Shown here: positions 1 through 51,956 of the stretch, piece after piece | How positions within the stretch are numbered: position 1 is the stretch's first letter | How the letters are laid out: each line of letters opens with the position of its first letter | Assembly: GCA_041500405.1 (NCBI GenBank) | Contig: JBGQMB010000002.1 | Span: forward strand, 1 to 51,956 | DNA length: 51,956 bases | Direction of reading: 5' to 3' | Source: Candidatus Micrarchaeia archaeon | GTDB taxonomy: Archaea > Micrarchaeota > Micrarchaeia > Anstonellales > J096 | The notes under the pieces: model-generated | The model's input: only the letters and a program-made list of their open reading frames with translations | The model's database searches: none | What the model was told of the DNA's origin: nothing | Program-made: the position numbers and the translations under genes

Positions 1-1
1 C

Positions 2-766
2 AAAGCTCAGCAATTTTTAGATTCAATTAACGACTATATCCTAGGAGAATTGGGGATAGATGCGCCAGAATTAACGGATAAACTGTGCTATGCTGTGGGT
101 TCTGAAGAAGTTGAAAATAATAGGTGCGATGCATATTATTACCAGCCGAAGTTTGAGGAAGCCGAGAGGGCAATTAAGAAAGGAAAATATGAGGTTAAGG
201 CGCTGAAAGCGTTCATTACAACAATTCATTACGGAGCATCTGTGAAAAATGACTATATTGAAGAGAAAGGTATCCCTTTATTGAGGATTCTAAACTTAAA
301 ACCAAATAAGATTGAACTAGAAAACGTTGTTAATCTTCCAGAAACAATGAGAAAAGAATTAGGAAGTGCTTTTGTCAGAGAGGGAGATCTATTGATTTCG
401 AGAAGCGGAACAGTTGGAATCGTTTCTGTTGTACCAAAAGAAGCCAAGGATTATGCTTTTGGTTCGTTTATGATTAAATTCTGTTTAGGCAAAGAAATAA
501 ACAAGGAGTATGTTTCTATATGGTTAAACACGAAGTTACAACAGTTTTTTACTGAACGGGAGAAAATCGGGGCAATTCAGGGAAACATTACAATCGGAAC
601 GATTGAGAATTTTAAAATTCCTGTTCCGCTTCTTGCTGTTCAAAACAAAATTGCCGAAGAAGTAAAGGCAAGAATGAAAAACGCAGGGCAGTTACAGAAA
701 GAGGCAAAAGAAGAATTAGAAATGGCTAAGCATGAAACTGAACGGATAATTTTGGGCGAGATATAA
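2..766 (+). CDS. hsdS: Type I restriction-modification specificity subunit (HsdS), 5'-truncated by the window edge
   Basis: The frame is open from nt 2, with no stop upstream of the TTG listed at 50. It has a target-recognition-domain-like segment followed by the conserved HsdS C-terminal helix (GNITIGTIENFKIPVPLLAVQNKIAEEVKARMKNAGQLQKEAKEELE). The region is visibly A+T-rich compared with the rest of the window. Confidence 0.85.
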   Translation, partial: KAQQFLDSINDYILGELGIDAPELTDKLCYAVGSEEVENNRCDAYYYQPKFEEAERAIKKGKYEVKALKAFITTIHYGASVKNDYIEEKGIPLLRILNLKPNKIELENVVNLPETMRKELGSAFVREGDLLISRSGTVGIVSVVPKEAKDYAFGSFMIKFCLGKEINKEYVSIWLNTKLQQFFTEREKIGAIQGNITIGTIENFKIPVPLLAVQNKIAEEVKARMKNAGQLQKEAKEELEMAKHETERIILGEI

Positions 767-1203
767 TGAATAATATTGTCTGGATTATTATAATTCCACT
801 CATACTACTTTCTGGTTGTTTTGGAAGTAGTCAAAATGGACAACCGGCAACATCTGGAGATATACAACAACTAAATACTACTATCAATGTCCAATTAACA
901 TCAATTGGTAACCAAATACAAAGTATAAATCAAAGTCTTGATGTTATAACAATTAAGTTAGATAGTATTGAAACCGAATTTTCAAGCATACAAAACAAAC
1001 TTAATATGGTTACAAATAATATCGTAGTTTATTCTATCGCTATCTCTCTAATCTTCTCATTTGGATTTAATTTAGCATGGAAATTACTTGAAAATAATAT
1101 AAAAATTGAAATGGGCGGAATCGGGGTAGGTATCTTACTATGCCTTCTAATTTTCGCATTACTTATTAGTATTAATTTTATAAGTATTAACATGAAATCA
1201 TAA
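766..1203 (+). CDS. Small membrane or lipoprotein-like protein, function unknown
   Basis: The ATG overlaps the hsdS TAA by 1 nt (ATAATG). It has an N-terminal hydrophobic segment ending LLSGC (lipobox-like), a Q/N/S/I-rich heptad-like middle, and two C-terminal hydrophobic helices. It is A+T-rich like hsdS. Confidence 0.6.
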   Translation: MNNIVWIIIIPLILLSGCFGSSQNGQPATSGDIQQLNTTINVQLTSIGNQIQSINQSLDVITIKLDSIETEFSSIQNKLNMVTNNIVVYSIAISLIFSFGFNLAWKLLENNIKIEMGGIGVGILLCLLIFALLISINFISINMKS

Positions 1204-1207
1204 GATA

Positions 1208-1918
1208 TTACAGAATAAGTATAAACAGTTTCCTTATATCCTCTATTGAAAGCTCCCTTGGCCTTTTGTCAGAGAACTCCGTCCCGTCAATGGCTTTGCC
1301 AAGGCTGTGCCTTATTTTCCTGTTCTTCAATGAGAACATCTTCCTTATCATGTCGTCCTGCTCCGCAGTCGGGGCAAAGCCGGTCTTTTCAAGCTCAACA
1401 AGGGCGGAATCGACCCTTGGCACGGGGAAAAAGCAGTTTCTGGAAACGGTTTTCAGGAGTTTGACATTGAAGCTTAGCTGGGATGTGACCGAAAGCCTTC
1501 CGAAATTTGACGCTTTTGGCTTTGCAGCCATTTTTTCCGCAAACTCCTTCTGGAACATCAGCACCGCTGTCTTGAAGTCCCAGTCCCGCACCCTGAACAA
1601 TATGGCGGAGGATATGCCGTAGGGTATGTTGCCGAAAATCCTGTCAACAGGAAATGTCCCAAAATCGAGGAAATCCCCGTGCGCAAGGCTGACATTGGGA
1701 AAATTGGAAAACCGCTCGGTAAGGCGCGCAAACGCATCGTCCTCAAGCTCCACAACATGGAGCATCCTTGGGTTCCGCGCAACAAGCCTGCTTGTCAGCC
1801 TTCCTGTGCCTCCGCCAATCTCAAGCGCGGTCTCGCCAGGCTGGAGCCGCTTGGCAATGTAGTCAAGCACCGACTGGTCCTGCAGGAAGTTCTGGCTGAA
1901 GGACTTTTTCGGCCTCAT
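1208..1918 (-). CDS. rsmA: 16S/18S rRNA (adenine-N6,N6)-dimethyltransferase, KsgA/Dim1 family
   Basis: N-terminus KKSFSQNFL, SAM-binding motif LEIGGGTGRLT, catalytic GNIPYGISS, and FFPVPRVDS. Confidence 0.92.
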   Translation of the reverse strand: MRPKKSFSQNFLQDQSVLDYIAKRLQPGETALEIGGGTGRLTSRLVARNPRMLHVVELEDDAFARLTERFSNFPNVSLAHGDFLDFGTFPVDRIFGNIPYGISSAILFRVRDWDFKTAVLMFQKEFAEKMAAKPKASNFGRLSVTSQLSFNVKLLKTVSRNCFFPVPRVDSALVELEKTGFAPTAEQDDMIRKMFSLKNRKIRHSLGKAIDGTEFSDKRPRELSIEDIRKLFILIL

Positions 1919-2139
1919 TTGCCGCCCCTCACCATGATGAGCGCCTCTACCAATCCATAGGCATAGTCGCTGGCCCCAAAGGACGTGAAGTAGTCGCCTT
2001 TTTCGTAAAAGTGCCTTGCGTCGGAGATGTAGTGCCTTGCCTTGTCCAGGACGGCCTTCTCGCCCTGGCCCGGCACAAAGACCCTGAGAAGGTTTTCCGT
2101 CTTTTCTATGCTCAGCTTTGCCCTGTCCTTTTGGTCCAT
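1915..2139 (-). CDS. DUF357-like small protein commonly paired with archaeal ksgA
   Basis: Its stop overlaps the rsmA start (4-nt overlap). A helical ~74-aa product results if it starts at MDQKDRAK (2139). This start lies ~27 nt from the A/T box at 2161-2170. The ORF-track start at 2193 would remove the promoter. Confidence 0.65.
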   Translation of the reverse strand: MDQKDRAKLSIEKTENLLRVFVPGQGEKAVLDKARHYISDARHFYEKGDYFTSFGASDYAYGLVEALIMVRGGK

Positions 2140-2160
2140 AAGCAGCGATGCCCTGTAATG

Positions 2161-2170
2161 TTTTTTAAAT
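2161..2170. promoter_or_regulatory. Shared A/T (TATA-like) box for the divergent genes DUF357/rsmA and trpS
   Basis: TTTTTTAAAT is centred ~26 nt upstream of the trpS ATG (2192) and ~27 nt upstream of the minus-strand ATG (2139). Confidence 0.6.
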
Positions 2171-2191
2171 GGTTTACACAAAACGCAAACC

Positions 2192-3334
2192 ATGAAGGTA
2201 ACGCCCTGGGACGTTGAGGGGAAAATAGACTACAGCAAGCTGATAAAGGAGTTCGGCACATCGGAGCTGGACGAAAAGCTCAAGCTGAGGCTGGAAAGGG
2301 CGGCAGGCGCGAAACTGCCTGCCTTCATAAGGCGCGGGTATTTCTTTTCCCACAGGGACCTTGACAAGGTGCTTGACGACTTTGAGAAGGGCAAGGGGTT
2401 TTTCATATACACGGGAAGGGGGCCGTCCAACAAGATGCACATAGGCCACCTTCCGTCCTTCCTGCTTGCAAGGTGGCTGCAGGACAGGTTCAAGGTCAAT
2501 GTCTACATTGAGATAACGGATGACGAGAAGTTCTTGCACAACAGGGAGCTTTCGCTCAAGCAGGTTGACAGTTACGCGGATGACAATATCCTGGATGTGG
2601 CCGCGCTTGGCTTCAATCCGGAAATGACATTCATCTTCAAGGACAGCGAATACGTGAAGAACGTCTATCCCATGCTGCTCCAGATAGCGAGGAAAACGAC
2701 GTTTTCAACCGCAAAGGCGGTTTTCGGGTTCACCAATGAAACGAACGTTGGAATGATATTCTATCCGTCCTACCAGGTCGTTCCGACCTTTTTCGAGAAG
2801 AAAAGGTGCCTCATACCCAATGCGATTGACCAGGACCCGTACTGGAGGATACAGAGGGACATGGCCGAGTCGCTTGGATACCAAAGGGCGGCGTCAATCC
2901 ACTGCAAGTTCCTTCCGCCGCTTACCGGCGTGGAAGGAAAGATGAGCGCGTCAAGGGCAGAGACCGCGATATGGCTGGACGATGACGAGAAAACGGTTAA
3001 AAACAAGGTCATGAAATACGCGTTCTCAGGGGGAAGGGCGACCGTGGAAGAGCACATGAGGCTGGGCGGGAACCCGGACGTCGACGTCAGCTTCCAGTGG
3101 CTCTACCTGCTGTTTGAGGAGGACGACAAGGAAATCGCAAGGATAGAGAAGGAATATAGGGCAGGAAACATGCTGACAGGAGAGCTTAAGCAGATTTTGG
3201 TCAACAAGCTGAACGCGTTCCTGAAAATCCATAAGGAAAATAAGGCAAAGGCAGGGCCGCTAAAGGAAAAGATGGTGCGCACAGGAAGGCTGGCATCGCG
3301 GATGTGGAACACAATATACGGGAGGGATGGTTGA
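2192..3334 (+). CDS. trpS: Tryptophan--tRNA ligase, archaeal/eukaryotic type
   Basis: 380 aa. Class I signature region YTGRGPSNKMHIGHL and KMSAS loop (EGKMSASRAETAIWL). The N-terminal TPWDVEG...IDYSKLIKEFG is typical of archaeal TrpRS. Confidence 0.93.
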   Translation: MKVTPWDVEGKIDYSKLIKEFGTSELDEKLKLRLERAAGAKLPAFIRRGYFFSHRDLDKVLDDFEKGKGFFIYTGRGPSNKMHIGHLPSFLLARWLQDRFKVNVYIEITDDEKFLHNRELSLKQVDSYADDNILDVAALGFNPEMTFIFKDSEYVKNVYPMLLQIARKTTFSTAKAVFGFTNETNVGMIFYPSYQVVPTFFEKKRCLIPNAIDQDPYWRIQRDMAESLGYQRAASIHCKFLPPLTGVEGKMSASRAETAIWLDDDEKTVKNKVMKYAFSGGRATVEEHMRLGGNPDVDVSFQWLYLLFEEDDKEIARIEKEYRAGNMLTGELKQILVNKLNAFLKIHKENKAKAGPLKEKMVRTGRLASRMWNTIYGRDG

Positions 3335-3335
3335 C

Positions 3336-3881
3336 ATGATAATAATGGTGACAGGGTCTGTAGGCACGGGAAAGACCACGGTGGCGGAAGTATTGTCAAG
3401 AAGGCTGGGCTTTCCGCTGATAAAGCTGTCCGATGCGCTTGGCAAGGTAAAATCAACGTACAACAAGAAGCTAAGGACAAGGGAGGTTGACGTTGCTGCG
3501 CTTGGGCAATGGGTGGCAAGCGAAACGCAGGGCAAGCGCGACTTCATTGTTGAAGGGCATATGGCGTGCGAGCTGGAGATGGACGCAAACTACGTGTTTG
3601 TGCTAAGGACCCATCCCGATGAGCTTGGCAGCAGGCTCAAGGCAAGAAGGTACATCAAGGCAAAGATAAACGAAAATGTGATGGCAGAGGCGCTTGATTA
3701 TTGTTTGCTCAAGGTCGAGCACAAGAAAAACGTCTATGAGATAGACACAAGCGGAAAAAGCGCAGCAAGGAGCGCGGAAGACGCAATGAGGATAATGGAA
3801 GGAAGGAAACGCCTGTTCAAAAAGGTCAGCTGGTCCTCCTGGCTTCATGCCGCGGCATCCAAGAAAAAGAAAAGGAAGTAA
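3336..3881 (+). CDS. Fap7/AK6-like adenylate kinase / NTPase
   Basis: P-loop VTGSVGTGKTT lies right at the N-terminus; ~180 aa. The start is placed at the ATG just after the trpS stop; ATGs at 3327 and 3345 are alternatives. Confidence 0.7.
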   Translation: MIIMVTGSVGTGKTTVAEVLSRRLGFPLIKLSDALGKVKSTYNKKLRTREVDVAALGQWVASETQGKRDFIVEGHMACELEMDANYVFVLRTHPDELGSRLKARRYIKAKINENVMAEALDYCLLKVEHKKNVYEIDTSGKSAARSAEDAMRIMEGRKRLFKKVSWSSWLHAAASKKKKRK

Positions 3882-4457
3882 TCAGCGGTTTTCCTTTCCC
3901 CAGGCAACGATTAAGGCATGATACTCGTTGAAAACCTTGGAATCAAGGCCAAGGGAATCCTCAAACTTGAGCCTGTAATCGTCGTAATCCCCGTCCTGCA
4001 TGATATTATGCCTGGCGCAGAACCTCCTTGTATACGCGTCAATCACGAAAATGGGCTTGTTGAAGGCATAAAGCGCTATTGAATCCGCCGTTTCTTTGCC
4101 TATGCCGTTTATGGCAAGAAGCTCCTCCCTTAGGGCCATCCTGTCCATTGCCTTGGCCTTTTTGGAGTTTGAGATGAACCAGGACATCAGGGACTTGAGG
4201 CGCTTTGCCTTTTGGTTGTAGAACCCGCTCGGCCTTATCAACGCCTTGAGCTGGGCATCACCCATGCTCAATATTATATTGGGGCTTAGCGCGTCCGCGG
4301 CTTTGAGATTGGAAATCGCCTTCTCAACATTGGGCCAGGCCGTGTTTTGCGTCAAAACTGCGCCGATGGCAACCTCGCACGGCGTGCCGGCAGGCCACCA
4401 GCGCTGCGGTCCGTATGTGTTATAAAGCGTCTTGTACATCCTTTTTATGATGTCCAT
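3882..4457 (-). CDS. Endonuclease III-related HhH-GPD domain protein (no Fe-S cluster loop seen)
   Basis: YGPQRWWPAGTPCEVAIGAVLTQNTAWPNVEKA, HhH element LLAINGIGKETADSI, and a catalytic-Asp region FVIDAYTRR. No C-terminal Cys cluster is present. Confidence 0.8.
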   Translation of the reverse strand: MDIIKRMYKTLYNTYGPQRWWPAGTPCEVAIGAVLTQNTAWPNVEKAISNLKAADALSPNIILSMGDAQLKALIRPSGFYNQKAKRLKSLMSWFISNSKKAKAMDRMALREELLAINGIGKETADSIALYAFNKPIFVIDAYTRRFCARHNIMQDGDYDDYRLKFEDSLGLDSKVFNEYHALIVAWGKENR

Positions 4458-4564
4458 TATAGTGGATAAGGGTGCGCAAGGTATATATTGTTGTGCGTTT
4501 CATAGAGAGAACATCGCTAATATACGAAGGTTAGGTTCGTCATTTGCCAAACTACCCACAATGA

Positions 4565-4586
4565 TTTATAAACTTTATTTTATAGA
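4565..4586 (+). promoter_or_regulatory. Putative strong promoter (tandem A/T boxes) of the S-layer gene, with a long leader
   Basis: TTTATAAACTTTATTTTATAG lies ~80-100 nt upstream of the ATG at 4666. GAGGTG (4655-4660) sits 5 nt before the ATG, so unlike most genes here this one has a leader with a Shine-Dalgarno site. Confidence 0.55.
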
Positions 4587-4665
4587 CTATCAAAAGATTT
4601 AAAAAGGCCCTCTCGGAGATGGGATTTGGTCCTCCTCGTGGAGGATACAAACTAGAGGTGAAAAA

Positions 4666-7296
4666 ATGAATGGAATAAACCTAAGAAAGTTGGGCGCAAT
4701 AGTCGCCGGAGGAGCAATTTTGGCTAGCTCTGTGGCATTTGCTGGACTTGTTTTCCAGAACACAGAACTGGTTAACGCAAACGGCCAGCCGGTCGCGAAG
4801 ATCGTAGTTGGCGAGGATGCGGCAGCCTCTGACGGTGTTGCAGCAGCCATGATAGCGACCAAGATCGCAAACAGCGCGTACGCCGAGAAGGTGTACACTG
4901 CAGCGGTCCAGGGAACAGCTACATGCGGCGCAGCAGCAGCCGGAGCGGCATGCACAGTGACGGACAAGACCGTGACCCTTTCGATAGTCTACCCGGGAAT
5001 GACCGGAACGGCTATCCATGAGTTCGCGCCCCTGATAGCGGAAACGCTTGACAGGGAAGTGAACGACAGGGCACCGGACTACCAGTCAGTATCGTCTGAC
5101 CTTGAGGATGAGAAGTCTCACCCGTTCCAGGACCAAGACGGAGCTGTCTTCTTGTCGAGCGTAATACCTGAGTCTGACGCAAACGAGGACACGGCCAGGT
5201 ACTACAAGATAGACGGCAGCCAGTTGAGCGCGCTTGCGGACTACTCGATGGCGAGCAAGACTGCAACAAGCACATACACTGAGGCCCAGAAGATATACCT
5301 TATGGGATACACAGCGTACGACTCCAACGAGGAGGCGGTGAAGTATGTGCCCGAGTCAACAGTTTACCAAATGGTGTTCGGCCCAGACGAGGAGGGACTT
5401 TCCCTTTGTCCGGGTGACGACGGAACAGCGGTTGGAGACTGCGACGAGACGGACGCTCTTGGCAAGAACAGGTACAAGATAAAGCTTCTTGGATCTGACT
5501 GGGTCATAAGCGACGTTGTAGAGGGAGATGGTGCAGTCTTGAACGCGACTGACGGGGCTGTGTACGGCTCTGACACTGCAATGGCGGTGCCTGAGGACTC
5601 GACATTCACCCTGAAGCTCGCAAAAGAGGCTTCATACAACCCGGCGCTCCACAAGGGAGAGTGCATGAACACGACAGACGCGAAGATCTGCCTTTCGGAC
5701 ATTTCGAGGGAAACCGGAACCGAGAACACGCACCCGGCAATTCTTTCGATATATGACACCGCAGGAAACCTTGTGACTGAAAAGCAGGTTACCGAGGGAA
5801 CAACCGAGGAGATCGTTGTCGGGACAAAGACCATAAAGGTCCACGTCTACCAGACAGCGCCTGGTTATGCCATGCAAGCCATGTGGGCCGAGATTGCCAT
5901 ATACGCGGACGAGATTGAACTCAACGAGGGCAAGGAGTTCACGTATGGAATCGAGGGCTGGGATGGAGACGACTCCAACTGGAATGTCTACTTTGGCCTT
6001 GTCGACGTCAACTCGAACGGAGCTGACGAGGACGTGAGCAATGCGACAGGCATAAGGGCAATAACCTTTGCAACGACCGAGAGCGATGCGATGAGCGAGG
6101 GCGACCTCTTTGAGGGAGACTCTTACTACATCATCGACAGCGAAGGATACCAGGGCTTCCAAGTCACAAACAACGGGCTTGAGGACTGGAACATGGACAG
6201 CCTGAAGTTCGAGTACAAGAGCGGAGGAACCGCTGCTACTGCGAACATAACTGAGTACGTTAAGATAACGTCTCAGCAGGACAAGGCGTTCGACGTCGAC
6301 GGAATGGGCTGGAAGAGGGGAAGCACGCTCCTTATCGGCTACAATGAATCCGGCGGTGTCGTGGCGCTGAAGGACAGCGACAACGAATGGCAGGTTGACA
6401 CATACTCGAATGAGGACATCTTCTACGAGTATGCGGGAGACCAGTCGCTGATAGTGTCTGAGGACTTCGACAACACTGGGGATTCGTCCGTACCGGCGAA
6501 CTTGGTGAACTTCACAGTCACCTACGTTGAAAACGTGGGAGACGTGAACGCAACGGACTCCATAACGGGCAACATGTCGTTCTTTGTTGACTTCTCTGCG
6601 GCAGACGGGCTGCTTGGGGAAATCGACGGCAACGACGATGAGGTGATGTTCGGCATACCTGCTGAGCTTGGCGGAACATACGGATACTCTGACGGAGATA
6701 CGTATGACGTAGGATTCGTAACGCCGAGGGGAACCGAATTCAGCTCTGAATCGACGACCACAAGGACGTACAAGGTGCCTGCATATGTGAGGCACGTTCT
6801 GATGGCGGTCAAGCCGACATCTGTGAACGCCTCAAGGAACTCCGAGATAATCGGACCTCTCCACGAGGGAGACTCTGCGACTGTTGGTGGAACCATCACG
6901 GTCACTGTTGACTCCATAGACGTGGAATCGTCCGCATCTGTCAGCGGAGGGAGCTCGGGAAGCGCAGCGGACATGAGCAAGGTTTCGGCAGTCATAAAGG
7001 ACTCGTCCGGAGCAACAATGTCCACGCTTACTGCAAAGGATGTCTATGCGATAGACGCAGCGCAGTTTGTGTACCTTGACTCGCAGGCGCCTGCGACGGG
7101 AACAATAATCACCGTCGGCGGCCCGGCAGTCAACTCTGTAACGGCTGCAGCCATGGAAGGAGCTGCGGTTGACTTGTCAGCAGACAACCCTGTCGTAACG
7201 AAGGAGGCTGGGGACAAGATAATCGTTGCAGGATGGACAGCAGACGACACAATAACGGCTGCAGCGCAGTTCATCGCGGCACTTAAGGCGCAGTGA
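4666..7296 (+). CDS. S-layer (surface layer) protein
   Basis: 876 aa. Signal-anchor LGAIVAGGAILASSVAFAG. The N-terminal KIVVGEDAAASDGVAAAMIATKIA and the C-terminal IIVAGWTADDTITAAAQFIAALKAQ resemble the S_layer_N / S_layer_C ends of euryarchaeal S-layer proteins. The product is acidic and T/S/D-rich with many N-x-S/T sites. Confidence 0.8.
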   Translation: MNGINLRKLGAIVAGGAILASSVAFAGLVFQNTELVNANGQPVAKIVVGEDAAASDGVAAAMIATKIANSAYAEKVYTAAVQGTATCGAAAAGAACTVTDKTVTLSIVYPGMTGTAIHEFAPLIAETLDREVNDRAPDYQSVSSDLEDEKSHPFQDQDGAVFLSSVIPESDANEDTARYYKIDGSQLSALADYSMASKTATSTYTEAQKIYLMGYTAYDSNEEAVKYVPESTVYQMVFGPDEEGLSLCPGDDGTAVGDCDETDALGKNRYKIKLLGSDWVISDVVEGDGAVLNATDGAVYGSDTAMAVPEDSTFTLKLAKEASYNPALHKGECMNTTDAKICLSDISRETGTENTHPAILSIYDTAGNLVTEKQVTEGTTEEIVVGTKTIKVHVYQTAPGYAMQAMWAEIAIYADEIELNEGKEFTYGIEGWDGDDSNWNVYFGLVDVNSNGADEDVSNATGIRAITFATTESDAMSEGDLFEGDSYYIIDSEGYQGFQVTNNGLEDWNMDSLKFEYKSGGTAATANITEYVKITSQQDKAFDVDGMGWKRGSTLLIGYNESGGVVALKDSDNEWQVDTYSNEDIFYEYAGDQSLIVSEDFDNTGDSSVPANLVNFTVTYVENVGDVNATDSITGNMSFFVDFSAADGLLGEIDGNDDEVMFGIPAELGGTYGYSDGDTYDVGFVTPRGTEFSSESTTTRTYKVPAYVRHVLMAVKPTSVNASRNSEIIGPLHEGDSATVGGTITVTVDSIDVESSASVSGGSSGSAADMSKVSAVIKDSSGATMSTLTAKDVYAIDAAQFVYLDSQAPATGTIITVGGPAVNSVTAAAMEGAAVDLSADNPVVTKEAGDKIIVAGWTADDTITAAAQFIAALKAQ

Positions 7297-7314
7297 ATAG
7301 CTGAACCTTAACCC

Positions 7315-7340
7315 TTTTATTTTTTTATTTTCTTTTTTCT
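7315..7340 (+). terminator. Oligo-T terminator region after the S-layer gene
   Basis: TTTTATTTTTTTATTTTCTTTTTTCT lies ~20 nt after the stop. Archaeal termination uses T-tracts. Confidence 0.6.
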
Positions 7341-7427
7341 AAATTCAAGCCAGCGCCAGCTGATGCTCTAAACGCTTTTTCTTTCCCCAAGAAGCTTTTT
7401 AGGAAAAAGCTTCAGCAAAAACGACGT

Positions 7428-7465
7428 CGGTTTTTCCCTGGGCTTTTTCTAAAAAAGCCCAAAAG
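7428..7465. repeat. Conserved palindromic intergenic element, copy 1
   Basis: CGGTTTTTCCCTGGGCTTTTTCTAAAAAAGCCCAAAAG. The first 21 nt are identical to 41184-41204. Hairpin GGGCTTTTT/AAAAAGCCC. An A/T box follows ~10 nt later (7472-7481) and an ATG ~26 nt after that. Confidence 0.8.
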
Positions 7466-7501
7466 AAAGGACTTTTATAAACCTTTCTTAGGAACCTCTA
7501 A

Positions 7502-8020
7502 ATGATGGATGTCATAATCGCGCTGGACGGGTACGACGACATGTTCGACGACTTCGACCCGCAGCCGTATATAGAGCGCAACATCTCCGCGGACTTCATA
7601 GACGCGCTCGGCAACAGGATGAGGAAGCTGGATCCCAAGGACAGGGTCAGCGTAACGCTTACGCTTCCCTCCTACAAGAGGGTGATGAAGGACGAGCGCA
7701 TGATAAGGGAGAGGCTGGGCGAGCACTTCTGGAACATGGCGCGCTACTGGGCGGACAAGGAGGCGGAAAAAAGGAACTACTCCCTTGGGCTCGTGCTGCT
7801 GGGCCTTGCGATATTCAGCATTGGCCAGTTTATAATCCACAACTACGCGCACTTCTATGACGAGTTCATAATAATACCGGCATGGTTCCTGACCTTCAAC
7901 GGACTGGACGAGTTCCTGGTGGGAAAGCCCAAGATAGCGGCAAAGAAAAGGTTCTACGACGCCCTGAACGGCGCCAAGATAACATTCAGGGATGAGGACT
8001 ACTTTGGCAATGCTATTTAA
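7502..8020 (+). CDS. Membrane protein of unknown function (tandem paralog A)
   Basis: 172 aa. An acidic N-terminus (LDGYDDMFDDFDPQPY) is followed by two hydrophobic helices. It aligns over its full length with the next ORF. Confidence 0.65.
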   Translation: MMDVIIALDGYDDMFDDFDPQPYIERNISADFIDALGNRMRKLDPKDRVSVTLTLPSYKRVMKDERMIRERLGEHFWNMARYWADKEAEKRNYSLGLVLLGLAIFSIGQFIIHNYAHFYDEFIIIPAWFLTFNGLDEFLVGKPKIAAKKRFYDALNGAKITFRDEDYFGNAI

Positions 8021-8046
8021 AGTTTTCATTTGAAAAAGGTTCCAAG

Positions 8047-8559
8047 ATGGACGCAATAATAAGCCTTGACAGCTATGACGACGTGTTCGACGACTTCGAC
8101 ATAAGGCCGTACAAGGAGCGCTCGCTTTCGGCTGACTTCATCAACGTGCTCAACGAAAGGGTGAAAAAGGTGGACTTCGCAAGGGAGATGACGCTCATCC
8201 TCACGATGCCGAAAAAGTCAAGGAACAGGAACCATGAGCGCGCGATAGAGAAGAGGCTCAGGGAGCACTTGGAAAGCGCGGCCAAATACTGGAGCGGAAA
8301 GGCGAAAGACACAAGGAACTCCGGAATATTCTACCTGCTGCTCGGCCTTGCGATATATGTTGCGGGCGGGGTAATCGGAAACGACCTCTACATCGCAAGG
8401 CAGTACCTGCTCATACCGTCCTGGTTCCTGATATGGCACGCGCTGGACCTTATTGTCATGGACATACCCAAGATAAACGCAAAAAGGGACTTCAACAGAT
8501 ACGTGTGCAACGCAAGGATAACATTCAGGGACGCGGAGTACTTCGAGATGTGGTCATGA
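8047..8559 (+). CDS. Membrane protein of unknown function (tandem paralog B)
   Basis: 170 aa. LDSYDDVFDDFDIRPY...ITFRDAEYF parallels paralog A (LDGYDDMFDDFDPQPY...ITFRDEDYF). Confidence 0.65.
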   Translation: MDAIISLDSYDDVFDDFDIRPYKERSLSADFINVLNERVKKVDFAREMTLILTMPKKSRNRNHERAIEKRLREHLESAAKYWSGKAKDTRNSGIFYLLLGLAIYVAGGVIGNDLYIARQYLLIPSWFLIWHALDLIVMDIPKINAKRDFNRYVCNARITFRDAEYFEMWS

Positions 8560-9782
8560 TGGCGATAAGGGACGCGGTTGTGATGTGCGCAGGCAACGGC
8601 TTCGGCCTTTGGCCCATAACCGAAACCGTGGCAAAGCCCATGGTCAAGCTGCTTGGCAAGAGCCTGCTTTTCAGGATACTGGAAGGCCTAAAGGACGCGG
8701 GCATACGCAACGCCCATTTTGTCACAAGCCATTTGGAGGAAAAGGTCATTGCAGAGGCGAGGGTTGACTGCGAAAGGCTCGGCATAAGCCCGTTTTTCAT
8801 TCACCAGAAGAGCAGGCTTGGGACCGCGGATGCGGTAAAAAGCGTTGAGGGCGCCATAAACGGGCCGTTCATCGTTGCGTCGGGGGACCACGTGCTTGAC
8901 ATGGACATCTACAAGGGCGCGGTGAATGCATTTAGCGGAGAAAGCCTGGTTGTGCTCAAAAGGGTGAGGAACCCGTACGCATACGGCGTAGCTGAGGTTG
9001 AAAACGGCGTAATAACAGGGATGATAGAAAAGCCCCAGCAGCCGAAAACGGACTTGGCGAACGTGGGAATCTACATTTTCAACGAAAACATATTCAAGGA
9101 GCTGCGGGGCGTGAGGCTTTCTGTAAGGAATGAGTATGAGATAACCGATATCCTTAAGGGAAAGAGGGCGTTTGTGACAGAAAAATACTGGCTTGACGTT
9201 GGCATGCCATGGATGCTGCTTGAGGCGATGGACTTTTTGTTCTCAATTGAAAAGCCCCGCATGGACGGCGAGATGCGCAAGACAGAAACAGGGAGCGGCA
9301 GGATAATATTGGAGGAGGGCGCTGTTGTCGAGGAATCTGCCATAGAGGGAAACCTCTATCTGGGAAAGAACGCGCGCATGGGCCCGTTCTCGACGATTAG
9401 GGGCAATGTCTGCATAGGCAACAACACCTCCATAATGGAAAACTGCGCAATCACAAGCACCCTGATGGGAAGGGAAAACAATATTGGCGCAGGATGCATT
9501 ATCAGCGACAGCGTGATGGGGAACAGTGTTGACATCGGCGCATCCGCCAAGTTCTCCAGCCAGAAGCTGGACAAGGGGCCTGTGACAATAGAGACCAGGA
9601 AGGGGCCAAAGACCGCGCCTGGAAACTTCGGCGCCGTTGTGGGAGACAACGCCAAGATTGGCATGAACTCCTCCGTGCTTCCGGGAAGGCTGATTGGAAC
9701 CGATGCGTGGATAGCCCCGAACTCTGTTGTCAGCAGGAACGCAGGCATAAAAGAAATGTTCGGATTTGTCAAACAACAGTGA
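8556..9782 (+). CDS. Sugar-phosphate nucleotidyltransferase with C-terminal left-handed beta-helix (GlmU-like bifunctional architecture)
   Basis: The start is taken at the ATG overlapping the upstream stop (ATGA). The N-terminal NTP-transferase fold has KPMVKLLGK, GTADAV, ASGDHV and YGVAEVE..ITGMIEKP. The C-terminus has hexapeptide repeats (IGNNTSI, IGAGCII, IGASAKF, IGMNSSV). The signature loop reads GNGFGLWP instead of the usual GxGTRLxP. Confidence 0.8.
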   Translation: MMAIRDAVVMCAGNGFGLWPITETVAKPMVKLLGKSLLFRILEGLKDAGIRNAHFVTSHLEEKVIAEARVDCERLGISPFFIHQKSRLGTADAVKSVEGAINGPFIVASGDHVLDMDIYKGAVNAFSGESLVVLKRVRNPYAYGVAEVENGVITGMIEKPQQPKTDLANVGIYIFNENIFKELRGVRLSVRNEYEITDILKGKRAFVTEKYWLDVGMPWMLLEAMDFLFSIEKPRMDGEMRKTETGSGRIILEEGAVVEESAIEGNLYLGKNARMGPFSTIRGNVCIGNNTSIMENCAITSTLMGRENNIGAGCIISDSVMGNSVDIGASAKFSSQKLDKGPVTIETRKGPKTAPGNFGAVVGDNAKIGMNSSVLPGRLIGTDAWIAPNSVVSRNAGIKEMFGFVKQQ

Positions 9783-10170
9783 CAAGCACTGTCCTTTCCC
9801 TTGGCCCGTCAAGCTCCACAAGGCAGATGCCCTGCCACCTTCCAAGCGCAAGCGCTCCGCCCTTCACTGGAATTGATTGGCCCTGGCCGATTATCATGGA
9901 CCTTATGTGCGCGTCCGCATTTCCATCTATCTTGTCATGTTTCCAGACTCCTGACGGCACCTGCTTCTTCAGGAAAGCGATGAAATCCTCCTTCAATGAC
10001 GGGTCATAATTCTCGTTCACAAGTATCGCGGCGGTTGCGTGCATCGCATGCACCAGGCATATGCCGTCCTTTGCCCCGGATTTGCGGACTATTGCCGCAA
10101 CGTCCTTTGTTATGTCAATCATCTCTTCCCTTTCCTTTGTTGAAACGCATATCTCTCCAACGAATGCCAT
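9769..10170 (-). CDS. YjbQ/UPF0047 family protein (secondary thiamine-phosphate synthase-like)
   Basis: 133 aa. ITKDV...DGICLVHAMHATAAILVNENYDP...DGNADAHIRSMIIGQGQSIPV..G.LALGRWQGI.LVELDGPRER matches the family pattern. Confidence 0.85.
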   Translation of the reverse strand: MAFVGEICVSTKEREEMIDITKDVAAIVRKSGAKDGICLVHAMHATAAILVNENYDPSLKEDFIAFLKKQVPSGVWKHDKIDGNADAHIRSMIIGQGQSIPVKGGALALGRWQGICLVELDGPRERTVLVTVV

Positions 10171-10220
10171 AAGCCCACCACAACCATTTTAAACACGGCT
10201 GGAATAAAAGAATATCGGTG

Positions 10221-10631
10221 ATGAGAATGAAAACCATAACCATAGTCGAGGAGGACAGGGTGGGGCTGCTTATGGACATTTCCTACATCCTGGGAAAGGA
10301 AAAGATAAACATCGAGAGCATAACGGCAAACTCCGTTGGCGGAAAGGCCATCATCACCTTGACCGTCAGGGACGGGAATGGGGCAAAGAAGACCCTGCTG
10401 AAGAACGGATTCCACATCATAGAAGAGGACATGCTCATGGTTTCCCTGAAGGACAGGCCAGGGGAGCTTGCGACGCTTGCGAAGCTGCTCAAGGACAACA
10501 ACATAAACCTGCAGAACCTGTACATGGTCTCTAAGGACTCAAAGAACACGATCATCGCGATAAAGCCGGACAAGCCCAAGAAGGCCGCTGACATACTCAA
10601 GAGGAATAATTACAGTATAGAGGAGCCTTGA
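10221..10631 (+). CDS. Tandem ACT-domain protein
   Basis: Two ACT-like units (VEEDRVGLLMDISYILGKEKINIESI and LKDRPGELATLAKLLKDNNINLQNL). Confidence 0.75.
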   Translation: MRMKTITIVEEDRVGLLMDISYILGKEKINIESITANSVGGKAIITLTVRDGNGAKKTLLKNGFHIIEEDMLMVSLKDRPGELATLAKLLKDNNINLQNLYMVSKDSKNTIIAIKPDKPKKAADILKRNNYSIEEP

Positions 10632-10712
10632 CCGGACATTTGTTAGCCAAGCGCCTAGCCAAAGCGCTACGCATTTAAATGCCGCATCACAACTATCCAG
10701 CAGGTGCCAAAC

Positions 10713-11444
10713 ATGAAATGGATGATTGCGATTTTGTTTATAGCTGCGATAGCGCTTTTTGGGTGCATCCAGTCGGGAGATGGGGTGCTTGTGGGAAACG
10801 ACAGCGACATTCACGGCTGCAAGGGTTCCGCCGGATACTCGTGGTGCGAATCATTGCAGAAGTGCATACGCGTTTGGGAGGAGAACTGCACTGCCGGCAA
10901 CGGAACCGGCATCGCCAACCCCGCGTCGGTCAATTGCGTGAATAAGGGATACAATCTTACGATAAGGACTGATGCCGAAGGCGGGCAGTATGGCATTTGC
11001 TGGAAGGACGGATACAGTGAATGCGAAGAATGGGCGTTTTACAGGGGCGAGTGCCAAATCGTCGCAATCAATGCTACAGGGCTGGAGCCAAGGGCAGAGG
11101 GCCAGTTCTGCGGCGGGATAGCCGCGATACCGTGCCAGAAAGGCTTGCACTGCAAATTGGACGGAACTTATCCGGATGCAGGCGGGAAGTGCATAAAGGA
11201 TTGCGGCTGCAAGCTTATGACCAACGGAGCCGCGATGGGGTGCTTCGGCTGCGTCTATGTCAAGGAGCTTGGGTCATTCAACTGCACGAGCGCGCCAAAA
11301 GGCTGGCAGGTCTATGAAAAAGAGCCTGGCGCGATAGGCATACCTTATACATGCTACTGCGCAAGTTTCGGACCTGTGCATGCCACAATCAATGGTGTCA
11401 ATACTACATATGCCGCACACGGCGGATGCGAGCTGGCGCAGTGA
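10713..11444 (+). CDS. Secreted Cys-rich lipoprotein-like protein with a DUF333 (putative hemolysin-like) domain
   Basis: Signal/lipobox IALFGC. IANPASVNCVNKGYNLTIRTDAEGGQYGICWKDGYSECEEWAFYRGEC matches the DUF333 pattern. The C-terminal half is also Cys-rich. Confidence 0.75.
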   Translation: MKWMIAILFIAAIALFGCIQSGDGVLVGNDSDIHGCKGSAGYSWCESLQKCIRVWEENCTAGNGTGIANPASVNCVNKGYNLTIRTDAEGGQYGICWKDGYSECEEWAFYRGECQIVAINATGLEPRAEGQFCGGIAAIPCQKGLHCKLDGTYPDAGGKCIKDCGCKLMTNGAAMGCFGCVYVKELGSFNCTSAPKGWQVYEKEPGAIGIPYTCYCASFGPVHATINGVNTTYAAHGGCELAQ

Positions 11445-11486
11445 AAGCCCGATACGATTTTAAAATGGTCGGGGAAGAATGATTGC

Positions 11487-12185
11487 GTGGATTATTCCGA
11501 GCAGATAGAGAGGATGGTCGAGGAGCCCACGTGGCGCTCCATGCTTGCGGAGCTCATAATAAGGCACAAGCTCGACCCATGGGACATAGACATTGACGTG
11601 CTTGCGGAACATTTCATGAAGCGCATAAAGGAGATGAAAAACGACAAGTTCACTGTTCCTGGAAACGTCATACTCGCATGCTCCATCCTGTACAAGTTCA
11701 AGACCCTTATGCTGAGGATAGGCGAAGACGAGGAGCAGCCCATTGACGTCTCCTTTGACATAAACGATGTCAAGGAGCTTTCAGCAAGGCCCGCAAGGAA
11801 AAGGCCCATAACCATCGTTGAGCTGATGAAGGCCATGGAAAAGGCCATGAAGTACGAGCCAAAGATAGAGACCGCGATGGCAACGCAGCCCGGGAATGAC
11901 ATAAAGCACACCATTGACGAGCTTATGGAGGCGGATTACAGCTATGAATATAACGAGGATGACATGTCCTCAAGGCTTGAGGCGATAACGGAAAAGATAA
12001 AGAAGGCCAGGGACAGCGAGGGCATAGCTCTTTTCTCCAGCATAGTGGACGAAAGGGGCGTTGTTTATTCCCTTTTGCCCGTTCTTTTCCTGGCAAACGA
12101 GGGCCTGCTTGACCTCAAGCAGGACAAGATATTCGGCGAGATAATCATAAGATACAAAGATGTGGTTGCAAATGCACGGCCTTAG
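11487..12185 (+). CDS. scpA: Segregation and condensation protein A (kleisin)
   Basis: GTG start. LIIRHKLDPWDIDIDVLAEHFMKRI...NVILACSILYKFK and the C-terminal winged-helix part (VVYSLLPVLFLANEGLLDLKQDKIFGEI). Confidence 0.85.
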   Translation: MDYSEQIERMVEEPTWRSMLAELIIRHKLDPWDIDIDVLAEHFMKRIKEMKNDKFTVPGNVILACSILYKFKTLMLRIGEDEEQPIDVSFDINDVKELSARPARKRPITIVELMKAMEKAMKYEPKIETAMATQPGNDIKHTIDELMEADYSYEYNEDDMSSRLEAITEKIKKARDSEGIALFSSIVDERGVVYSLLPVLFLANEGLLDLKQDKIFGEIIIRYKDVVANARP

Positions 12186-12756
12186 CACAAAGGAGCTTGT
12201 GGAAGCGATACTGTTCTCCGTTCCGGAGCCGTTCAGCGCAGAGGATTTGGCATTCAAGACCGGAAGGAAAACTGGGGATGTCAGGAAGGCGCTGGAGGAG
12301 ATAATTGCGGAATACGCGGCAAGGAACGGCGTCATTGTCATAGAGAGCATAAACAACAAATGCGCGATGATGATAAGGAGGGAAATCGCGCCCTTCCTCC
12401 GCAAATACATAAGGGAGGCGGAGCTCACGCCTTATGAGCTCAAGATGCTCGCGATAATAAGCAAGCACAACGGAATACTGAAGAGCCAGATGGCAAAGGC
12501 CATGGGAAGCGGGGTTTACGACCACATCAGGAGCCTTGTGGAAAAGGGATTTGTCAATGAAATCAGGATAGGCAGGAGCACCTCGCTGAAAACGACGGGC
12601 AAGGTGCCTGAAAAGGTTGCGCAGGCGGCCGGGAAGCCGGCAGAGGCGCAGCAGGAGCAGCCCAAGAGTGAAACGGCAGGCGCAGAAAGCGCCGCCGGGG
12701 CAGAGACAAAGGCAGCCGAATCTGCCCAGCCCACGCAAGAAAATCCGCCTCAATGA
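12172..12756 (+). CDS. scpB: Segregation and condensation protein B
   Basis: Overlaps the scpA end. KELVEAILFSVPEPFSAEDLA....GDVRKALEEI, a second wHTH (ELKMLAIISKHNGILKSQMAK), and a low-complexity A/E/Q tail. Confidence 0.8.
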   Translation: MHGLSTKELVEAILFSVPEPFSAEDLAFKTGRKTGDVRKALEEIIAEYAARNGVIVIESINNKCAMMIRREIAPFLRKYIREAELTPYELKMLAIISKHNGILKSQMAKAMGSGVYDHIRSLVEKGFVNEIRIGRSTSLKTTGKVPEKVAQAAGKPAEAQQEQPKSETAGAESAAGAETKAAESAQPTQENPPQ

Positions 12757-12802
12757 GCCAGCAATAGCCCAATGTTTTAAACTTATTGAGCCATAGCCCA
12801 GC

Positions 12803-14584
12803 ATGGCCGCAAAGGAAATCAGGTGGGGCATTGAAGGGATAATCAAGGACGACAGCGAATTCCATGCCCTTGTGGAAGCCGCAAGGGAGGATGTAAAGAA
12901 GATACAATCGTTCCGCTCCAGCCTTTCCCCGCGCATGCCGATAGAGAAGTTCAAAGAAATAGTAATGCTTGAGGAAAGCCTGCATGAGAAGATTGCGCGG
13001 CTTTCGTCATATGCAGGCCTTATGTCAAGCGCTGACGTGAAATCCCAGCAGGCAATGAAATACGGCTCTTTGCTTGACACCCTTTCCATAGAGATTGCTG
13101 ACGCGGTAAGGTTCGTTTCGCACTGGATGAAGGGAAAGGACGTTGAAGGGATTGAGAAGCTGGATGACGGAAACGCAAAAAGGCTTTTTGCCGCAGTCCC
13201 TGAACTGGAATACAACATGAACTACGGCAGGCTTGCTGCAAGGCACACGCTTTCTGAAAAAGAGGAAAGCATAATACACAAGAAGGAGACAAACGGGATA
13301 GACGTGGTCTCTGAATTGTACAATCAGATAACCAACGACTTCTCGTTCATATTGGAAATCCGCGGAAGGAAAAAGAGGATAAACAACGTTGAAAAGGTCT
13401 CCAGCCTTTTCACAAGCCCGGACAGGGAGACAAGGAAGGCGGCGTATTCCGCCCTGCTTGGGACTTACAGGGAAAACAGGGAAAAGCTGTTCTGCATCTA
13501 TTCGGCAATCGCAAAGGACTGGAGGATAGACTGCGACATGAGGGGGTTTGCGTCGCCGATATCCTCAAGGAACTTCGCCAACCAGGTTCCGGATGGCGCT
13601 GTGGATGCGCTGCTCGAATCATGCGTTGCCAACGCGCCGGTTTTCCACCAGTATTTTCGTGAAAAGGCGCGGATGCTTGGGCTTGAAAAGCTGGAAAGGC
13701 ATGACGTTTATGCGCCGCTGATCAACGAAAAAAAGGAAAACTACTCATACAGCGGCGCAATGAAGACAGTGCTTTCGTGCCTTGGCGAGTTCAGCCCAAG
13801 GTTCAGGGAAAAGGCGGAAATGGCCATAAATGAAGGCCATGTTGACGTTTACCCAAGGGAAAACAAGAGGCACGGCGCATTCTGCGCGGCAATAACCCCG
13901 AAAATCAATCCGTATGTTTTGCTGAACTTCACTGGCAGGAGAAGGGACGTTTTCATACTTGCGCACGAGCTGGGCCATGCGGTGCACGACATATATTCGT
14001 CGCGGCTGCCGATAGGCGCGATGCACGCTTCGCTTCCGCTTGCAGAGACCGCATCAACCCTGAGTGAGCTGGTGCTTTTCGACAAGCTGCTGGAAAAGGC
14101 GGAAGGCGAAAACCGGGCAGGGCTGCTGTCAAACAAGGCCGGGGAAAGCTGGGCAACGATAACGCGGCAGTGCTGGTTCACGGTTTTTGAGAAGGAGGCA
14201 CATAGGAGAATATACGACGAAAACATAAGCGAGGAGGAGCTCAGCAAGCTTTATTATGACACCACTCTGCCGCAGTTCGGGAACAGCGTGAATTTCGGCA
14301 AGGAGTTCAGCCATGAATGGGCATACATAGCGCACATCTTCCATTCCCCGTTCTACTGCTATTCGTACAGCTTCGGGGATTTGCTTTCGTTCGCGCTTTA
14401 TTCAAGGTATAAAAAAGAGGGCAAGGATTTCGTGCCAAGCATAGAGAAAGTGCTCTCAAGCGGCTCAAGCAGGGCGCCTGCTGATGTCCTGCTGGACCTG
14501 GGCTTTGACATAACCAAGAAATCTTTCTGGGATTCGGGGTTTGATGTGCCGAAAGGATGGATAAGCGAGATGGGAAAGCCCTGA
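12803..14584 (+). CDS. pepF: Oligoendopeptidase F-like M3B metallopeptidase
   Basis: 593 aa. HExxH zinc site in ILAHELGHAVHD and a downstream Glu ligand region (LAETASTLSE). Confidence 0.88.
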   Translation: MAAKEIRWGIEGIIKDDSEFHALVEAAREDVKKIQSFRSSLSPRMPIEKFKEIVMLEESLHEKIARLSSYAGLMSSADVKSQQAMKYGSLLDTLSIEIADAVRFVSHWMKGKDVEGIEKLDDGNAKRLFAAVPELEYNMNYGRLAARHTLSEKEESIIHKKETNGIDVVSELYNQITNDFSFILEIRGRKKRINNVEKVSSLFTSPDRETRKAAYSALLGTYRENREKLFCIYSAIAKDWRIDCDMRGFASPISSRNFANQVPDGAVDALLESCVANAPVFHQYFREKARMLGLEKLERHDVYAPLINEKKENYSYSGAMKTVLSCLGEFSPRFREKAEMAINEGHVDVYPRENKRHGAFCAAITPKINPYVLLNFTGRRRDVFILAHELGHAVHDIYSSRLPIGAMHASLPLAETASTLSELVLFDKLLEKAEGENRAGLLSNKAGESWATITRQCWFTVFEKEAHRRIYDENISEEELSKLYYDTTLPQFGNSVNFGKEFSHEWAYIAHIFHSPFYCYSYSFGDLLSFALYSRYKKEGKDFVPSIEKVLSSGSSRAPADVLLDLGFDITKKSFWDSGFDVPKGWISEMGKP

Positions 14585-14674
14585 GGTTTTGTTTCAAAAA
14601 ATATGTTTTTGTGGTTGAAAAAACATTCCCTTTATAATGAAAAACGGGCAAAACGAATTAAACTGGTGTTTTGC

Positions 14675-15853
14675 ATGAATAGCATTGATTATGAAAGATT
14701 GATAATAATACTTGCAGGGATTGTGATTGTCAGCGGGGCAACGCTGCTGGTTTCGGATTTCCTCAGGGGAGGAAGCCAGGCGCAGACCTACATCGTGAGC
14801 TATTCGGACGGCAATTCGACCGCGGTCGGCGTGGCAACGAAGCTTCCGGACGGGACTTACAGGCTGGACAGCGGCAAACTGCTTAGCGCCAGCGCAAACA
14901 ACATTTCAGTCATAAAGGCCGTGGCCTGCGCGAACGCCTCTGTGGCAAGCTGCCAGAAGTGCGAAACGTGCCCGGAGACTGTTGACACTTGCGCAAATAC
15001 AACGAACGCGAACCAGACCCAGGAAACGCCGTCTTGCTTTAGCAACAACGAAAGGTGCAGCTACAGCAAGGAATGCTGCTCAGGATACTGCAACACAAGC
15101 GCAGGAAGGTGCGGCGTGATGCCGTCCTGCTACGGAGTCGGGGAGATGTGCACAGCATCTGCGACAGCCGGCAACGCGCTGAGCTGCTGCAGCGGGCTTT
15201 CCTGCAACCCCAACACCGGGGCTTGCGAGGAACAGTGCAAGGCGATAGGCATTGCGTGCGACAAGGACACCGCGTGCTGCTCAGGATACTGCAATGACGC
15301 AACAAAGAAATGCGACAACAAGAACGTAAGTTACCAGTGCACGTCGCAATACTGCGCCAGCGGAACATTGTACACGTCGTGCCACTGGGACAGTGACATA
15401 TCAAGGTGCGCGTGCAACCAAGCGGCGTGCGACAGCCAGCAGTGCACAAGCGACGGAACTGGATGTGTTGAGAACACCGCATGCACCGAGAACAGGAAGG
15501 ACTGCCAGTCCAGCAGCGACTGCTGCTCAAAATACTGCAACACGACTGCCGGAACATGCGCCGCATACCCGAAATGCGACGCATCCTACTGCGAAAACGG
15601 GGTGTTCTACACCAACTGCGCGTTCAACTTCATGTACAACGGATGCAGCTGCAGCGGCGAATCCATATGCAGCACAGGCAGATGCACTGAAAGCGGAACC
15701 GCATGCGACAAGCAGGCGTGCCCTGAAAGCTACTGCAAGAACGGCGTGCTGTTCTATGAGTGCGCAACAAACGCAAACGGAGGATGTTCGTGCAAGCAGA
15801 GCGCATGCCCAAGCCAGCAGTGCAACGTGGACGGGTGGACGTGCGCAGAGTAG
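14675..15853 (+). CDS. Membrane-anchored extracellular Cys-rich protein with repeated knottin-like units
   Basis: The start is taken at MNSIDYERLIIILAGIVIVSGATLLV (TM anchor). It has four C-x6-C-x5(11)-CC-x3(4)-C-x6-C units and three 8-Cys modules; see findings. Confidence 0.75.
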   Translation: MNSIDYERLIIILAGIVIVSGATLLVSDFLRGGSQAQTYIVSYSDGNSTAVGVATKLPDGTYRLDSGKLLSASANNISVIKAVACANASVASCQKCETCPETVDTCANTTNANQTQETPSCFSNNERCSYSKECCSGYCNTSAGRCGVMPSCYGVGEMCTASATAGNALSCCSGLSCNPNTGACEEQCKAIGIACDKDTACCSGYCNDATKKCDNKNVSYQCTSQYCASGTLYTSCHWDSDISRCACNQAACDSQQCTSDGTGCVENTACTENRKDCQSSSDCCSKYCNTTAGTCAAYPKCDASYCENGVFYTNCAFNFMYNGCSCSGESICSTGRCTESGTACDKQACPESYCKNGVLFYECATNANGGCSCKQSACPSQQCNVDGWTCAE

Positions 15854-15871
15854 ATATCAGAGCGCAATGAA

Positions 15872-15890
15872 AACGGCAGCGAATGCCGTT
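15872..15890. terminator. Hairpin between convergent genes
   Basis: AACGGCA-gcgaa-TGCCGTT (7-bp stem) followed by AATTTTCTATTTT. Confidence 0.5.
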
Positions 15891-15896
15891 AATTTT

Positions 15897-16463
15897 CTAT
15901 TTTGAAAGGCCCAGAATGCTTTTTAGCAAAACCGGCAGCTTCTTTATGCCGTCATCGCCGCTGAAGTGCCCCATGTTGTGCTTGACTAACACTTTGGCGT
16001 TCAGGTTATTTTTGAAGAAGTCGGCATAATGGGGCGAAACATAAGGGTCATTGTCGGAATGGATTGCAACAAATTTCCTGCAATGGGACCTTATCTTTTT
16101 CCAATCTATCGGTTTCGTGAAGAAGCTGCCCAATTCCTCGAAGCCAAGGTTCGATGTGAATCCCGCGACCAGCACAACCCCGCCGACTTTTTCGTTGCGC
16201 TTAAGCGTCTCAAGATATCTCAATATCGTTATGCAGCCCAGGCTGTGGCCCGTAAGATAGCAATCCTTGTCCGGGGTTTTGACAATTTTTGCCAAATGGC
16301 TTAACCAGGGATTCATTTTCGGGTGTTTTGTGTCCGGCATTGCCGGAACGGACACGTTGAATCCTCTCTTTTCCAGCTCATCCTTTAGCCACGGCCTCCA
16401 TCCTTCTTTGGGAGACCCTTCCCAGCCATGTATGACAAAAACCCGCTTTTTCATATGCTTCAA
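15897..16463 (-). CDS. YdeN/RBBP9-like alpha/beta serine hydrolase
   Basis: 188 aa. VFVIHGW...GHSLGC nucleophile elbow, then SDNDPYV and GHF (Asp/His of the triad). Confidence 0.82.
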   Translation of the reverse strand: MKHMKKRVFVIHGWEGSPKEGWRPWLKDELEKRGFNVSVPAMPDTKHPKMNPWLSHLAKIVKTPDKDCYLTGHSLGCITILRYLETLKRNEKVGGVVLVAGFTSNLGFEELGSFFTKPIDWKKIRSHCRKFVAIHSDNDPYVSPHYADFFKNNLNAKVLVKHNMGHFSGDDGIKKLPVLLKSILGLSK

Positions 16464-16478
16464 CCCCGTTTTGCGATT

Positions 16479-16551
16479 TAGCCCCGCCCGGATTCGAACC
16501 GGGGTCCCCAGGTCCAGAGCCTGGTATCCTTAACCGCTAGACTACGGGGCT
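16479..16551 (-). tRNA. tRNA-Gln (anticodon CUG)
   Basis: Folded by hand. Acceptor AGCCCCG/CGGGGCT, D stem GTCT/GGAT, anticodon arm CCAGG-CTCTGGA-CCTGG, T arm CCCGG-TTCGAAT-CCGGG, discriminator A. 73 nt, no encoded CCA. Confidence 0.88.
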
Positions 16552-17265
16552 TTTTGCACTATCCCTTACGCTGGGCAACTTTTTAAAAATCCTGCTGTGC
16601 TCAGTCCGACTGAGGGTTTTGCCGTTCCAGAGGAACCTTTCAAGAAGAACGTCCCCCTCAAAGCCGTTTTGCCCGGACTCAAGCAAAAGCTCCTTTGTAT
16701 TGCCCAAAATCACGTATCCGTTTTCTTTTTTCGCGATTTTCCCGCTTATGTTGTACAGCCCTTCCTCTTCAACAGCGTCCGCGCCTTTGAACCCCGCCTT
16801 CTTGAGCACTGCAAGCGTTCCGCTGTATCCGAGCTGGACCGCGCCGAACGAGAAATCGCACCCGCGAAGCAGTATCTCGTCCCCGTAAACCAGCCTGTAC
16901 TTGTCATACTGCGTCCTCCAAAGCCTCAAGACCGTTTTTCCCTCTTCATTCACAATCCCGATGTCCCTGAAAGACGTTTTCGGCGTGTTGACTATTCCTG
17001 AAACATAGTCAACAGTGGCTTTCAAACTGAATCCTTTCATGCCGTCCTTGAGTTCCTTTATGCTGGCAAGGCCAGGCCCCGTAAGCCCCCTTTCCTCGGC
17101 TATCAGGCCTATTGCCTTGTCCCTGTCAACGAGCCCGGAAAGCTCCTCCATCTTTTCCTTGATTTTGGCTTCCAGCTCGTCCTTGCCCATGCTGGACTCC
17201 AGCATATCGTTTGGATCCATCAGATTGGATTGATGTTTGCCCTTTAAATCCTTATTCGGGGCCAT
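16537..17265 (-). CDS. RPA-like OB-fold ssDNA-binding protein (putative)
   Basis: The N-terminal helical module EELSGLVDRDKAIGLIAEERGL is typical of archaeal RPA N-termini. It is followed by OB-fold-like beta segments (FSLKATVDYVSGI...FRDIGIVNEEGKTVLRLWRTQ). The last 15 nt overlap the tRNA-Gln 5' end. Confidence 0.6.
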   Translation of the reverse strand: MAPNKDLKGKHQSNLMDPNDMLESSMGKDELEAKIKEKMEELSGLVDRDKAIGLIAEERGLTGPGLASIKELKDGMKGFSLKATVDYVSGIVNTPKTSFRDIGIVNEEGKTVLRLWRTQYDKYRLVYGDEILLRGCDFSFGAVQLGYSGTLAVLKKAGFKGADAVEEEGLYNISGKIAKKENGYVILGNTKELLLESGQNGFEGDVLLERFLWNGKTLSRTEHSRIFKKLPSVRDSAKSPVV

Positions 17266-17306
17266 GGAAACGGTTTAAAAGCATTCCCATAACAACTAAG
17301 TTACAC

Positions 17307-17378
17307 GCTCTGGTAGTGTAATGGTTAGCATACGAGCCTGTCACGCTTGCGATCCGGGTTCGAATCCCGGCCAGGGCG
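17307..17378 (+). tRNA. tRNA-Asp (anticodon GUC)
   Basis: Acceptor GCTCTGG/CCAGGGC, anticodon arm CGAGC-CTGTCAC-GCTTG, T arm CCGGG-TTCGAAT-CCCGG. 72 nt. Confidence 0.88.
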
Positions 17379-17477
17379 AAAGCCTTTCTGCGCCAGCGGG
17401 CGCCAGCACACCAGTAGCGTTTTTAACCTTCTCTTTCAAGATAACAACAAGCAGCAAAGGCCGCTGAAGTGGTGAAA

Positions 17478-18911
17478 ATGGACAAGAAGGACTTTTCAGA
17501 GTGGTATTCCTGGATACTCAAGGAGGCAGAGCTTGTTGACATAAGGTACAACGTCAAGGGATTCGTGGTCATGAGGCCCTGGTCGTTCTCTGCCATAAAG
17601 AGGATGTTCCAGCTTTACGAAGAGGAAATGGAAGGCCTTGGGCACAGCCCTGTCCAGTTTCCCGTCGTTATACCGGAGGCGAACCTCAAGAAGGAGGAAG
17701 AGCACGTAAAGGGCTTCGAGAACGAGATTTTCTGGATAGAAAAGGGCGGAAAGACGGTGCTTGAGGAAAGGCTGGCGCTGAGGCCCACAAGCGAGACCGC
17801 GGTATACCCGATGTTCGCGCTTTGGATAAACGGCAGAAGCGACCTCCCGATAAAGATGTACCAGAGCGGAATGGTCTGGAGATACGAGACAAAGGCCACA
17901 AGGCCCCTGCTCAGGGCAAGGGAGATAATCTGGATAGAGACGCACTGCGCGTTCGCCGCAAAGCAGGACGCGGAGAGGCAGGTCAAGGAAGACGTGGCAA
18001 TGGCGGAAAAAATCATAAAGGGGCAGTTCGGGATTCCGTTCCTGTTCTTTGAAAGGCCGCAATGGGACAAGTTCCCAGGCGCTGACAACACTTATGCCGC
18101 GGACACGCTGATGCCGGACGGAAAAGTCCTGCAGATAGTGACCACGCACATGCTCGGACAGAACTTCTCAAAGCCGTTCGGGATAAAATTCACTGATGAC
18201 GACAGCCAGGTGAAATACGTCTGGACAACCTGCTGCGGCCCGGGCATCTCAAGGCTGTACGCCGCTATGATATCATTGCACAGCGACGACAAGGGGCTGA
18301 TTTATCCATACCATCTTTCGCCGATACAGGCGGTCATAGTCCCCATATACAAGGGGGAAAACAGGGGAAAGATAGACAAGTACGCAAACGCGCTTTTTGG
18401 GCAGCTGGAAAAGGCCGGAATAAGGGCGCATTACGACACTACGGAGAGCACGCCTGGCTTCAAATACAACAAATGGGAGCTCAAGGGCGTGCCGGTGAGG
18501 ATTGAAATCGGCGAAAGGGAGATTGACGCGAACAAGGCCGTGGTCGTGGCAAGGGACACAAGGGAAAAAACCGCAGTCGGGATTGCGGAAGTTCCTAAAA
18601 CAGTGGAAAGGACAGGCAAGGCGGTGTTCCAAAGGATGGCAAAGGCAGCCAGGCAGAAGATGGATGAAAACATCGCAAGCGCGGATAGGATGGATGCGCT
18701 TGGCAAGCTTCTTGAAAGCGGAAAAATCGCGAAGGTGCCGTTCTGCTCGATTGGAATGGATGGAAAGCCGTGCCACGAAAAGATAAAGGAAAGCCTCAAG
18801 GCGGAAGTCAGGGGCGTTTTGATAGGGGAAAAGGAAGCGCCGAAAGGCAAGAAGTGCGTTGTTTGCAACAAGGAGGCGCACGTCTATGCGTATGTCGCGA
18901 GGCAATACTGA
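17478..18911 (+). CDS. proS: Proline--tRNA ligase, archaeal/eukaryotic type
   Basis: FSEWYSWILKEAELVDIRYNVKGFVVMRP, class II motifs (LRPTSET; WRYE...RPLLRAREIIWIE.H), and a C-terminal Zn-type domain ending YVARQY. Confidence 0.92.
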   Translation: MDKKDFSEWYSWILKEAELVDIRYNVKGFVVMRPWSFSAIKRMFQLYEEEMEGLGHSPVQFPVVIPEANLKKEEEHVKGFENEIFWIEKGGKTVLEERLALRPTSETAVYPMFALWINGRSDLPIKMYQSGMVWRYETKATRPLLRAREIIWIETHCAFAAKQDAERQVKEDVAMAEKIIKGQFGIPFLFFERPQWDKFPGADNTYAADTLMPDGKVLQIVTTHMLGQNFSKPFGIKFTDDDSQVKYVWTTCCGPGISRLYAAMISLHSDDKGLIYPYHLSPIQAVIVPIYKGENRGKIDKYANALFGQLEKAGIRAHYDTTESTPGFKYNKWELKGVPVRIEIGEREIDANKAVVVARDTREKTAVGIAEVPKTVERTGKAVFQRMAKAARQKMDENIASADRMDALGKLLESGKIAKVPFCSIGMDGKPCHEKIKESLKAEVRGVLIGEKEAPKGKKCVVCNKEAHVYAYVARQY

Positions 18912-19885
18912 TGGCAATGCACGAGATGTGCAGGCTTGATGCCCTTGTGCTGGATAAGGAGCTAAAGAGACTGGAGGGCTCGTTCTTCAACAAGGCGTTC
19001 TGGCACGGGGACAACATATTCAGGATAAAGACCAACAAGGGAAACGTCACGTTCGAACTTGGGAAATGGGTTATGGCGGACAAGCCGGAGTCGGAGCCTA
19101 GGGAGAATCCCTTTTCCGACCTTATGAGGAAGGAGCTGGACAACCAGTACCTTGAGGAGATTGGCTTTGTCAACGGCGACAGGCTGCTGAGGATGAAATT
19201 CAGGACAGCAACGCTTTATGTTGAGATGTTCGGCAGGTCCAAGGCTGTTCTTGTGGACAGCGATGGAAAGACAATCGGGTTCTTTGTCAAGGACAACAAG
19301 GAAAGGCTGGAGATAGGCCAGGACTACAAAATCCCTGAAACAGTGCCGCTTGAGGCCAAGGCGGTTGTCAAAACGGGGGAACAGAAGCCTGTCGGCGCGA
19401 TACTGGCAAGGATGATCGGGAAGGTTTACTCGAAACACATCCTGGAAAAGGAGGGAATTGCCGAAAGCTCAATGGACTATGACGCCAGGAAGCTGGATGC
19501 GCTGGCAAAAAAATGGCTAGCATCTGCAAGGCCGTATGCCAAGCCGGATTTCTCGGATTATGCCGTGCTTCCGGTCTTTGAAAACGCGCAGGGGCAGGAA
19601 ACGCTCTCAATGGCGATAAAACAATGCATTGAAAGCGCGGAAAGCGCCAACCCGGAGCTTGAGAAGCTGAAAAATTCGAAGCGAAGGATTATTGAAACAA
19701 CGGAAAAATACGCGGAAAAGGCAAGGGAATTCAAGGAAAAAGGGGATTTCATATACGCCAACTACGAGGAAACTGAAAAGGCGCTCGCGCACGCAAAGAA
19801 CATGGAAACGGACGCGTTTTTAAGCAAAAGGAAGGCGACGATTGACAAAAAGGAGAAAACCGTTGAGTTAGATATCGGACAATAG
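18911..19885 (+). CDS. NFACT-N (FbpA/RqcH N-terminal) domain protein, short form
   Basis: The ATG overlaps the proS TGA by 1 nt. RLDALVLDKELKRLEGSFFNKAF...ENPFSDLMRKELDNQYLEEIGFVNGDRLLRMKF...LYVEMFGRSKAVLVD fits NFACT-N plus part of the coiled coil. At 324 aa it has no NFACT-R/DUF814 part. Confidence 0.7.
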   Translation: MAMHEMCRLDALVLDKELKRLEGSFFNKAFWHGDNIFRIKTNKGNVTFELGKWVMADKPESEPRENPFSDLMRKELDNQYLEEIGFVNGDRLLRMKFRTATLYVEMFGRSKAVLVDSDGKTIGFFVKDNKERLEIGQDYKIPETVPLEAKAVVKTGEQKPVGAILARMIGKVYSKHILEKEGIAESSMDYDARKLDALAKKWLASARPYAKPDFSDYAVLPVFENAQGQETLSMAIKQCIESAESANPELEKLKNSKRRIIETTEKYAEKAREFKEKGDFIYANYEETEKALAHAKNMETDAFLSKRKATIDKKEKTVELDIGQ

Positions 19886-19940
19886 TTCATTCTCAGGCGT
19901 TTCCAAATGTTTTTATACATAATCCGGCATAAGTTAGACT

Positions 19941-20810
19941 ATGAAATTCAATGTGCTTGAAAGAGAGATAAATGTTGGATGGAATCACATTTTCGCAATT
20001 GTTGGCGTGATGCTCGTTTTCGCAATCTTGGACATTGCTTCAGCCGTAGCGCTGCATGTTTTTAGCGATGAGAACGGCAACGTGTCTCCGGAGATCGCAT
20101 TACTGTTTGGTGTAGCGGGCGTATTCTTCCCTGTGGTTTTCGCTTTTGCTGCAATTGCCATTGCCGTTGGCATGTTCAAGATGAAGAAAGACGCCGCCTT
20201 ATGCCGTTCCCTTGCAGGGGCTTTTCTCCTTGTCATGCTGGGCGTGGCCATATTGGGCGGACTGGGCATTCTAGACAACATAATATCCTATCATCCCACA
20301 GAGGTAATATTATATCTTATGCAGACAAGCATAACATTCTTGGCTGGCGCTCTAGTCGGCACCGCTATGGCGTATCTCTGGATGCTGGCAATATCTGCGC
20401 CAGACATGCAAAAGGCCAGGAAGATGGCGGTCCCGGCTGCCGTTTTTTCATTGATACTGTATATTATTTCAATTCTTCCGATGGTGATTCGTGTTGCGGA
20501 AGGGCAGTATATCCTATCCTACTTCTTTTACTCCATTGCTACTGCAGATGCCATCATTTATCTTCTGTCGCACTTTGTCTTCGGCTTCATCATCCTCTAC
20601 CATATATGGGGTAAGAAGCTCGATAATGCGGCATATCTGTTTGCGGCGCTGTATCTGGTTTCGCCGGTCGTGGCGATGGCGGGAGATTTCCTGGCATATG
20701 GGGCTCTTGAGGCGTGGGCGACCTTGATGACCGTCGTGAAGCTTGCCTTGGTCTACGGCATCAGCCGCCCTGACTTGAGGGACAGAATCAACAAGCTCCT
20801 CGGAATTTAG
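19941..20810 (+). CDS. Polytopic membrane protein, unknown function
   Basis: 289 aa with about 8 hydrophobic helices. An A/T box GTTTTTATAC lies ~27 nt upstream of the ATG. Confidence 0.6.
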   Translation: MKFNVLEREINVGWNHIFAIVGVMLVFAILDIASAVALHVFSDENGNVSPEIALLFGVAGVFFPVVFAFAAIAIAVGMFKMKKDAALCRSLAGAFLLVMLGVAILGGLGILDNIISYHPTEVILYLMQTSITFLAGALVGTAMAYLWMLAISAPDMQKARKMAVPAAVFSLILYIISILPMVIRVAEGQYILSYFFYSIATADAIIYLLSHFVFGFIILYHIWGKKLDNAAYLFAALYLVSPVVAMAGDFLAYGALEAWATLMTVVKLALVYGISRPDLRDRINKLLGI

Positions 20811-20876
20811 ACGCATATGAAAGAGAAGCATCAGGATTAAAAACAGTTGCCAATAATAGGCGAATGGGGTTTTGAT

Positions 20877-21104
20877 ATGGGCGCAACCACCGAGAAATTT
20901 AAGAAGGAAAAAAACACTATTGACAAGATAGCGGAACTGATAAGGCAGAAAATGGAGGATGCCCAGGCCAAGAAGCAGGGTGACATCAAGATAATAAAAA
21001 CCCAGACCCCGAATATAGCAGGCAGGGACATGCGCCTGCCAATGGCATGCGCCAGAAGGCTCGGAGACTGCCTTGACAAGGGCTCATTGGAGAGGTGGGC
21101 ATGA
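20877..21104 (+). CDS. Small hypothetical protein (75 aa)
   Basis: ATG chosen inside the TTG-initiated ORF. The product is charged and helical. Its stop overlaps the next ATG (ATGA). Confidence 0.45.
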   Translation: MGATTEKFKKEKNTIDKIAELIRQKMEDAQAKKQGDIKIIKTQTPNIAGRDMRLPMACARRLGDCLDKGSLERWA

Positions 21105-21478
21105 TGCCAATCCAGAAGAAGGAGTTCAAGCCGTTCGAAAAGGTGTCATTCGAGGCCAAGAAAAGGATAATCGACCTCTGGAAATTCATGAGGCAGGAGG
21201 ACAAGGAGCATTTCATAAACCAGGTCGCGCTTGCGCTTTCGGTCTGGGGGTCAGACGACATGGGCAAGTCCATGGTCGCGCGCGTGATGGAAATCCTGGT
21301 GAAGGACGGGAGCAAGAACCTGTCTGATTTCGGGATTTACATCGACAAGCTCATACTCATAGAGCAGGGCAAGGCCGTGGAGGCAAGGAACGGCGACATT
21401 GTCAAGGCCATAGAGGTCGTTGACGCATACAGGATAAGGTATGAGATGAGCGCGGAGCCGCACAAGACGATATTCTGA
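21101..21478 (+). CDS. Hypothetical protein (125 aa), translationally coupled to the upstream small ORF
   Basis: ATGA overlap with the upstream ORF. I recognised no motif. Confidence 0.5.
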   Translation: MMPIQKKEFKPFEKVSFEAKKRIIDLWKFMRQEDKEHFINQVALALSVWGSDDMGKSMVARVMEILVKDGSKNLSDFGIYIDKLILIEQGKAVEARNGDIVKAIEVVDAYRIRYEMSAEPHKTIF

Positions 21479-21479
21479 A

Positions 21480-22709
21480 TCAGAAAAGGCCCGGCAGTAT
21501 CAGCAGTATGAAGCACGCCAGCGCGGAGTAGGAAACCAATTCCATTAGCCGCGCGTCCTTGACAAAGGACCTCACCAGGTGATAGCCGTCAAAAAGCGGG
21601 ATTGGAAGCAGGTTTATCATGCCTATGGCGAAGTTGAGCCCGCACGTCAGCCCAAGCACGTTCATCATGAACTTTATTATCGGGTCCTGGAACACGACAA
21701 ACGGGAGTATCGTGGACTCCGAGCATCCTGCTGTGGACTCTGAAAGGACGAAGCTGCCGCTGCTGGAAACGGAGGAGGCCATGCACGTATAGGCGTAATT
21801 GTTGAGCGCAAAATAGAAGAACGCCAGATACAGGAGCCCGAAAAGGAACCCGAACGTTATGTTGGACGCGCTTCCTGCGACAAGTATCCTGCTCCTGACC
21901 ATGGGCCCGGCCCTCTCAAGCTCCCTGTCGCTCGGCTCAACGAACGCGCCGACCGGAAGGCTGCCAAAGAGCACGATGCCGGTCGAGTTTATGCTCACGC
22001 GCTCGGCCCTTGAAAGGAAGCCGTGCGCCATCTCATGCACCACCAAAAGCACTGCAATCGCAATTATGCCTTCCATAAAAGGAAGGTTTATGCCTGGAAG
22101 GACGAGCGTTGCGCCTGCCTTAAGGGAGATTGTCTGCCCAAGGACAAATATTGCATAAAAATTGTAAAGCACGTTGGCTGCGGCGACATAAAGCGATGCT
22201 ATGGTCGCGCCCCCAAAGCCGAGCAGGAGCAGTGCCCCCGAAACCAGGATTGATGCTGAAACAACGGAAGAGCTGGAATCGGCAGAAGGCGGGTTGCCCA
22301 TCGCAGTCATCGCGTATGACACGCCGAACGGATAGACTGCCATGAGCGCGAAAAGGAACGCCATTGAAAAAATGTAAAGCGCGGCCCTGTGCAGCGGCGG
22401 CCTCCATTTCATGAGGAACAGCATTATTGCGCCGAAGCTGACGAACAGCATCATGTCTGCCCAGAGCCTGAAAAAGGAGGCGTATTTCCGCCCCATCCTG
22501 TCTATGAACGTCACAAAATACCTGCTGCGCACCAAGAGCATGCCCAGTTCCGTCTGCATGAAGTGCCTTTTTGCATAGAAACGCGAGATTGCCACCATCT
22601 CAATGATAACGATAACGACTTTTGCGAGATTTGGAAGGAATCCGGCCGTTATTATCACATACATGAACAGCAGGGATGCCAAAAAAACCAGAATGTCGAC
22701 CGAATCCAT
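21480..22709 (-). CDS. Site-2 protease family (M50) membrane metalloprotease
   Basis: HExxH in LLVVHEMAHGF and the NLLPIPLFDGYH motif; multi-pass. The start at MDSVDILVF lies ~28 nt from the A/T box TTTTTTAAAATG (22731-22742). Confidence 0.85.
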   Translation of the reverse strand: MDSVDILVFLASLLFMYVIITAGFLPNLAKVVIVIIEMVAISRFYAKRHFMQTELGMLLVRSRYFVTFIDRMGRKYASFFRLWADMMLFVSFGAIMLFLMKWRPPLHRAALYIFSMAFLFALMAVYPFGVSYAMTAMGNPPSADSSSSVVSASILVSGALLLLGFGGATIASLYVAAANVLYNFYAIFVLGQTISLKAGATLVLPGINLPFMEGIIAIAVLLVVHEMAHGFLSRAERVSINSTGIVLFGSLPVGAFVEPSDRELERAGPMVRSRILVAGSASNITFGFLFGLLYLAFFYFALNNYAYTCMASSVSSSGSFVLSESTAGCSESTILPFVVFQDPIIKFMMNVLGLTCGLNFAIGMINLLPIPLFDGYHLVRSFVKDARLMELVSYSALACFILLILPGLF

Positions 22710-22772
22710 GGCAAGAGGTTGGTGTGCACATTTTAAAAAACATGGCGAAATGTTTGGCAAATGGCTAATAAT

Positions 22773-23054
22773 CTATAATATATCGTCCGCAAAGTATCTA
22801 TGGATTATCGCCTTTATCTCATAGCTCTTTTCGACATTTAGAGAAATTTGAAGGCCATAATTCGTAGGCTTTTGGAGTATGAACCTTTTCTTAATCAACC
22901 CCTCTGTCAAATCCTTAATCCTTCCTTTCAGATGCGGCGGCACTCCCTTTGCTGTATTCTCGAAAGCTGTGTGGCTCTCACCCCATTTTCTCCGGCGGGC
23001 AAGCTTGTGCAATATCATGGCTTCTAGTTCTTCATCTGATTCCATGAAGTTCAC
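22773..23054 (-). CDS. Small hypothetical protein, possible winged-helix
   Basis: 93 aa, in an A+T-rich islet, divergent from the next gene. No firm motif. Confidence 0.45.
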   Translation of the reverse strand: MNFMESDEELEAMILHKLARRRKWGESHTAFENTAKGVPPHLKGRIKDLTEGLIKKRFILQKPTNYGLQISLNVEKSYEIKAIIHRYFADDIL

Positions 23055-23181
23055 TTATGTTACCTTTCAAAGGGATAGATTTATAAACTTATTTATCAAA
23101 AATATCAACAATAGAATTGTATTGTGGATTGATTATAGTAAACAGAGACATAAGGATTACGGGAATTGGGATTATGGGAAC

Positions 23182-23523
23182 ATGGGTGGATGGGATATGG
23201 GAGAAGAAACAGTATTAATAGAATATCTAGGTAATACCCCTATAATTAGGATAACAGACTTTCTTCTTGAGAACAGGCTGTTTGATTATTCAAAAAAGCA
23301 GATAATAGATGAAACAGGACTTGCTAAGGCCACATTTTACAAATATTGGGGGAGGATAGTGGAGATTGGGATAGTTAAGGCCACCCGCTCATTCGGAAAA
23401 ACGAAGCTGTACAGGATAAACGAGCAGAGCCCCGTCGTACAGCAGATAAAAAAGTTGGAACTTGTGCTTATTGAAAGCACAGCGCCGCAGCCAGCAACAG
23501 CCAAAATGCGTGTACCCGCCTAA
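23182..23523 (+). CDS. Winged-helix DNA-binding protein (putative transcriptional regulator)
   Basis: IRITDFLLENRLFDYSKKQIIDETGLAKATFYKYWGRIVEIGIVKATRSFGKTKLYRIN is a classic wHTH layout. The start is uncertain (ATG 23182 or 23194, or TTG 23122). Confidence 0.65.
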   Translation: MGGWDMGEETVLIEYLGNTPIIRITDFLLENRLFDYSKKQIIDETGLAKATFYKYWGRIVEIGIVKATRSFGKTKLYRINEQSPVVQQIKKLELVLIESTAPQPATAKMRVPA

Positions 23524-23613
23524 TACTAAAAATTAGCGAACTTTGGCAAATGCCGAAGTCCGGGGCTTATGCCTTTTTAACGTTTTTGAGCGGAGATGTA
23601 TCAAGTGGTTTTG

Positions 23614-25389
23614 ATGGACATCGTGATAAAGATAGGCGCTGCCGCCGGGGAAGGGGCCTTTGTTATGGGCGCCACTGCAGGCAGGCTGTTCGCAAGGGGA
23701 GGATACCACGTTTTCGGGTATCCCGAATACCCGTCCCTGATAAGGGGAGGGCACAACTCATACCAGATAATCGTCTCTGACAGGAAGCTTGACGCCCCGC
23801 TGATGGAAAGCGACGTTGTCATAGCAGTGAACAAGGACGCGATAAAGTTCCATGCCGACTCCATAAAGAAGGGAGGGCTCCTGCTCTACGATTCGGAGCT
23901 GGATGTAAGCGGCATGAGCATAAGGGAGGATGTGAAGAAGGTGGGCGTGCCTGTCGCAAGCATAATAAGCGAGCAGAAGGCGGACCCGAAGATGAAAAAC
24001 ACCGCCTATCTGGGGGCGATGCTCGCAACAGTGGATTATCCCCTTGAGTATTTGACAAAGGCGCTTGAGGACCAGTTTTCAAGGAAGGGAAAGGATGTTG
24101 TTGACATGAATGTCAGGGTCGCAAAGGCCGGATATGACTATGTCAAATCGCAGTTCAAGCCAAGCGCGGCCATAAAGCCGATAGGCGGGCCAAGGCCGTA
24201 TATGACAGGCAATGATGCGCTTGCCATAGGATTCATAAGGGGAGGGCTCACGTTCTACGCGTCATACCCCATGACGCCGGCAACAACAATCCTGCATTAC
24301 CTTATCAAGAACCAGGAGAAGGCCGGTATAGTGGTCCTGCAGGCAGAGGACGAGATAGCCGCCGCGAACATGGCGGTCGGCGCGGCTTTCGCAGGGGCAA
24401 GGGCCGCCACAGGGACCAGCGGGGGCGGATTCGCGCTGAAAACCGAGACTGTCAGCATGGCGGCAATGGCGGAAACGCCGGTCGTTTTCTTCCTTGCGCA
24501 AAGGTCCGGGCCTTCAACAGGCATGCCGACCTGGACCGAGCAGGCTGACCTGTTCCAGGTGCTTGGGGCGGGGCAGGGCGAATTCCCAAGGGTCATCCTT
24601 GCGCCGGCAGACGCAAAGGAGATGGTGCAGATAGGCGCAGACTCGCTCAACATAGCCGAGGAGTTCCAGGTTCCGGTTTTCGTGCTTTCAGACAAGTACC
24701 TTTCGGAGAACTATTATACGATAGACGGGCTTGACATGGCGCACTTCAAGGTCAATAGGGGAAAGCTCGCCGACAGGGGGCTTCCGGAGCTCAAGCCAGG
24801 GCAGAAGTTCAAGAGATACGAGATAACGCAGGACGGCATATCGCCAAGAAGCGTTCCGGGCGTTCCGAACGGCCAGCACGTTGCCTCAAGCTACGAGCAC
24901 CAGGAGGACGGATATTCAACAGAATCGTTTGACATGAGGACCGCGCAGGTCGACAAGAGGCTTAGGAAGCTGGAAAAGATGCTGGCGCGCTCATACGAGC
25001 CGAAAATATACTCATTCAAGGGGGACGACGCCCTTGTTGTCTGGGGCTCCCAGCTCGGGCCGGCGCTCAAGGCCGCGGAAGAGGCGAAGATGGACGTCAT
25101 ACATTTCAGCTGGATATACCCGCTCAGCAAAGAGAAGATAATCAAGGCGTTCTCGAACTACAAGGCCGTTTATTTTGCGGAGAACAACAGGACCGGCGTG
25201 TTCGAAAAGGTCATGCTGCAGGAAACAGGGATAAGGCCCGTTGCGTCCATAAGGAAATACAACGGCAGGCCCCTGCTGCCCCACCAGCTGGTGAAGGCAA
25301 TGGAAACCGTGAGAAAGACAGGAAAGGATTGCCTGATAAAGAATGAGGAATATGACAATTTCGAGTTCTACTCCCCATGGAGATACTGA
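23614..25389 (+). CDS. 2-oxoacid:ferredoxin oxidoreductase, alpha subunit (fused gamma-alpha type)
   Basis: The N-terminal gamma-like module is IKIGAAAGEGAFVMGATAGRLFARGGYHVFGYPEYPSLIRGGHN. The alpha domain follows (MTGNDALAIGFIRGG...YPMTPAT...AEDEIAAANMAVGAAFAGARAATGTSGGGFAL). This is the two-subunit archaeal OFOR architecture. Confidence 0.88.
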   Translation: MDIVIKIGAAAGEGAFVMGATAGRLFARGGYHVFGYPEYPSLIRGGHNSYQIIVSDRKLDAPLMESDVVIAVNKDAIKFHADSIKKGGLLLYDSELDVSGMSIREDVKKVGVPVASIISEQKADPKMKNTAYLGAMLATVDYPLEYLTKALEDQFSRKGKDVVDMNVRVAKAGYDYVKSQFKPSAAIKPIGGPRPYMTGNDALAIGFIRGGLTFYASYPMTPATTILHYLIKNQEKAGIVVLQAEDEIAAANMAVGAAFAGARAATGTSGGGFALKTETVSMAAMAETPVVFFLAQRSGPSTGMPTWTEQADLFQVLGAGQGEFPRVILAPADAKEMVQIGADSLNIAEEFQVPVFVLSDKYLSENYYTIDGLDMAHFKVNRGKLADRGLPELKPGQKFKRYEITQDGISPRSVPGVPNGQHVASSYEHQEDGYSTESFDMRTAQVDKRLRKLEKMLARSYEPKIYSFKGDDALVVWGSQLGPALKAAEEAKMDVIHFSWIYPLSKEKIIKAFSNYKAVYFAENNRTGVFEKVMLQETGIRPVASIRKYNGRPLLPHQLVKAMETVRKTGKDCLIKNEEYDNFEFYSPWRY

Positions 25390-25399
25390 GGTTTTCAAA

Positions 25400-26275
25400 A
25401 TGGCAAACGTTAACGTTTTTGACGCGAATGAGAAGCCGCAATGGTGCCCTGGATGCGGGGACTACAGCATATTGGGCGCATTCAAGACCGCGATAACCGA
25501 ACTCGGGCTTGACCCGCACAGGGTCGTGCTTGTGACCGGAATCGGGTGCGGAAGCAAGATAGCGCACTATGTCCGCGCGTACGGGTATGAGGGCCTGCAC
25601 GGCAGGATACTGCCGCTTGCGGAGGGCATAAAGGCCGCGAACCCGAAGCTCACCGTGATTGGAATCGGCGGGGACGGGGACGGATTTTCGGAAGGAGGGA
25701 ACCACTTCGTGCACGCGCCAAGGAAAAACCTTGACTATACCTATATCGTGCAGGACAACCACATTTATGCATTGACAACCGGACAGGCGTCGCCGACAAC
25801 CCCGAAGAACCTGCCGACAAAGACGTCGCCAACGGAGCAATTGTACGAGGAGTACAAACCAATCGCCTCGGCGCTTGTCAATGGCGCGACATTCGTTGCG
25901 TCATCCTTTGCAGGCAACATGAGGCATACTGCGGACATGATGAAAAAGGCGATTGAGCATAAGGGATTCTCGTTCCTCCTTGTCTACCAGCCTTGCGTCA
26001 CTTGGAACAGTGTGAACACGTACCAATGGTACATGCAAAGGTGCTATGACATCCAGAAGGCGGGGCACAACGCGTCCGATTTTGACGCGGCGTTCGCAAA
26101 GGCGCTTGAGCCGTACAGGAACGGCTTTGAGAAATTGCCTGTCGGCGTTTTCTACGAAAGCAATGCGCGCAAGCCGCTTAATGAAATCCATCCGACCCTG
26201 GCAAAGGGGATTTTCCCCGCGGAAAAGGACATATCCAGCGTTGACATTTCAGCCCTGCTGAAGGAGAACGAGTGA
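25400..26275 (+). CDS. 2-oxoacid:ferredoxin oxidoreductase, beta subunit (TPP-binding)
   Basis: WCPGCGDYSIL, GIGCGSK, and the TPP motif GGDGDGFSEGGNH...NHIYALTTGQ. Confidence 0.9.
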   Translation: MANVNVFDANEKPQWCPGCGDYSILGAFKTAITELGLDPHRVVLVTGIGCGSKIAHYVRAYGYEGLHGRILPLAEGIKAANPKLTVIGIGGDGDGFSEGGNHFVHAPRKNLDYTYIVQDNHIYALTTGQASPTTPKNLPTKTSPTEQLYEEYKPIASALVNGATFVASSFAGNMRHTADMMKKAIEHKGFSFLLVYQPCVTWNSVNTYQWYMQRCYDIQKAGHNASDFDAAFAKALEPYRNGFEKLPVGVFYESNARKPLNEIHPTLAKGIFPAEKDISSVDISALLKENE

Positions 26276-26284
26276 AACGTTGCT

Positions 26285-26359
26285 CGCCCCCGTCGGGATT
26301 TGAACCCGCATCTCAGGCTCCGGAAGCCCGCATTCTGATCCAGGTTGAACTACGGGGGC
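26285..26359 (-). tRNA. tRNA-Arg (anticodon CCG)
   Basis: Acceptor GCCCCCG/CGGGGGC, anticodon arm CGGGC-TTCCGGA-GCCTG, T loop TTCAAAT. 75 nt. Identical to 28204-28278 except at the first anticodon base. Confidence 0.85.
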
Positions 26360-26383
26360 AAGGATAATGTTGCGGCAAAGGTG

Positions 26384-26391
26384 TTAAAAAT
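26384..26391 (-). promoter_or_regulatory. A/T box for tRNA-Arg(CCG), fused to the stop codon of ankyrin gene 1
   Basis: On the minus strand this reads TGATTTTTAACACCTTTGCCGCAACATTATCCTT, then the tRNA 5' end ~28 nt downstream. Confidence 0.6.
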
Positions 26392-26996
26392 CAGGCGGCG
26401 ACGCAATCGCTGAATGACTTCATGAATAAGCGCAACGTTTCCGTGCCTATCAGATTCGCAACGTTGAGGAATGGCACGATTTTAAGATGGACCCGATATG
26501 TGGAATAGCCTCCGACCGTAAGGCTGTTTTTCCACTTTTCCTGTGATGAAACTAACAATTTCGTTAAATCGCCGCCTGCCTTGGCATATCTTTCTATGAG
26601 CATGGCGCAGGTTTCCACACGTCTGTCCGCCGCTGCCTTGTGCATGGCAGTCAAATTCTCATTGTCCTTTGCGGCAATCAGTTCTTTTACATTTCCGCCT
26701 GCCCTGGCATATTCCTTAATAAGTAAGATGCAAATTTCTGTATAACCTTCCCATGCTGCCACATACAAAGCTGTCCAGCCTATAGGGCTCTTTGCGGCGA
26801 TGTCTGCGCCCTTCTTGATGAGCCGCCTAATCTCTGCAGCATTATTAGCGAATGCAGCGTTCATAAGCGCAAGATCCACCTCCTCGCGCTTCTGTTTTGA
26901 CATCATCATCCTTCTAACGGACCTTGTGCCTGATACGAATCTGTGCATTGCCTTTTTCCTGAAACGGCCTTGCTCTTTTTCCTTCTGGCGCTGCAT
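26391..26996 (-). CDS. Ankyrin-repeat protein 1 (basic N-terminus, C-terminal ...FMKSFSDCVAA)
   Basis: Ankyrin consensus pieces (GWTALYVAAWEGYTEICILLI; LTAMHKAAADRRVETCAMLI; LIKKGADIAAK). The start at MQRQKEKEQ lies ~27 nt from the A/T box at 27020-27027. Confidence 0.8.
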   Translation of the reverse strand: MQRQKEKEQGRFRKKAMHRFVSGTRSVRRMMMSKQKREEVDLALMNAAFANNAAEIRRLIKKGADIAAKSPIGWTALYVAAWEGYTEICILLIKEYARAGGNVKELIAAKDNENLTAMHKAAADRRVETCAMLIERYAKAGGDLTKLLVSSQEKWKNSLTVGGYSTYRVHLKIVPFLNVANLIGTETLRLFMKSFSDCVAA

Positions 26997-27019
26997 GCCT
27001 TTATTGTGCGGCAAACAGA

Positions 27020-27027
27020 TTAAAAAT
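27020..27027 (-). promoter_or_regulatory. A/T box of ankyrin gene 1
   Basis: The minus strand reads TATTTTTAATCTGTTTGCCGCACAATAAAGGC-ATG. The TTTGCCGCA spacer is shared with the tRNA-Arg(CCG) and ankyrin-2 promoters. Confidence 0.6.
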
Positions 27028-27092
27028 AGCACAGCAGTGCCAAAATTAGAGGTGGGTTAGCGTAAGGGAGGATACTTCCTCCCTCGAAGGGG

Positions 27093-27100
27093 TTAAAAAT
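27093..27100 (-). promoter_or_regulatory. Orphan A/T box fused to the stop of ankyrin gene 2, followed by a hairpin rather than a gene
   Basis: The minus strand reads TGATTTTTAACCCCTTCGA, then the hairpin GGGAGGA-agta-TCCTCCC (27066-27083). Confidence 0.45.
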
Positions 27101-27576
27101 CAGGCTGCAACGCAGTCGCTGAAGGATTTCATGAATGCGTTTCCCGTTGCGCCCACAAGCCATTCCATAGATCTGAGAAACAATGCAGTTTCATTGTGTT
27201 TGTTCAATTCGGCACGGTATAAGGCAGCATTGCCATCATTGTCCTTTGCAATTATAAGTTTCTTTACGTTCCCGCCTAACTTTGCATATTCATTCAATAA
27301 AAAAGCACAAGTTTTGGTATTTCCATTCTCTGCGGCATTGTGCAGGGCTGTGTAGCCATACATTTCCTTTGCGGCGATGTTCGCACCGGCCTTGATGAGC
27401 CGCAATACCTTTTCGTTGTCGCCCCTCCATGCGGCGCTGATGAGTGTTTTATCCAACTCCTCGCGCCTCTGTTTTGATATCAGCATCCTTCTAACGGACC
27501 TTGTGCTTGACTTCATCAGGCGCATCATTGTTTTCCTGAAACGGTCCGGCTTCTTTTCTCTCTGGCGCTGTGCCAT
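27100..27576 (-). CDS. Ankyrin-repeat protein 2 (basic N-terminus, C-terminal ...FMKSFSDCVAA)
   Basis: GYTALHNAAENGNTKTCAFLL, LIKAGANIAAK, and NAALYRAELNKHNETALFL. The start at MAQRQREKK lies ~27 nt from the A/T box at 27600-27607. Confidence 0.8.
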   Translation of the reverse strand: MAQRQREKKPDRFRKTMMRLMKSSTRSVRRMLISKQRREELDKTLISAAWRGDNEKVLRLIKAGANIAAKEMYGYTALHNAAENGNTKTCAFLLNEYAKLGGNVKKLIIAKDNDGNAALYRAELNKHNETALFLRSMEWLVGATGNAFMKSFSDCVAA

Positions 27577-27599
27577 GGCTTTATTATGCGGCAAAGGGG

Positions 27600-27607
27600 T
27601 TAAAAAT
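27600..27607 (-). promoter_or_regulatory. A/T box of ankyrin gene 2, fused to the stop of ankyrin gene 3
   Basis: The minus strand reads TGATTTTTAACCCCTTTGCCGCATAATAAAGCC-ATG. Confidence 0.6.
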
Positions 27608-28080
27608 CAGGCTGTGCACTCATTGAACGATTTTAGGAAGGCTGCTGCTGTTTCGATGCCGAACATTTCCCTGAACAGCCTGGTTGCAAGGAACTGCGCG
27701 GTTTCGGTGTGTCCTTTCTCTGAGGCCATGCGAATGGCGGTCTTGTCCCAACTGTCTTTTGCGGAGATAAACGCCTTTACGTCTCCGCCGGCTTTTGCGT
27801 ATTCCTCCAGAAGAAATGCGCAGGGTTGGATGCGTCCGTTCCCTGCGGCACGGTGTAGGGTTGTCTGACCGAACTCGCTCGGTGCAGCGATGTCGGCACC
27901 TTTCTTGATGAGACGCGCTATTTGCGCATTGTTGCCATAATATGCTTGACGCCTGATGTTGTAATTGAGCTGGTCCTGCCTTTTTTCAGTCAGTTTCGGC
28001 TTCTCGCTCGGTAGTGGCTTGTGCTTGGCTGGTTTTAGCCCCTTAAATATTCTTTTCAGCAACGGCTCTCGCTTCTGCAT
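27607..28080 (-). CDS. Ankyrin-repeat protein 3 (C-terminal ...FLKSFNECTA)
   Basis: GQTTLHRAAGNGRIQPCAFLL, LIKKGADIAAP, and KTAIRMASEKGHTETAQFL. The ORF-track start at 28344 runs through two tRNA sequences and is rejected. MQKREPLL (28080) parallels the other two N-termini; ATG 28086 is an alternative. Confidence 0.78.
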   Translation of the reverse strand: MQKREPLLKRIFKGLKPAKHKPLPSEKPKLTEKRQDQLNYNIRRQAYYGNNAQIARLIKKGADIAAPSEFGQTTLHRAAGNGRIQPCAFLLEEYAKAGGDVKAFISAKDSWDKTAIRMASEKGHTETAQFLATRLFREMFGIETAAAFLKSFNECTA

Positions 28081-28113
28081 TACCATATTAGGCGGCGAAG
28101 AGGTTATAAGGAT

Positions 28114-28140
28114 GCGCCCCCGTCGGGATTTGAACCCTGC
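28114..28140 (-). pseudogene. Isolated tRNA 3' fragment (T-arm plus 3' acceptor strand) related to tRNA-Arg
   Basis: The minus strand reads CAGGGTTCAAATCCCGACGGGGGCG. About 22 nt are identical to the 3' ends of both tRNA-Arg genes. No matching 5' acceptor strand (GCCCCCG) or anticodon arm lies in the 63 nt upstream. Confidence 0.6.
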
Positions 28141-28203
28141 GTGTTCAAACCCCTCTGATAAATAATCAAATGTCGATAACTTGCAGTAAGCAGTTGAAAA
28201 GCT

Positions 28204-28278
28204 CGCCCCCGTCGGGATTTGAACCCGCATCTCAGGCTCCGCAAGCCCGCATTCTGATCCAGGTTGAACTACGGGGGC
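28204..28278 (-). tRNA. tRNA-Arg (anticodon GCG)
   Basis: Same sequence as 26285-26359 except that the anticodon loop is TTGCGGA instead of TTCCGGA. Confidence 0.85.
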
Positions 28279-28302
28279 TATTGCATTTGTGCAACAAAGA
28301 GG

Positions 28303-28310
28303 TTTTAAAT
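28303..28310 (-). promoter_or_regulatory. A/T box for tRNA-Arg(GCG)
   Basis: The minus strand reads CATTTAAAACCTCTTTGTTGCACAAATGCAATAG, then the tRNA 5' end ~28 nt downstream. Confidence 0.6.
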
Positions 28311-28388
28311 GCCACCAGACGCGCATTTTGCGCCGGCGCCTCACAAGATATTAAAACATATGCCCTCTATCTCTTTCAGGTGTTTTTG

Positions 28389-28640
28389 ATGGGAGAAGTC
28401 GCAGTGACGTTCAAGGTTTTCGTTGAGGATATGTCGGTATTCGATGCTGTAAAGAAGGAGCTGGAAAAGGCCGGGGCAAAGAGCATGAAGGATGAGGAGG
28501 TCGGCTTCGGCATAAAGACCATAAGGGCGGTTTTCATAATCCCGGACGGGGAAGGGCAGATTGACAAGCTCGAGGCAAAGGTCTCGTCCCTGAAGGGCGT
28601 TTCCGAGATAAGAGCAGAGGAAATGGGAAGACTGATGTGA
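28389..28640 (+). CDS. Translation elongation factor aEF-1 beta
   Basis: 83 aa. MGEVAVTFKVFVEDMSVFDAVKKELEK...EVGFGIKTIRAVFIIPDGEGQIDKLEAKVSSLKGVSEIRAEEMGRL matches the archaeal EF-1beta pattern. AGGTG lies 8 nt upstream. The longer ORF-track N-terminus overlaps tRNA-Arg and is rejected. Confidence 0.88.
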   Translation: MGEVAVTFKVFVEDMSVFDAVKKELEKAGAKSMKDEEVGFGIKTIRAVFIIPDGEGQIDKLEAKVSSLKGVSEIRAEEMGRLM

Positions 28641-28648
28641 ATGCCTAA

Positions 28649-28666
28649 GGCGCCGTGCGCGGCGCC
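28649..28666. terminator. GC-rich hairpin between convergent genes
   Basis: GGCGCCG-tgcg-CGGCGCC (7-bp stem) followed by TAAATTAATTTTATTT. Confidence 0.5.
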
Positions 28667-28677
28667 CTAAATTAATT

Positions 28678-30273
28678 TTATTTCCGATAGAACGAGAAGA
28701 AAATGTACAGCGCAACCAATATCGCTATCGCCGCAAGTGTCACCATAAGCGCAAGCGATATTCCGCCGACGTTAACAATAAACGTGTACGGCTCAAACCC
28801 GTCCTTTGTCAATATCATCGTGTAGTCCCCCGGCGAGGAGGGCGTAAACGAGAACCTGTTCGACGTTATCGTGCTGTTCTGCCCGCCGTTGACGCTGACG
28901 TTGAAGTCCTTCACGGAGATGTTCAGCGAGTCGTAAATGAGTATCGCGTATTCCTTTCCGGATTCCATGCCCTTTGGCGCGCTCACTGAAAATATGTTCT
29001 TCTGCGCATCCTGCGCGCGGTAAAGGCTGAGCGTGGGGATGAACGCGTTGCTTGTCTGGGACGATGTCCTGCACCTGACTGTCATGATGCCAAATGGATA
29101 CGCTGTTGGGTCTATCTCCGCCTTCCAGCTCGTGGAGCCGGACGCGGCCTTCCATGGCCCGCCGTTCACGCTTGTCTCGACCTTGAAATTGGCGGATGAG
29201 AACGCGTTTCCGGAAACAGCGAAGGGAAGGTATCCGACTTCCGCGTAATCATCGGGCGACGCCATTGCGCATCCGGAGCTGAACTGCGTGCCCTGCACAA
29301 GCGCGCCGCGCCCAAGGAGCAGCATGCCGCCTGAGAATGCCGGCGTGTATCCGCTGAACTCAAAATCGCCGACTGCCCTGAGCATGCTGTCAAGCAGCAC
29401 GAGCCTTTCGCCCATGAGCACGGCATATCCATTGATGTTCGGATAGATGCCGATTGCGATGCCCTTTGGTATTTTTGTCGAGTTGATTATTGTCAAATTC
29501 TTTGAAATCCTGTATGCTACCCCCGAGCTGCCGTATGCGATTATGCTGCTTCCCTCGCTGTAAAGGTACATGGCGTTGTCCGGAAGGGAAAGCGTGTCAT
29601 AAATCCTTCCGTCCCCGTTGAAAGAGGCAATGAGGCCGCTTGATGCGCCCGCATAGAGCCTGCCGTCAATGATTATTATGTTGGATGAAACGGCCTGCAT
29701 CGGGATTGCCGCCATCGAGCTGAGCGTCGCATCGCCAGGAATCAATATTCCCTTGTCCGAAAAGAAAATGGGCTTGTTGAATCCTGCTGGCGCGGATGCG
29801 CAGGATGCCACTGTCCCGGAAACGGAGGAACTGCCCAAGGCTGAGAAACTGCCGTTGAATTCGAGCTTGAGCGCGGTTATCGTGGATTCGTCATCTCCCG
29901 GAGAGACCGCATAGAACATGCTCTGTCCCCCGTAGCACATTGCAGATATCTTGTTTGCCTTGCCAAGCGCGGTCTCGGTTTTCTTTCCGCTGAGCATATT
30001 GACTGAGACAAACGAGTCGTTGCTGTACCCCGCAATGTAATTTATCTGCTCCGCGTAAGCCGGCGCGCTGGAAAAATTGAAATTGGCTGCGAAATAGTTG
30101 AATGTGCCCTTTGCAGGATCCAAGATATAGACGTTGTTGTTGCCGTATGCAAGGACTTTGCCGCTGGAAAGGGTGAACATGCCCTTCATCGGCTCGCCCA
30201 GCTGGGCGTCCCAGGAAAAGGCGGTTGTGAACAATAAAAGGAATAATATGGAAAGGAGGTTTTGTGGCCTCAT
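28678..30273 (-). CDS. Cell-surface protein (signal peptide, repeat/beta-propeller-like region, Ig-like C-terminal part, C-terminal TM anchor)
   Basis: The N-terminal LLSILFLLLFTTAFS and the C-terminal LALMVTLAAIAILVALYIFFSF are both hydrophobic. The ATG directly follows the rpl11 stop with no spacer. Confidence 0.65.
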   Translation of the reverse strand: MRPQNLLSILFLLLFTTAFSWDAQLGEPMKGMFTLSSGKVLAYGNNNVYILDPAKGTFNYFAANFNFSSAPAYAEQINYIAGYSNDSFVSVNMLSGKKTETALGKANKISAMCYGGQSMFYAVSPGDDESTITALKLEFNGSFSALGSSSVSGTVASCASAPAGFNKPIFFSDKGILIPGDATLSSMAAIPMQAVSSNIIIIDGRLYAGASSGLIASFNGDGRIYDTLSLPDNAMYLYSEGSSIIAYGSSGVAYRISKNLTIINSTKIPKGIAIGIYPNINGYAVLMGERLVLLDSMLRAVGDFEFSGYTPAFSGGMLLLGRGALVQGTQFSSGCAMASPDDYAEVGYLPFAVSGNAFSSANFKVETSVNGGPWKAASGSTSWKAEIDPTAYPFGIMTVRCRTSSQTSNAFIPTLSLYRAQDAQKNIFSVSAPKGMESGKEYAILIYDSLNISVKDFNVSVNGGQNSTITSNRFSFTPSSPGDYTMILTKDGFEPYTFIVNVGGISLALMVTLAAIAILVALYIFFSFYRK

Positions 30274-30756
30274 TTACACCATCTTCGAGTCGTACTCTCC
30301 CTTGTCAATGGATTGCTGGACATCCTTGGGCTTCTTTTTCTCCACTGTTATGCCCATGCTCATCGACGTCCCGAGCACTTCCTTGACCCTTGACTTCAGC
30401 GAGGAGGCGTTTCCCTTGCCCTGCGTGCTTTTCGCAAGCTCAACCGCCTTCTCGAAAGATATGTCACCGACCGGAGGCTCCTTCCACGCCATCTTGTGGC
30501 CCTTTTCCACCTTTGCGCTCTTCTTGAGGAGCTCTGATGTTGTTGGCGAGCCGACCTCTATCTCGAAGCTTTTTGAGGCAGGGTCCGCAATGATCCTGAC
30601 CGGCACCTTCATGCCTGAAAATGCCTTTGTCATCTCGTTTATCTTTGCGACTACCTGTCCCGCATTTATGCCAAGCGGCCCCAGCGCAGGCCCAATAGGC
30701 GGCCCTGCGGTCGCCTTTCCGCCTTCGATTATAGCATTTATCTCTTTCTTTGCCAT
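30274..30756 (-). CDS. rpl11: Ribosomal protein uL11
   Basis: IEGGKATAGPPIGPALGPLGINAGQVVAKINEMT is the L11 signature. GGTGA lies 7 nt upstream of the ATG. Confidence 0.93.
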   Translation of the reverse strand: MAKKEINAIIEGGKATAGPPIGPALGPLGINAGQVVAKINEMTKAFSGMKVPVRIIADPASKSFEIEVGSPTTSELLKKSAKVEKGHKMAWKEPPVGDISFEKAVELAKSTQGKGNASSLKSRVKEVLGTSMSMGITVEKKKPKDVQQSIDKGEYDSKMV

Positions 30757-30931
30757 GTGATTTCACCTTGCTTTTTTGTATCAATTTGGGCTATCAGCAT
30801 TTGAGGGATTTCAATCGTTGAGTTTAAAAAGCATATTGTTGTTGTATATAGTGCTATGTGGGTGTTTTTGCCATATTTTTTAAAGAGTTCCGCCCTAATT
30901 TCCATTCAATAATTATATTGAAAATGAGACG

Positions 30932-33373
30932 ATGGTCATTATGGAGCAACTGCTGCTTGAACCCATAGAAAAGAGCCTTAAGGATGCATACCTGGCTTAC
31001 GCCATGAGCGTGATAGTCTCAAGGGCTATTCCGGACGTGAGGGACGGCCTAAAGCCCGTCCACAGGAGGATATTGTATGCCATGAACGAGCTGGGCATGG
31101 CAAGCAACAAGCCGTTCAAGAAATCCGCAAGGATTGTGGGAGAGGTTTTGGGAAAATACCACCCGCACGGGGACGTTGCCATTTACGATTCGTTGGTCAG
31201 GATGGCGCAGCCATTCTCATTGAGATACCCTTTGGTGAACGGGCAGGGAAACTTCGGCAGCGTTGACGGGGACCCGCCTGCGGCAATGAGATACACGGAG
31301 GCCAGGATGGGGAGGATGGCAGAGGAAATGCTTGCCGACCTTGACTCCGAAACTGTTGACTTCATGCCTAATTTTGACGACACGCTCAAGGAGCCGATTG
31401 TGCTTCCGTCAAGGGTGCCTAACCTGGTGCTCAACGGAACGGCCGGAATCGCGGTCGGCATGGCGTCCAACATACCGCCCCACAACCTGAACGAGGTCGT
31501 TGACGGCCTTTTGCAGATGATAGAAGGCAAGGGCGAGAATGAGATATGCGAAACGATAAAGGGGCCGGACTTCCCGACCGGCGGAATAATAATAGGCAGG
31601 GATGAGGTTGAAAGGGCGAAGAGGGAGGGCAGGGGCATTATCCAGGTAAGGGGAAGGGCGACGACAGAAGACGACAAGATACTGATAACGGAACTGCCTT
31701 ACCAGACCAACAAGGCAAAGCTCATTGAGGAGATAGCGGAAAAGGTCAAGGACGGTATTATTGAGGGCATCGCGGACATCAACGACAGGAGCGACAAGGA
31801 CGGCCTAACTGTGGAGATAAGGGTCAAGAAGGGCCACAACCCGGAAATCGTGCTCAACAAGCTTTACGAGCACAGCGCGCTCCAGTCAAGCTTCGGCATA
31901 ATAAACATAGCCCTTGTTGAGGGAAGGCCGAAAGTGCTCACGCTGTACGAAATGCTGAATGCGTTTTTGAAATTCAGGGAAGAGGTTGTCAAAAGAAGGA
32001 CCTCGTTCCTGCTAAGGAAGGCGGAGGAAAGGGACCATATAGTCATAGGCCTGCTGAAGGCGCTTGACAGGATAGACGCGGTCATTGAGATAGCAAAAAA
32101 ATCCAAGGACCAGATGGAGGCGCAGGGCAAATTGATAAGCGCGCTCGGCATAAGCGAAAGGCAGGCAAAGTCCATACTTGAGATGAAAATACAGACGCTA
32201 ACCGGGCTTGAGACTGACAAGCTGAAGAAGGAGCATAACGGGCTCCTTGTCAGCATAACAGATTACAATGAAATACTTTCAAACAGGCAGAAGCTGATGT
32301 CGCTCATAAAGAAGGAGCTTGAGGAGATAAGGCAGAAATACGGGGACCAAAGAAGGACGGAGATAAGGGAAGGCGAAGGCGAAATAGACTACGAAAGCAT
32401 GATACAGGACAACGATGTCGTCATAACGATGTCCAAAAAAGGATACCTCAAGAGAATCCTGCTCACGGAGTTCAAGTCCCAGAGAAGGGGCGGAAAGGGG
32501 GTCAGGATATCCGGGGGCGAGGAGGAGATGGAGGACACGATAGTGACGACAAACAAGACCACGATGCTGGTTTTCTCGGACAAGGGCATCGCCAGGTGGA
32601 TAAAGGCTTACAACGTCCCGAAGGCGGAAAGGTACTCGAAGGGGACGCACATTGCCAACATAATACCGCTTGAGCAGGGCGAAAGCATCGTTTCAATCCT
32701 TCCTGTCAGCAGCCTTGAGAAAGGGCACTTGGTTTTCCTCACGCGCAAGGGGACTATAAAGAAGGTTGAGATGTCCAGCTTCTCGAACCCCAGAAAGGGC
32801 GGAATCATCGCAATAAAGCTTCCGGAGCATGACGCGCTGCTTGAAGTCAAAAGCATGGAAGGCGAGGGCGACGTGATGGTGGCGACGCGGAACGGATACG
32901 CGATAAGGTTCCAGTCCAGCGACATGAGGGAGATTGGAAGGGCGGCTTACGGCGTAAGGGGCATAAGGCTCAGGGAAAAGGACGAGGTCATCGGCATAGA
33001 GGTCGTAAAGAAGCCGTTCATGGTCATCGTCTCCGAAAACGGGTTCGGCAAGATAATAGACGTTTCGGAATTCAGGGCCCAGCACAGGGGCGGAATGGGC
33101 GTAATAGGCATGAAGGTCAATGAGAAGACCGGAAGCGCGATGGCGCTGCGTTCGGCTGAAAAGGAAAACACCATATTCCTTGTGTCGTCCAAGGGCAAGA
33201 GCATAGCCAGCAAGATATCCGAGATAAGGGAAGTGTCGCGGTATGCGAGCGGCGTCAGGCTCATGGACTTGGAGGACGGCGACAAGGTCGTTTCCGCGTC
33301 CGTCATAGTGTCGGGCCTCGACATCGGCGAGCCTGAAGCGGAGCCTGCAGGCCAGCAGGGACAAGGATTATAA
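30932..33373 (+). CDS. gyrA: DNA gyrase subunit A
   Basis: [36 protein letters not shown], the active-site region AAMRYTEAR, and C-terminal beta-pinwheel repeats. 813 aa. No gyrB is adjacent. Confidence 0.93.
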
Positions 33374-33401
33374 AGTCTATTGCAAAAGAATTGGTATTGC
33401 C

Positions 33402-33475
33402 GCCGCAGTAGCTCAGCCCGGTAGAGCACTCGGCTGAAGACCGAGGCGTCGCTGGTTCAAATCCGGCCTGCGGCA
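33402..33475 (+). tRNA. tRNA-Phe (anticodon GAA)
   Basis: Acceptor GCCGCAG/CTGCGGC, D arm GCTC-AGCCCGGTA-GAGC, anticodon arm CTCGG-CTGAAGA-CCGAG, T arm GCTGG-TTCAAAT-CCGGC, discriminator A. Confidence 0.88.
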
Positions 33476-33492
33476 AAACCTAATTTTTCGTT

Positions 33493-35001
33493 TCAGCCGC
33501 GGCTGATGCTTACCACTGCGCTGGCCGTGCTGAATCCGCTCATGTCATATATGAAGCTCGTTTCGCTGACAGAGATGCGCGCGTCCGTTGAATCGTCCAC
33601 GCTGACCAGTTTAGAGCCGCCCGGCGCAACCATGACATTGGACACGAAGCTGCCGTCCTCGGCATAGACCGCAAGGATCGCCTCGTGCGGAACATCCATC
33701 GCCATATCAGAGAGGCACGCCTTTGCGAACCCGGCGTCAACGCACTCGTCAAATCCCAATGTCGCTGTCGCAGTCCTGCTTGTCAGCTCTGTTTCTGATA
33801 TCGAGGCCAGGGCCCAGCACAGCGTGCCGTTTATCACGGTCTTGTAAACATGGACGGAGATCGCCTTTGCCCCGTCGTCAATCTCCGCGGTCTCGTATGA
33901 GCCCGGCTTCACCATGATGTTGGTCCTGTCGCGCTCGTCGTCCCTGTTCATGACCTCGAATATGGCCTCATACGGCCTTGAGGCCGCAACGTCCTCGAGC
34001 GATATTCTTCCGTGTTGGGTAAACCTGCTGTCTCCGCAGAACATAAGCAGTGCATTGTAGTCTGCATTGATTGACTTTATTGAGGCTATCGCCCATTCCG
34101 AAGTGTTGGAGCTCACAATCTGCGAAACCAGGATTGAAACTGCCTTGCCGTTGCCCACGTTTATGGTTATGGAGTCGCCTGCATAGGCGGGCGATGAGTA
34201 AATCAGCCTGTCCTGCGAGTCATATGTATGAAATATTGCATGGTATGGGTCGCCGTGGTCTATCCTGTCAAGGCACACTGTGGTGAATTCCAGCTCAACG
34301 CAGTCCCCTGCGTACATCCTGCCGTCAGAGATAGTCGGGCCCGCATCCACATTGGAGTTGGTTACGTATACGACGGCCTGGACATCCGTCCCGTTTATCG
34401 CCGTCTCATACACCTTGACATAGATGGCCCTTCCGTTGCCAAGCGATACTGTCTTGTCCGAACCGAACGTCGGCTCCACCATGATTGTGGAAACCTTCCT
34501 GTTGTTCGAGCCGTATACGCCCAATATGGCCTCGTTTGGATATTCGACAGCGACGTCCTCAAGGCAGACCCTGCCGTACGAAACCGCAAGGCAGTCCCCA
34601 TAATGCAGGAGCCCGCCGCTTGAGTTTGTGCCTGTGATTGTCCTCCTTTCTCTCCCGGAGCCCCCGCCGCGGTCTCCTGTGGACGAGCTTGACGACGCAT
34701 TCGTTGCGTTTGAAACAGTTGTTTTGTTTGTCGCGTTGCCTGAAATGCTTGTTGTATTGGTTGTTATGTTGGCAGGGACCGTGTCGTTTGAAGCGCTGAG
34801 ATTTGACAATGTTCCGTTGTTTTCGGCAGAAACGTTCGTGTCGTTCATCTCAATCGTTATGACCGAGATGTTCGCGGTCACGTTCTGCGCTGTCTCATCA
34901 GTTGCCATTTCAGACATCGTGATGTAGCCGCCCGCCCCCAAAAGGAGCAGGACTCCTGCGACAAGCACCGAAGCCATCACTTCATTTCTCATGCCAAACA
35001 C
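33493..35001 (-). CDS. Surface protein with an N-terminal anchor, a sequon-dense linker and four tandem ~85-aa repeats
   Basis: TM VLVAGVLLLLGAGGY, an N-x-S/T-rich tract, then four repeats; see findings. Confidence 0.65.
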   Translation of the reverse strand: MFGMRNEVMASVLVAGVLLLLGAGGYITMSEMATDETAQNVTANISVITIEMNDTNVSAENNGTLSNLSASNDTVPANITTNTTSISGNATNKTTVSNATNASSSSSTGDRGGGSGRERRTITGTNSSGGLLHYGDCLAVSYGRVCLEDVAVEYPNEAILGVYGSNNRKVSTIMVEPTFGSDKTVSLGNGRAIYVKVYETAINGTDVQAVVYVTNSNVDAGPTISDGRMYAGDCVELEFTTVCLDRIDHGDPYHAIFHTYDSQDRLIYSSPAYAGDSITINVGNGKAVSILVSQIVSSNTSEWAIASIKSINADYNALLMFCGDSRFTQHGRISLEDVAASRPYEAIFEVMNRDDERDRTNIMVKPGSYETAEIDDGAKAISVHVYKTVINGTLCWALASISETELTSRTATATLGFDECVDAGFAKACLSDMAMDVPHEAILAVYAEDGSFVSNVMVAPGGSKLVSVDDSTDARISVSETSFIYDMSGFSTASAVVSISRG

Positions 35002-35015
35002 CTTTTTGCCTGAAA

Positions 35016-36476
35016 TCAGCGCATTGCGCGCTGGCCAAGGGCGTGCATGCCTTCAACAGATATCACGTACTTCCCTGTGGCCAAACCTATCCTGGAAAGG
35101 TCCACTATCGCCCTGCTTCCGTTGCACGGAAGGGACGCGACAAGCCTTCCCTGGATGTTGTACACGCTGACCGTGTGCGCGCCCGGCTTTGCAAACACGA
35201 GGCTGTACCTGCCCTGCGAAAGCGGGATTATCCTGTCCATCTGCGTCGCGGCAATCCCGCCTCTCGGCTTGACAGACACGGGCTCCTCGCCCTCTGTGTT
35301 GACTGTTGCATACGCCGAGCCCCTGCCTATGGCAAGCTCCATCACAGTGAACTTTATCGTCCTGCCGGAGCTGCCGAGGAATGTGATTCTCTGGCCAACA
35401 ACAGCCTCAACCGTGTCCCCGTTTATTTCAAAGACTGCGACCGAGTCGTGCGCGCCAATGAGCCTCATCGTGCCTATTGCAGAGTCCACGACTGTTTGGC
35501 CAAGCGCGAAAACCGAGGCGTTCTGGATTCTTTCTATGACAAGGTCCACGGACACAGAGTCGCCAACCTGCGTCGCGCTCTTCGCTGTTATTGATATGCC
35601 TGTGTTCGTTGAAGTGTCTATAATTGACACTGGCTTGTTGATTTCCAGGGCCTGGGCAAGGCTCCTGTCTCCAGTCCGCACTGTTGCAAGAATGACATCC
35701 CTTGTGCCTGTTGAATCGGTTATCTGGCTTAGGCTGTCGATGGATATCCTGTATCCATACATGTTGACAGGCGGCATTTCGCTGTTGATTATCTGCACCG
35801 TGCTTATCTGCGAAACCTGAAGCTCGATAGAGGACAGCGCCGGGTTTGTCTCCGCAGCCCTTATGAGTATTGCAGTTCCGGGAACCGTGTCCAGCAGAAC
35901 AGACTTTGATTCCCCGGCGCCCAGCTCTATTATGGACGTTCCCCTCGCGGTCCGCACAGAAAGTATTGCGCTGTAGCTCCCGTTCAGATTTTGGACATTG
36001 GAGAAGTCAAGCGCCGTTATCGTGGCGCCGAGCGTATCCTTTGTCTGTCCCTGCGTGAGCCTGAATGTCGTGTCCGGGCCGGTTATTGCGGCCGTGTCGA
36101 ACGTGAACCAGGTGCTCCTGGCTCCGACCGTTGCCTTTACGAATATGATATTGGTGTTGTCGATTATTGTCGAGTCGCCTTCCCTCATCGACATCGCAGT
36201 GTCAGGTCCTGCGCTTGGATTGATGTTGAGAAGCACGCCGTATTTTCCGGACTCCCTTGCAAGCAGCGAATCGGGGCTTACTATAGTCCCTTTGCTTGTC
36301 GTGAAGGCCTGGCCCTTCTGCAGAAGAAGCTCTGTAGCCGTCGCAACAAATGCTGTGGATAACACTGTTAAGGCGGCTGCCCTGAAATAATGAAGCGCCC
36401 TTTTCGACGCTGTTTTGAGCGATTTGCTAACCGCAGGCCTGCTGCCTGCAACGATAGATTCATTTAACCCTGCCAT
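35016..36476 (-). CDS. Surface protein with a C-terminal T9SS-type (Por_Secre_tail / FlgD-Ig-like) domain
   Basis: N-terminal signal-anchor AAALTVLSTAFVATA. The C-terminal YSLVFAKPGAHTVSVYNIQGRLVASLPCNGSRAIVDLSRIGLATGKYVISVEG resembles the bacterial T9SS C-terminal sorting domain. Confidence 0.6.
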   Translation of the reverse strand: MAGLNESIVAGSRPAVSKSLKTASKRALHYFRAAALTVLSTAFVATATELLLQKGQAFTTSKGTIVSPDSLLARESGKYGVLLNINPSAGPDTAMSMREGDSTIIDNTNIIFVKATVGARSTWFTFDTAAITGPDTTFRLTQGQTKDTLGATITALDFSNVQNLNGSYSAILSVRTARGTSIIELGAGESKSVLLDTVPGTAILIRAAETNPALSSIELQVSQISTVQIINSEMPPVNMYGYRISIDSLSQITDSTGTRDVILATVRTGDRSLAQALEINKPVSIIDTSTNTGISITAKSATQVGDSVSVDLVIERIQNASVFALGQTVVDSAIGTMRLIGAHDSVAVFEINGDTVEAVVGQRITFLGSSGRTIKFTVMELAIGRGSAYATVNTEGEEPVSVKPRGGIAATQMDRIIPLSQGRYSLVFAKPGAHTVSVYNIQGRLVASLPCNGSRAIVDLSRIGLATGKYVISVEGMHALGQRAMR

Positions 36477-36554
36477 ACCATGTCTTTTGATAATAAGGTT
36501 TTTAAAAGTGTGCGGAATTGTTAGTCAGATTAAAGGCCTCCGTCGGCAAAAGGA

Positions 36555-37133
36555 TTACCGCTTCTTCGCCAGTTCGTAGGTGCCCAAAAGGAAAACCGCT
36601 ATCCCAAGGCCTAGAACGGCATATGCCAGCATCGAGCTTGGCTCCTGCTGGACAGCGGACGATGCAGCATCGGAAACTGACTTTGCGAGCGTTTCGTTTG
36701 TAGTTTCCATTGTTGCGCCGAGCATGGGCGTCGCCCCGCTTTCCCGCGCGCCTGCAACAAAATATCCGGGAAGCTGCGTTGGCAGCAGCGAAAACCAGGA
36801 GAATGCCATGAACAGAAGCCCTATCGCAAGAAACAGCATCGCCCTGACAGGGATGCCTGGCTTTGGCGCCGCAAGCTTCCTTCCTGTGCCGGTAAGCTCG
36901 TAGTATTTCCATTTCCTGCCTTCGTCAATCTTTTCCACAAGGCCTGCGGAACACAGCTGGTCCATATGCTCTATAATAGTGGGGGATGAAAGGCCTAGCT
37001 CCGCGGCGAGCTGGCTCTGGGTTTTCCTGCCGTCGGCAAGGGACTTGAGGATAAGTATCCTGCTTTCTGCTCCTATGGCCTTCAGCAGGGCCCGGTTTAT
37101 CACTATGTCCTCGTCCATCTCAGTCCATCCCAT
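36555..37133 (-). CDS. ArsR-family wHTH regulator with C-terminal membrane helices
   Basis: LKAIGAESRILILKSLADGRKTQSQLAAELGLSSPTIIEHMDQLCSAGLVEK...WKYYELT, followed by two hydrophobic helices. The start is at 37133 or 37118; the ORF-track start at 37340 lies inside the upstream gene. Confidence 0.75.
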   Translation of the reverse strand: MGWTEMDEDIVINRALLKAIGAESRILILKSLADGRKTQSQLAAELGLSSPTIIEHMDQLCSAGLVEKIDEGRKWKYYELTGTGRKLAAPKPGIPVRAMLFLAIGLLFMAFSWFSLLPTQLPGYFVAGARESGATPMLGATMETTNETLAKSVSDAASSAVQQEPSSMLAYAVLGLGIAVFLLGTYELAKKR

Positions 37134-37992
37134 ATGAAACCGAGACTGACGCATAAACGTCAACCTGGCCCGGCGAAATCGGGGTCGCCTGCGCGCTGGA
37201 AACGCCAATCGCGTCCCTGTAATTGGACTGATACGTTGGATAATAATAGTATCCGGAGCTTGCAGAAAGCGGCTTTCCGAGCGTCGCGCCCAGGCCAGAG
37301 GCGATCTTCTGGGCCTTTGCCTTTGCGGCGCCGGACGCATCCTGAATCAGCGCAAGCTCAACCGAATCCCTTGTTGAATCCTTCAGCGAAAACTGGATGG
37401 AGTCCACCGTGTCGGCGCCCGACGAGATTATTAAATCCGTAATTGCGCCGCCGCTGCTCATGTTGTATATCCTGGCTGATACGCTATGTACGGTCCTGTA
37501 TCCTGAAAGCGTCTGATTGTATGACCTGATTTTGTCGTCGCAAAAGGTGCCGTCGTCCGGGCAGACCCATTCGCTGACATATTCGGGGTAAATGTTATAG
37601 CTGATTGTTTCGATGTCCCCGTCCTTTATTCCGGAACTGATGAGCGCATCCTTCACGCCGGACATCCTTGCCGCGTTCTCCGCCTGCGACGCCTTTGCCG
37701 TGCCATTGAGCGTGCTGACAGAGAAGCTTATTACCATCACGTCCGGCTGGACGCTCCTTTTTGCGTCGCCGTAGACGTCAATGTGGTTTGGGGCCTGGCT
37801 GCCGGTGATGTTGGCCAGGTTTATCACCATGCCTGTTCCCGCGATTGAATTTATCGCAAAAAACAGCAGCGCGCCCGCGACTATTATCATAATGGCGAAG
37901 ACTACCGCATTGTGCTTGGAGCCGCAGCAAACGCCCTTACATGCATTATCGTCAGACATCATAACACCTGGAAATGATTGGATGCGCATCAT
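37120..37992 (-). CDS. SIMPL/DUF541 domain membrane-anchored protein
   Basis: TM AVVFAIMIIVAGALLFFAI, then the DUF541-like pattern (IDVYGDAKRSVQPD...ISFSV...AKASQAENA...V.DALISSGI....IET..YNIYPEY ... VDVYASVSVSY). The start may be 37962. Confidence 0.72.
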   Translation of the reverse strand: MMRIQSFPGVMMSDDNACKGVCCGSKHNAVVFAIMIIVAGALLFFAINSIAGTGMVINLANITGSQAPNHIDVYGDAKRSVQPDVMVISFSVSTLNGTAKASQAENAARMSGVKDALISSGIKDGDIETISYNIYPEYVSEWVCPDDGTFCDDKIRSYNQTLSGYRTVHSVSARIYNMSSGGAITDLIISSGADTVDSIQFSLKDSTRDSVELALIQDASGAAKAKAQKIASGLGATLGKPLSASSGYYYYPTYQSNYRDAIGVSSAQATPISPGQVDVYASVSVSYGMD

Positions 37993-38134
37993 ATAAAAAT
38001 CAAACGGAAATTGTTAGGCAAGGCCCTTTCTTTTGCTAAAGAAAGCGCCTGCGGAAAGAAAAGCTAGGGAGGACCCTTGGGGCCTGCGGGCGCAACCAGC
38101 ACGTTATTTAAGCATGATGATGCAGACTTTTTGC

Positions 38135-39307
38135 ATGCCTGAGCAACCGAAGTCCGGAATGGACGGAAACAACATAAAGCTGATGGGAACAACTAGCATG
38201 CTCAACGACGCGGGCAGCGAAATGGTGGCGCCCATTCTTCCGTTGTTCATGGCCTCGCTTGGCGCTGACGGATTCGTAATAGGCGTGCTTGGCGGCGTGA
38301 GGGACGCCCTGTCAAGCCTCCTTAGCATCCACTTCGGAAGGCTGTCCGACAAGGTCGGAAAAAGGAAGCCATTCGTGTTCGCAGGATATCTCATAAACGG
38401 GCTGTTCAAGTTCATGCTGTTCCTTTCGGCAACATGGCCGATTGCATTCTTTTGCTCTGCGCTGGAAAGGATGTCAAAGGCAGTGAGGAACGCCCCAAGG
38501 GACGCGCTAATCTCAGACTCCGTTTCAAGGGACCATCTTGGCAGGGGGTTCGGATTGCACAGGACGATGGACACGCTCGGGGCGGTGATGGGCTCCGCGA
38601 TTGCGCTGGGGCTTGTGTATTACGCCAGCATGGACTTCCGCACTATAATACTGATAGCGTCCGCGCTGGCTTTCGTTTCCGTCATACCGCTGTTTTTCGT
38701 GAAGGAGGGAAAACCAACAACCAAGCTGAACAAAAATGGGAAAAAGCTGGAAAATGAAATGCTTAATGGCCTGATAAACATAATATCGATTTTCTCGCTG
38801 GGAAGCATAAGCTACATGTTCCTGATATTGAAGGCCCAGGAAATATTCCCCGAGGGCCTGAAGGTGGTCGGCCCGATGGCGCTGTATATCCTGTTCAACG
38901 TGGCGTATGCGGCCCTTGCAATACCGTTCGGAAGGTTCGCGGACAGGTTCGGAAAGAAAAGGACGCTCGACATAGGGTATCTGCTGCTTTTCCTCACGAT
39001 GCTGGGGCTTGTTTTCGCAAACTCCATATTGTTTTGCGCGGTCATGTTCGTGCTTTTCGGCGCGGCTTACGCGATAATAGAGACCGAACAGTCTGCTGTC
39101 GTGTCATCGATGTCCGAAGACCACGAAAGAGGGACCGCGCTCGGAAAGTATTACACAAAGATGAGCATAAGCAAGCTGATTGGGAGCAGCGTTGCAGGGT
39201 TCGCATGGACCATAAGCCCCATATACACATTCGTGTACGCATCCGCGTTCACTGCGGCCGGCGCGATTATGCTTTTCAGGTTCAGGCGCCCAACAAAGAA
39301 GGTTTGA
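38135..39307 (+). CDS. Major facilitator superfamily transporter
   Basis: About 12 hydrophobic helices and MFS loop motifs (GRLSDKVGKRKP; GRFADRFGKKR). The start is uncertain. ATG 38135 lies ~27 nt from the A/T box TTATTTAA (38104-38111); ATG 38114 and 38159 are alternatives. Confidence 0.8.
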   Translation: MPEQPKSGMDGNNIKLMGTTSMLNDAGSEMVAPILPLFMASLGADGFVIGVLGGVRDALSSLLSIHFGRLSDKVGKRKPFVFAGYLINGLFKFMLFLSATWPIAFFCSALERMSKAVRNAPRDALISDSVSRDHLGRGFGLHRTMDTLGAVMGSAIALGLVYYASMDFRTIILIASALAFVSVIPLFFVKEGKPTTKLNKNGKKLENEMLNGLINIISIFSLGSISYMFLILKAQEIFPEGLKVVGPMALYILFNVAYAALAIPFGRFADRFGKKRTLDIGYLLLFLTMLGLVFANSILFCAVMFVLFGAAYAIIETEQSAVVSSMSEDHERGTALGKYYTKMSISKLIGSSVAGFAWTISPIYTFVYASAFTAAGAIMLFRFRRPTKKV

Positions 39308-39310
39308 CCT

Positions 39311-40255
39311 ATGCTTGACGTGGGAAAGGCGGTTTCGGAAATAAGCAGCATGCATTTCGGGAAGGCGGAAAAGGCCGCGGAATCATTCCACCAAAAGGCA
39401 AGGCAGGTTCTTGGCAGCGATTGCATAAGGCGCCTTGAGCCAAATGCAAAAGCAACGATTAACATTTGCGCATCCGACAGCGGGTTCGCGGAAATCGGAT
39501 TATCCGGCGCGTCATTCCTTTTCGCAAAAACGATAGGCGTTTTTTTTGAATATGAAAACGGAAAGCTGAAAAACAACAAATACTTTCCGTCAAAATCAGG
39601 CAAAACGGCGTACTGGGTGCTGGACGCCGCGGACGACGCGGAGTCATATGCAATGAGGGACATAAGGAGGCTGAAGGAAGAATGGTCCGCGCTTCTCGGG
39701 ATGGTTGAAAAGGAGAAATGCGGCATTGCGCTTTTTGACGGCTCGCTTGTTCCGCTTCCGTCATCCATTCCTGCAAAGGGCAGCCCGCTGCACAGGGAAT
39801 TTTCCGGGCTCATGGAAATCCGCGAAAAAGCGAGGAAAATTGCGGAAAAGAGCGGAACGCGCATTGTTGGGGTTGTGAAAGACTCTAGAAGCAGGCGCCT
39901 TTGCAGCCTGCTTGGCATTGACGCAAGCGACATGCTCACGCTTGGAAAGGCGCTTCCTGAAAATTCCGCAACAAAGCCGCTGCAGCATTCAGATTCCGTA
40001 AATGACGTTTTGTTTTCATACATCAAAATCGGAAAGGACATTCCGCTCAGGATAGAATGGTTCTCCGAATCCGCGGAGCCTTTGAATGACATTCACTCGC
40101 TTTGCCTGATTTCCGGATACGGTTATCCGCCCCCGCTTGTGGAGGCGGACATAAGGTCCATGATAAGGCGCCAGGAATATGTGATGATGGAAAGGGCCAT
40201 TGTGTCCAGGTTTCCCAATTTGGCCAGAAGAAGGGAAAAGAGGCCTTTCAGGTAG
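39311..40255 (+). CDS. nurA: NurA-domain 5'-3' nuclease
   Basis: ICASDSG, IALFDGSL, IVGVVKDSRS, and GYGYPPPLVEADIRS match the conserved NurA blocks. No herA is adjacent. Confidence 0.78.
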   Translation: MLDVGKAVSEISSMHFGKAEKAAESFHQKARQVLGSDCIRRLEPNAKATINICASDSGFAEIGLSGASFLFAKTIGVFFEYENGKLKNNKYFPSKSGKTAYWVLDAADDAESYAMRDIRRLKEEWSALLGMVEKEKCGIALFDGSLVPLPSSIPAKGSPLHREFSGLMEIREKARKIAEKSGTRIVGVVKDSRSRRLCSLLGIDASDMLTLGKALPENSATKPLQHSDSVNDVLFSYIKIGKDIPLRIEWFSESAEPLNDIHSLCLISGYGYPPPLVEADIRSMIRRQEYVMMERAIVSRFPNLARRREKRPFR

Positions 40256-40397
40256 CGTTTTTGCTGCAAAAACGCCAAAATAGATACATTCAAAAAGGAC
40301 CACTGATTACAACTGTGAGTTATAATAACAGATTATGGAAACATTTATAAATAAGACGAAGCTAAACGTATATAGGAATTGATTTAAAGGTGGGACC

Positions 40398-41123
40398 ATG
40401 GGAAGGCGAAAGGCGATCGTCATTGACAAGGTAATTTCTGATGAAATGGTGGAAAGGTACAACAACCTTGACTCCGAAAGGATGTACACTGACAAAAGCA
40501 ACAGGCTTGCGTCAATCATGTCTTCTGTCGGCAAGATTGCGAAGGAAGCCGACAAGGTCTATAGGCAATCCGGAACCAAGAGCAGCGAATTCAAGTCCAT
40601 GGGCCTGCTGCCGATAAAAGAGGCTTACTCATACCTGAAGTCAAGGGGATACGACATCATGTTCAGGGCCTTTGGCGGAAGGGTCGAAAGGGGAACAATC
40701 CCATCATACAAGTTCGGAAAGAAAAGGTTCATACCGATGCAATTTTTGGAGGAGACCCTTGCAACAAAGGGCAACTTCTACAACATAAGGGAGGCTTACG
40801 ACGCGTACAGGAAGTACGAGCCGGATGTCGAGCTCAGGGCGTTCGTGGGACGGATTGAGAAAAGGGTAATCCCGTCAATAAAGGTCGGCTTCAGGAGGTA
40901 CATACCCAAGGAAGCGATAGACAGCCTTATCCACGTGAGCAAGAACTACCACAGCGTTGCAGAAGCGATTCAGAAGATGCATTCCAGCAACATAAAGATA
41001 AGGAAGAACACCTTTGAAAGGAGGCTGGACAGGGGCAGGATCCCGTTCATAAAGATTGGCGGAAAGAGGTATATCCATTCCGAAATCCTGGGCGAGGTCA
41101 TAGAGAAGGAGAAGAAGCTCTGA
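40398..41123 (+). CDS. Protein with three tandem excisionase/MerR-type HTH (HTH_17-like) repeats
   Basis: Three ~50-aa repeats at 57-aa spacing (aa 71-120, 128-177, 185-234), each ending in the ...R.E/D.G.IP..K.G..R.I... wing pattern. An A/T box CATTTATAAATAAG lies ~45 nt upstream. Confidence 0.7.
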   Translation: MGRRKAIVIDKVISDEMVERYNNLDSERMYTDKSNRLASIMSSVGKIAKEADKVYRQSGTKSSEFKSMGLLPIKEAYSYLKSRGYDIMFRAFGGRVERGTIPSYKFGKKRFIPMQFLEETLATKGNFYNIREAYDAYRKYEPDVELRAFVGRIEKRVIPSIKVGFRRYIPKEAIDSLIHVSKNYHSVAEAIQKMHSSNIKIRKNTFERRLDRGRIPFIKIGGKRYIHSEILGEVIEKEKKL

Positions 41124-41183
41124 GCTGCATTGCTTGCGCAATTCCCGTCTAATTCACTGGCATAGCCACAGCGCGCAAAATGC

Positions 41184-41222
41184 CGGTTTTTCCCTGGGCT
41201 TTTTTTGAAAAAGCCCAAAAAG
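41184..41222. repeat. Conserved palindromic intergenic element, copy 2
   Basis: CGGTTTTTCCCTGGGCTTTTTTTGAAAAAGCCCAAAAAG; compare 7428-7465. It is followed by the A/T box CTTTTTATTAG (41228-41238) and an ATG at 41258. Confidence 0.8.
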
Positions 41223-41257
41223 CAAAACTTTTTATTAGACGACGCTTATATAGAAGC

Positions 41258-41638
41258 ATGCTTGAAAAAACCCGCGAAGAAGAGGTGGAAAAGCTGTCTT
41301 CCCTGGATTGGAGCGTGCTCATCCCGAAGGTTGAGGTCGCGCTTGACAGGATAAGGCACAACAACATGCAGCTTGGCGATGAGGCCAAGAAAATCGAGAA
41401 GCAAATCGGGTTCGTCAAGCAGCTTGCGCGGGAATATTCCAAGTCAAACCCCCATTTTGAGAATACGCCTTTCAGGAAGGAGATTGACAACTTTCTTGAG
41501 AAGCTTGAGGGAAAGGCGCAGAACATCAACAGGATAAAGGACGAGGGCGACACTGCGAGCCTTCTGCTGCTTGCCCTGCTCTCCAAGGTAAAGAAGGAGA
41601 TAAAGCACAGGGACATAGTCAAGTTCAAGGATGAGTAG
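41258..41638 (+). CDS. Hypothetical coiled-coil protein
   Basis: The start is moved to MLEKTREEE because the ORF-track start at 41180 would translate the conserved intergenic element. The product is charged and helical. Confidence 0.5.
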   Translation: MLEKTREEEVEKLSSLDWSVLIPKVEVALDRIRHNNMQLGDEAKKIEKQIGFVKQLAREYSKSNPHFENTPFRKEIDNFLEKLEGKAQNINRIKDEGDTASLLLLALLSKVKKEIKHRDIVKFKDE

Positions 41639-42247
41639 ATGATAATACTTGACAGCCCGAGGCTGGAGGTCAGGGGAAACTTCGCCTTTGTCGACGGGAA
41701 GCTTGTCAAGGGGATAATGCACTACAGCATATCCGATGTCTGGGGCAGCTACATTGAGGAAGCAAAAGGCATAAGCAGGCCCGCCTATTCGGTCACAACA
41801 ATACAATACAACTCAAGGAACTTCGACATTTTCGTGATTCCGTACAAGGAGGTCGGCCCATATTATACCAAGACAATCCCGCACAGGGCGAACTACTCCG
41901 AATATTACCAGGTGCTTTGGGGAAACCCGCTTTTCGAGGTCTGGAAGGACAATGAGGAGGACGGGACCGTTTCCGTGCGAAAAGGGGCAAAAAGACCGAT
42001 AAGCACGATAATGGTGAATAGCAAGGAGCGCATGACCATGTTCAACCAGGGCCACGAGACCGCCGTTGTCCTTGGCTACACGTCCGGCAACCGCGAGGAC
42101 CGCAGCGCGAAGGAGCCGATAATGATGGGGCCCAATGCCATTGAGATGAACTCGGCAACGCTGATGAAAAAGCAGGAAAGCCTTGAGAACGAGAACCTCA
42201 ACCTCCTGGCGCTTCTGCAAAAGGCGTGCAAAAACCTTCTCCGGTAA
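41639..42247 (+). CDS. Hypothetical protein (beta-rich, possibly cupin-like)
   Basis: The ATG immediately follows the upstream TAG. The only weak cue is IPHRANYSEYYQVLWGNPLFEVW. Confidence 0.5.
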   Translation: MIILDSPRLEVRGNFAFVDGKLVKGIMHYSISDVWGSYIEEAKGISRPAYSVTTIQYNSRNFDIFVIPYKEVGPYYTKTIPHRANYSEYYQVLWGNPLFEVWKDNEEDGTVSVRKGAKRPISTIMVNSKERMTMFNQGHETAVVLGYTSGNREDRSAKEPIMMGPNAIEMNSATLMKKQESLENENLNLLALLQKACKNLLR

Positions 42248-42273
42248 AAGCCCATCCCAACAGCAATCGCTTG

Positions 42274-43667
42274 TGACATGATGAGTAAGAAATCCCAAGT
42301 GCTTTAGCTGTGGGATGAAAGCTAACAATATGTAGAAAAAAGCAAGGTTTTATCCAAAATGCGCCGATAAACCTCACATCTTCTTTAATGGTAAGAATAT
42401 ATCACAAACATGTTTGGCAATGAGGCCTGCAATTCTTTATAAATGCCAAAAAACCAAAGAATTAAGGGACAATAAATGAGATCTTACAAATTCAGGAGAT
42501 ATCCGAGCAAAACACAGGAAGAAAAAATGCGTGAGCACCTTTGGATAGCAAAAGAATTATGGAACAGGATGCTTGAGGCAACGATAAAAAAGTATAATTT
42601 AGAAAAGAAGTTCTATTCAAAATCAGAGCTTCAGTTCATGACCAAAAACAGCGGTCTATATTCCCAAACAGCTCAGGGGGTAGCACATAGGCTGGATAGA
42701 GCCTTGAAAGCGAAAATGCGCATGAAAAAGAAGGAAGAAAAAGGCGGCTTCCCGCGCTTCAAATCCTTTTTCAAAATGAAAAGTCTCTTTTATCCGCAAT
42801 CTGGCTTTTCTCTTGGCAAGAAACTGAAAGTAAGCCCATTTGGGGAAATAAGCATAAAGAAGCATAGAGAGATAAAAGGAAAGATCAAAACTCTCACGAT
42901 AAAGCGTATGCCGTCTGGCAAATGGTTTGCAGTTTTCTGTGCTGAACAGGAACAAAAGTCAATAAGAGAAAACAATGGAATACAGATTGGGATAGACCTC
43001 GGCTTGAAGACTTTTGCCGCTCTTTCAAATGGAATGACCATCGCTAACCCAAGGCACCTGAAAAGATATGAGAATAAGCTTGCGTCTCTCCAAAGGAAGG
43101 TTTCAAAAAGGGAAAAATGCAGCGGAAAAAGAAGGAAAGCAAACCTGAAAGTTGAACGCTTGCATGAAAAGATAGCTAACACAAGGAAGGATTTCTTGCA
43201 TAAAACGTCAACGCAATTGGTAAATAATTATTCCCTTATAGCGTTGGAGAAGCTTGCCAGCAAGAAAATGGCAGGTCAGAATTTGGGAAAGTTAATCAAT
43301 GACGCCGGATGGGGAATGTTCGCGAACATGATTCGCTACAAGGCTGAAAGTGCTGGTTGTGAAGTTGTGTTTGTGGATCCGGAGAATACTACGCAAGAGT
43401 GCAGCAGCTGCGGTCAGATAGTAAATAAAGAATTACACGAAAGAACGCATAACTGTCCGTTCTGCGGTCTTTCTGTAGATAGGGATTTGAACGCATCAAT
43501 AAACATACTCAAAAGAGCTACCGCCGGGCAGGCGGGAAGTAACGCTTCTGGAGACGGAACAAGAATTCCGTCATTGAAGGAAGAAGCCCACGCCTTTTAA
43601 GGATAGGGCTTGTCACAAAAACAACAGTTGAAGCTTAATCATGTCAAATACCACCTAAAAGATTAAG
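42274..43667 (+). mobile_element. IS200/IS605-superfamily TnpB-only element (boundaries approximate)
   Basis: A+T-rich relative to its flanks. TGACATGAT..TAAG at 42274-42289 is mirrored by CTTAATCATGTCA at 43634-43646. There are hairpins at 42292-42316 (ATCCCA...TGGGAT) and 43634-43667 (CTTAATC...GATTAAG). No tnpA is present. Confidence 0.55.
42476..43600 (+). CDS. tnpB: TnpB (IS605 OrfB family) RuvC-like, probably RNA-guided, nuclease
   Basis: 374 aa. N-terminus YKFRRYPSKTQEE. RuvC-I IGIDLGLKTFAALSNG, RuvC-II IALEKL, zinc finger CSSCGQ...HNCPFCG, RuvC-III DRDLNASINIL. Confidence 0.9.
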   Translation: MRSYKFRRYPSKTQEEKMREHLWIAKELWNRMLEATIKKYNLEKKFYSKSELQFMTKNSGLYSQTAQGVAHRLDRALKAKMRMKKKEEKGGFPRFKSFFKMKSLFYPQSGFSLGKKLKVSPFGEISIKKHREIKGKIKTLTIKRMPSGKWFAVFCAEQEQKSIRENNGIQIGIDLGLKTFAALSNGMTIANPRHLKRYENKLASLQRKVSKREKCSGKRRKANLKVERLHEKIANTRKDFLHKTSTQLVNNYSLIALEKLASKKMAGQNLGKLINDAGWGMFANMIRYKAESAGCEVVFVDPENTTQECSSCGQIVNKELHERTHNCPFCGLSVDRDLNASINILKRATAGQAGSNASGDGTRIPSLKEEAHAF

Positions 43668-44002
43668 TGGGTTTTTGATTATGTCATTGTAGGCTTTATT
43701 ATATACCCCAATCGTTCTCTGCAAAGACAGCCTCTTGTCAAACGGAATTTTCAGGATTTGCTTTATAGATATGTCATCATTGATATATCTATTTAATAAT
43801 CTTATAGTTCTAACAGACGATGTGGAAAAATTATCATCGTATGCAGAATACGGGATTAGTTATCATTTTATATGGTTTACTGGATATAATATTATTGCAA
43901 CAGAGGGTGTTTCTACTGAAACTATTAATCAATATACACAAGAACAGGAGAACTGCAATTCCTCTCCTTGTTTAAACGAGGGATCTCCTTAGAGGTGATT
44001 TT

Positions 44003-45766
44003 ATGAAGGCAAGCGAGCTGAAGCAGAAATACCTTGAGTTCTTCAGGCAGAAGGGCCATGCGATAATCGCCTCTGCGCCAATAGTCCCGGAAAACGACCC
44101 GACAGTGCTTTTTACGACCGCGGGAATGCACCCGCTTGTGCCTTATCTCATGGGCCAGCCCCATCCGCTTGGAAAAAGGCTTGTTGATGTCCAGAAATGC
44201 CTTAGGACGCAGGACATAGACGAGGTCGGCGACAACACGCATACCACATTTTTCGAGATGCTCGGCAACTGGAGCCTCGGGGATTATTTCAAGAAAGAGT
44301 CCATAGAATGGAGCTTTGAGTTCCTCACCGGCAAACAGTGGCTTGGAATCCCCAAGGAAAAACTGGCGGTGACATGCTTCGCCGGCGACAAGGACGCGCC
44401 AAGGGACAATGAGGCCGCGGAGATATGGCAAAGGCTCGGCATGCCAAAGCAAAGGATAGCGCTCCTGGCAAAGGAGGACAACTGGTGGGGGCCTGCAGGC
44501 GAAACAGGACCGTGCGGGCCTGACACGGAAATGTTTTTCTGGTCTGGCAAGGAAAAGGCGCCGGCTGTTTACGACCCAAAGGACAAAAAATGGGTTGAGA
44601 TCTGGAATAATGTTTTCATGCAGTACAGCAAGACAAAGGACGGCAGGTTCGAGCCGCTGAAGCAAAGGAACGTTGACACTGGCCTTGGCGTGGAAAGGGT
44701 GGCCATGGCGCTCCAGGGCAAGTCAAACATATTCGAGACCGAGCTTTTCGCACCTATTATAGAGAAGATTGGGAAAATAACCGGCAGGCGCATGGATGAG
44801 TCCAACAAAAAATCGTTCAGGATAATAGCTGACCACATGAGGGCGGCCGTGTTCATACTTGGGGATGAAAGGGGCGTTGTGCCAAGCAACACTGACCAGG
44901 GATACATACTCAGGAGATACATAAGAAGGGTGGTCAGGCACCTTATGCTTCTTGGGATGGGCCAAAAGGACACATCCGCAACAGTTGAAATAGCCAAAAC
45001 GATAATATCGATGTACGGCAAGGAGTATCCGCTGCTGGAACAGAAAAGGAATTTCATATCCGCGGAGCTGCAGAAGGAGCAGGACAGGTTCCAAAGGACG
45101 CTTGCGAACGGACTGAGGGAATTTGAGAGGATGTGCAAAGGCGACATAAGCGGCAAGGACGCGTTCCTGCTTTTCCAGAGCTTCGGATTTCCGATAGAGA
45201 TGACAGAGGAGATGGCAAGGGAAAAGGGCGTTAAGGTTGACTCAAAGGGATTCAAGGATGAACTGGAGAAGCACCAGGCGCTTTCAAGGGTTGGGGCGGA
45301 AATGAAATTCAAGGGCGGGCTGAGCGAGGCAAGCGAGGCCACCTCAAAGCTCCACACCGCGACCCATCTGCTGAACGAGGCGCTGAGGCAGGCTGTTTCA
45401 AAGGACATAAGGCAGAAAGGCAGCAACATAACGCCCGAAAGGCTGAGGTTTGACTTCAACTTTGACAGGAAGCTCACGCCCGAGGAGATAAAAAAGGCAG
45501 AAGAGTGGGTGAACGCAAGGATAAGGGAGAAGATGCCGGTCTCAAGGGAGGAGATGAAGCTGGAAAATGCCAAGGCTGCTGGCGCGCAGGCTGAGTTCGG
45601 GGTAAAATATCCGGAAATCGTCTCTGTTTATTCTATTGGAAAATACTCCAAGGAGATTTGCATGGGGCCGCACGTGGGCAACACGTCGGAGCTTGGAAAA
45701 TTCAGGATCGTAAAGGAGGAAAGCAGCGCGGCCGGCATACGCAGGATAAAGGCAGTGCTGGAATAA
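44003..45766 (+). CDS. alaS: Alanine--tRNA ligase, bacterial type, compact form lacking the C-Ala domain
   Basis: LKQKYLEFFRQKGHAIIASAPIVPENDPTVLFTTAGM, FFEMLGNWSLGDYFK, GPCGPDTEMF, IWNNVFMQY, and VDTGLGVERV. Editing-domain motifs HTATHLL and CMGPHV are present. The protein ends ~30 aa after the latter. GAGGTGA lies 5 nt upstream of the ATG. Confidence 0.9.
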   Translation: MKASELKQKYLEFFRQKGHAIIASAPIVPENDPTVLFTTAGMHPLVPYLMGQPHPLGKRLVDVQKCLRTQDIDEVGDNTHTTFFEMLGNWSLGDYFKKESIEWSFEFLTGKQWLGIPKEKLAVTCFAGDKDAPRDNEAAEIWQRLGMPKQRIALLAKEDNWWGPAGETGPCGPDTEMFFWSGKEKAPAVYDPKDKKWVEIWNNVFMQYSKTKDGRFEPLKQRNVDTGLGVERVAMALQGKSNIFETELFAPIIEKIGKITGRRMDESNKKSFRIIADHMRAAVFILGDERGVVPSNTDQGYILRRYIRRVVRHLMLLGMGQKDTSATVEIAKTIISMYGKEYPLLEQKRNFISAELQKEQDRFQRTLANGLREFERMCKGDISGKDAFLLFQSFGFPIEMTEEMAREKGVKVDSKGFKDELEKHQALSRVGAEMKFKGGLSEASEATSKLHTATHLLNEALRQAVSKDIRQKGSNITPERLRFDFNFDRKLTPEEIKKAEEWVNARIREKMPVSREEMKLENAKAAGAQAEFGVKYPEIVSVYSIGKYSKEICMGPHVGNTSELGKFRIVKEESSAAGIRRIKAVLE

Positions 45767-45822
45767 TCGCGTTTTCTGTTTGCAAAAGCGGTCAAACCTG
45801 ATTGTTTTATGACGGCGGCAAG

Positions 45823-45831
45823 GTATAAAAA
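45823..45831 (+). promoter_or_regulatory. A/T box upstream of the membrane-protein cluster
   Basis: GTATAAAAA is centred ~28 nt upstream of the ATG at 45855. Confidence 0.55.
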
Positions 45832-45854
45832 TGCAACGACCATAAAAGAAAGCG

Positions 45855-47153
45855 ATGCGTCCAATCCGGTTTTCACTGATAGCCATACTGCTTCTTGCCA
45901 TTTGCAATTGTGCGAACCCCCTATGGACAATAAGCGATACCCTTGCTGACAACGTGACGCATATGGCAATCATCGTAGGGCTTGGCACCTTGGTTGGCAT
46001 CGCCATAGCGGTTCTTTCGTATTATGCCGCAATCATCATGAACGATGAAAGGAACAAAGTCGGCGCGATAAGCGAGATAAAATCAACGCTCATAAACCTG
46101 TTGCTGTTTGCCTTCGTAATGGGGGCGATTGTGTCAATAGACAGGTTCTTCGGGGTGCTTGCGCTGGATCCAAGCGCGAACAACATTGCGGCTGCGATAA
46201 CAAACTTGTACGGGGAGAACATAGACTATCTCATGCCTGTGGCAAAACAGATGGTCGGGGTGTATTCAGACGCCTCGCAGGTCAGCGCAAGCTCGTCCTC
46301 CATATCCGGATATGTAGACATTTGGGCCGGCATCAGGATAACAACAAATGTCGGGAGGGTTTCAACCATAACCATACTTGAAAATCTGGCAAATGCGCTG
46401 AGCCAGGCGACCGTAACGGTTGTCTCCATATGCGGGCAGCAGGCGATGATGGCGAACATAATGGGGTATTTTGTGACTGCGTCCTGCCAGTTGCTCCTGC
46501 CATTCGGCTTCTTCCTGAGGGCGATTCCGTATGTGAGAAGGGCCGGCTCCACGCTTGTCGCGATAGGCATAACATTGACGCTGATATACCCTATTGCGCT
46601 GTTCTTTTTGGGAAGCATAATGTTCGGCGTCCAACATGCGGCAATAGATGCCACATTCAGCAACGGCTTCAATCCAGGGGAAGGCACGCTTGCCTCGACC
46701 CTCTCAATGTGGTCAGACAATATCATAGGGATGGCGATATCATACGAGATAGTCGGCAACCTGCTCATTTTCATGAACGTTTTCGTCAAGGGCATCTCTG
46801 CGATGATAGCGACCGCCCTGATCCCATTTTTTGGCTTGGGCTTCCTTCTTGGGGCCGCTTTTAAGAACATTTTCATGATAGCGAACCTCATAATGACTTA
46901 TGGGGCTACTGGCGCAATCTTCACCTGGCACCAGCTGTTGATAAACAACATCAACAGCTTCTTCCTCAACAAAGGCGGGATGGAGGCTGCGGTGGACCTG
47001 GAGTATGACATCGCGATTTTCGGAACCATAGTCAACATGACGCACATTTTGCTGATAGCCGGCGTGGTGCTGACAGTGGTTGGAAGCATAAGGTCATTGG
47101 CCATACTGCTGGGAGGGGAGTTTTTCCTATATGGGCTTCAGGAATATATTTAG
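45855..47153 (+). CDS. Polytopic membrane protein, cluster paralog P1
   Basis: 432 aa. Signal-like N-terminus IAILLLAICNC and many TM helices. Shared family block GFFLRAIPYVRRAGSTLVAIGITLTLIYPIAL. Confidence 0.75.
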   Translation: MRPIRFSLIAILLLAICNCANPLWTISDTLADNVTHMAIIVGLGTLVGIAIAVLSYYAAIIMNDERNKVGAISEIKSTLINLLLFAFVMGAIVSIDRFFGVLALDPSANNIAAAITNLYGENIDYLMPVAKQMVGVYSDASQVSASSSSISGYVDIWAGIRITTNVGRVSTITILENLANALSQATVTVVSICGQQAMMANIMGYFVTASCQLLLPFGFFLRAIPYVRRAGSTLVAIGITLTLIYPIALFFLGSIMFGVQHAAIDATFSNGFNPGEGTLASTLSMWSDNIIGMAISYEIVGNLLIFMNVFVKGISAMIATALIPFFGLGFLLGAAFKNIFMIANLIMTYGATGAIFTWHQLLINNINSFFLNKGGMEAAVDLEYDIAIFGTIVNMTHILLIAGVVLTVVGSIRSLAILLGGEFFLYGLQEYI

Positions 47154-48231
47154 GGCATTGCTTGCGATGCTTGCGGTTTCCGCGGTTTGCTCAGCCCAGG
47201 CCATAAACGAGACTGGAATAGACCTCATAACGAACAATACCATGATGAACATCGCCCAGGGCGGCGACCCCAGCAGCAGCGTAATTTACCTGCTTTTTGC
47301 CCTGGACATAGCGATACTCATCATATACACAATGTACGGATATGTGACGCAAAATGAGAAGGAGCTGATGAACGCAAAGGGCGAGTTCGGCCAGCTTCTT
47401 GTCTCAATCGCAGTCATTGTCCTTGCCTATTTCTTTTTCATAGGCGCGAGCCAGATATTCCTAAGCCAGTTCAACCAGGCAACCGGGTCATCCGCAACAA
47501 GCATGAACGAGTACAACAGCAAAACGTTTGACGCGTTCAGGCTTAGTGCCGAGAAGACCATGGGCACGGCATACAACACCATAGTCTCGTACAGGGCGGA
47601 TGCGTCCGTTCCGACGATGCTTCCAACCATATATACCAATCCCGTGACCATAGTGGCATGCGGATTAATGAGCTGGGGATATATACCCCAGCCGGTGTGG
47701 AACGTAGGCGGCTTTCTGGACTCCATGATACAGTGCGCATTCTCGTTCCAGACGCTAACCATAATGCAGGATGCTTTCAAGGGCACGTACGCTGACGTGC
47801 TGGATATGGAGATGGGCTCCATCATGTCGCCTTTGTTCAATCTCATGGTCTTCATGATACTGCTGGGAAAATTCTTCATAAACGACGCCCTGGTATACAT
47901 GTTCTTCGGGGGCGTGATATTGAGGATGACGCCATGGACAAGGAAGGCCGGCGACCTGATAATACTGGTGTCGCTTGTGGCATACATCTTCTTTCCGTTC
48001 CTTTACGCGGTGTTCCTTGCGGCCGCGCAAAGCGTGAATGTGGAAGCAGACATCTGCTCAAGGCTGGGCAATGATGCGGACCTCCCGCCATTCAATGACT
48101 GCAGCGGGCCGACCGGAATAATGACGCTGGGCAAATATGCGGTGCTGAGCAGCTTTGTTTCTTCAGTTATTCTGGGATTGAGCCTTTCAATACTCAACAA
48201 CTTCAGGAAGGTATTCGAGATGGTGGAATGA
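47131..48231 (+). CDS. Polytopic membrane protein, cluster paralog P2
   Basis: 366 aa. Signal-like MGFRNIFRALLAMLAVSAVCSAQA. Block GGVILRMTPWTRKAGDLIILVSLVAYIFFPFL. 23-nt overlap with P1. Confidence 0.72.
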   Translation: MGFRNIFRALLAMLAVSAVCSAQAINETGIDLITNNTMMNIAQGGDPSSSVIYLLFALDIAILIIYTMYGYVTQNEKELMNAKGEFGQLLVSIAVIVLAYFFFIGASQIFLSQFNQATGSSATSMNEYNSKTFDAFRLSAEKTMGTAYNTIVSYRADASVPTMLPTIYTNPVTIVACGLMSWGYIPQPVWNVGGFLDSMIQCAFSFQTLTIMQDAFKGTYADVLDMEMGSIMSPLFNLMVFMILLGKFFINDALVYMFFGGVILRMTPWTRKAGDLIILVSLVAYIFFPFLYAVFLAAAQSVNVEADICSRLGNDADLPPFNDCSGPTGIMTLGKYAVLSSFVSSVILGLSLSILNNFRKVFEMVE

Positions 48232-50105
48232 AAAGGATGCTGGCTTGCCTTGCGCTTTGCGCGCTGGTCGCAATAGCGTGCGCCAACACCCTGAACACAA
48301 GCCAGGGAATCACGAATATCGGCACAAGCGGCACGTTCGCAGGAAAGGTCGCGAACCTCTTCGTCATAAGCGGGGAGAGGTACAACTGGGTGTGGATATC
48401 GCTTGTGCTTATCGTCATTTCCATACTGATAAACGCCCTGATATACATGCTGGCAAGGACGTTCCAGATATCATACCTGGAGAGCGCATTCAAGCTTGAG
48501 CTGAGAGAGGCGGTGTTCAACATAGTGCTGATACTCCTTTTCGGGCTCTTCGCGCTTTTCCTTGATGCGCTCCTTGCCGCGCCCCTGCTGTGCGACACCC
48601 CGGTAAACTGCGTGGTGGACACGTCCGTAAGCTACATGGACGGGCTGATTGACGCGGCAAAGGACAGGGTTGTCAGCCTGGAAAAGGAGTCCCTGAAAAA
48701 GGTGTCGAGCACGAACATCGGGGGAACCGCCGGCTGGGGAGGGCTTAGCATCGGCTACGTCTACGACATGCAGGGCCTGAACAGGGTGCTTACCCTGGAG
48801 GCAGACGAGATGATAAAGCTCCAGCAGAACGCCGCCCTGACCCTTATCATAGTGAAGATATTCCTGCTATATTTCGCGTACTATATAGGGCCTATGCTCA
48901 TCGTTTTCGGAATGATGCTGAAGTGCTTCTCCATAACAAGAAGGCTCGGCTCCACTATGCTTGCCATAGGGATAGGATGCTCCATAGTGCTTCCGCTGAC
49001 CATAATAGCAATACTGGTGGCGAACGGGGCGATAAGCATACCCGGGGTGCAATACATGAAGCAGGCAGACTGCCCGGACGCATGCACGACTTCAATTGTC
49101 GCATGGAACTCAACCGGCGGGATAGACCTGAATGAGTATATGGACAAGGCGCAGGCAGACACGGCGCGTCCATGGTCAGAGAGACGGGGTATAGTGACAG
49201 GAAGCAAGCTAAGCCTTGCCATAAGCGGGCTTGGCACAGTCAATTCGTGCGAAAACCAGAGCCTGAGCATAAACGCCAGCATGATAAGCACGTACTCATC
49301 AAGCCCGATAAGCATCAACATAAACTTTGTCAGGGCAAACATCACCACGGACTGCCCGTCCAACTGCAGGAGCATACCTTATCCGTATGACATTGCGGAA
49401 TGCAGGGACGCCGAAAGGTCATGCGCTGCGCTTTATGCCGCATCAACGCCAAAAGGAGCCTGCTTCAGGAAGAATTTCGACTATTCCAACCTAAACTACA
49501 CCGTTGTTTACGACGGCCAGCCCATGAACCTCAGCCTTGCGCTGAACAAGAGCGCCTGTTTTACGGTAACCCCGCTCAACATAACCGCAAAAAACAGCCC
49601 GCTGGACTACTGCCCAAGCTCGTGCAGGCTATTCTATTCGGACGGCAGCACGGGATGCAGTGCATCAGACCCTAACTATTTCAACTGCACAGCCATTTAC
49701 CAAAAAGCAACAGGAACAACGAGTCTGGCCCAAGCCACTGCCAAGGCAAAGGGCATATACGGCAACATAACCGCCGAACTGGGAAAAACCAGTCCAAGCG
49801 CCGCGGCCATAACGGCAAACGCGAGCGTAATATCCCTGCCGATATATCCTCTCAACCATCCGGACTGCCTGAAAATCATGAAGCTGTCTGATGACCTGAA
49901 GAGCGCTCCGACATATATCGACTGCAACGGGTGCTTCAGCGAGCAGACGACAACGGCCGGGGCAAAAACGGCAGAAGGCAAGTTCATGGCATACGCGGTC
50001 ATGCTCGGCATCTTCTCCATAGCGATAACCCTTGCCGCCTCTGTGGCCCTTTCAATGGGCCTGGAAGGCGAGATGTTCATACCTGGGCTTGAGAGGCTGC
50101 GCTGA
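48228..50105 (+). CDS. Polytopic membrane protein, cluster paralog P3, with a large Cys-rich ectodomain
   Basis: 625 aa. ATGA overlap with P2. Block GMMLKCFSITRRLGSTMLAIGIGCSIVLPLTI. A ~320-aa insert has 16 Cys and many N-x-S/T sites, and a final TM helix follows. Confidence 0.75.
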   Translation: MKRMLACLALCALVAIACANTLNTSQGITNIGTSGTFAGKVANLFVISGERYNWVWISLVLIVISILINALIYMLARTFQISYLESAFKLELREAVFNIVLILLFGLFALFLDALLAAPLLCDTPVNCVVDTSVSYMDGLIDAAKDRVVSLEKESLKKVSSTNIGGTAGWGGLSIGYVYDMQGLNRVLTLEADEMIKLQQNAALTLIIVKIFLLYFAYYIGPMLIVFGMMLKCFSITRRLGSTMLAIGIGCSIVLPLTIIAILVANGAISIPGVQYMKQADCPDACTTSIVAWNSTGGIDLNEYMDKAQADTARPWSERRGIVTGSKLSLAISGLGTVNSCENQSLSINASMISTYSSSPISININFVRANITTDCPSNCRSIPYPYDIAECRDAERSCAALYAASTPKGACFRKNFDYSNLNYTVVYDGQPMNLSLALNKSACFTVTPLNITAKNSPLDYCPSSCRLFYSDGSTGCSASDPNYFNCTAIYQKATGTTSLAQATAKAKGIYGNITAELGKTSPSAAAITANASVISLPIYPLNHPDCLKIMKLSDDLKSAPTYIDCNGCFSEQTTTAGAKTAEGKFMAYAVMLGIFSIAITLAASVALSMGLEGEMFIPGLERLR

Positions 50106-51205
50106 TGCTTTCACTGTCCGAATACGTTGGCTATGCGGCCGTTGTCATAGTGATGGGCGCGATTTACACCATAATATACATGATAGCGCAGGCACTGGAA
50201 AACCAAAAGCTCCTTGCAGTCGCGAAATCCGAGATGCAGGAGGTCCTGATAGGCGGGTTCATGGTGATTTTGCTGTCTTTCATCATATTCAACGTGGGGC
50301 AGCAGCTCGGGTATTACACGATAAAGTCGTTCGTGCCGGACCTTGACGACAGGTATGCCGGCGCATCAGCGCCGATATCGAACGATTCATTTTTCTTTGA
50401 CAATGCTGACAATCTGCAGAAAGATATCATCGGCGGATACACATCTATATTCATAAGCGCGTCCAAGCTTGCCGGCGACGCGGCATCCGCGAGCTCGGCG
50501 TACATAAGCAGGGGCATAGAGGGCTCGCAGCCGCTGCCTGTTGGAATCAGTAACGGCGCATCCGGCTCCTTGACCACGCACCTTTGCAAGCCGGTCGCCA
50601 TAATAGCCGCGCTTGTCAACGAGATAGCATCCCTTGTCTCAAGGACCATAACGATAATGTCGGCGCAGGACATGCTCGTTACTGCCGCGCGGTTCCTCTA
50701 CGCGCCGTTTTTCATGCTGGGCATAATCCTGCGCTCGTTCAATGTGGTGAGGGGGATAGGGGCATTCTTCATAGGCTTCAGCATAGCCCTTTTCCTGTAT
50801 CCCATATTCCTTATACTCATGGAAGGATACACAATAGAGTATTTCAGCACGATGGGGCTGGACCTGCTGGATTCAACAAGCGTAAGCTCGCTGAACAGCA
50901 ACATAAATACCCTCGGGCACTATGGACGGTTCGGCATATTCAGCAGCGGCAGCTACTGCGACGAGAACCCGAAAGGAGACCTGCAGGATGATATGAACAG
51001 ATATAAGAACCAGCTTGATGCCGGCGTAACGATGAACGCCGGCAACAACATAGCCACAACAGGCTCGCTGATGTTCGCGATGCTGCTGTCGCAGGGCTTT
51101 GCCCTGCTGATGGTGGTTTCGCTGACCGGCGGGATAGCCAAGGTCATGGGATCAGACCTGAGCCCATTCGTAATAGGGAATATAGTAAGGATAAGTGGTA
51201 TGTGA
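50105..51205 (+). CDS. Polytopic membrane protein, cluster paralog P4
   Basis: 366 aa. TGATG overlap with P3. Block LGIILRSFNVVRGIGAFFIGFSIALFLYPIFL. Confidence 0.72.
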   Translation: MLSLSEYVGYAAVVIVMGAIYTIIYMIAQALENQKLLAVAKSEMQEVLIGGFMVILLSFIIFNVGQQLGYYTIKSFVPDLDDRYAGASAPISNDSFFFDNADNLQKDIIGGYTSIFISASKLAGDAASASSAYISRGIEGSQPLPVGISNGASGSLTTHLCKPVAIIAALVNEIASLVSRTITIMSAQDMLVTAARFLYAPFFMLGIILRSFNVVRGIGAFFIGFSIALFLYPIFLILMEGYTIEYFSTMGLDLLDSTSVSSLNSNINTLGHYGRFGIFSSGSYCDENPKGDLQDDMNRYKNQLDAGVTMNAGNNIATTGSLMFAMLLSQGFALLMVVSLTGGIAKVMGSDLSPFVIGNIVRISGM

Positions 51206-51956
51206 TGGCATATATTGAGTTCGGGATGTGCGATGCCTCTTCCGGAACGACCAACCTCATTGCCACGCTCGTCATATCCTGCGTAGCCGTGCTCATGCTT
51301 TCCGTGATATTGAGGATGGTCGGGAAGATTACCGGCAACAGGAGGATGGAGCTGTGGGGCAGCAACATGATATACGATATCATAATAACATTCATCATAG
51401 CCGGCGCCATAATTGCCCTTTATTCCGCATTCGGCTCAAGCGCTGTGGGAAGCCCATGGGTGCCGTCCGTTGCAAATGTCAGCAGCAGCGGCGTGTCCAA
51501 GGCGGTGTATTTCGACAGCTCCAAATGCGTCTTTGGCAACGCGATGTCTTTCCTTGCGTCTGCGACCAATTATACGCTGAACGTAGCGAAGCTGTCCATT
51601 TGGGCGAACGGCAACATGGAAACGCTGATAAGCGCGACAAAGACCCAGCCGACGGTGTTTATGGGCTTCGGGTATTATTCCTCGACGCTTGTGGGCCAGC
51701 CCATATACCCGTCAATAGCAAAGGCCAAAGCCATGCTGGGCTCCATAATGAGCATAGCCATAATGTCCTCCCTTACCGCGAACACCGCGCAGGTGTTCCT
51801 TATGAAGATGGTGCTAAGCCCCGCAACGAACCCCATAATGTTCTCGCTCCTGGCGTTCGCCGTGATACTGAGGCCATTGCCCGTTTTCAAGTATTTTGCA
51901 AACAGCGTCATAGCCGTGCTCATATCATTCATGCTGGTCTTCCCGCTCATGGTCAC
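51205..51956 (+). CDS. Polytopic membrane protein, cluster paralog P5 (3'-truncated by the window edge)
   Basis: Not in the supplied ORF track because it has no stop. I translated it by hand: MAYIEFGMCDASSGTTNLIATLVISCVAVLML... with no stop through 51956. TGATG overlap with P4. Block FAVILRPLPVFKYFANSVIAVLISFMLVFPLM. Confidence 0.68.
   Translation, partial: MAYIEFGMCDASSGTTNLIATLVISCVAVLMLSVILRMVGKITGNRRMELWGSNMIYDIIITFIIAGAIIALYSAFGSSAVGSPWVPSVANVSSSGVSKAVYFDSSKCVFGNAMSFLASATNYTLNVAKLSIWANGNMETLISATKTQPTVFMGFGYYSSTLVGQPIYPSIAKAKAMLGSIMSIAIMSSLTANTAQVFLMKMVLSPATNPIMFSLLAFAVILRPLPVFKYFANSVIAVLISFMLVFPLMV

Follow-up and report, generated by a model that had tools for sequence, protein, structure and literature searches.

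Knottins are absent from the archaea according to the 2017 knottin database paper, and the original prediction of a tethered protein with four knottin-like units in an archaeon, an arrangement rightly regarded as unusual, raises the question whether these units are knottins and what they could be used for by a member of the Micrarchaeota, a tiny archaeon of the symbiotic type. The window, which is the whole stretch of 51,956 nucleotides that was analysed, encodes on its forward strand a protein (P0001) of 392 amino acids with 53 Cys residues (13.5%), in which an N-terminal export/anchor segment and a head are followed by seven Cys-rich modules in the order A1-A2-A3-B1-A4-B2-B3:

14631..14638, + strand: TATA-box-like TTTATAAT, read directly from the sequence 44 nt upstream of ATG 14675; possible archaeal promoter element
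14675..15853, + strand: coding sequence of the 392 amino acid Cys-rich putative surface protein, stop codon included, delimited by the open reading frame and homologs
14699..14755, + strand: N-terminal hydrophobic segment LIIILAGIVIVSGATLLVS, residues 9-27 (mean Kyte-Doolittle value 2.67 over 19 amino acids), kept in homologs
14756..14926, + strand: juxtamembrane 'head', residues 28-84 (QTYIVSYSDGN...ATKLPDGTYRLDSGKLL...SVIK), delimited by family conservation
14927..15034, + strand: linker rich in Cys (5) and sequons, residues 85-120; poorly conserved between orthologs
15035..15112, + strand: A1, knottin-like unit CFSNNERCSYSKECCSGYCNTSAGRC, loops 6-5-0-3-6
15128..15226, + strand: A2, knottin-like unit, loops 6-11-0-4-6, of which the second is long
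15236..15313, + strand: A3, knottin-like unit CKAIGIACDKDTACCSGYCNDATKKC, modelled by AlphaFold2
15338..15466, + strand: B1, family-specific 8-Cys module
15482..15559, + strand: A4, knottin-like unit, with which the conserved C-terminal A-B-B 'tip' begins
15575..15706, + strand: B2, 8-Cys module, which models as a three-stranded antiparallel sheet with a C-terminal loop
15719..15844, + strand: B3, 8-Cys module

Translation of positions 14603 to 15853 (+) yields exactly the peptides quoted in the original prediction, in frame and at the same coordinates; the four A units agree to the base, and the three 8-Cys modules likewise agree, with seven or eight residues in their third loop. The mechanical open reading frame opens at the first ATG, 14603. 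The homologs, however, begin at MDYER, and in the ortholog at the metagenomic locus L015 none of the 28 codons read in frame ahead of its start is an ATG, and as such ATG 14675 (MNSIDYER...) is likely the start codon. A syntenic ortholog in a Candidatus Micrarchaeia MAG, in keeping with the archaeal origin assumed for the DNA, shares 59% amino acid identity with the protein and retains 51 of its 53 Cys residues, while the codon differences between the two genes number 101, 99 and 166 at the first, second and third positions, respectively. The retention of the Cys residues and the excess of third-position differences indicate that the reading frame is real, and the gene is thus both real and constrained. 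A Cys-rich open reading frame on the opposite strand, 15039-15584 (-), was discarded as a mirror artefact. Synteny with the MAG extends to PepF upstream and ProRS downstream of the gene, and since the neighboring genes share 69-81% identity with their orthologs, the protein evolves faster than its neighbors, as is typical of surface proteins. An S-layer-like protein is also encoded in the window. A further Micrarchaeota homolog (L003) is found in a different genomic context, and no conserved gene neighborhood ties the family to any pathway.

The hydrophobic segment at residues 9-27 is the only one recognizable by Kyte-Doolittle hydropathy anywhere in the protein, which bears out the single N-terminal transmembrane helix of the original prediction, and LIIILAGIVIVSGATLLVS is accordingly predicted to form a signal-anchor or transmembrane helix. 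It could also represent a signal peptide cleaved after ...GGSQA (SQA/Q), in which case the protein would be secreted rather than tethered. In archaeal class III signal peptides, the N-terminus is short and charged and closes with [KR]-[GA], after which come Q/A/S-x-x-E and a hydrophobic stretch; a pilin-like signal of this class was rejected, as the N-terminus MNSIDYER-LIIILAG lacks such a site. The protein ends two residues after B3, with neither a C-terminal anchor nor a sorting signal. The head domain of approximately 55 amino acids is conserved across the family, has no match in Pfam and retrieved nothing below an e-value of 0.29 in a profile search of the PDB. N-x-S/T sequons number eight in the protein and fourteen in each close ortholog. 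Orthologs differ most in the membrane-proximal parts (linker, A1 and A2) and not in the distal tip, a distribution unlike that classically seen in adhesins under diversifying selection.

Searches of Pfam, NCBIfam and the PDB sequences with the whole protein returned nothing, or only a spurious APC_r match, and the evidence on the nature of the A units comes from the individual units. All four share the framework C-x6-C-x5(11)-CC-x3(4)-C-x6-C, with loop lengths that fall within the knottin range, and the six Cys residues are invariant in 81/81 A units collected from archaea and bacteria. When the ectodomain was shuffled 200,000 times, the A pattern occurred once in 229 of the shuffles and twice or more in none, against four observed copies, while the B pattern, of which three copies are observed, never occurred. 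A profile of 37 archaeal A units recovered 50 matches among the PDB sequences (e-value <=10), all of which, going by the names given by their depositors, we take to be cystine-knot peptides save for three thanatin entries. The top matches were atracotoxin-Hv1 (1axh; e-value: 0.002), conotoxin GVIIJ (2n8h; e-value: 0.0025) and the double-ICK peptide Xt3a (7rz3; e-value: 0.0028), so that the individual e-values are marginal, at best 0.002. The Cys framework and the loop pattern 6-5-0-3-6 are those of the O-superfamily and I2 conotoxins, ω-atracotoxin-Hv1 and huwentoxin (Toxin_12). Furthermore, non-Cys positions of these ICK peptides recur in the A units, namely a Gly at position 4 of loop 1 and the core motif CCSGxC.

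Comparison of the 81 A units against Pfam, one by one, gave numerous but weak matches, among others to Conotoxin (50/81), Conotoxin_I2 (47/81) and Toxin_18 (36/81). Nearly all of the families matched are toxin or inhibitor families of the knottin type, including Tryp_inh (three units) and Squash (one unit), the exceptions being other small disulfide-rich families (Dickkopf_N: 8; Stig1: 3; LEAP-2: 2; WAP: 1). Segments of the protein likewise gave only weak matches to UPF0506 (16.3 bits; cut-off: 23.2) and Toxin_12 (7.5 bits), the latter family being matched at 19.7 bits (cut-off: 21) by the homolog P0004, and all of the Pfam matches listed with a cut-off that concern knottin families fall below it. 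The possibility that the repeats belong to an EGF- or granulin-type family, raised alongside the original prediction, found no footing: in Pfam, neither the protein and its segments (e-value <=10) nor any of the 81 single A units matched EGF or granulin, and no EGF, granulin or other Cys-rich repeat family of NCBIfam matched the protein.

The 32 amino acid A3 unit was modelled by AlphaFold2 with a pLDDT of 91.0 and a C-terminal β-hairpin, which DSSP assigns to residues 22-29 (EE----EE), with the same pattern for A4 in a second model. The A units are thus predicted to possess the small antiparallel β-structure of ICK peptides, with the hairpin between Cys V and Cys VI. The best structural neighbors of the A3 model identified by Foldseek are solved knottins, which superpose with an RMSD of 0.7-1.6 Å over 27-33 columns, essentially the whole unit. 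They include nemertide α-1 (TM: 0.74/0.76; 0.7 Å over 27 columns), Pn3a (TMq: 0.76; 1.4 Å over 29 columns) and GVIIJ (1.6 Å over 33 columns), followed by ω-atracotoxin, the trypsin inhibitor SOTI-III as well as engineered and HTRA1-binding cystine-knot peptides. No neighbor of this model reached a Foldseek e-value of 0.001 or lower, a consequence of the small size of the domain (about 30 residues). From the backbone superposition, the disulfides of the A units would be expected to connect Cys I-IV, II-V and III-VI, although AlphaFold2 may produce a knottin from the Cys framework alone. Three independent routes, namely the PDB profile search, the unit-wise Pfam comparison and the AlphaFold2 model with its Foldseek neighbors, support the view that the A units behave as knottins, as the original prediction had held.

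The B modules follow the consensus C-x4-C-x8-C-x7/8-C-x-C-x4/5-C-x4-C-x6-C, and in an AlphaFold2 model of A4-B2-B3 each forms three β-strands (block means of pLDDT about 77-92). A profile of the B modules found no match among the PDB sequences and only two fragments of the same family in an index of 5.8 billion proteins, while a Foldseek search of the PDB and BFVD with the A4-B2-B3 model returned only noise (e-value >0.5; probability <=0.2). Cyanovirin and Avr4 were rejected as relatives of the B fold, as their alignments (RMSD 4-8 Å) are at noise level. The B module is not a disguised A unit either, since hhalign gives a probability of only 2.8% for the two profiles and the likeness is confined to the last 13 residues of B (C-SQRC-NxxGTAC), which resemble the A hairpin. 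The B module is thus previously undescribed, with no sequence or fold match in these searches outside the family, and it would, together with the head domain, constitute new families for the domain databases.

A search for homologs in related archaeal genomes had been suggested, and besides the syntenic ortholog and that of L015 a group of longer Micrarchaeota proteins was found, but the family is tiny. An exhaustive search of 1.84 billion representatives with the family profile placed approximately eight true family clusters among its best 150 matches, and was flooded by hundreds of unrelated multi-Kazal proteins aligned at profile positions ~275-316, because the long homologs contribute Kazal columns to the profile. 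When metagenomes were scanned with the family alignment, a single further close ortholog emerged (L015), the six loci that were translated comprising, besides this ortholog, distant arrays of A-type units; L016 was dismissed as a frame artefact. The long Micrarchaeota proteins (P0004-P0008, P0014, P0019, P0025 and P0035), paralogs or orthologs of 550-645 amino acids, share the anchor (a transmembrane helix, or a lipobox in P0019), the head, A units and a terminal A-B-B tip with the protein studied here, of which the latter is the short form. They differ in the addition of six Y-x-C-x-DG-x-x-V...C hairpins and one or two Kazal domains (Kazal_2 in P0004: 35.5 bits; cut-off: 22.8), and have as many as six A units altogether. 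All family members thus have the head and the C-terminal A-B-B tip in common, while the middle varies: in the short form it consists of three A units and B1, in the longer relatives of five A units together with Cys hairpins and one or two Kazal domains. Neither Kazal_1 nor Kazal_2 of Pfam matches the short form, so that the hint of protease inhibition in the long relatives is not directly transferable to it.

Arrays of 9-17 tandem A-type units were also found with the family profile (e-values down to 6e-11) in uncharacterised lipoprotein-like proteins of Myxococcota/Polyangiaceae (P0009-P0013; loci L008-L012 and L014). These share the unit consensus C-x3-G-x2-C-x5-CC-S-G-x-C-xn-C and an N-terminal tether, there through lipobox-like signals, but they are bacterial, much longer and devoid of the head, B modules and Kazal domains. 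Possibly they are what the KNOTTIN database calls 'bacterial knottins'.

Few protein scaffolds are as stable as knottins, which have found wide use in drug design. The protein is most likely to act as a disulfide-stapled surface stalk or binding array, and we consider it probable that it is an extracellular, N-terminally anchored poly-knottin protein whose glycosylated stalk presents binding surfaces. The membrane anchor would be followed by the head of about 55 residues and by seven very small, independently disulfide-locked modules, four of the inhibitor-cystine-knot type with the classical I-IV, II-V, III-VI knot, and three of the family-specific 8-Cys β-sheet type. Provided that the knottin modules are rigid and withstand proteases as well as denaturation, the chain would project from the membrane as a stiff, glycosylated stalk on which binding surfaces are presented. 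Since the head and tip are common to all members and the middle is variable, the A-B-B tip may bind a partner that is itself conserved and sits either in the cell envelope or on a host cell, with the middle serving as a variable spacer or accessory-binder segment, to which the Kazal-bearing relatives would probably add protease inhibition.

Proteins with several knottin units per chain are known from eukaryotes, and two of them, DkTx (Tau-theraphotoxin-Hs1a) and the remipede peptide Xt3a (7rz3), with at least two units each, were matched directly by the A-unit profile. Free ICK toxins, to whose solved cone-snail and spider members the predicted A backbone is close, are secreted eukaryotic peptides of ~25-40 amino acids which are released from precursors by cleavage and in most cases target ion channels, whereas the A units are covalently chained, probably tethered to an archaeal membrane, rich in glycosylation sequons and below the Pfam cut-offs. 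Tandem ICK proteins have been discussed under the concept of SCREPs (PMC6262176), exported proteins with at least two repeated disulfide-rich domains. The protein conforms to this definition and departs from it in probably being tethered: SCREPs have been reported from eukaryotes and bacteria as soluble, mostly bivalent proteins, whereas four knottin units, three non-knottin modules and a membrane anchor are combined here in an archaeon. The variant-specific surface proteins of Giardia form a Cys-rich, anchored coat. This protease-resistant coat of a host-dependent organism (PMC6341118) provides a functional analogy only, as the Giardia proteins contain CXXC motifs, are anchored by a C-terminal transmembrane segment, are eukaryotic and are related in neither sequence nor fold; no antigenic-variation gene family was seen for the archaeal protein.

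The stalk could alternatively be a structural spacer only, in which a convergent Cys framework with another disulfide pattern forms a strut of the envelope or S-layer that has no specific ligand. All of the family-level matches are below threshold and arise largely from the spacing of the Cys residues. Relatives differ in how many modules they have and of which type, as would be expected of a spacer, and the S-layer-like gene lies in the same window. We nevertheless regard this as unlikely, given that the predicted A3 backbone follows solved knottins over essentially the whole unit and that non-Cys ICK positions recur, while the conservation of the head and A-B-B tip points to something beyond a passive spacer.

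The display of knottin units as canonical inhibitors of host or environmental proteases, shielding the surface of the symbiont, would be modelled on the squash and spinach knottin inhibitors. Squash-type inhibitors carry their reactive site in loop 1, which is not conserved between the orthologs (FSNNER, LNNSRK and INDSKP). The strongest profile matches are, moreover, to ion-channel toxins rather than to inhibitor families, and Kazal domains are missing from the short form, which makes a dedicated inhibitor display quite improbable, even though bona fide Kazal domains occur in the longer family members, SOTI-III and HTRA1-binding peptides are among the structural neighbors and the Tryp_inh and Squash matches, albeit weak, point the same way. 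Kazal inhibitors were also listed in a 2026 survey among the folds found, within archaea, only in DPANN (PMC13607799), which is in line with such a role.

Among the roles offered in the original prediction, adhesin, inhibitor display and toxin precursor, the last is the least favored, because the linkers between the units lack processing sites. Multi-knottin precursors do occur in eukaryotes, and the tandem ICK proteins treated as SCREPs would likewise accord with a polyprotein from which cleavage frees knottin peptides as toxins or antimicrobials. The linkers here, however, comprise only 3-8 residues (GVMPS, EEQ, DNKNVSYQ, VENTA, AAYPK and DKQA), lack both dibasic sites and any other conserved cleavage motif, and differ in sequence in the orthologs; with different module types alternating along the chain, and a conserved head and membrane anchor that a precursor would not need, this role is very unlikely. 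That the Cys residues are free thiols chelating metals in a metallothionein-like or redox protein is scarcely credible despite the high Cys content and the pyruvate:ferredoxin oxidoreductase (POR) encoded in the genome of the possibly anaerobic organism, as CxxC- or CxC-dominated spacings are absent save for a single CxC in each B module, the predicted compact folds and the strict periodicity of the 6-5-0-3-6 framework suit disulfide domains, and the topology is extracellular with glycosylation sequons. Should the habitat be anoxic and reducing, the extracellular formation of disulfides would require an explanation.

Returning to the anchored stalk, the surface proteins constitute the chief gap in the understanding of host-dependent DPANN archaea, and this family, with its head, knottins with or without Kazal domains and B-B tip, is a concrete candidate for a role in contacting the host or protecting the surface. 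Searches of the literature on archaeal knottins, on Cys-rich surface proteins of DPANN and on DPANN and Kazal domains turned up no description of it. A wider reading, doubtful but conceivable, is that the A unit represents an unrecognised prokaryotic knottin superfamily of DPANN and Myxococcota that serves as a building block of tethered surface fibres, the protein being a factor of host interaction in the episymbiosis (for attachment or the neutralising of proteases on the host surface) with the B modules as a ligand-binding tip of a new fold. True cystine knots would then reach the third domain of life, and a prokaryotic ancestry of the eukaryotic ICK peptides would become a question. Prokaryotes would put the knottin fold to structural or binding use in membrane-tethered chains, and not in the form of a free toxin. 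An archaeal protein that is conserved and constrained, and in which four knottin units are predicted with confidence, would fill the archaeal gap in the knottin record, as would a second, pilin-like archaeal protein (L013), which contains at least 18 A units and the N-terminus of which, RGQAATEFVILF, fits a class III signal peptide.

The repeat region lies within a single ORF (14603-15853, +), whose true start, judging from sequence comparison, is almost certainly the ATG at 14675, since homologs start with MDYER and, in a close ortholog, the 28 in-frame codons read before this start contain no ATG. An TTTATAAT element is located 44 nt upstream of this ATG. The resulting product comprises 392 amino acids, including 53 Cys residues (13.5%). 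Translation reproduced in frame all peptides and coordinates originally predicted for four knottin-like (A) units and three eight-Cys (B) modules, and this repeat structure is confirmed.

Cys-rich modules of the window protein, in the order A1-A2-A3-B1-A4-B2-B3. In translation, A units show the spacing C-x6-C-x5(11)-CC-x3(4)-C-x6-C, and B modules contain eight Cys in the spacing C-x4-C-x8-C-x7/8-C-x-C-x4/5-C-x4-C-x6-C.
15035-15112, + strand: A1
15128-15226, + strand: A2
15236-15313, + strand: A3
15338-15466, + strand: B1
15482-15559, + strand: A4
15575-15706, + strand: B2
15719-15844, + strand: B3

Residues 9-27 form the sole hydrophobic segment (mean Kyte-Doolittle: 2.67), in agreement with the single N-terminal membrane segment previously proposed, while the remainder is polar, with eight N-x-S/T sequons. 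This segment may be a signal peptide cleaved between SQA and Q instead of an anchor; across the whole family the N-terminus carries an anchor, which is a TM helix or, in the long homolog P0019, a lipobox. A Cys-rich antisense ORF (15039-15584) was rejected as a gene, being a mirror artefact.

When the ectodomain was shuffled 200,000 times with its composition preserved, a single copy of the A pattern arose in 229 shuffles and two copies in none, and the B pattern did not occur, compared with four and three copies, respectively, in the window protein. A syntenic ortholog (59-60% identity), likewise flanked by a Peptidase_M3 gene upstream and a ProRS gene downstream, is found in 'Candidatus Micrarchaeia archaeon OBJ2_061818_130_7' (JBGQMY010000005.1). 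Between the two proteins 51/53 Cys are retained, and codon differences are concentrated at the third position (101/99/166 at positions 1/2/3). Among the three close orthologs, non-Cys identity is 65-75% in A3 and 56-74% in the conserved juxtamembrane head, 42-57% in the B modules, 30-44% in A2, 25-35% in A1 and 19-55% in the Cys-linker.

A profile built from 37 archaeal A units was compared against 177,635 distinct PDB sequences, yielding 50 hits (E<=10), all of which, except three thanatin entries, we take from their entry names to be cystine-knot peptides. The best matches include ω-atracotoxin-Hv1 (e-value: 0.002) and conotoxin GVIIJ (e-value: 0.0025), while others include the double-ICK protein Xt3a, huwentoxin/hainantoxin-type toxins, ω-conotoxins, ALO3, PAFP-S, asteropsin and nemertide. 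The e-values are singly marginal, but as a sequence-level signal the enrichment in cystine-knot peptides is overwhelming. When 81 A units were scanned singly against Pfam, matches were obtained to Conotoxin (50/81 units), Conotoxin_I2 (47), Toxin_18 (36; best e-value: 2e-6), UPF0506 and Toxin_29 (24 each), Toxin_12 (21), Toxin_21 (19) and other knottin-type families, with minor matches to Dickkopf_N (8), Stig1 (3), LEAP-2 (2) and WAP (1). The matches in both databases are thus nearly all of knottin type, as the original prediction had anticipated, those in Pfam with a listed cut-off all falling below it; its alternative, EGF or granulin repeats, found no Pfam match among the 81 units.

An AlphaFold2 model of A3, based on the 81-unit alignment, has a mean pLDDT of 91.0 (27/32 residues >=90) and a C-terminal β-hairpin. 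Foldseek comparison against the PDB gave 21 hits, nearly all solved knottins, and none at E<=0.001, which is unsurprising given a query of only 32 residues. These include nemertide α-1 (TM: 0.74/0.76; RMSD: 0.7 Å over 27 columns), Pn3a (TMq: 0.76; 1.4 Å over 29 columns), conotoxin GVIIJ (1.6 Å over 33 columns), ω-atracotoxin, scytotoxins, the trypsin inhibitor SOTI-III and EETI-derived cystine-knot peptides, as well as colipase and LEAP-2. From this model we infer the knotted I-IV/II-V/III-VI pairing and threading, and the A units are probably true knottins, although the Cys framework may bias AlphaFold towards this prediction. A strut with a purely structural role, its disulfides paired without a knot, is the strongest of the competing explanations, but an unlikely one.

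The A4-B2-B3 segment, modelled by AlphaFold2 with 12 sequences, has a mean pLDDT of 78.7 (approximately 77-92 across the B modules), each B module being predicted to form a sheet of three antiparallel strands, after which comes a loop pinned by disulfides. The B profile matched no PDB sequence and no relatives outside this family in a 5.8-billion-protein index, and the B model found nothing credible in the PDB or BFVD (Foldseek). By hhalign, B shows no relation to A except for a 13-residue C-terminal resemblance. The head domain likewise has no relative in the PDB or Pfam and, as far as the searched libraries go, B and head are new domain families.

In the 5.8-billion-protein index the window protein alone retrieved only six relatives, to which the family profile added one (P0008). 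Among the top hits from all 1.84 billion cluster representatives, approximately eight clusters belong to the family, the other hits being multi-Kazal proteins attracted by the Kazal domain of long homologs, and one further close ortholog came from a metagenome scan. By these counts the family is very small, and its remoter members are found in Micrarchaeota MAGs. All members share a head of about 55 amino acids (TYxIxYxDxN...ATKLxNGSYxLxxGxxL...VSV), A units and a terminal A-B-B block. Forms of 550-645 amino acids are lengthened by the insertion of six Y-x-C-x-DG hairpins, of one or two Kazal domains (Kazal_2: 35.5 bits; cut-off: 22.8) and of extra A units, while the window protein, which lacks Kazal, is a short form. 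The hairpins of these long homologs (P0004-P0008, P0014 and P0019; e.g. 5845-7779 in Micrarchaeota locus L003) are tandem, single-disulfide Y-x-C-x-DG-x-x-V-x4-5-C units (spacing C-x10-C or x11) that precede the Kazal domain; they have no Pfam match and, by sequence, constitute an undescribed mini-repeat.

The family profile also reached into bacteria, retrieving proteins that combine a lipoprotein-like signal with 9-17 tandem A units, and a separate genome scan located A arrays in MAGs whose labels are Myxococcota, Myxococcales, Polyangiaceae and 'delta proteobacterium'. Furthermore, an ORF of >1000 amino acids (4822-7824) running off a contig end of the unclassified MAG 'archaeon isolate DeMMO2_26' (JAGVHI010000018.1) encodes a pilin-like class III signal (RGQAATEFVILF / RGQAATEFVILFAVVLLVG) and, after it, at least 18 A units, with 169 Cys, and has the appearance of a pilin-like poly-knottin protein at the surface of another archaeon. 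Together these arrays suggest that the A unit, which is covered by neither Pfam nor NCBIfam, is a recurrent prokaryotic extracellular building block that is always tethered.

The knottin fold class itself is well known, and venom proteins such as DkTx and Xt3a already carry several ICK units per chain. A published catalogue of SCREPs covers eukaryotes and bacteria (PMC6262176), and one PDB survey predicted that archaeal chains contain no sequential tri-disulfide peptides (PMC4491269). In a 2026 census of folds in archaeal proteomes, Kazal inhibitors appear as one of the few folds that, within archaea, are unique to DPANN, with knottins unmentioned (PMC13607799). Our literature searches found no description of the present family. 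What is new is the predicted presence of a known fold in a further domain of life, a tethered mosaic architecture and two undescribed modules; an archaeal tethered poly-knottin would surprise knottin and DPANN specialists alike.

Beyond the architecture, conservation and predicted folds established here, we propose that the protein is exported with its N-terminus remaining in the membrane, and that approximately 24 disulfides would lock each module of 26-44 residues, giving a stiff, protease-resistant and probably N-glycosylated stalk. Given the conservation of head and A-B-B tip and the differing length and content of the middle, the tip may bind a conserved partner, a variable segment between head and tip serving as spacer or accessory. 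Taken whole, this architecture and binding stalk is the reading we favor, with some reserve, while any specific function is doubtful. DPANN archaea are presumed to be host-dependent, and the most plausible biological setting is contact with a host or protection of the cell surface. The Kazal inhibitors in the accessory segment of relatives hint at a role against extracellular proteases, a hint that cannot simply be extended to the window protein, which has no Kazal domain; a dedicated protease-inhibitor display built on knottins is less probable still than the non-knotted strut. A polyprotein precursor releasing free peptides is improbable, since the linkers (GVMPS, EEQ, DNKNVSYQ, VENTA, AAYPK and DKQA) contain no conserved or dibasic cleavage sites and vary among orthologs, and a metal or redox protein with free thiols, in place of the disulfides of the proposed stalk, is the least probable explanation.

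Genes in the window, in addition to the target:
4666-7296, + strand: S_layer_C family protein (PF05124), 876 aa
10704-11444, + strand: Cys-rich DUF333 lipoprotein-like protein (DUF333: 60.6 bits)
12803-14584: PepF
15897-16463, - strand: serine hydrolase
downstream of the target: ProRS
elsewhere in the window: ScpA and ScpB

Housekeeping neighbours are 69-81% identical to those of the JBGQMY010000005.1 MAG, compared with 59% for the target, which therefore evolves faster. In one Micrarchaeota MAG the homolog lies in another neighbourhood, adjoining a P-type ATPase, and gene context thus yields no functional clue. The S_layer_C protein is likely the S-layer protein of the source archaeon, and is relevant to the reach needed by a tethered stalk. 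Encoded 3 kb upstream of the target, the DUF333 protein (246 aa, 22 Cys, 70% identical to its Micrarchaeia MAG counterpart) adds a second exported, disulfide-rich product to the window. A fused pyruvate:ferredoxin oxidoreductase subunit (POR + POR_N; 23596-25389, +) hints at anaerobic metabolism, raising the question of how some 24 extracellular disulfides form and persist.

A local rearrangement adjoins the target gene. Relative to the syntenic MAG locus (9171-10667), window positions 15897-17265 contain the extra serine hydrolase gene, and a 242-aa ORF (16537-17265), retained in the MAG, is inverted, its 3′ end overlapping tRNA-Gln (16479-16551) by approximately 15 nt. Positions 1-2000 form a low-GC stretch (0.41), in which an ORF for a type I restriction-modification specificity subunit (50-766) adjoins an rRNA adenine dimethylase gene. 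Another low-GC patch (42-44 kb; 0.41, compared with about 0.52 elsewhere) surrounds an IS605-family OrfB/TnpB gene (42476-43600, +; OrfB_IS605, Cas12f1-like TNB and HTH), which is therefore probably an inserted mobile element.

Follow-up and report, generated by a model that had tools for sequence, protein, structure and literature searches.

Analysis of a 51,956-nucleotide stretch of Micrarchaeia DNA (the window) points to a variable slot between two tRNA-Arg genes, belonging to one clade of Micrarchaeia (DPANN) and occupied here by three old, lineage-specific ankyrin paralogues, ank1, ank2 and ank3. We put the probability of this explanation as a whole, inferred steps included, at roughly 0.6.

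The array lies on the minus strand, where the order is tRNA-Arg(GCG) (28204–28278), a 66-nt spacer (28138–28203), an exact 23-nt copy of the tRNA 3′ end running from the T-loop to the discriminator (28115–28137), ank3 (27607–28080), ank2 (27100–27576), an orphan TATA with a hairpin, ank1 (26391–26996) and tRNA-Arg(CCG) (26284/5–26359/60). This is the order described in an earlier note on this DNA, except that the spacer was put there at 63 nt. The tRNAs were found by both ARAGORN and Rfam, at 53.2 bits (RF00005) for tRNA-Arg(GCG) and 52.2 bits for tRNA-Arg(CCG), and their sole difference is at anticodon position 34. They are the only Rfam matches at the locus: the fragment, the spacer and the hairpin are unmatched at the gathering score, other matches having E values of 0.25 or above, far below threshold. 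The slot is bounded on the left by the EF-1β gene (28389–28640, plus strand; annotated by PF00736), which has orthologues in the relatives, and on the right by the gene for the 2-oxoacid:ferredoxin oxidoreductase β subunit (25343–26275, plus strand; PF02775/PF12367), which is convergent with the ankyrin array and 84% identical in the relative L040.

The products of ank1, ank2 and ank3 (201, 158 and 157 residues) are ankyrin proteins, as first proposed. All three exceed the gathering scores of the Pfam ankyrin models (PF12796 Ank_2, PF13637 Ank_4 and PF00023 Ank), with 50.3 bits for ank1 and 42.7 bits for ank2 against Ank_2 (cut-off 27.3) and, for ank3, 45.2 bits against Ank_4 (cut-off 22.7) and 35.3 bits against Ank_2. 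The AlphaFold2 model of ank1 has a mean pLDDT of 82.8, with values above 90 in the ankyrin core (residues 31–150) and a low-confidence C-terminal helix (pLDDT ∼60). Its best Foldseek matches are DARPins (E ∼1e-6; TM ∼0.55–0.7 on the target; rmsd ∼2 Å over ∼108 residues). The basic N-termini and the conserved C-terminal tail of the original description are both present: the first 45 residues carry a net charge of +9 to +11, and F(M/L)KSFx(D/E)C is common to all three proteins, ank1 and ank2 finishing in CVAA and ank3 in CTA. No hydrophobic segments were found in the proteins. From the family N-termini and the TATA spacing, we place the start of ank3, whose N-terminal type is MQKREPLLKR, at the second ATG (28080), the alternative start lying at 28086.

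The three proteins are members of a Micrarchaeia-specific ankyrin family, the source names of whose members are Candidatus Micrarchaeota or Micrarchaeia. There are at least seven copies in this genome and ∼24 in another MAG. They are mostly arrayed head-to-tail with ∼30-nt spacers, gene content differs between arrays, and the other arrays have no tRNA adjacent. Alignment of 58 proteins reveals a fixed design of a polybasic N-terminal segment of ∼45 residues, two to five ankyrin repeats and a C-terminal helix. The repeats are often of a ∼40-residue variant carrying an EYAKAGGDVKxLIxAKD insert, and the variable alignment columns are the canonical ankyrin binding positions within D-x-x-G-x-T-A-L-H-x-A-A-x-x-G. 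The consensus at the end of the helix is F(M)KSFxEC(V/I)(A/S)x. Its cysteine is near-invariant and is followed by three residues in 45 of the 69 tails counted (mostly C-(I/V/L/T)-(A/S/G)-x), by two in 17, including ank3, and by four to nine in 7. Codon usage in the family is atypical: CGN accounts for 34–44% of Arg codons, where the background has 10–24%, and GC3 is also below background. The NCBIfam equivalogs for the Legionella Dot/Icm effectors AnkX, AnkY, AnkH and AnkG score 17–23 bits against cut-offs of 500–1400, with only the generic repeat region matching. The PADLOC defence models gave no full-length match; partial matches of 26–36 bits involved the repeat portion of PDC-M72A and the Ankyrin model.

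The family genes share a promoter module of ∼33 nt, consisting of a TATA element at −30 and TTTGCCGCACAATAAAGGC up to the ATG. It reads CTATTTTTAATCTGTTTGCCGCACAATAAAGGC before ank1 (26997–27029) and TGATTTTTAACCCCTTTGCCGCATAATAAAGCC before ank2 (27577–27609), where it overlaps the ank3 stop codon. Looser versions precede ank3 (28081–28113; TATA element CTTATAA, then CCTCTTCGCCGCC), in a promoter homologous to the one abutting tRNA-GCG in L040, and tRNA-Arg(GCG) (28280–28312; TATA-like ATTTAAAA plus CTCTTTGTTGCACAA), where the promoter ends 1 nt short of the tRNA 5′ end and is conserved in the relative L029. The tRNA-Arg(CCG) promoter (26361–26393) comprises the first ∼22 nt of the module (TGATTTTTAACACCTTTGCCGCA) and overlaps the ank1 stop codon. 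A 20-mer, TTTTTAACNCCTTTGCCGCA, is found three times in the window, at ank1, ank2 and tRNA-Arg(CCG), against 0.02 occurrences expected; these are the places said earlier to share a spacer. The reported fusion of stop codons to the next A/T box also stands: those of ank1, ank2 and ank3 are all embedded in TGATTTTTAAC, and the TGA of the preceding gene, with its T5 run, is contained in the next TATA. At the ank2 stop codon, the fused element is the orphan TATA, TGATTTTTAACCCCTTCG (27070–27102), and no gene begins at the distance where one would be expected; the element lies within a 50-nt repeat that matches the ank1 3′ end together with the tRNA-CCG promoter at 88% identity. It is followed, as noted before, by a hairpin, GAGGGAGGA-AGUA-UCCUCCCUU (27064–27085; 9 bp, ΔG −21.2 kcal/mol, z −2.7). 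L029 and L047 have hairpins of their own, unrelated to this one, at the corresponding gene ends. What look like N-terminal extensions, LPHNKGM and MPHNKAM, come from translation of the promoter, and this 'PHN' artefact recurs upstream of paralogues in other genomes.

A promoter weight matrix trained solely on promoters from other genomes, with the window excluded, reproduces the grading of these copies into tight and loose. Against a background of mean −34 and sd 10.8 over ∼104,000 positions, the ank2 and ank1 modules rank first and second in the window (41.6 and 40.6), followed in third and fourth place by tRNA-CCG (23.2) and tRNA-GCG (20.8). Aligned to its second ATG, the ank3 promoter scores 17.0; the orphan TATA scores 11.8, which comes from its TATA part only. 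When 192 kb from other loci was scored, almost all values of 24 or above fell before family genes or at the downstream end of an array. In relatives with the same arrangement, the tRNA-CCG promoter scores 22.2 (L029), 17.1 (L047) and 12.6 (L040). The shared promoter is not peculiar to this locus: it precedes nearly every family member in at least five genomes, many of them at loci without tRNAs. By its own terms, the reading in the earlier note would have failed had related genomes carried these ankyrin genes elsewhere behind promoters of another kind; this came out by half, family members occupying unrelated loci but having the same promoter.

The geometry of the module is that of leaderless transcription. 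The first T of TTTTTAA lies at −30 in ank1 and ank2, and that of TTATAA at −29 relative to the second ATG of ank3. Shine–Dalgarno sequences are absent, and the same TATA geometry and spacing are seen in 48 leaderless control genes. Other genes in the window have TATA 22–25 nt before the ATG, again without a Shine–Dalgarno sequence; operon-internal genes carry GGTGA/GAGG. The architecture of the promoter–gene units is compatible with the leaderless transcripts envisaged in the original description. Judging from sequence alone, each ankyrin gene would be an autonomous leaderless transcription unit, and TGATTTTTAA would combine the roles of stop codon, oligo-T terminator and TATA of the next gene, with termination predicted at the T5 run. 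The segment between TATA and ATG is far more conserved in the family than in the controls, with ∼15 bits of information at −22 to −1 against 3.5 bits. In the explanation that we prefer it may be either an optimised core promoter or the site of one regulator switching the whole family; in the latter case the module copy that ends the array would put tRNA-Arg(CCG) under the same switch.

A rival reading takes the module for nothing more than the optimal core promoter of these organisms, kept because the family is highly expressed and without a dedicated regulator, the likeness of the tRNA-Arg promoters being due to convergence of strong promoters or to local descent. The control promoters have weak preferences at matching positions (TTT at −19 to −17 and CA.AA at −12 to −8), so the module could be simply a near-consensus strong promoter; the slot's tRNA-Arg promoters are similar to it, and the array-terminal copy is inherited along with the gene 3′ end. 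Other tRNA promoters, presumably strong, nevertheless score from −31 to +3, the ribosomal-protein and EF gene promoters of the window do not match the module, and the family's rare CGN codons and lower GC3 argue against high expression. We regard this rival as possible but somewhat doubtful.

Comparison with related genomes, the check proposed for the tRNA-Arg pair, shows that the bracket is conserved in four of them and so is, on this comparison, ancestral to a small Micrarchaeia clade. The content of the slot differs in each relative, that of L046 holding a non-ankyrin gene; the EF-1β proteins of these relatives are 87–98% identical. L040 and L047 provide an empty site: tRNA-Arg(GCG) is directly followed there by CATCC..TATAATCTCT.., the sequence found here behind the fragment, and the 66-nt spacer is absent. 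Put another way, the CATCC flank adjoins the fragment in the window and in L029 and the intact tRNA in L040 and L047; the fragment runs on into CATCCTTATAA, as does the intact tRNA in L040. The 23-nt tRNA 3′ end has three exact copies in the locus, among them 28204–28226 and 28115–28137, which are spaced 89 nt apart. The fragment is read as the displaced, attR-like original 3′ end of tRNA-Arg(GCG), and the 66-nt spacer is a probable remnant of inserted DNA. Across their junction lies a palindrome, GGGGTTTGAAC-ACGCAGG-GTTCAAATCCC (28125–28153), whose 11-bp arms are separated by 7 nt; its right arm falls within the fragment, its folding z as DNA is −3.0, and its structure is conserved in L029. 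Fragment and palindrome look like a recombinase att scar that encloses the 66 nt and leaves the ankyrin genes outside. In L029, the ank1 orthologue and tRNA-CCG lie between tRNA-GCG and the fragment, which follows tRNA-CCG and has a non-POR gene beyond it. No single model fully explains the L029 arrangement.

The integration remnant proposed in the earlier note is therefore upheld as far as an att-like scar goes, but the scar encloses 66 nt upstream of ank3 and no ankyrin gene. Could the ankyrin genes, perhaps with tRNA-Arg(CCG), nevertheless be cargo of a mobile element in tRNA-Arg(GCG), forming an att-bounded islet? The three direct repeats, the recombinase-like palindrome, the L029 interval, the varying slot content and the atypical codon usage all speak for this. 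Against it, the attL–attR interval is without genes, the tRNA bracket is conserved, the GC content of the locus is that of its surroundings, and the family occupies many chromosomal loci that lack tRNAs; furthermore, no integrase domain was found in the annotated neighbourhood and no matching mobile element among IMG/VR viral contigs. We consider such an islet unlikely.

It has also to be asked whether the ∼30-nt intergenic element is primarily a promoter at all, or an integron-like cassette recombination site or a signal for processing or re-initiation on a polycistronic RNA. The element is conserved much better than the coding sequence, its best copies contain an inverted repeat, CCTTT-N10-AAAGG, arrays vary in gene content as cassette arrays do, and the element persists at array downstream ends before unrelated genes or a tRNA. 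Yet the TATA–ATG distance is exactly that of unrelated leaderless genes, which gives the conserved spacer promoter geometry; single genes and array-first genes carry the element too; many members have lost the inverted repeat; Shine–Dalgarno sequences are missing; and no integrase lies beside any array inspected. A role of this kind seems to us quite improbable.

Recent local tandem amplification, the duplication in place of one ankyrin gene and its promoter between the tRNA genes, would account for the head-to-tail order, for promoters and gene ends that hardly differ from unit to unit, and for ank1 and ank2 5′ regions of 64–78% nucleotide identity against 51–64% in the core, but it is very hard to credit when the three proteins are just 34–52% identical, unlinked paralogues conserve the promoter equally, ank2 and ank3 have closer relatives at other loci (P0048 and P0044, 52–54%, in an array at a different locus of a different genome, for ank2; P0040 and P0043, 49%, for ank3), and ank1 shares 76% identity with P0006, its syntenic orthologue in another genome, so that the ank1/ank2 split predates that speciation. 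By these identities, ank1–3 are old paralogues and not the product of a recent amplification. In the variable-slot explanation that we prefer, the composition of slot and arrays would shift in two ways: conserved gene ends and promoters would recombine with one another, and the 23-nt tRNA core would act as a target of site-specific recombination, which would have left the 66-nt scar.

The proteins are probably soluble, polybasic, Cys-tailed binding proteins for host interaction, acting as adaptors with diversified surfaces; neither a secretion signal nor a known delivery route was found for them, and the part in host interaction is proposed from the example of symbiotic bacteria. Just 11% of archaeal strains have any ankyrin protein (PMC3932732), in keeping with the rarity asserted at the outset, and an expansion in a DPANN symbiont is therefore plausibly about partner interaction. 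The family would represent a case of a protein-binding gene family expanded in a symbiont, here a tiny archaeon. A more far-reaching version, which we consider a long shot, is an effector regulon: one regulator would act on −20 to −1 of ∼10–25 genes per genome and of tRNA-Arg(CCG), whose supply, together with tRNA-Arg(GCG), would gate translation of the CGN-enriched family genes. After delivery to the host archaeon, the proteins would be anchored to membrane or target at both ends, by the polybasic N-terminus and by a C-terminal Cys that is lipid-modified or bonded to a metal or in a disulfide.

The locus recalls several known systems. Archaeal and bacterial integrative elements that insert into tRNA genes by a tyrosine recombinase use the 3′ portion of the gene as attB and come to lie between attL and attR direct repeats. 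Here too, the repeat is a tRNA 3′ end, the original flank is displaced behind it, relatives have an empty site, and the palindrome with its inverted arms resembles recombinase core sites. Unlike such elements, the locus has only 66 nt between the repeats, which is not element-sized DNA, neither integrase gene nor IMG/VR match, and in L029 the same scar behind the other tRNA-Arg.

Archaeal leaderless units begin transcription at the start codon itself, from a TATA/BRE promoter lying ∼26 nt before it, and terminate at oligo-T. The family genes conform, with the TATA centre ∼26–27 nt before the ATG and T5 after the stop codon. They differ in the family-wide conservation between TATA and ATG and in the fusion of stop codon, terminator and next TATA in one 10-mer, neither of which is, to our knowledge, general among archaeal promoters.

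The proteins themselves bring to mind ankyrin binders of the DARPin fold, designed and natural, from which they differ in the 6–7-residue insert (EYAKAGGDVKxLI) of many repeats and in their extra terminal modules. Their C-termini resemble in part CaaX boxes, as in Legionella AnkB, which combines ankyrin repeats with a C-terminal CaaX and is farnesylated by the host. The likeness lies in CVAA and in the tails with exactly three residues after Cys; unlike CaaX proteins, the family also has tails with two or with four to nine. At a2, small residues, mostly A, S or G, take the place of aliphatic ones, and the conserved stretch (FMKSFxEC) starts ∼10 residues ahead of the Cys. Protein prenyltransferases are not known from archaea.

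Another parallel is with the expanded ankyrin effector families of host-associated bacteria: Legionella (Ank/Leg), Wolbachia, Rickettsia, Coxiella and Amoebophilus. Unlike these bacterial effectors, the present proteins belong to an archaeon that lacks a type IV secretion system and probably partners with archaea rather than with eukaryotes; they also carry polybasic N-terminal and Cys-bearing C-terminal modules of their own and share one promoter across the family. The two groups have in common many small ankyrin paralogues, a reduced genome, obligate dependence on a partner and variable binding-surface positions on a conserved scaffold. In addition, one array of the same genome contains a gene for a Fic domain, a domain used by bacterial effectors such as AnkX.

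Read on the minus strand, the slot opens after the EF-1beta gene, which lies on the strand opposite to the array, with a promoter and tRNA-Arg(GCG) (28204-28278). There follow a 66-nt spacer, an exact 23-nt copy of the tRNA 3' end (the fragment; 28115-28137), the ankyrin-repeat genes ank3 (27607 to 28080 or 28086) and ank2 (27100-27576), an orphan TATA with a hairpin, ank1 (26391-26996) and tRNA-Arg(CCG) (26285-26359), all on the minus strand; the gene for POR-beta, the beta subunit of 2-oxoacid:ferredoxin oxidoreductase, comes last and is convergent with the array. The two tRNAs differ solely at position 34, and the stop codons of ank1, ank2 and ank3 are each embedded in TGATTTTTAAC. The order of the elements, the placing of the stop codons and the Pfam ankyrin calls, for which all three proteins exceed the thresholds, confirm the observation made in an earlier note from the sequence alone, whose overall interpretation is partly supported; the spacer after tRNA-Arg(GCG) had been put at 63 nt, and for ank3 the second ATG is the likely start. 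Both a JGI contig and the NCBI assembly GCA_041478675.1 carry the same locus, and an Rfam search over it at a permissive threshold returned both tRNAs and no further match. Public gene calls in two compared contigs (L001:7466-8185 and L002:9251-9970, equivalent to window 27607-28326) make ank3 239 aa long, with an N-terminal extension spanning the fragment and the entire tRNA-Arg(GCG) gene; this call and the 225-aa call of the family protein P0006, which takes in translated promoter, are annotation artefacts. The GC content of the window, about 0.52 elsewhere, drops to 0.35 at 1-1000 and to 0.40-0.43 at 42000-44000.

A profile search gave some 60 strong relatives of 150-285 aa, and the homologues carry the names Candidatus Micrarchaeota or Micrarchaeia, both of them DPANN archaea. 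The family alignment reveals a strongly basic N-terminus, M(A)Q(E/R)(R/K)..., then two to five repeats, frequently of a variant of about 40 aa with the insert EYAKAGGDVKxLIxAKD, and a C-terminal helix terminating in F(M)KSFxEC(V/I)(A/S)x. The columns that vary are those with which ANK repeats canonically bind their targets. The first 45 aa of ank1-3 carry a net charge of +9 to +11, compared with a family median of +6 in 40 aa, and the N-termini of the family lack any hydrophobic segment. Strict CaaX membership was rejected, since the number of residues after the Cys varies across the family. An AlphaFold2 model of ank1 has a mean pLDDT of 82.8, rising above 90 in the ANK core, and its comparison with the PDB using Foldseek matched nothing but DARPins and gave no hint as to what the terminal modules are. 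Searches of NCBIfam and PADLOC gave generic repeat matches only. The C-terminal tail alone, used as query to look for it in non-ankyrin proteins, gave 16 candidates and one weak ankyrin match in a search whose word index makes the outcome uninformative. A 2014 survey found ankyrin proteins of any kind in 11% of archaeal strains, with four species having more than one (PMC3932732); no paper describing the Micrarchaeia family was found in our literature search.

Genome contigs were scanned for family members with a three-sequence alignment. The JBGQMY01 MAG holds about 24 members at nine loci and a LacPavin MAG three family loci. In the genome of the window itself, four to five members make up a second array (L043:3679-7620; GCA_041478675.1, contig JBGOWN010000004.1). 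A Fic/DOC gene (305 aa; PF02661, 65 bits), itself without the family promoter, lies between the first and second members of this second array. Family arrays run head-to-tail with spacers of about 30 nt, and no tRNA-Arg gene adjoins the other family loci inspected. The earlier note had named as refuting its reading the presence of the same ankyrin genes at unrelated loci with unrelated promoters; family members do occur at unrelated loci, which lack tRNA-Arg, but their promoter is the same.

The 33 nt preceding the ATG are conserved in at least five genomes among paralogues of just 30-40% protein identity, with the consensus (T)GATTTTTAAC(A/C)CCTTTGCCGCACAATAAAGGC running directly into the ATG. 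A weight matrix trained on 31 modules, all from outside the window, scores ank2 at 41.6, ank1 at 40.6, tRNA-Arg(CCG) at 23.2, tRNA-Arg(GCG) at 20.8, ank3 at 17.0 and the orphan TATA at 11.8, against a window mean of -34 (sd 10.8). Nearly all matches of at least 24 in 192 kb of other Micrarchaeia loci lie upstream of family genes; the remainder are downstream of array ends, before whatever follows. Since other genes in the window have a TATA 22-25 nt upstream of the ATG and no Shine-Dalgarno sequence, leaderless architecture is general here. The information content at -22 to -1 is about 15 bits in the family and 3.5 bits in 48 control promoters, yet the controls show weak preferences at the positions conserved in the family module. 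The module may thus serve as the operator of a regulator of the family, or it may be a core promoter with an exaggerated consensus.

The family promoter is also found before non-family ORFs, at the downstream ends of ankyrin arrays (L013:8822, L003:8617 and L010:8510) and before a 142-aa gene upstream of tRNA-Arg(GCG) (L040:7267), which suggests co-option of array-terminal promoters. An AT-rich site at window 7320-7352 (+), ATTTTTTTATTTTCTTTTTTCTAAATTCAAGCC, scores 20.8 with the family matrix, has no ATG afterwards and is probably another promoter or terminator region. One family gene (L005:7979-7990) combines a perfect module with TAG as second codon (ATG TAG GAA AGG...); it may have become a pseudogene only recently, reflect a sequencing error or use the downstream MMEK start. 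Hairpins, GC- or AT-rich and mutually unrelated, occur in the slot just past the gene end wherever the stop codon lies clear of the promoter that follows (window 27064-27085, L029:5318-5339 and L047:4723-4747); they may be terminators or boundary elements.

The promoters of the slot tRNA-Arg genes score 12-23 in most relatives, and other tRNA promoters -31 to +3. A 50-nt repeat, 88% identical, relates the end of ank1 and the tRNA-Arg(CCG) promoter to the end of ank2 and the orphan TATA, and the tRNA-Arg(CCG) promoter is the array-terminal copy of the module. Before the mature 5' ends of the tRNAs (window 16551, 17306, 26359, 28278 and 33402), TATA-like boxes start at a distance of only 31-38 nt, implying tRNA leaders of about 1-8 nt; both tRNA-Arg genes have a predicted start 1 nt upstream of the mature end.

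The recent local amplification proposed in the earlier note is not borne out. The identity of ank1 and ank2 is 42-52%, varying with method (BLASTP, MAFFT), and that of ank1 and ank3 34-35%, and nearer kin are found elsewhere. P0006, the one protein encoded in the syntenic slot of L029, from a different genome, is 76% identical to ank1; the closest relatives of ank2 (52-54%) belong to a three-gene array at a different locus in a different genome; and P0043, 49% identical and among the closest relatives of ank3, sits in this genome's other array. We conclude that ank1-3 are old paralogues. Recent gene conversion between ank1 and ank2 is unconvincing, identity being only modestly raised at the 5' end.

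The slot can be followed through relatives ordered by their EF-1beta identity to the window. In the closest (L046, 98%), a predicted 68-aa membrane protein (L046:93-460) replaces the ankyrin gene after tRNA-Arg(GCG), and the contig ends. In L040 (93%), tRNA-Arg(GCG) leads directly into CATCCTTATAATCTCTTTGCCGTACAATAAAGCC-ATG and one divergent family member, followed by tRNA-Arg(CCG) and POR-beta, a layout shared by L047 (92%) with yet another family member. L029 (89%) has tRNA-Arg(GCG), 84 nt, the ank1 orthologue, tRNA-Arg(CCG), 55 nt, the fragment and a non-POR gene. More distant relatives (63-64%) have no tRNA/ankyrin slot beside EF-1beta; the tRNA-Arg bracket is thus clade-restricted, and is ancestral to a small clade. 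With POR-beta 84% and the surface protein 61-82% identical, the slot content turns over much faster than its flanks.

The sequence CATCCTTATAACC... follows the fragment in the window and directly follows the intact tRNA-Arg(GCG) in L040 and L047. Hence the fragment is the displaced original 3' end of tRNA-Arg(GCG), with 66 nt and a new tRNA 3' end inserted. The 16 nt to its left, conserved in L029, form with the T-loop part of the fragment a palindrome, GGGGTTTGAAC-ACGCAGG-GTTCAAATCCC, with 11-bp arms and a 7-nt spacer, a geometry found in tyrosine-recombinase core sites. Fragment and palindrome can be read as the attR-like scar left by an element that targets tRNA genes. The integration remnant of the earlier note is supported to this extent; against it, the annotated neighbourhood of the locus contains no integrase, and IMG/VR scans with the palindrome plus att sequence and with the 23-mer gave no match. 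Nor does the attR-like scar fully explain the L029 arrangement: a single excision and reintegration linking it to the arrangement in the window fits one junction and not the other, and the L029 contig ends. A split-tRNA or tRNA-half gene was rejected, because identity to the tRNA begins no earlier than position 51, with a T-stem of just 3 bp.

Codon usage was compared for window 26391-28086 and the family genes in L003-L013, L040, L043 and L044. In four genomes, CGN codons are two- to four-fold commoner in family genes than in their neighbours, making up 34-44% of Arg codons against 10-24% (44% versus 20% in this genome, p = 1.7e-5), and GC3 is lower in family genes. The CGN excess and lower GC3 could mean that the genes are weakly codon-optimised, that they are of foreign origin or that they are functionally tied to the flanking tRNAs, the decoders of CGY and CGG.

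Overall, each family gene would be a leaderless unit in which TGATTTTTAA combines the stop codon with an oligo-T terminator and the TATA of the next unit, and the family may be under common control through the -20 to -1 segment. The proteins would be soluble adaptors whose binding faces have diversified, plausibly to interact with the host, and arrays and slot may be reshuffled by recombination at the boundaries between genes, which are conserved, and at the tRNA core. DPANN archaea need host cells, and the proteins mediating that dependence are largely unknown. With variable surfaces on a conserved scaffold, terminal modules of its own and a promoter whose conservation far exceeds that of the coding sequence, the family, roughly 1-2% of the genes in a genome of about 1 Mb, is a concrete set of candidates both for factors that interact with the host and for a first DPANN regulon. 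The promoter segment ACCTTTGCCGCACAATAAAGGC is usable as DNA bait for the regulator, the promoter is also a search pattern for family genes, and the tRNA-Arg slot is an example of how such families get reshuffled.

It is already known that ankyrin families expand in symbionts, that variable regions can be linked to tRNAs and that archaea have leaderless genes, and the locus does not overturn current views. The family is a new, uncharacterised, lineage-specific case of ankyrin expansion in partner-dependent prokaryotes, here in a tRNA-linked variable region; what it adds to the known expansions is a promoter conserved family-wide.

Follow-up and report, generated by a model that had tools for sequence, protein, structure and literature searches.

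The window analysed here, a stretch of 51,956 nucleotides of Candidatus Micrarchaeia DNA, ends in a row of five same-strand genes that we refer to as P1 to P5 (Table 1). All five open reading frames lie where the original prediction, made from the sequence alone, had placed them, with the fifth frame still open at the window edge, and the overlaps that it had described are likewise all present: 23 nt at P1/P2, an ATGA at P2/P3, and a TGATG at both P3/P4 and P4/P5 (spacings of -23, -4, -1, and -1 nt). Junction spacing is similar in the arrays of relatives, where the 23-nt overlap of P1 and P2 recurs identically in one case (L004). Array genes are generally packed tightly and frequently overlap, and the sharing of stop and start codons suggests, by inference from the gene layout, that the encoded proteins are made in equimolar amounts.

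The A/T box previously noticed ahead of P1 is the archaeal TATA box TATAAAAA, which is unchanged in all 4 genomes compared (the window, L017, L004, and L002). Its short distance from the start codon of P1 implies a leaderless or near-leaderless operon transcript, though the transcription start itself is inferred. Further upstream, 16 of the 17 positions of a 17-nt element do not vary among four genomes with P1 proteins of only 61% to 70% identity; the element is possibly the site of a regulator, a putative assignment without functional data. The proteins encoded upstream of the array (152 aa, 202 aa, and an HTH_17 protein) were considered as pilins or membrane partners and rejected, since all three lack a hydrophobic segment at the N-terminus and appear to be soluble.

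Table 1. Genes and sequence features of the array and its upstream region, in window coordinates.
Feature	Position	Strand	Description
17-nt element TTCTGTTTGC(A/C)AAAGCG	45774-45790	+	Conserved; upstream of TATA box
TATA box TATAAAAA	45824-45831	+	Archaeal; AAAG just before; 24 nt before P1 ATG
P1	45855-47153	+	432 aa; signal-peptide-like N-terminus with conserved Cys, 5-TM core, extra long helical hairpin
P1 signature block	46506-46601	+	TM3 end, predicted cytoplasmic loop LR-x5-R-x2-G, TM4 with conserved Pro
P2	47131-48231	+	366 aa; paralog; 23 nt shared with P1
P2 block	47908-48003	+	32 residues
P3	48228-50105	+	625 aa; paralog with large ectodomain
P3 block	48909-49004	+	32 residues
P4	50105-51205	+	366 aa; paralog without signal peptide; minimal core
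P4 block	50717-50812	+	32 residues
P5	51205-51956	+	Paralog; cut off by window edge
P5 block	51856-51951	+	32 residues

All five proteins show several hydrophobic segments, in line with the multi-pass membrane character proposed for them. The signal-peptide-like segment ending in Cys that had been read at the start of P1, P2, and P3 holds up only in part: the Cys is kept in P1 orthologs (n = 8, 43% to 100% identity) but is not conserved in P2 and P3. The large ectodomain of P3 comprises 325 aa between TM4 and the last TM helix (about 49020-49994) and contains CPxxCR motifs, 16 Cys, and 11 N-x-S/T sequons; in other lineages, such as that of P0023, it exceeds 1,000 aa. P5 reaches at least 364 aa in locus L001, whose contig is identical to that of the window, and 376 to 387 aa in relatives, where it is followed by a sixth paralog, P6, of 327 to 330 aa.

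The paralogy of these proteins, which had been proposed from a block shared by all five, is real. Pairwise BLASTP among P1 to P5 gives matches that are weak yet in register, and profile-profile alignment of the ortholog families with hhalign joins them with probabilities of 93% to 98.5% (E = 3e-7 to 2e-15 over about 200 columns), compared to no more than 0.7% (E = 0.09 to 0.8) for column-reversed control profiles. The 32-residue blocks as first quoted are present verbatim, only a few nucleotides off the positions originally given. Loss of the block in a real multiple alignment would have refuted the original prediction; it survives these controlled tests and is retained in alignments of 37, 124, and 128 sequences, with residues G218, R222, R228, G231, and P246 of the P1 block conserved at 91% to 98% across 124 diverse superfamily members. 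Outside the block, a final TM helix carrying an "LGG" tail is also common to the paralogs. The diverse alignment A5 varied too much to be scanned for patterns.

Hydropathy, charge bias, the distribution of sequons and Cys residues, and AlphaFold secondary structure together predict a five-helix TM core in N-out/C-in orientation. The AlphaFold model of P1, built on 124 sequences, reaches a pLDDT of 89.9 and a pTM of 0.79 and consists of helices of 34 to 50 residues plus a beta hairpin. From these helix lengths alone, we read the TM helices as running on into very long helices that would rise outside the cell as a helical stalk with a height of a few nm. Searches of the P1 model against the PDB and BFVD with Foldseek returned nothing at an E value of 1e-3 or better; as a model, the fold of P1 is confidently predicted and without significant match in the PDB. 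The corresponding run for P4 had a shallow alignment (25 sequences) and a pLDDT of only 62, at which its Foldseek list is meaningless, and it was replaced by P1 with its 124 sequences. Conservation is concentrated on the inner side: of the 30 positions with the strongest conservation, 22 fall in predicted cytoplasmic loops and the tail or in TM3/TM4, and the residues conserved in all six paralogs (a Glu in loop 1, LR-x5-R-x2-G in loop 2, the Pro of TM4, and the LGG tail) are mostly found at the predicted cytoplasmic face, with a variable outside. No conserved charged or polar residue that could mark a conduction path was seen inside the TM segments, which counts against the port proposed below.

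The claim that the array is undescribed holds: a confident profile match to a well-characterised family of mundane function would have refuted the original prediction, and no characterised family was matched in Pfam, NCBIfam, PHROGs, PDB sequences, or Foldseek searches. Scans of P1 to P5 against Pfam and NCBIfam (to E = 10) and against PHROGs (to E = 1) gave no meaningful match, and the noise in these scans included, for example, a fimbrial usher at 11 bits. The precomputed Pfam tables of the loci hold no assignment for any array gene, and Pfam did not match P6, four giant proteins encoded next to arrays (see below), or P0023. PDB sequences yielded nothing for the 124-sequence profile, two of the giant proteins, and P3, with TolQ (E = 0.25) and a monobody (E = 0.03) as noise. 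No description of this gene cluster was found in the literature, and both the family and the operon are new, with their function open. Alignment-based searches found 15 and 9 close relatives only (A2 and A4, respectively) because of their word prefilter, while an exhaustive HMMER search showed the size of the superfamily: 2,209 representative clusters. Every named member among the best 150 of these 2,209 is a "hypothetical protein" assigned to Micrarchaeota, Micrarchaeia, or Anstonellales, with the exception of one locus with a record titled Methanobacteriota. Judged by these best 150 matches, the superfamily appears restricted to Micrarchaeota, which is not proven.

Comparison across relatives corrects the count of the original prediction: its paralogous genes are real, but the array has six members instead of five and is usually followed by a giant lipoprotein gene. 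Every array contained in full within one contig has exactly six members, contiguous and on the same strand (9/9; L002, L004, L008, L010, L011, L012, L015, L016, and L017), and the gene layout of L019 looks the same. Two diverged array types exist, type I and type II, and in both the six members come in fixed order. Gene order and one-to-one orthology persist at 20% to 25% identity, where the best cross-genome match of each protein is still its own counterpart, so that the six roles must be old and non-redundant; orthologs between genomes are closer than paralogs within one genome. A lack of co-conservation in relatives would have spoken against the original prediction, and what we find is that order and number are kept across deeply diverged Micrarchaeota. 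The flanks consist of chromosomal housekeeping genes that differ from locus to locus and include AlaRS, LeuRS, MCM, and GluRS. No conserved ATPase was found in the 10-kb flanks, where a single unrelated AAA+ protein occurs in L008, and the flanks showed no connection with Sec, YidC, or genes for glycosylation. A scan of IMG/VR found no locus with the array, and a metagenome scan found 2 loci only. A mobile or viral origin was rejected on the basis of the conserved chromosomal synteny and the lack of an IMG/VR match.

The giant Cys-rich lipobox protein that usually follows P6 in relatives (P7; outside the window) is encoded 3' of P6 with homologous N-terminal regions at nine loci (L002, L004, L008, L010, L011, L014, L015, L017, and L019). 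It measures at least 1,227 to 1,758 aa with a Cys content of 2.8% to 5.0%, and its signal peptide is predicted to end in a lipobox-like x-x-G-C at all nine loci (LFSGC, LFPGC, FFAGC, FSAGC, VLPGC, FMSGC, FVAGC, or LQGC), without data on lipidation. Several of these variants fit the archaeal consensus [L/V/I][A/S/T/V/I][G/A/S]C exactly (PMC12462473), and the others are near-matches with P or Q at position -2 or F at -3. The giant proteins of L004 show RCC1-like repeats by eye that Pfam does not recognise. We considered P7 as the known Micrarchaeota S-layer protein and rejected this on size and Cys content from the published description, given that SLP_Mh is a 101 kDa protein with S-layer domains and almost no sulfur amino acids (bioRxiv 10.1101/2021.04.28.441871). 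Type II arrays (L012 and L016) have six members, no giant partner, and short ectodomains only, and the core function of the array can therefore not depend on the lipoprotein.

Our main interpretation, to which we assign a probability of roughly 0.45, is that P1 to P6, together with P7 where present, form a hetero-hexameric envelope base for host contact or exchange, with both assembly and function inferred. The six subunits would come together in a 1:1:1:1:1:1 ratio as a ring of pseudo-sixfold symmetry within the cytoplasmic membrane, held together by equivalent conserved contacts at the cytoplasmic face, and the extracellular collar of this ring would bear the glycosylated, disulfide-rich ectodomain of P3 and the lipoprotein P7. 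The whole may serve as an ATPase-independent base or port at the cell surface, through which organisms without most transporters and complete lipid synthesis would contact the host and passively exchange or take up its material. The hetero-oligomer reading of the original prediction gains support from the six members in 9/9 complete arrays and their positional orthology, with physical assembly remaining an inference; ring geometry and stoichiometry are deduced from gene number and coupling alone, without an experiment or a multimer model. The host-contact role is inferred from the biology of the lineage, as for Ca. Micrarchaeum harzensis with its few transporters, incomplete lipid and nucleotide pathways, and dependence on cell contact (PMC8975820), and has no direct link to the array.

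A more specific idea is a long shot, namely that the ring of six paralogs, together with its P3 ectodomain and the lipoprotein, is the symbiont-side port of a junction between archaeal species, through which lipids, nucleotides, and amino acids would enter the Micrarchaeon, perhaps the docking barrel of Microcaldus ARM-1. Cryo-ET of this organism, which belongs to the same NCBI phylum (Microcaldota), revealed an unidentified 21-nm barrel-shaped docking platform under the S-layer where host nanotubes enter, and its composition was explicitly left open (PMC11329633). Micrarchaeota and other DPANN archaea live attached to hosts and are without most transporters and complete pathways for lipids and nucleotides (PMC8975820), and the proteins of their contact and exchange structures are unknown; the superfamily offers concrete candidates for proteome searches, hetero-hexamer modelling, and fitting into subtomogram averages. 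Should the host-contact idea fail, archaeal cell biology would still gain something new in a conserved hetero-hexameric membrane complex with an unknown fold.

It is possible, but we consider it unlikely, that the array is a housekeeping scaffold of the envelope without direct role in host exchange, for example as an anchor of S-layer or pseudo-periplasmic proteins or as an export or insertion platform for giant Cys-rich surface proteins. Its setting amid housekeeping genes and its occurrence across the phylum would suit such a scaffold, as would the giant lipoprotein that always follows type I arrays and needs export and anchoring, and the anchoring of the Micrarchaeota S-layer is indeed unresolved (bioRxiv 10.1101/2021.04.28.441871). 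However, the giant partner is missing from type II arrays, the described S-layer protein resembles the Cys-rich P7 in neither size nor sulfur content, and the flanks lack the export and glycosylation genes mentioned above.

Somewhat more doubtful still is lipid handling in the manner of Tweety homologs (TTYH) or prominins, in which the helical ectodomain of each subunit would take up or hand over lipids scavenged from the host. TTYH proteins match the array proteins in gross architecture (PMC8361169), TTYH2 mediates lipid transfer (PMC12328215), and the lipids of a micrarchaeon are those of its host, with its own lipid pathway incomplete (PMC8975820). Lipid genes adjoining type II arrays, GGR (L012) and CarS (L016), would also suit this reading. 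TTYH1-3 also lead the Foldseek PDB list for both models, yet all these matches are sub-threshold: TTYH1, the top PDB match of the P1 model, is weak (E = 0.02, probability 0.35, TM-score 0.14), other TTYH entries fall at E = 0.06 to 0.4 with TM-scores of up to 0.22, and across the list probabilities do not exceed 0.35 and TM-scores range from 0.12 to 0.22. Pfam gives no Tweety match even at an E value of 10, TTYH proteins are homodimers or homotetramers instead of six-paralog sets, and the lipid genes are neighbours at two loci only.

Tandem arrays of paralogous transporters are common, and no physical interaction between the array proteins has been shown, so that P1 to P6 could also be independently acting transporters or receptors of different specificities that are joined by nothing more than operon inheritance. 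We regard this as improbable, since number and order are fixed in 9/9 arrays of two diverged types, orthologs are closer across genomes than paralogs within them, the stop/start overlaps suggest equimolar synthesis, and the variable copy number that usually marks specificity families is absent. The original prediction had offered the VirB6-like arrays of Rickettsiales type IV secretion loci as an analogy, and the corresponding reading of the array as a VirB6/TrbL-like platform for type IV secretion, conjugation, or a pilus can be set aside almost entirely. In its favour are the resemblance to Rickettsiales VirB6 arrays as tandem polytopic paralogs with large extracytoplasmic regions and one noise-level Foldseek match of the low-confidence P4 model (R388 T4SS chain 8rtd_L, E = 4.6). 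Against it, Pfam gives no PF04610 match at an E value of 10, neither the 124-sequence profile nor Foldseek with the pLDDT-90 P1 model finds a T4SS chain in the PDB (including VirB6, R388 TrwI), and at no locus do the genes within 10 kb include a conserved ATPase of the VirB4, HerA, FtsK, or PilB type, a conserved pilin, or a conserved prepilin peptidase.

The hetero-hexameric envelope base that we prefer can be compared to several known systems. Tweety homologs TTYH1-3 (PF04906; PDB 7p5j and 7p54) have five TM helices, an N-out/C-in topology, and an extended helical ectodomain that is formed in part by the TM helices running on beyond the membrane and carries glycosylation and stabilising disulfides (PMC8361169); the array proteins are predicted to share these features. 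Unlike the array, these proteins are eukaryotic homo-oligomers encoded by one gene, with no six-paralog operon, no lipoprotein partner, and no similarity to the array proteins in sequence or profile. The VirB6/TrbL arrays of Rickettsiales share the tandem, diverged, polytopic paralogs with large extracytoplasmic regions, whereas the array is archaeal, has a fixed number of six members, and lacks VirB4 and VirB2 partners. LRRC8 proteins and connexins, hetero-hexameric large-pore channels that are eukaryotic and have a four-TM fold, place paralogous subunits in hexameric rings whose extracellular parts can dock onto a partner cell; without a match in sequence or fold, they contribute the functional picture of a six-subunit port only. 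Mycobacterial Mce1A-F, encoded by six paralogous genes in tandem, make up a heterohexameric needle for lipid import, in which one copy of each contributes to an extracytoplasmic helical structure of pseudo-sixfold symmetry, and the organism takes up lipids from its host. Mce proteins combine a single TM helix with a beta-barrel MCE domain and function together with YrbE permeases and an ATPase, whereas the array proteins are polytopic and all-alpha with no conserved ATPase nearby. Pfam matched neither an MCE domain (PF02470) nor any other family in them, and no YrbE/MlaE permease or MlaF-type ATPase is among their neighbours. What the two have in common is an operon of six paralogs in fixed order, and the analogy is thus limited to organisation.

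Coordinates of the array, its promoter elements, and other features of the window
Feature	Position	Strand	Description
DNA gyrase subunit A	30932-33373	+	full length; bacterial-type topoisomerase in archaeal DNA
Putative surface protein	33493-35001	-	~500 aa, N-terminal hydrophobic segment, no Pfam match
Putative surface protein	35016-36476	-	~500 aa, N-terminal hydrophobic segment, no Pfam match
Low-GC stretch	42001-44000		GC down to 0.41 versus ~0.52 in the rest of the window
TnpB	42476-43600	+	IS605/IS200-type OrfB, Cas12f-like TNB domain
Alanyl-tRNA synthetase	44003-45766	+	587 aa
17-nt element	45774-45790		TTCTGTTTGC(A/C)AAAGCG, ~34 nt upstream of the TATA box
A/T box	45824-45831		TATAAAAA, 24 nt before the P1 ATG
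P1	45855-47153	+	ORF, 432 aa
P2	47131-48231	+	ORF, 366 aa
P3	48228-50105	+	ORF, 625 aa
P3 second ectodomain	49020-49994	+	325 residues
P4	50105-51205	+	ORF, 366 aa
P5	51205 to window edge	+	frame still open, 250 codons

The boundaries originally proposed for P1 to P4 are those of the ORF list, and the P5 frame was likewise found open to the window edge, its absence from the supplied track being due to the omission of ORFs that run off the sequence end. The gene junctions (a 23-nt overlap, ATGA, TGATG, and TGATG) are as claimed, and all five quoted copies of a 32-residue block at a helix-loop-helix junction occur verbatim, at most a few nucleotides from where they had been placed. These overlapping or abutting genes lie behind a single conserved archaeal promoter: the predicted A/T box is present and identical across four related genomes, and the 17-nt element upstream of it is almost invariant although the proteins of the same genomes have diverged to 61-70% identity. 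This element may be a regulator-binding site of the operon.

The alanyl-tRNA synthetase gene directly upstream of the array holds this position in close relatives only. Its product (592-617 aa in relatives) is much shorter than typical archaeal enzymes, with catalytic and SAD domains present. The TnpB gene, located in a low-GC stretch between a conserved 202-aa gene and the synthetase gene, looks like a recent insertion because it is absent from this position in the related loci L002 (a 306-kb JGI contig) and L004 (GCA_041500865.1). Further upstream, two adjacent genes probably encode glycosylated proteins of the cell surface; N-x-S/T sequons abound in the first product, which also has apparent ~100-aa repeated modules with the motif "GDC...CL.D...".

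The array had been described as five paralogs, which is correct within the window but not for the whole, which comprises six plus a giant partner. On NCBI contig JBGOWN010000009.1 (GCA_041478675.1), which carries the same DNA, P5 reaches at least 364 aa before the contig ends. In three relatives (L002, L004, and L017), P5 has 376-387 aa and is followed by a sixth paralog with the same block (P6, 327-330 aa) and then by a giant protein, P7, that leaves the locus at no less than 2,071 aa; the sole complete copy, at locus L010, has 1,758 aa. P7 starts with a signal peptide ending in a lipobox-like x-x-G-C (LFSGC, LFPGC, FFAGC, FSAGC, VLPGC, FMSGC, FVAGC, or LQGC), contains 2.8-5.0% Cys, and is homologous from locus to locus in its N-terminal region. 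Two giant proteins of L004, encoded downstream (17559-21332, plus strand) and upstream (1-5554, minus strand) of the array, have in common a run of ~48-aa repeats (GGNAIAVSAGTDDTCYVLSDGNGKCYG) and show 46% identity across 272 aa; on visual inspection the repeats resemble RCC1 or beta-propeller blades, and Pfam does not recognize them.

Paralogy of the membrane proteins, initially inferred by eye, is well supported by profile comparisons. BLASTP among P1 to P5 gives weak matches that are yet in register (best P1-P3, E 4.5e-5 in a 2-kb database). When orthologs of each gene from related loci were assembled into six family alignments and compared pairwise with hhalign, every pair matched at 93-98.5% probability (E 3e-7 to 2e-15) over ~200 columns from the first transmembrane (TM) helix to the helix past the block, whereas in a control for hydrophobic composition, with the columns reversed in one member of each pair, all 15 pairs stayed at 0.7% or less (E 0.09-0.8). 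When all paralogs from several genomes are aligned (37 sequences), the block persists as LLxxGIxLRxxPxxRxxGxxLxAxxIxxxxxxP, together with the TM1-linker-TM2 layout noted in the original prediction and a final TM helix ending in an LGGEFFL-type tail.

From hydropathy, charge bias, and the positions of sequons and cysteines, we predict a common core that starts outside the cell, after an optional signal peptide in P1-P3. In this predicted layout, TM1 and TM2 are joined by a cytoplasmic linker of 14-23 residues, and TM2 and TM3 by a first ectodomain segment (84-132 residues). The block corresponds to a short, Arg-rich cytoplasmic loop between TM3 and TM4, which has a conserved Pro; a second ectodomain, from 36 to over 1,000 residues long, then separates TM4 from the last TM helix and its short cytoplasmic tail. 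In P3, the second ectodomain contains 11 N-x-S/T sequons and 16 Cys, consistent with its predicted extracellular location. Conserved Cys motifs of the P3 ectodomain (window; P0023; L008 12142-14814; L011 2343-4895) include CPxxCRxIPYPxDxxxCRDAExxC and a repeated CPxxCR, with many of the CPxxCR type in the 1,466-aa P0023. The length of this ectodomain varies by lineage from ~325 to over 1,000 residues, which gives it the look of a modular surface domain that evolves rapidly. AlphaFold modeled P4 only poorly from 25 sequences (pLDDT 62), and a model of P1 from a 124-sequence alignment reached pLDDT 89.9 and pTM 0.79; it contains one beta hairpin and helices 34-50 residues long. These modeled helices reach well beyond the hydrophobic segments (e.g., helix 173-222 holds TM3 at ~202-221), which we take to mean that the TM helices extend outside the cell as a helical stalk, a few nm in height and capped by a hairpin. 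Across 124 diverse members, E74, G218, R222, R228, G231, P246 (91-98%), and G420 (90%; P1 numbering) are near-invariant, and 22 of the 30 most conserved positions fall into predicted cytoplasmic loops and tail or TM3/TM4, with the outside variable.

Scanning GTDB with a single genome for each species yielded loci from Candidatus Anstonellales (L008), other Micrarchaeota (L007, L009, and L010), and one MAG labeled Methanobacteriota (L011). The expected synteny holds even in these distant genomes: the order P1 to P6 is kept in each, and the best match of every protein is its own counterpart, although identity is no higher than 20-25%. The six-fold duplication therefore predates the split of these lineages, and the copies are not interchangeable. 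Family HMMs run on all ORFs of 13 loci found exactly six contiguous same-strand members in 9 of 9 arrays fully inside a contig, no seventh within 10 kb, and no additional member elsewhere in the window. On L011 (RFJG01000075.1, titled "Methanobacteriota archaeon isolate J096"), the type I array is complete and accompanied by a lipobox giant 40% identical to P7 of L008; the title probably reflects an error in binning or naming and not an occurrence of the family outside Micrarchaeota.

Two kinds of array can be distinguished, and both occur in one MAG (locus-tag prefix KO465). In type I, orthology of P1 to P6 is clear, P3 bears a large Cys-rich ectodomain, and P7 follows the array; type II (L012 and L016) has six members with short ectodomains, no giant partner, no one-to-one match to type I, and mostly positional orthology between its two loci. 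Both type II arrays have lipid-biosynthesis genes nearby: a geranylgeranyl-reductase-like gene (8765-9928, minus strand) directly upstream in L012, and one for a CarS-like CDP-archaeol synthase (17611-18120, minus strand) 2.6 kb downstream in L016, which with only two loci may be coincidence. When a mixed-paralog profile was searched exhaustively with HMMER against 1.84 billion representative proteins, 2,209 representatives matched at E ≤1e-3 (684 at ≤1e-10), many of them P3-like with ectodomains raising the length to 1,683 aa. Named members among the best 150 of these 2,209 are all "hypothetical protein" of Candidatus Micrarchaeota, Micrarchaeia, or Anstonellales, classes that NCBI taxonomy now places in phylum Microcaldota alongside the cultured Microcaldus ARM-1. 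Distribution among named members is phylum-wide, and restriction to this phylum is likely, yet not proven from these best 150 hits.

The original observation is thus confirmed, and its reading as an envelope complex is supported and extended to six genes plus a lipoprotein in two array types. We tentatively infer, with a probability of roughly 45%, that the six-gene product is a base or port in the envelope serving contact and exchange with the host, a function favored by the few transporters, incomplete lipid and nucleotide pathways, and cell-contact dependence of cultured Micrarchaeota (PMC8975820). Six subunits made in equal amounts would assemble, one copy of each, into a pseudo-sixfold ring. 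Since all share the cytoplasmic-face motif, they would probably sit in equivalent positions, with these residues mediating contacts to neighbors or to a common cytoplasmic partner, and the variable outer collar would give each position a distinct surface; in type I, the assembly would also carry the P3 domain, glycosylated and rich in disulfides, and P7 as a giant partner anchored by lipid. Without a linked ATPase, any transport would be passive or powered by a partner encoded elsewhere. In cryo-ET of ARM-1, nanotubes of the host dock at a 21-nm barrel-shaped platform of the symbiont's envelope, its composition left open by the authors (PMC11329633). An obvious candidate is a hexameric base in the membrane, accompanied by a giant lipoprotein and conserved in the same phylum, but this is speculation and a long shot, as the array is not established in ARM-1.

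The array might instead be a housekeeping envelope scaffold or an export platform for the giant proteins, which we consider unlikely without dismissing it; its flanks are housekeeping genes that differ from locus to locus, and a giant accompanies type I arrays only. Less probable again is lipid handling as in Tweety homologs. These share the gross plan of our predicted subunits, crossing the membrane with five helices from an outside N-terminus to an inside C-terminus, and their extended ectodomain is helical and contains a lipid cavity (PMC8361169). TTYH1-3 are the best PDB matches in Foldseek, at E 0.02-0.4 and TM-score 0.12-0.22, below threshold, and we treat the likeness as an analogy. That the paralogs act independently and form no complex seems quite improbable, the number and order of the six genes being fixed; assembly itself is only inferred. 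A VirB6-like secretion platform, offered earlier as a parallel, can be set aside as highly improbable, with no profile or structural match and no VirB4/HerA/FtsK/PilB-type ATPase or pilin conserved in any locus flank. The family had been judged unassignable by eye, and profiles agree: none of the proteins matches a family in Pfam (precomputed tables give "-" for all array genes), NCBIfam, or PHROG, the 124-sequence profile finds nothing among PDB sequences, Foldseek gives no match at E ≤1e-3 in PDB or BFVD, and no description of this gene cluster was found in the literature. In family, fold, and operon architecture, the array matches no known kind of system among those that could be tested.
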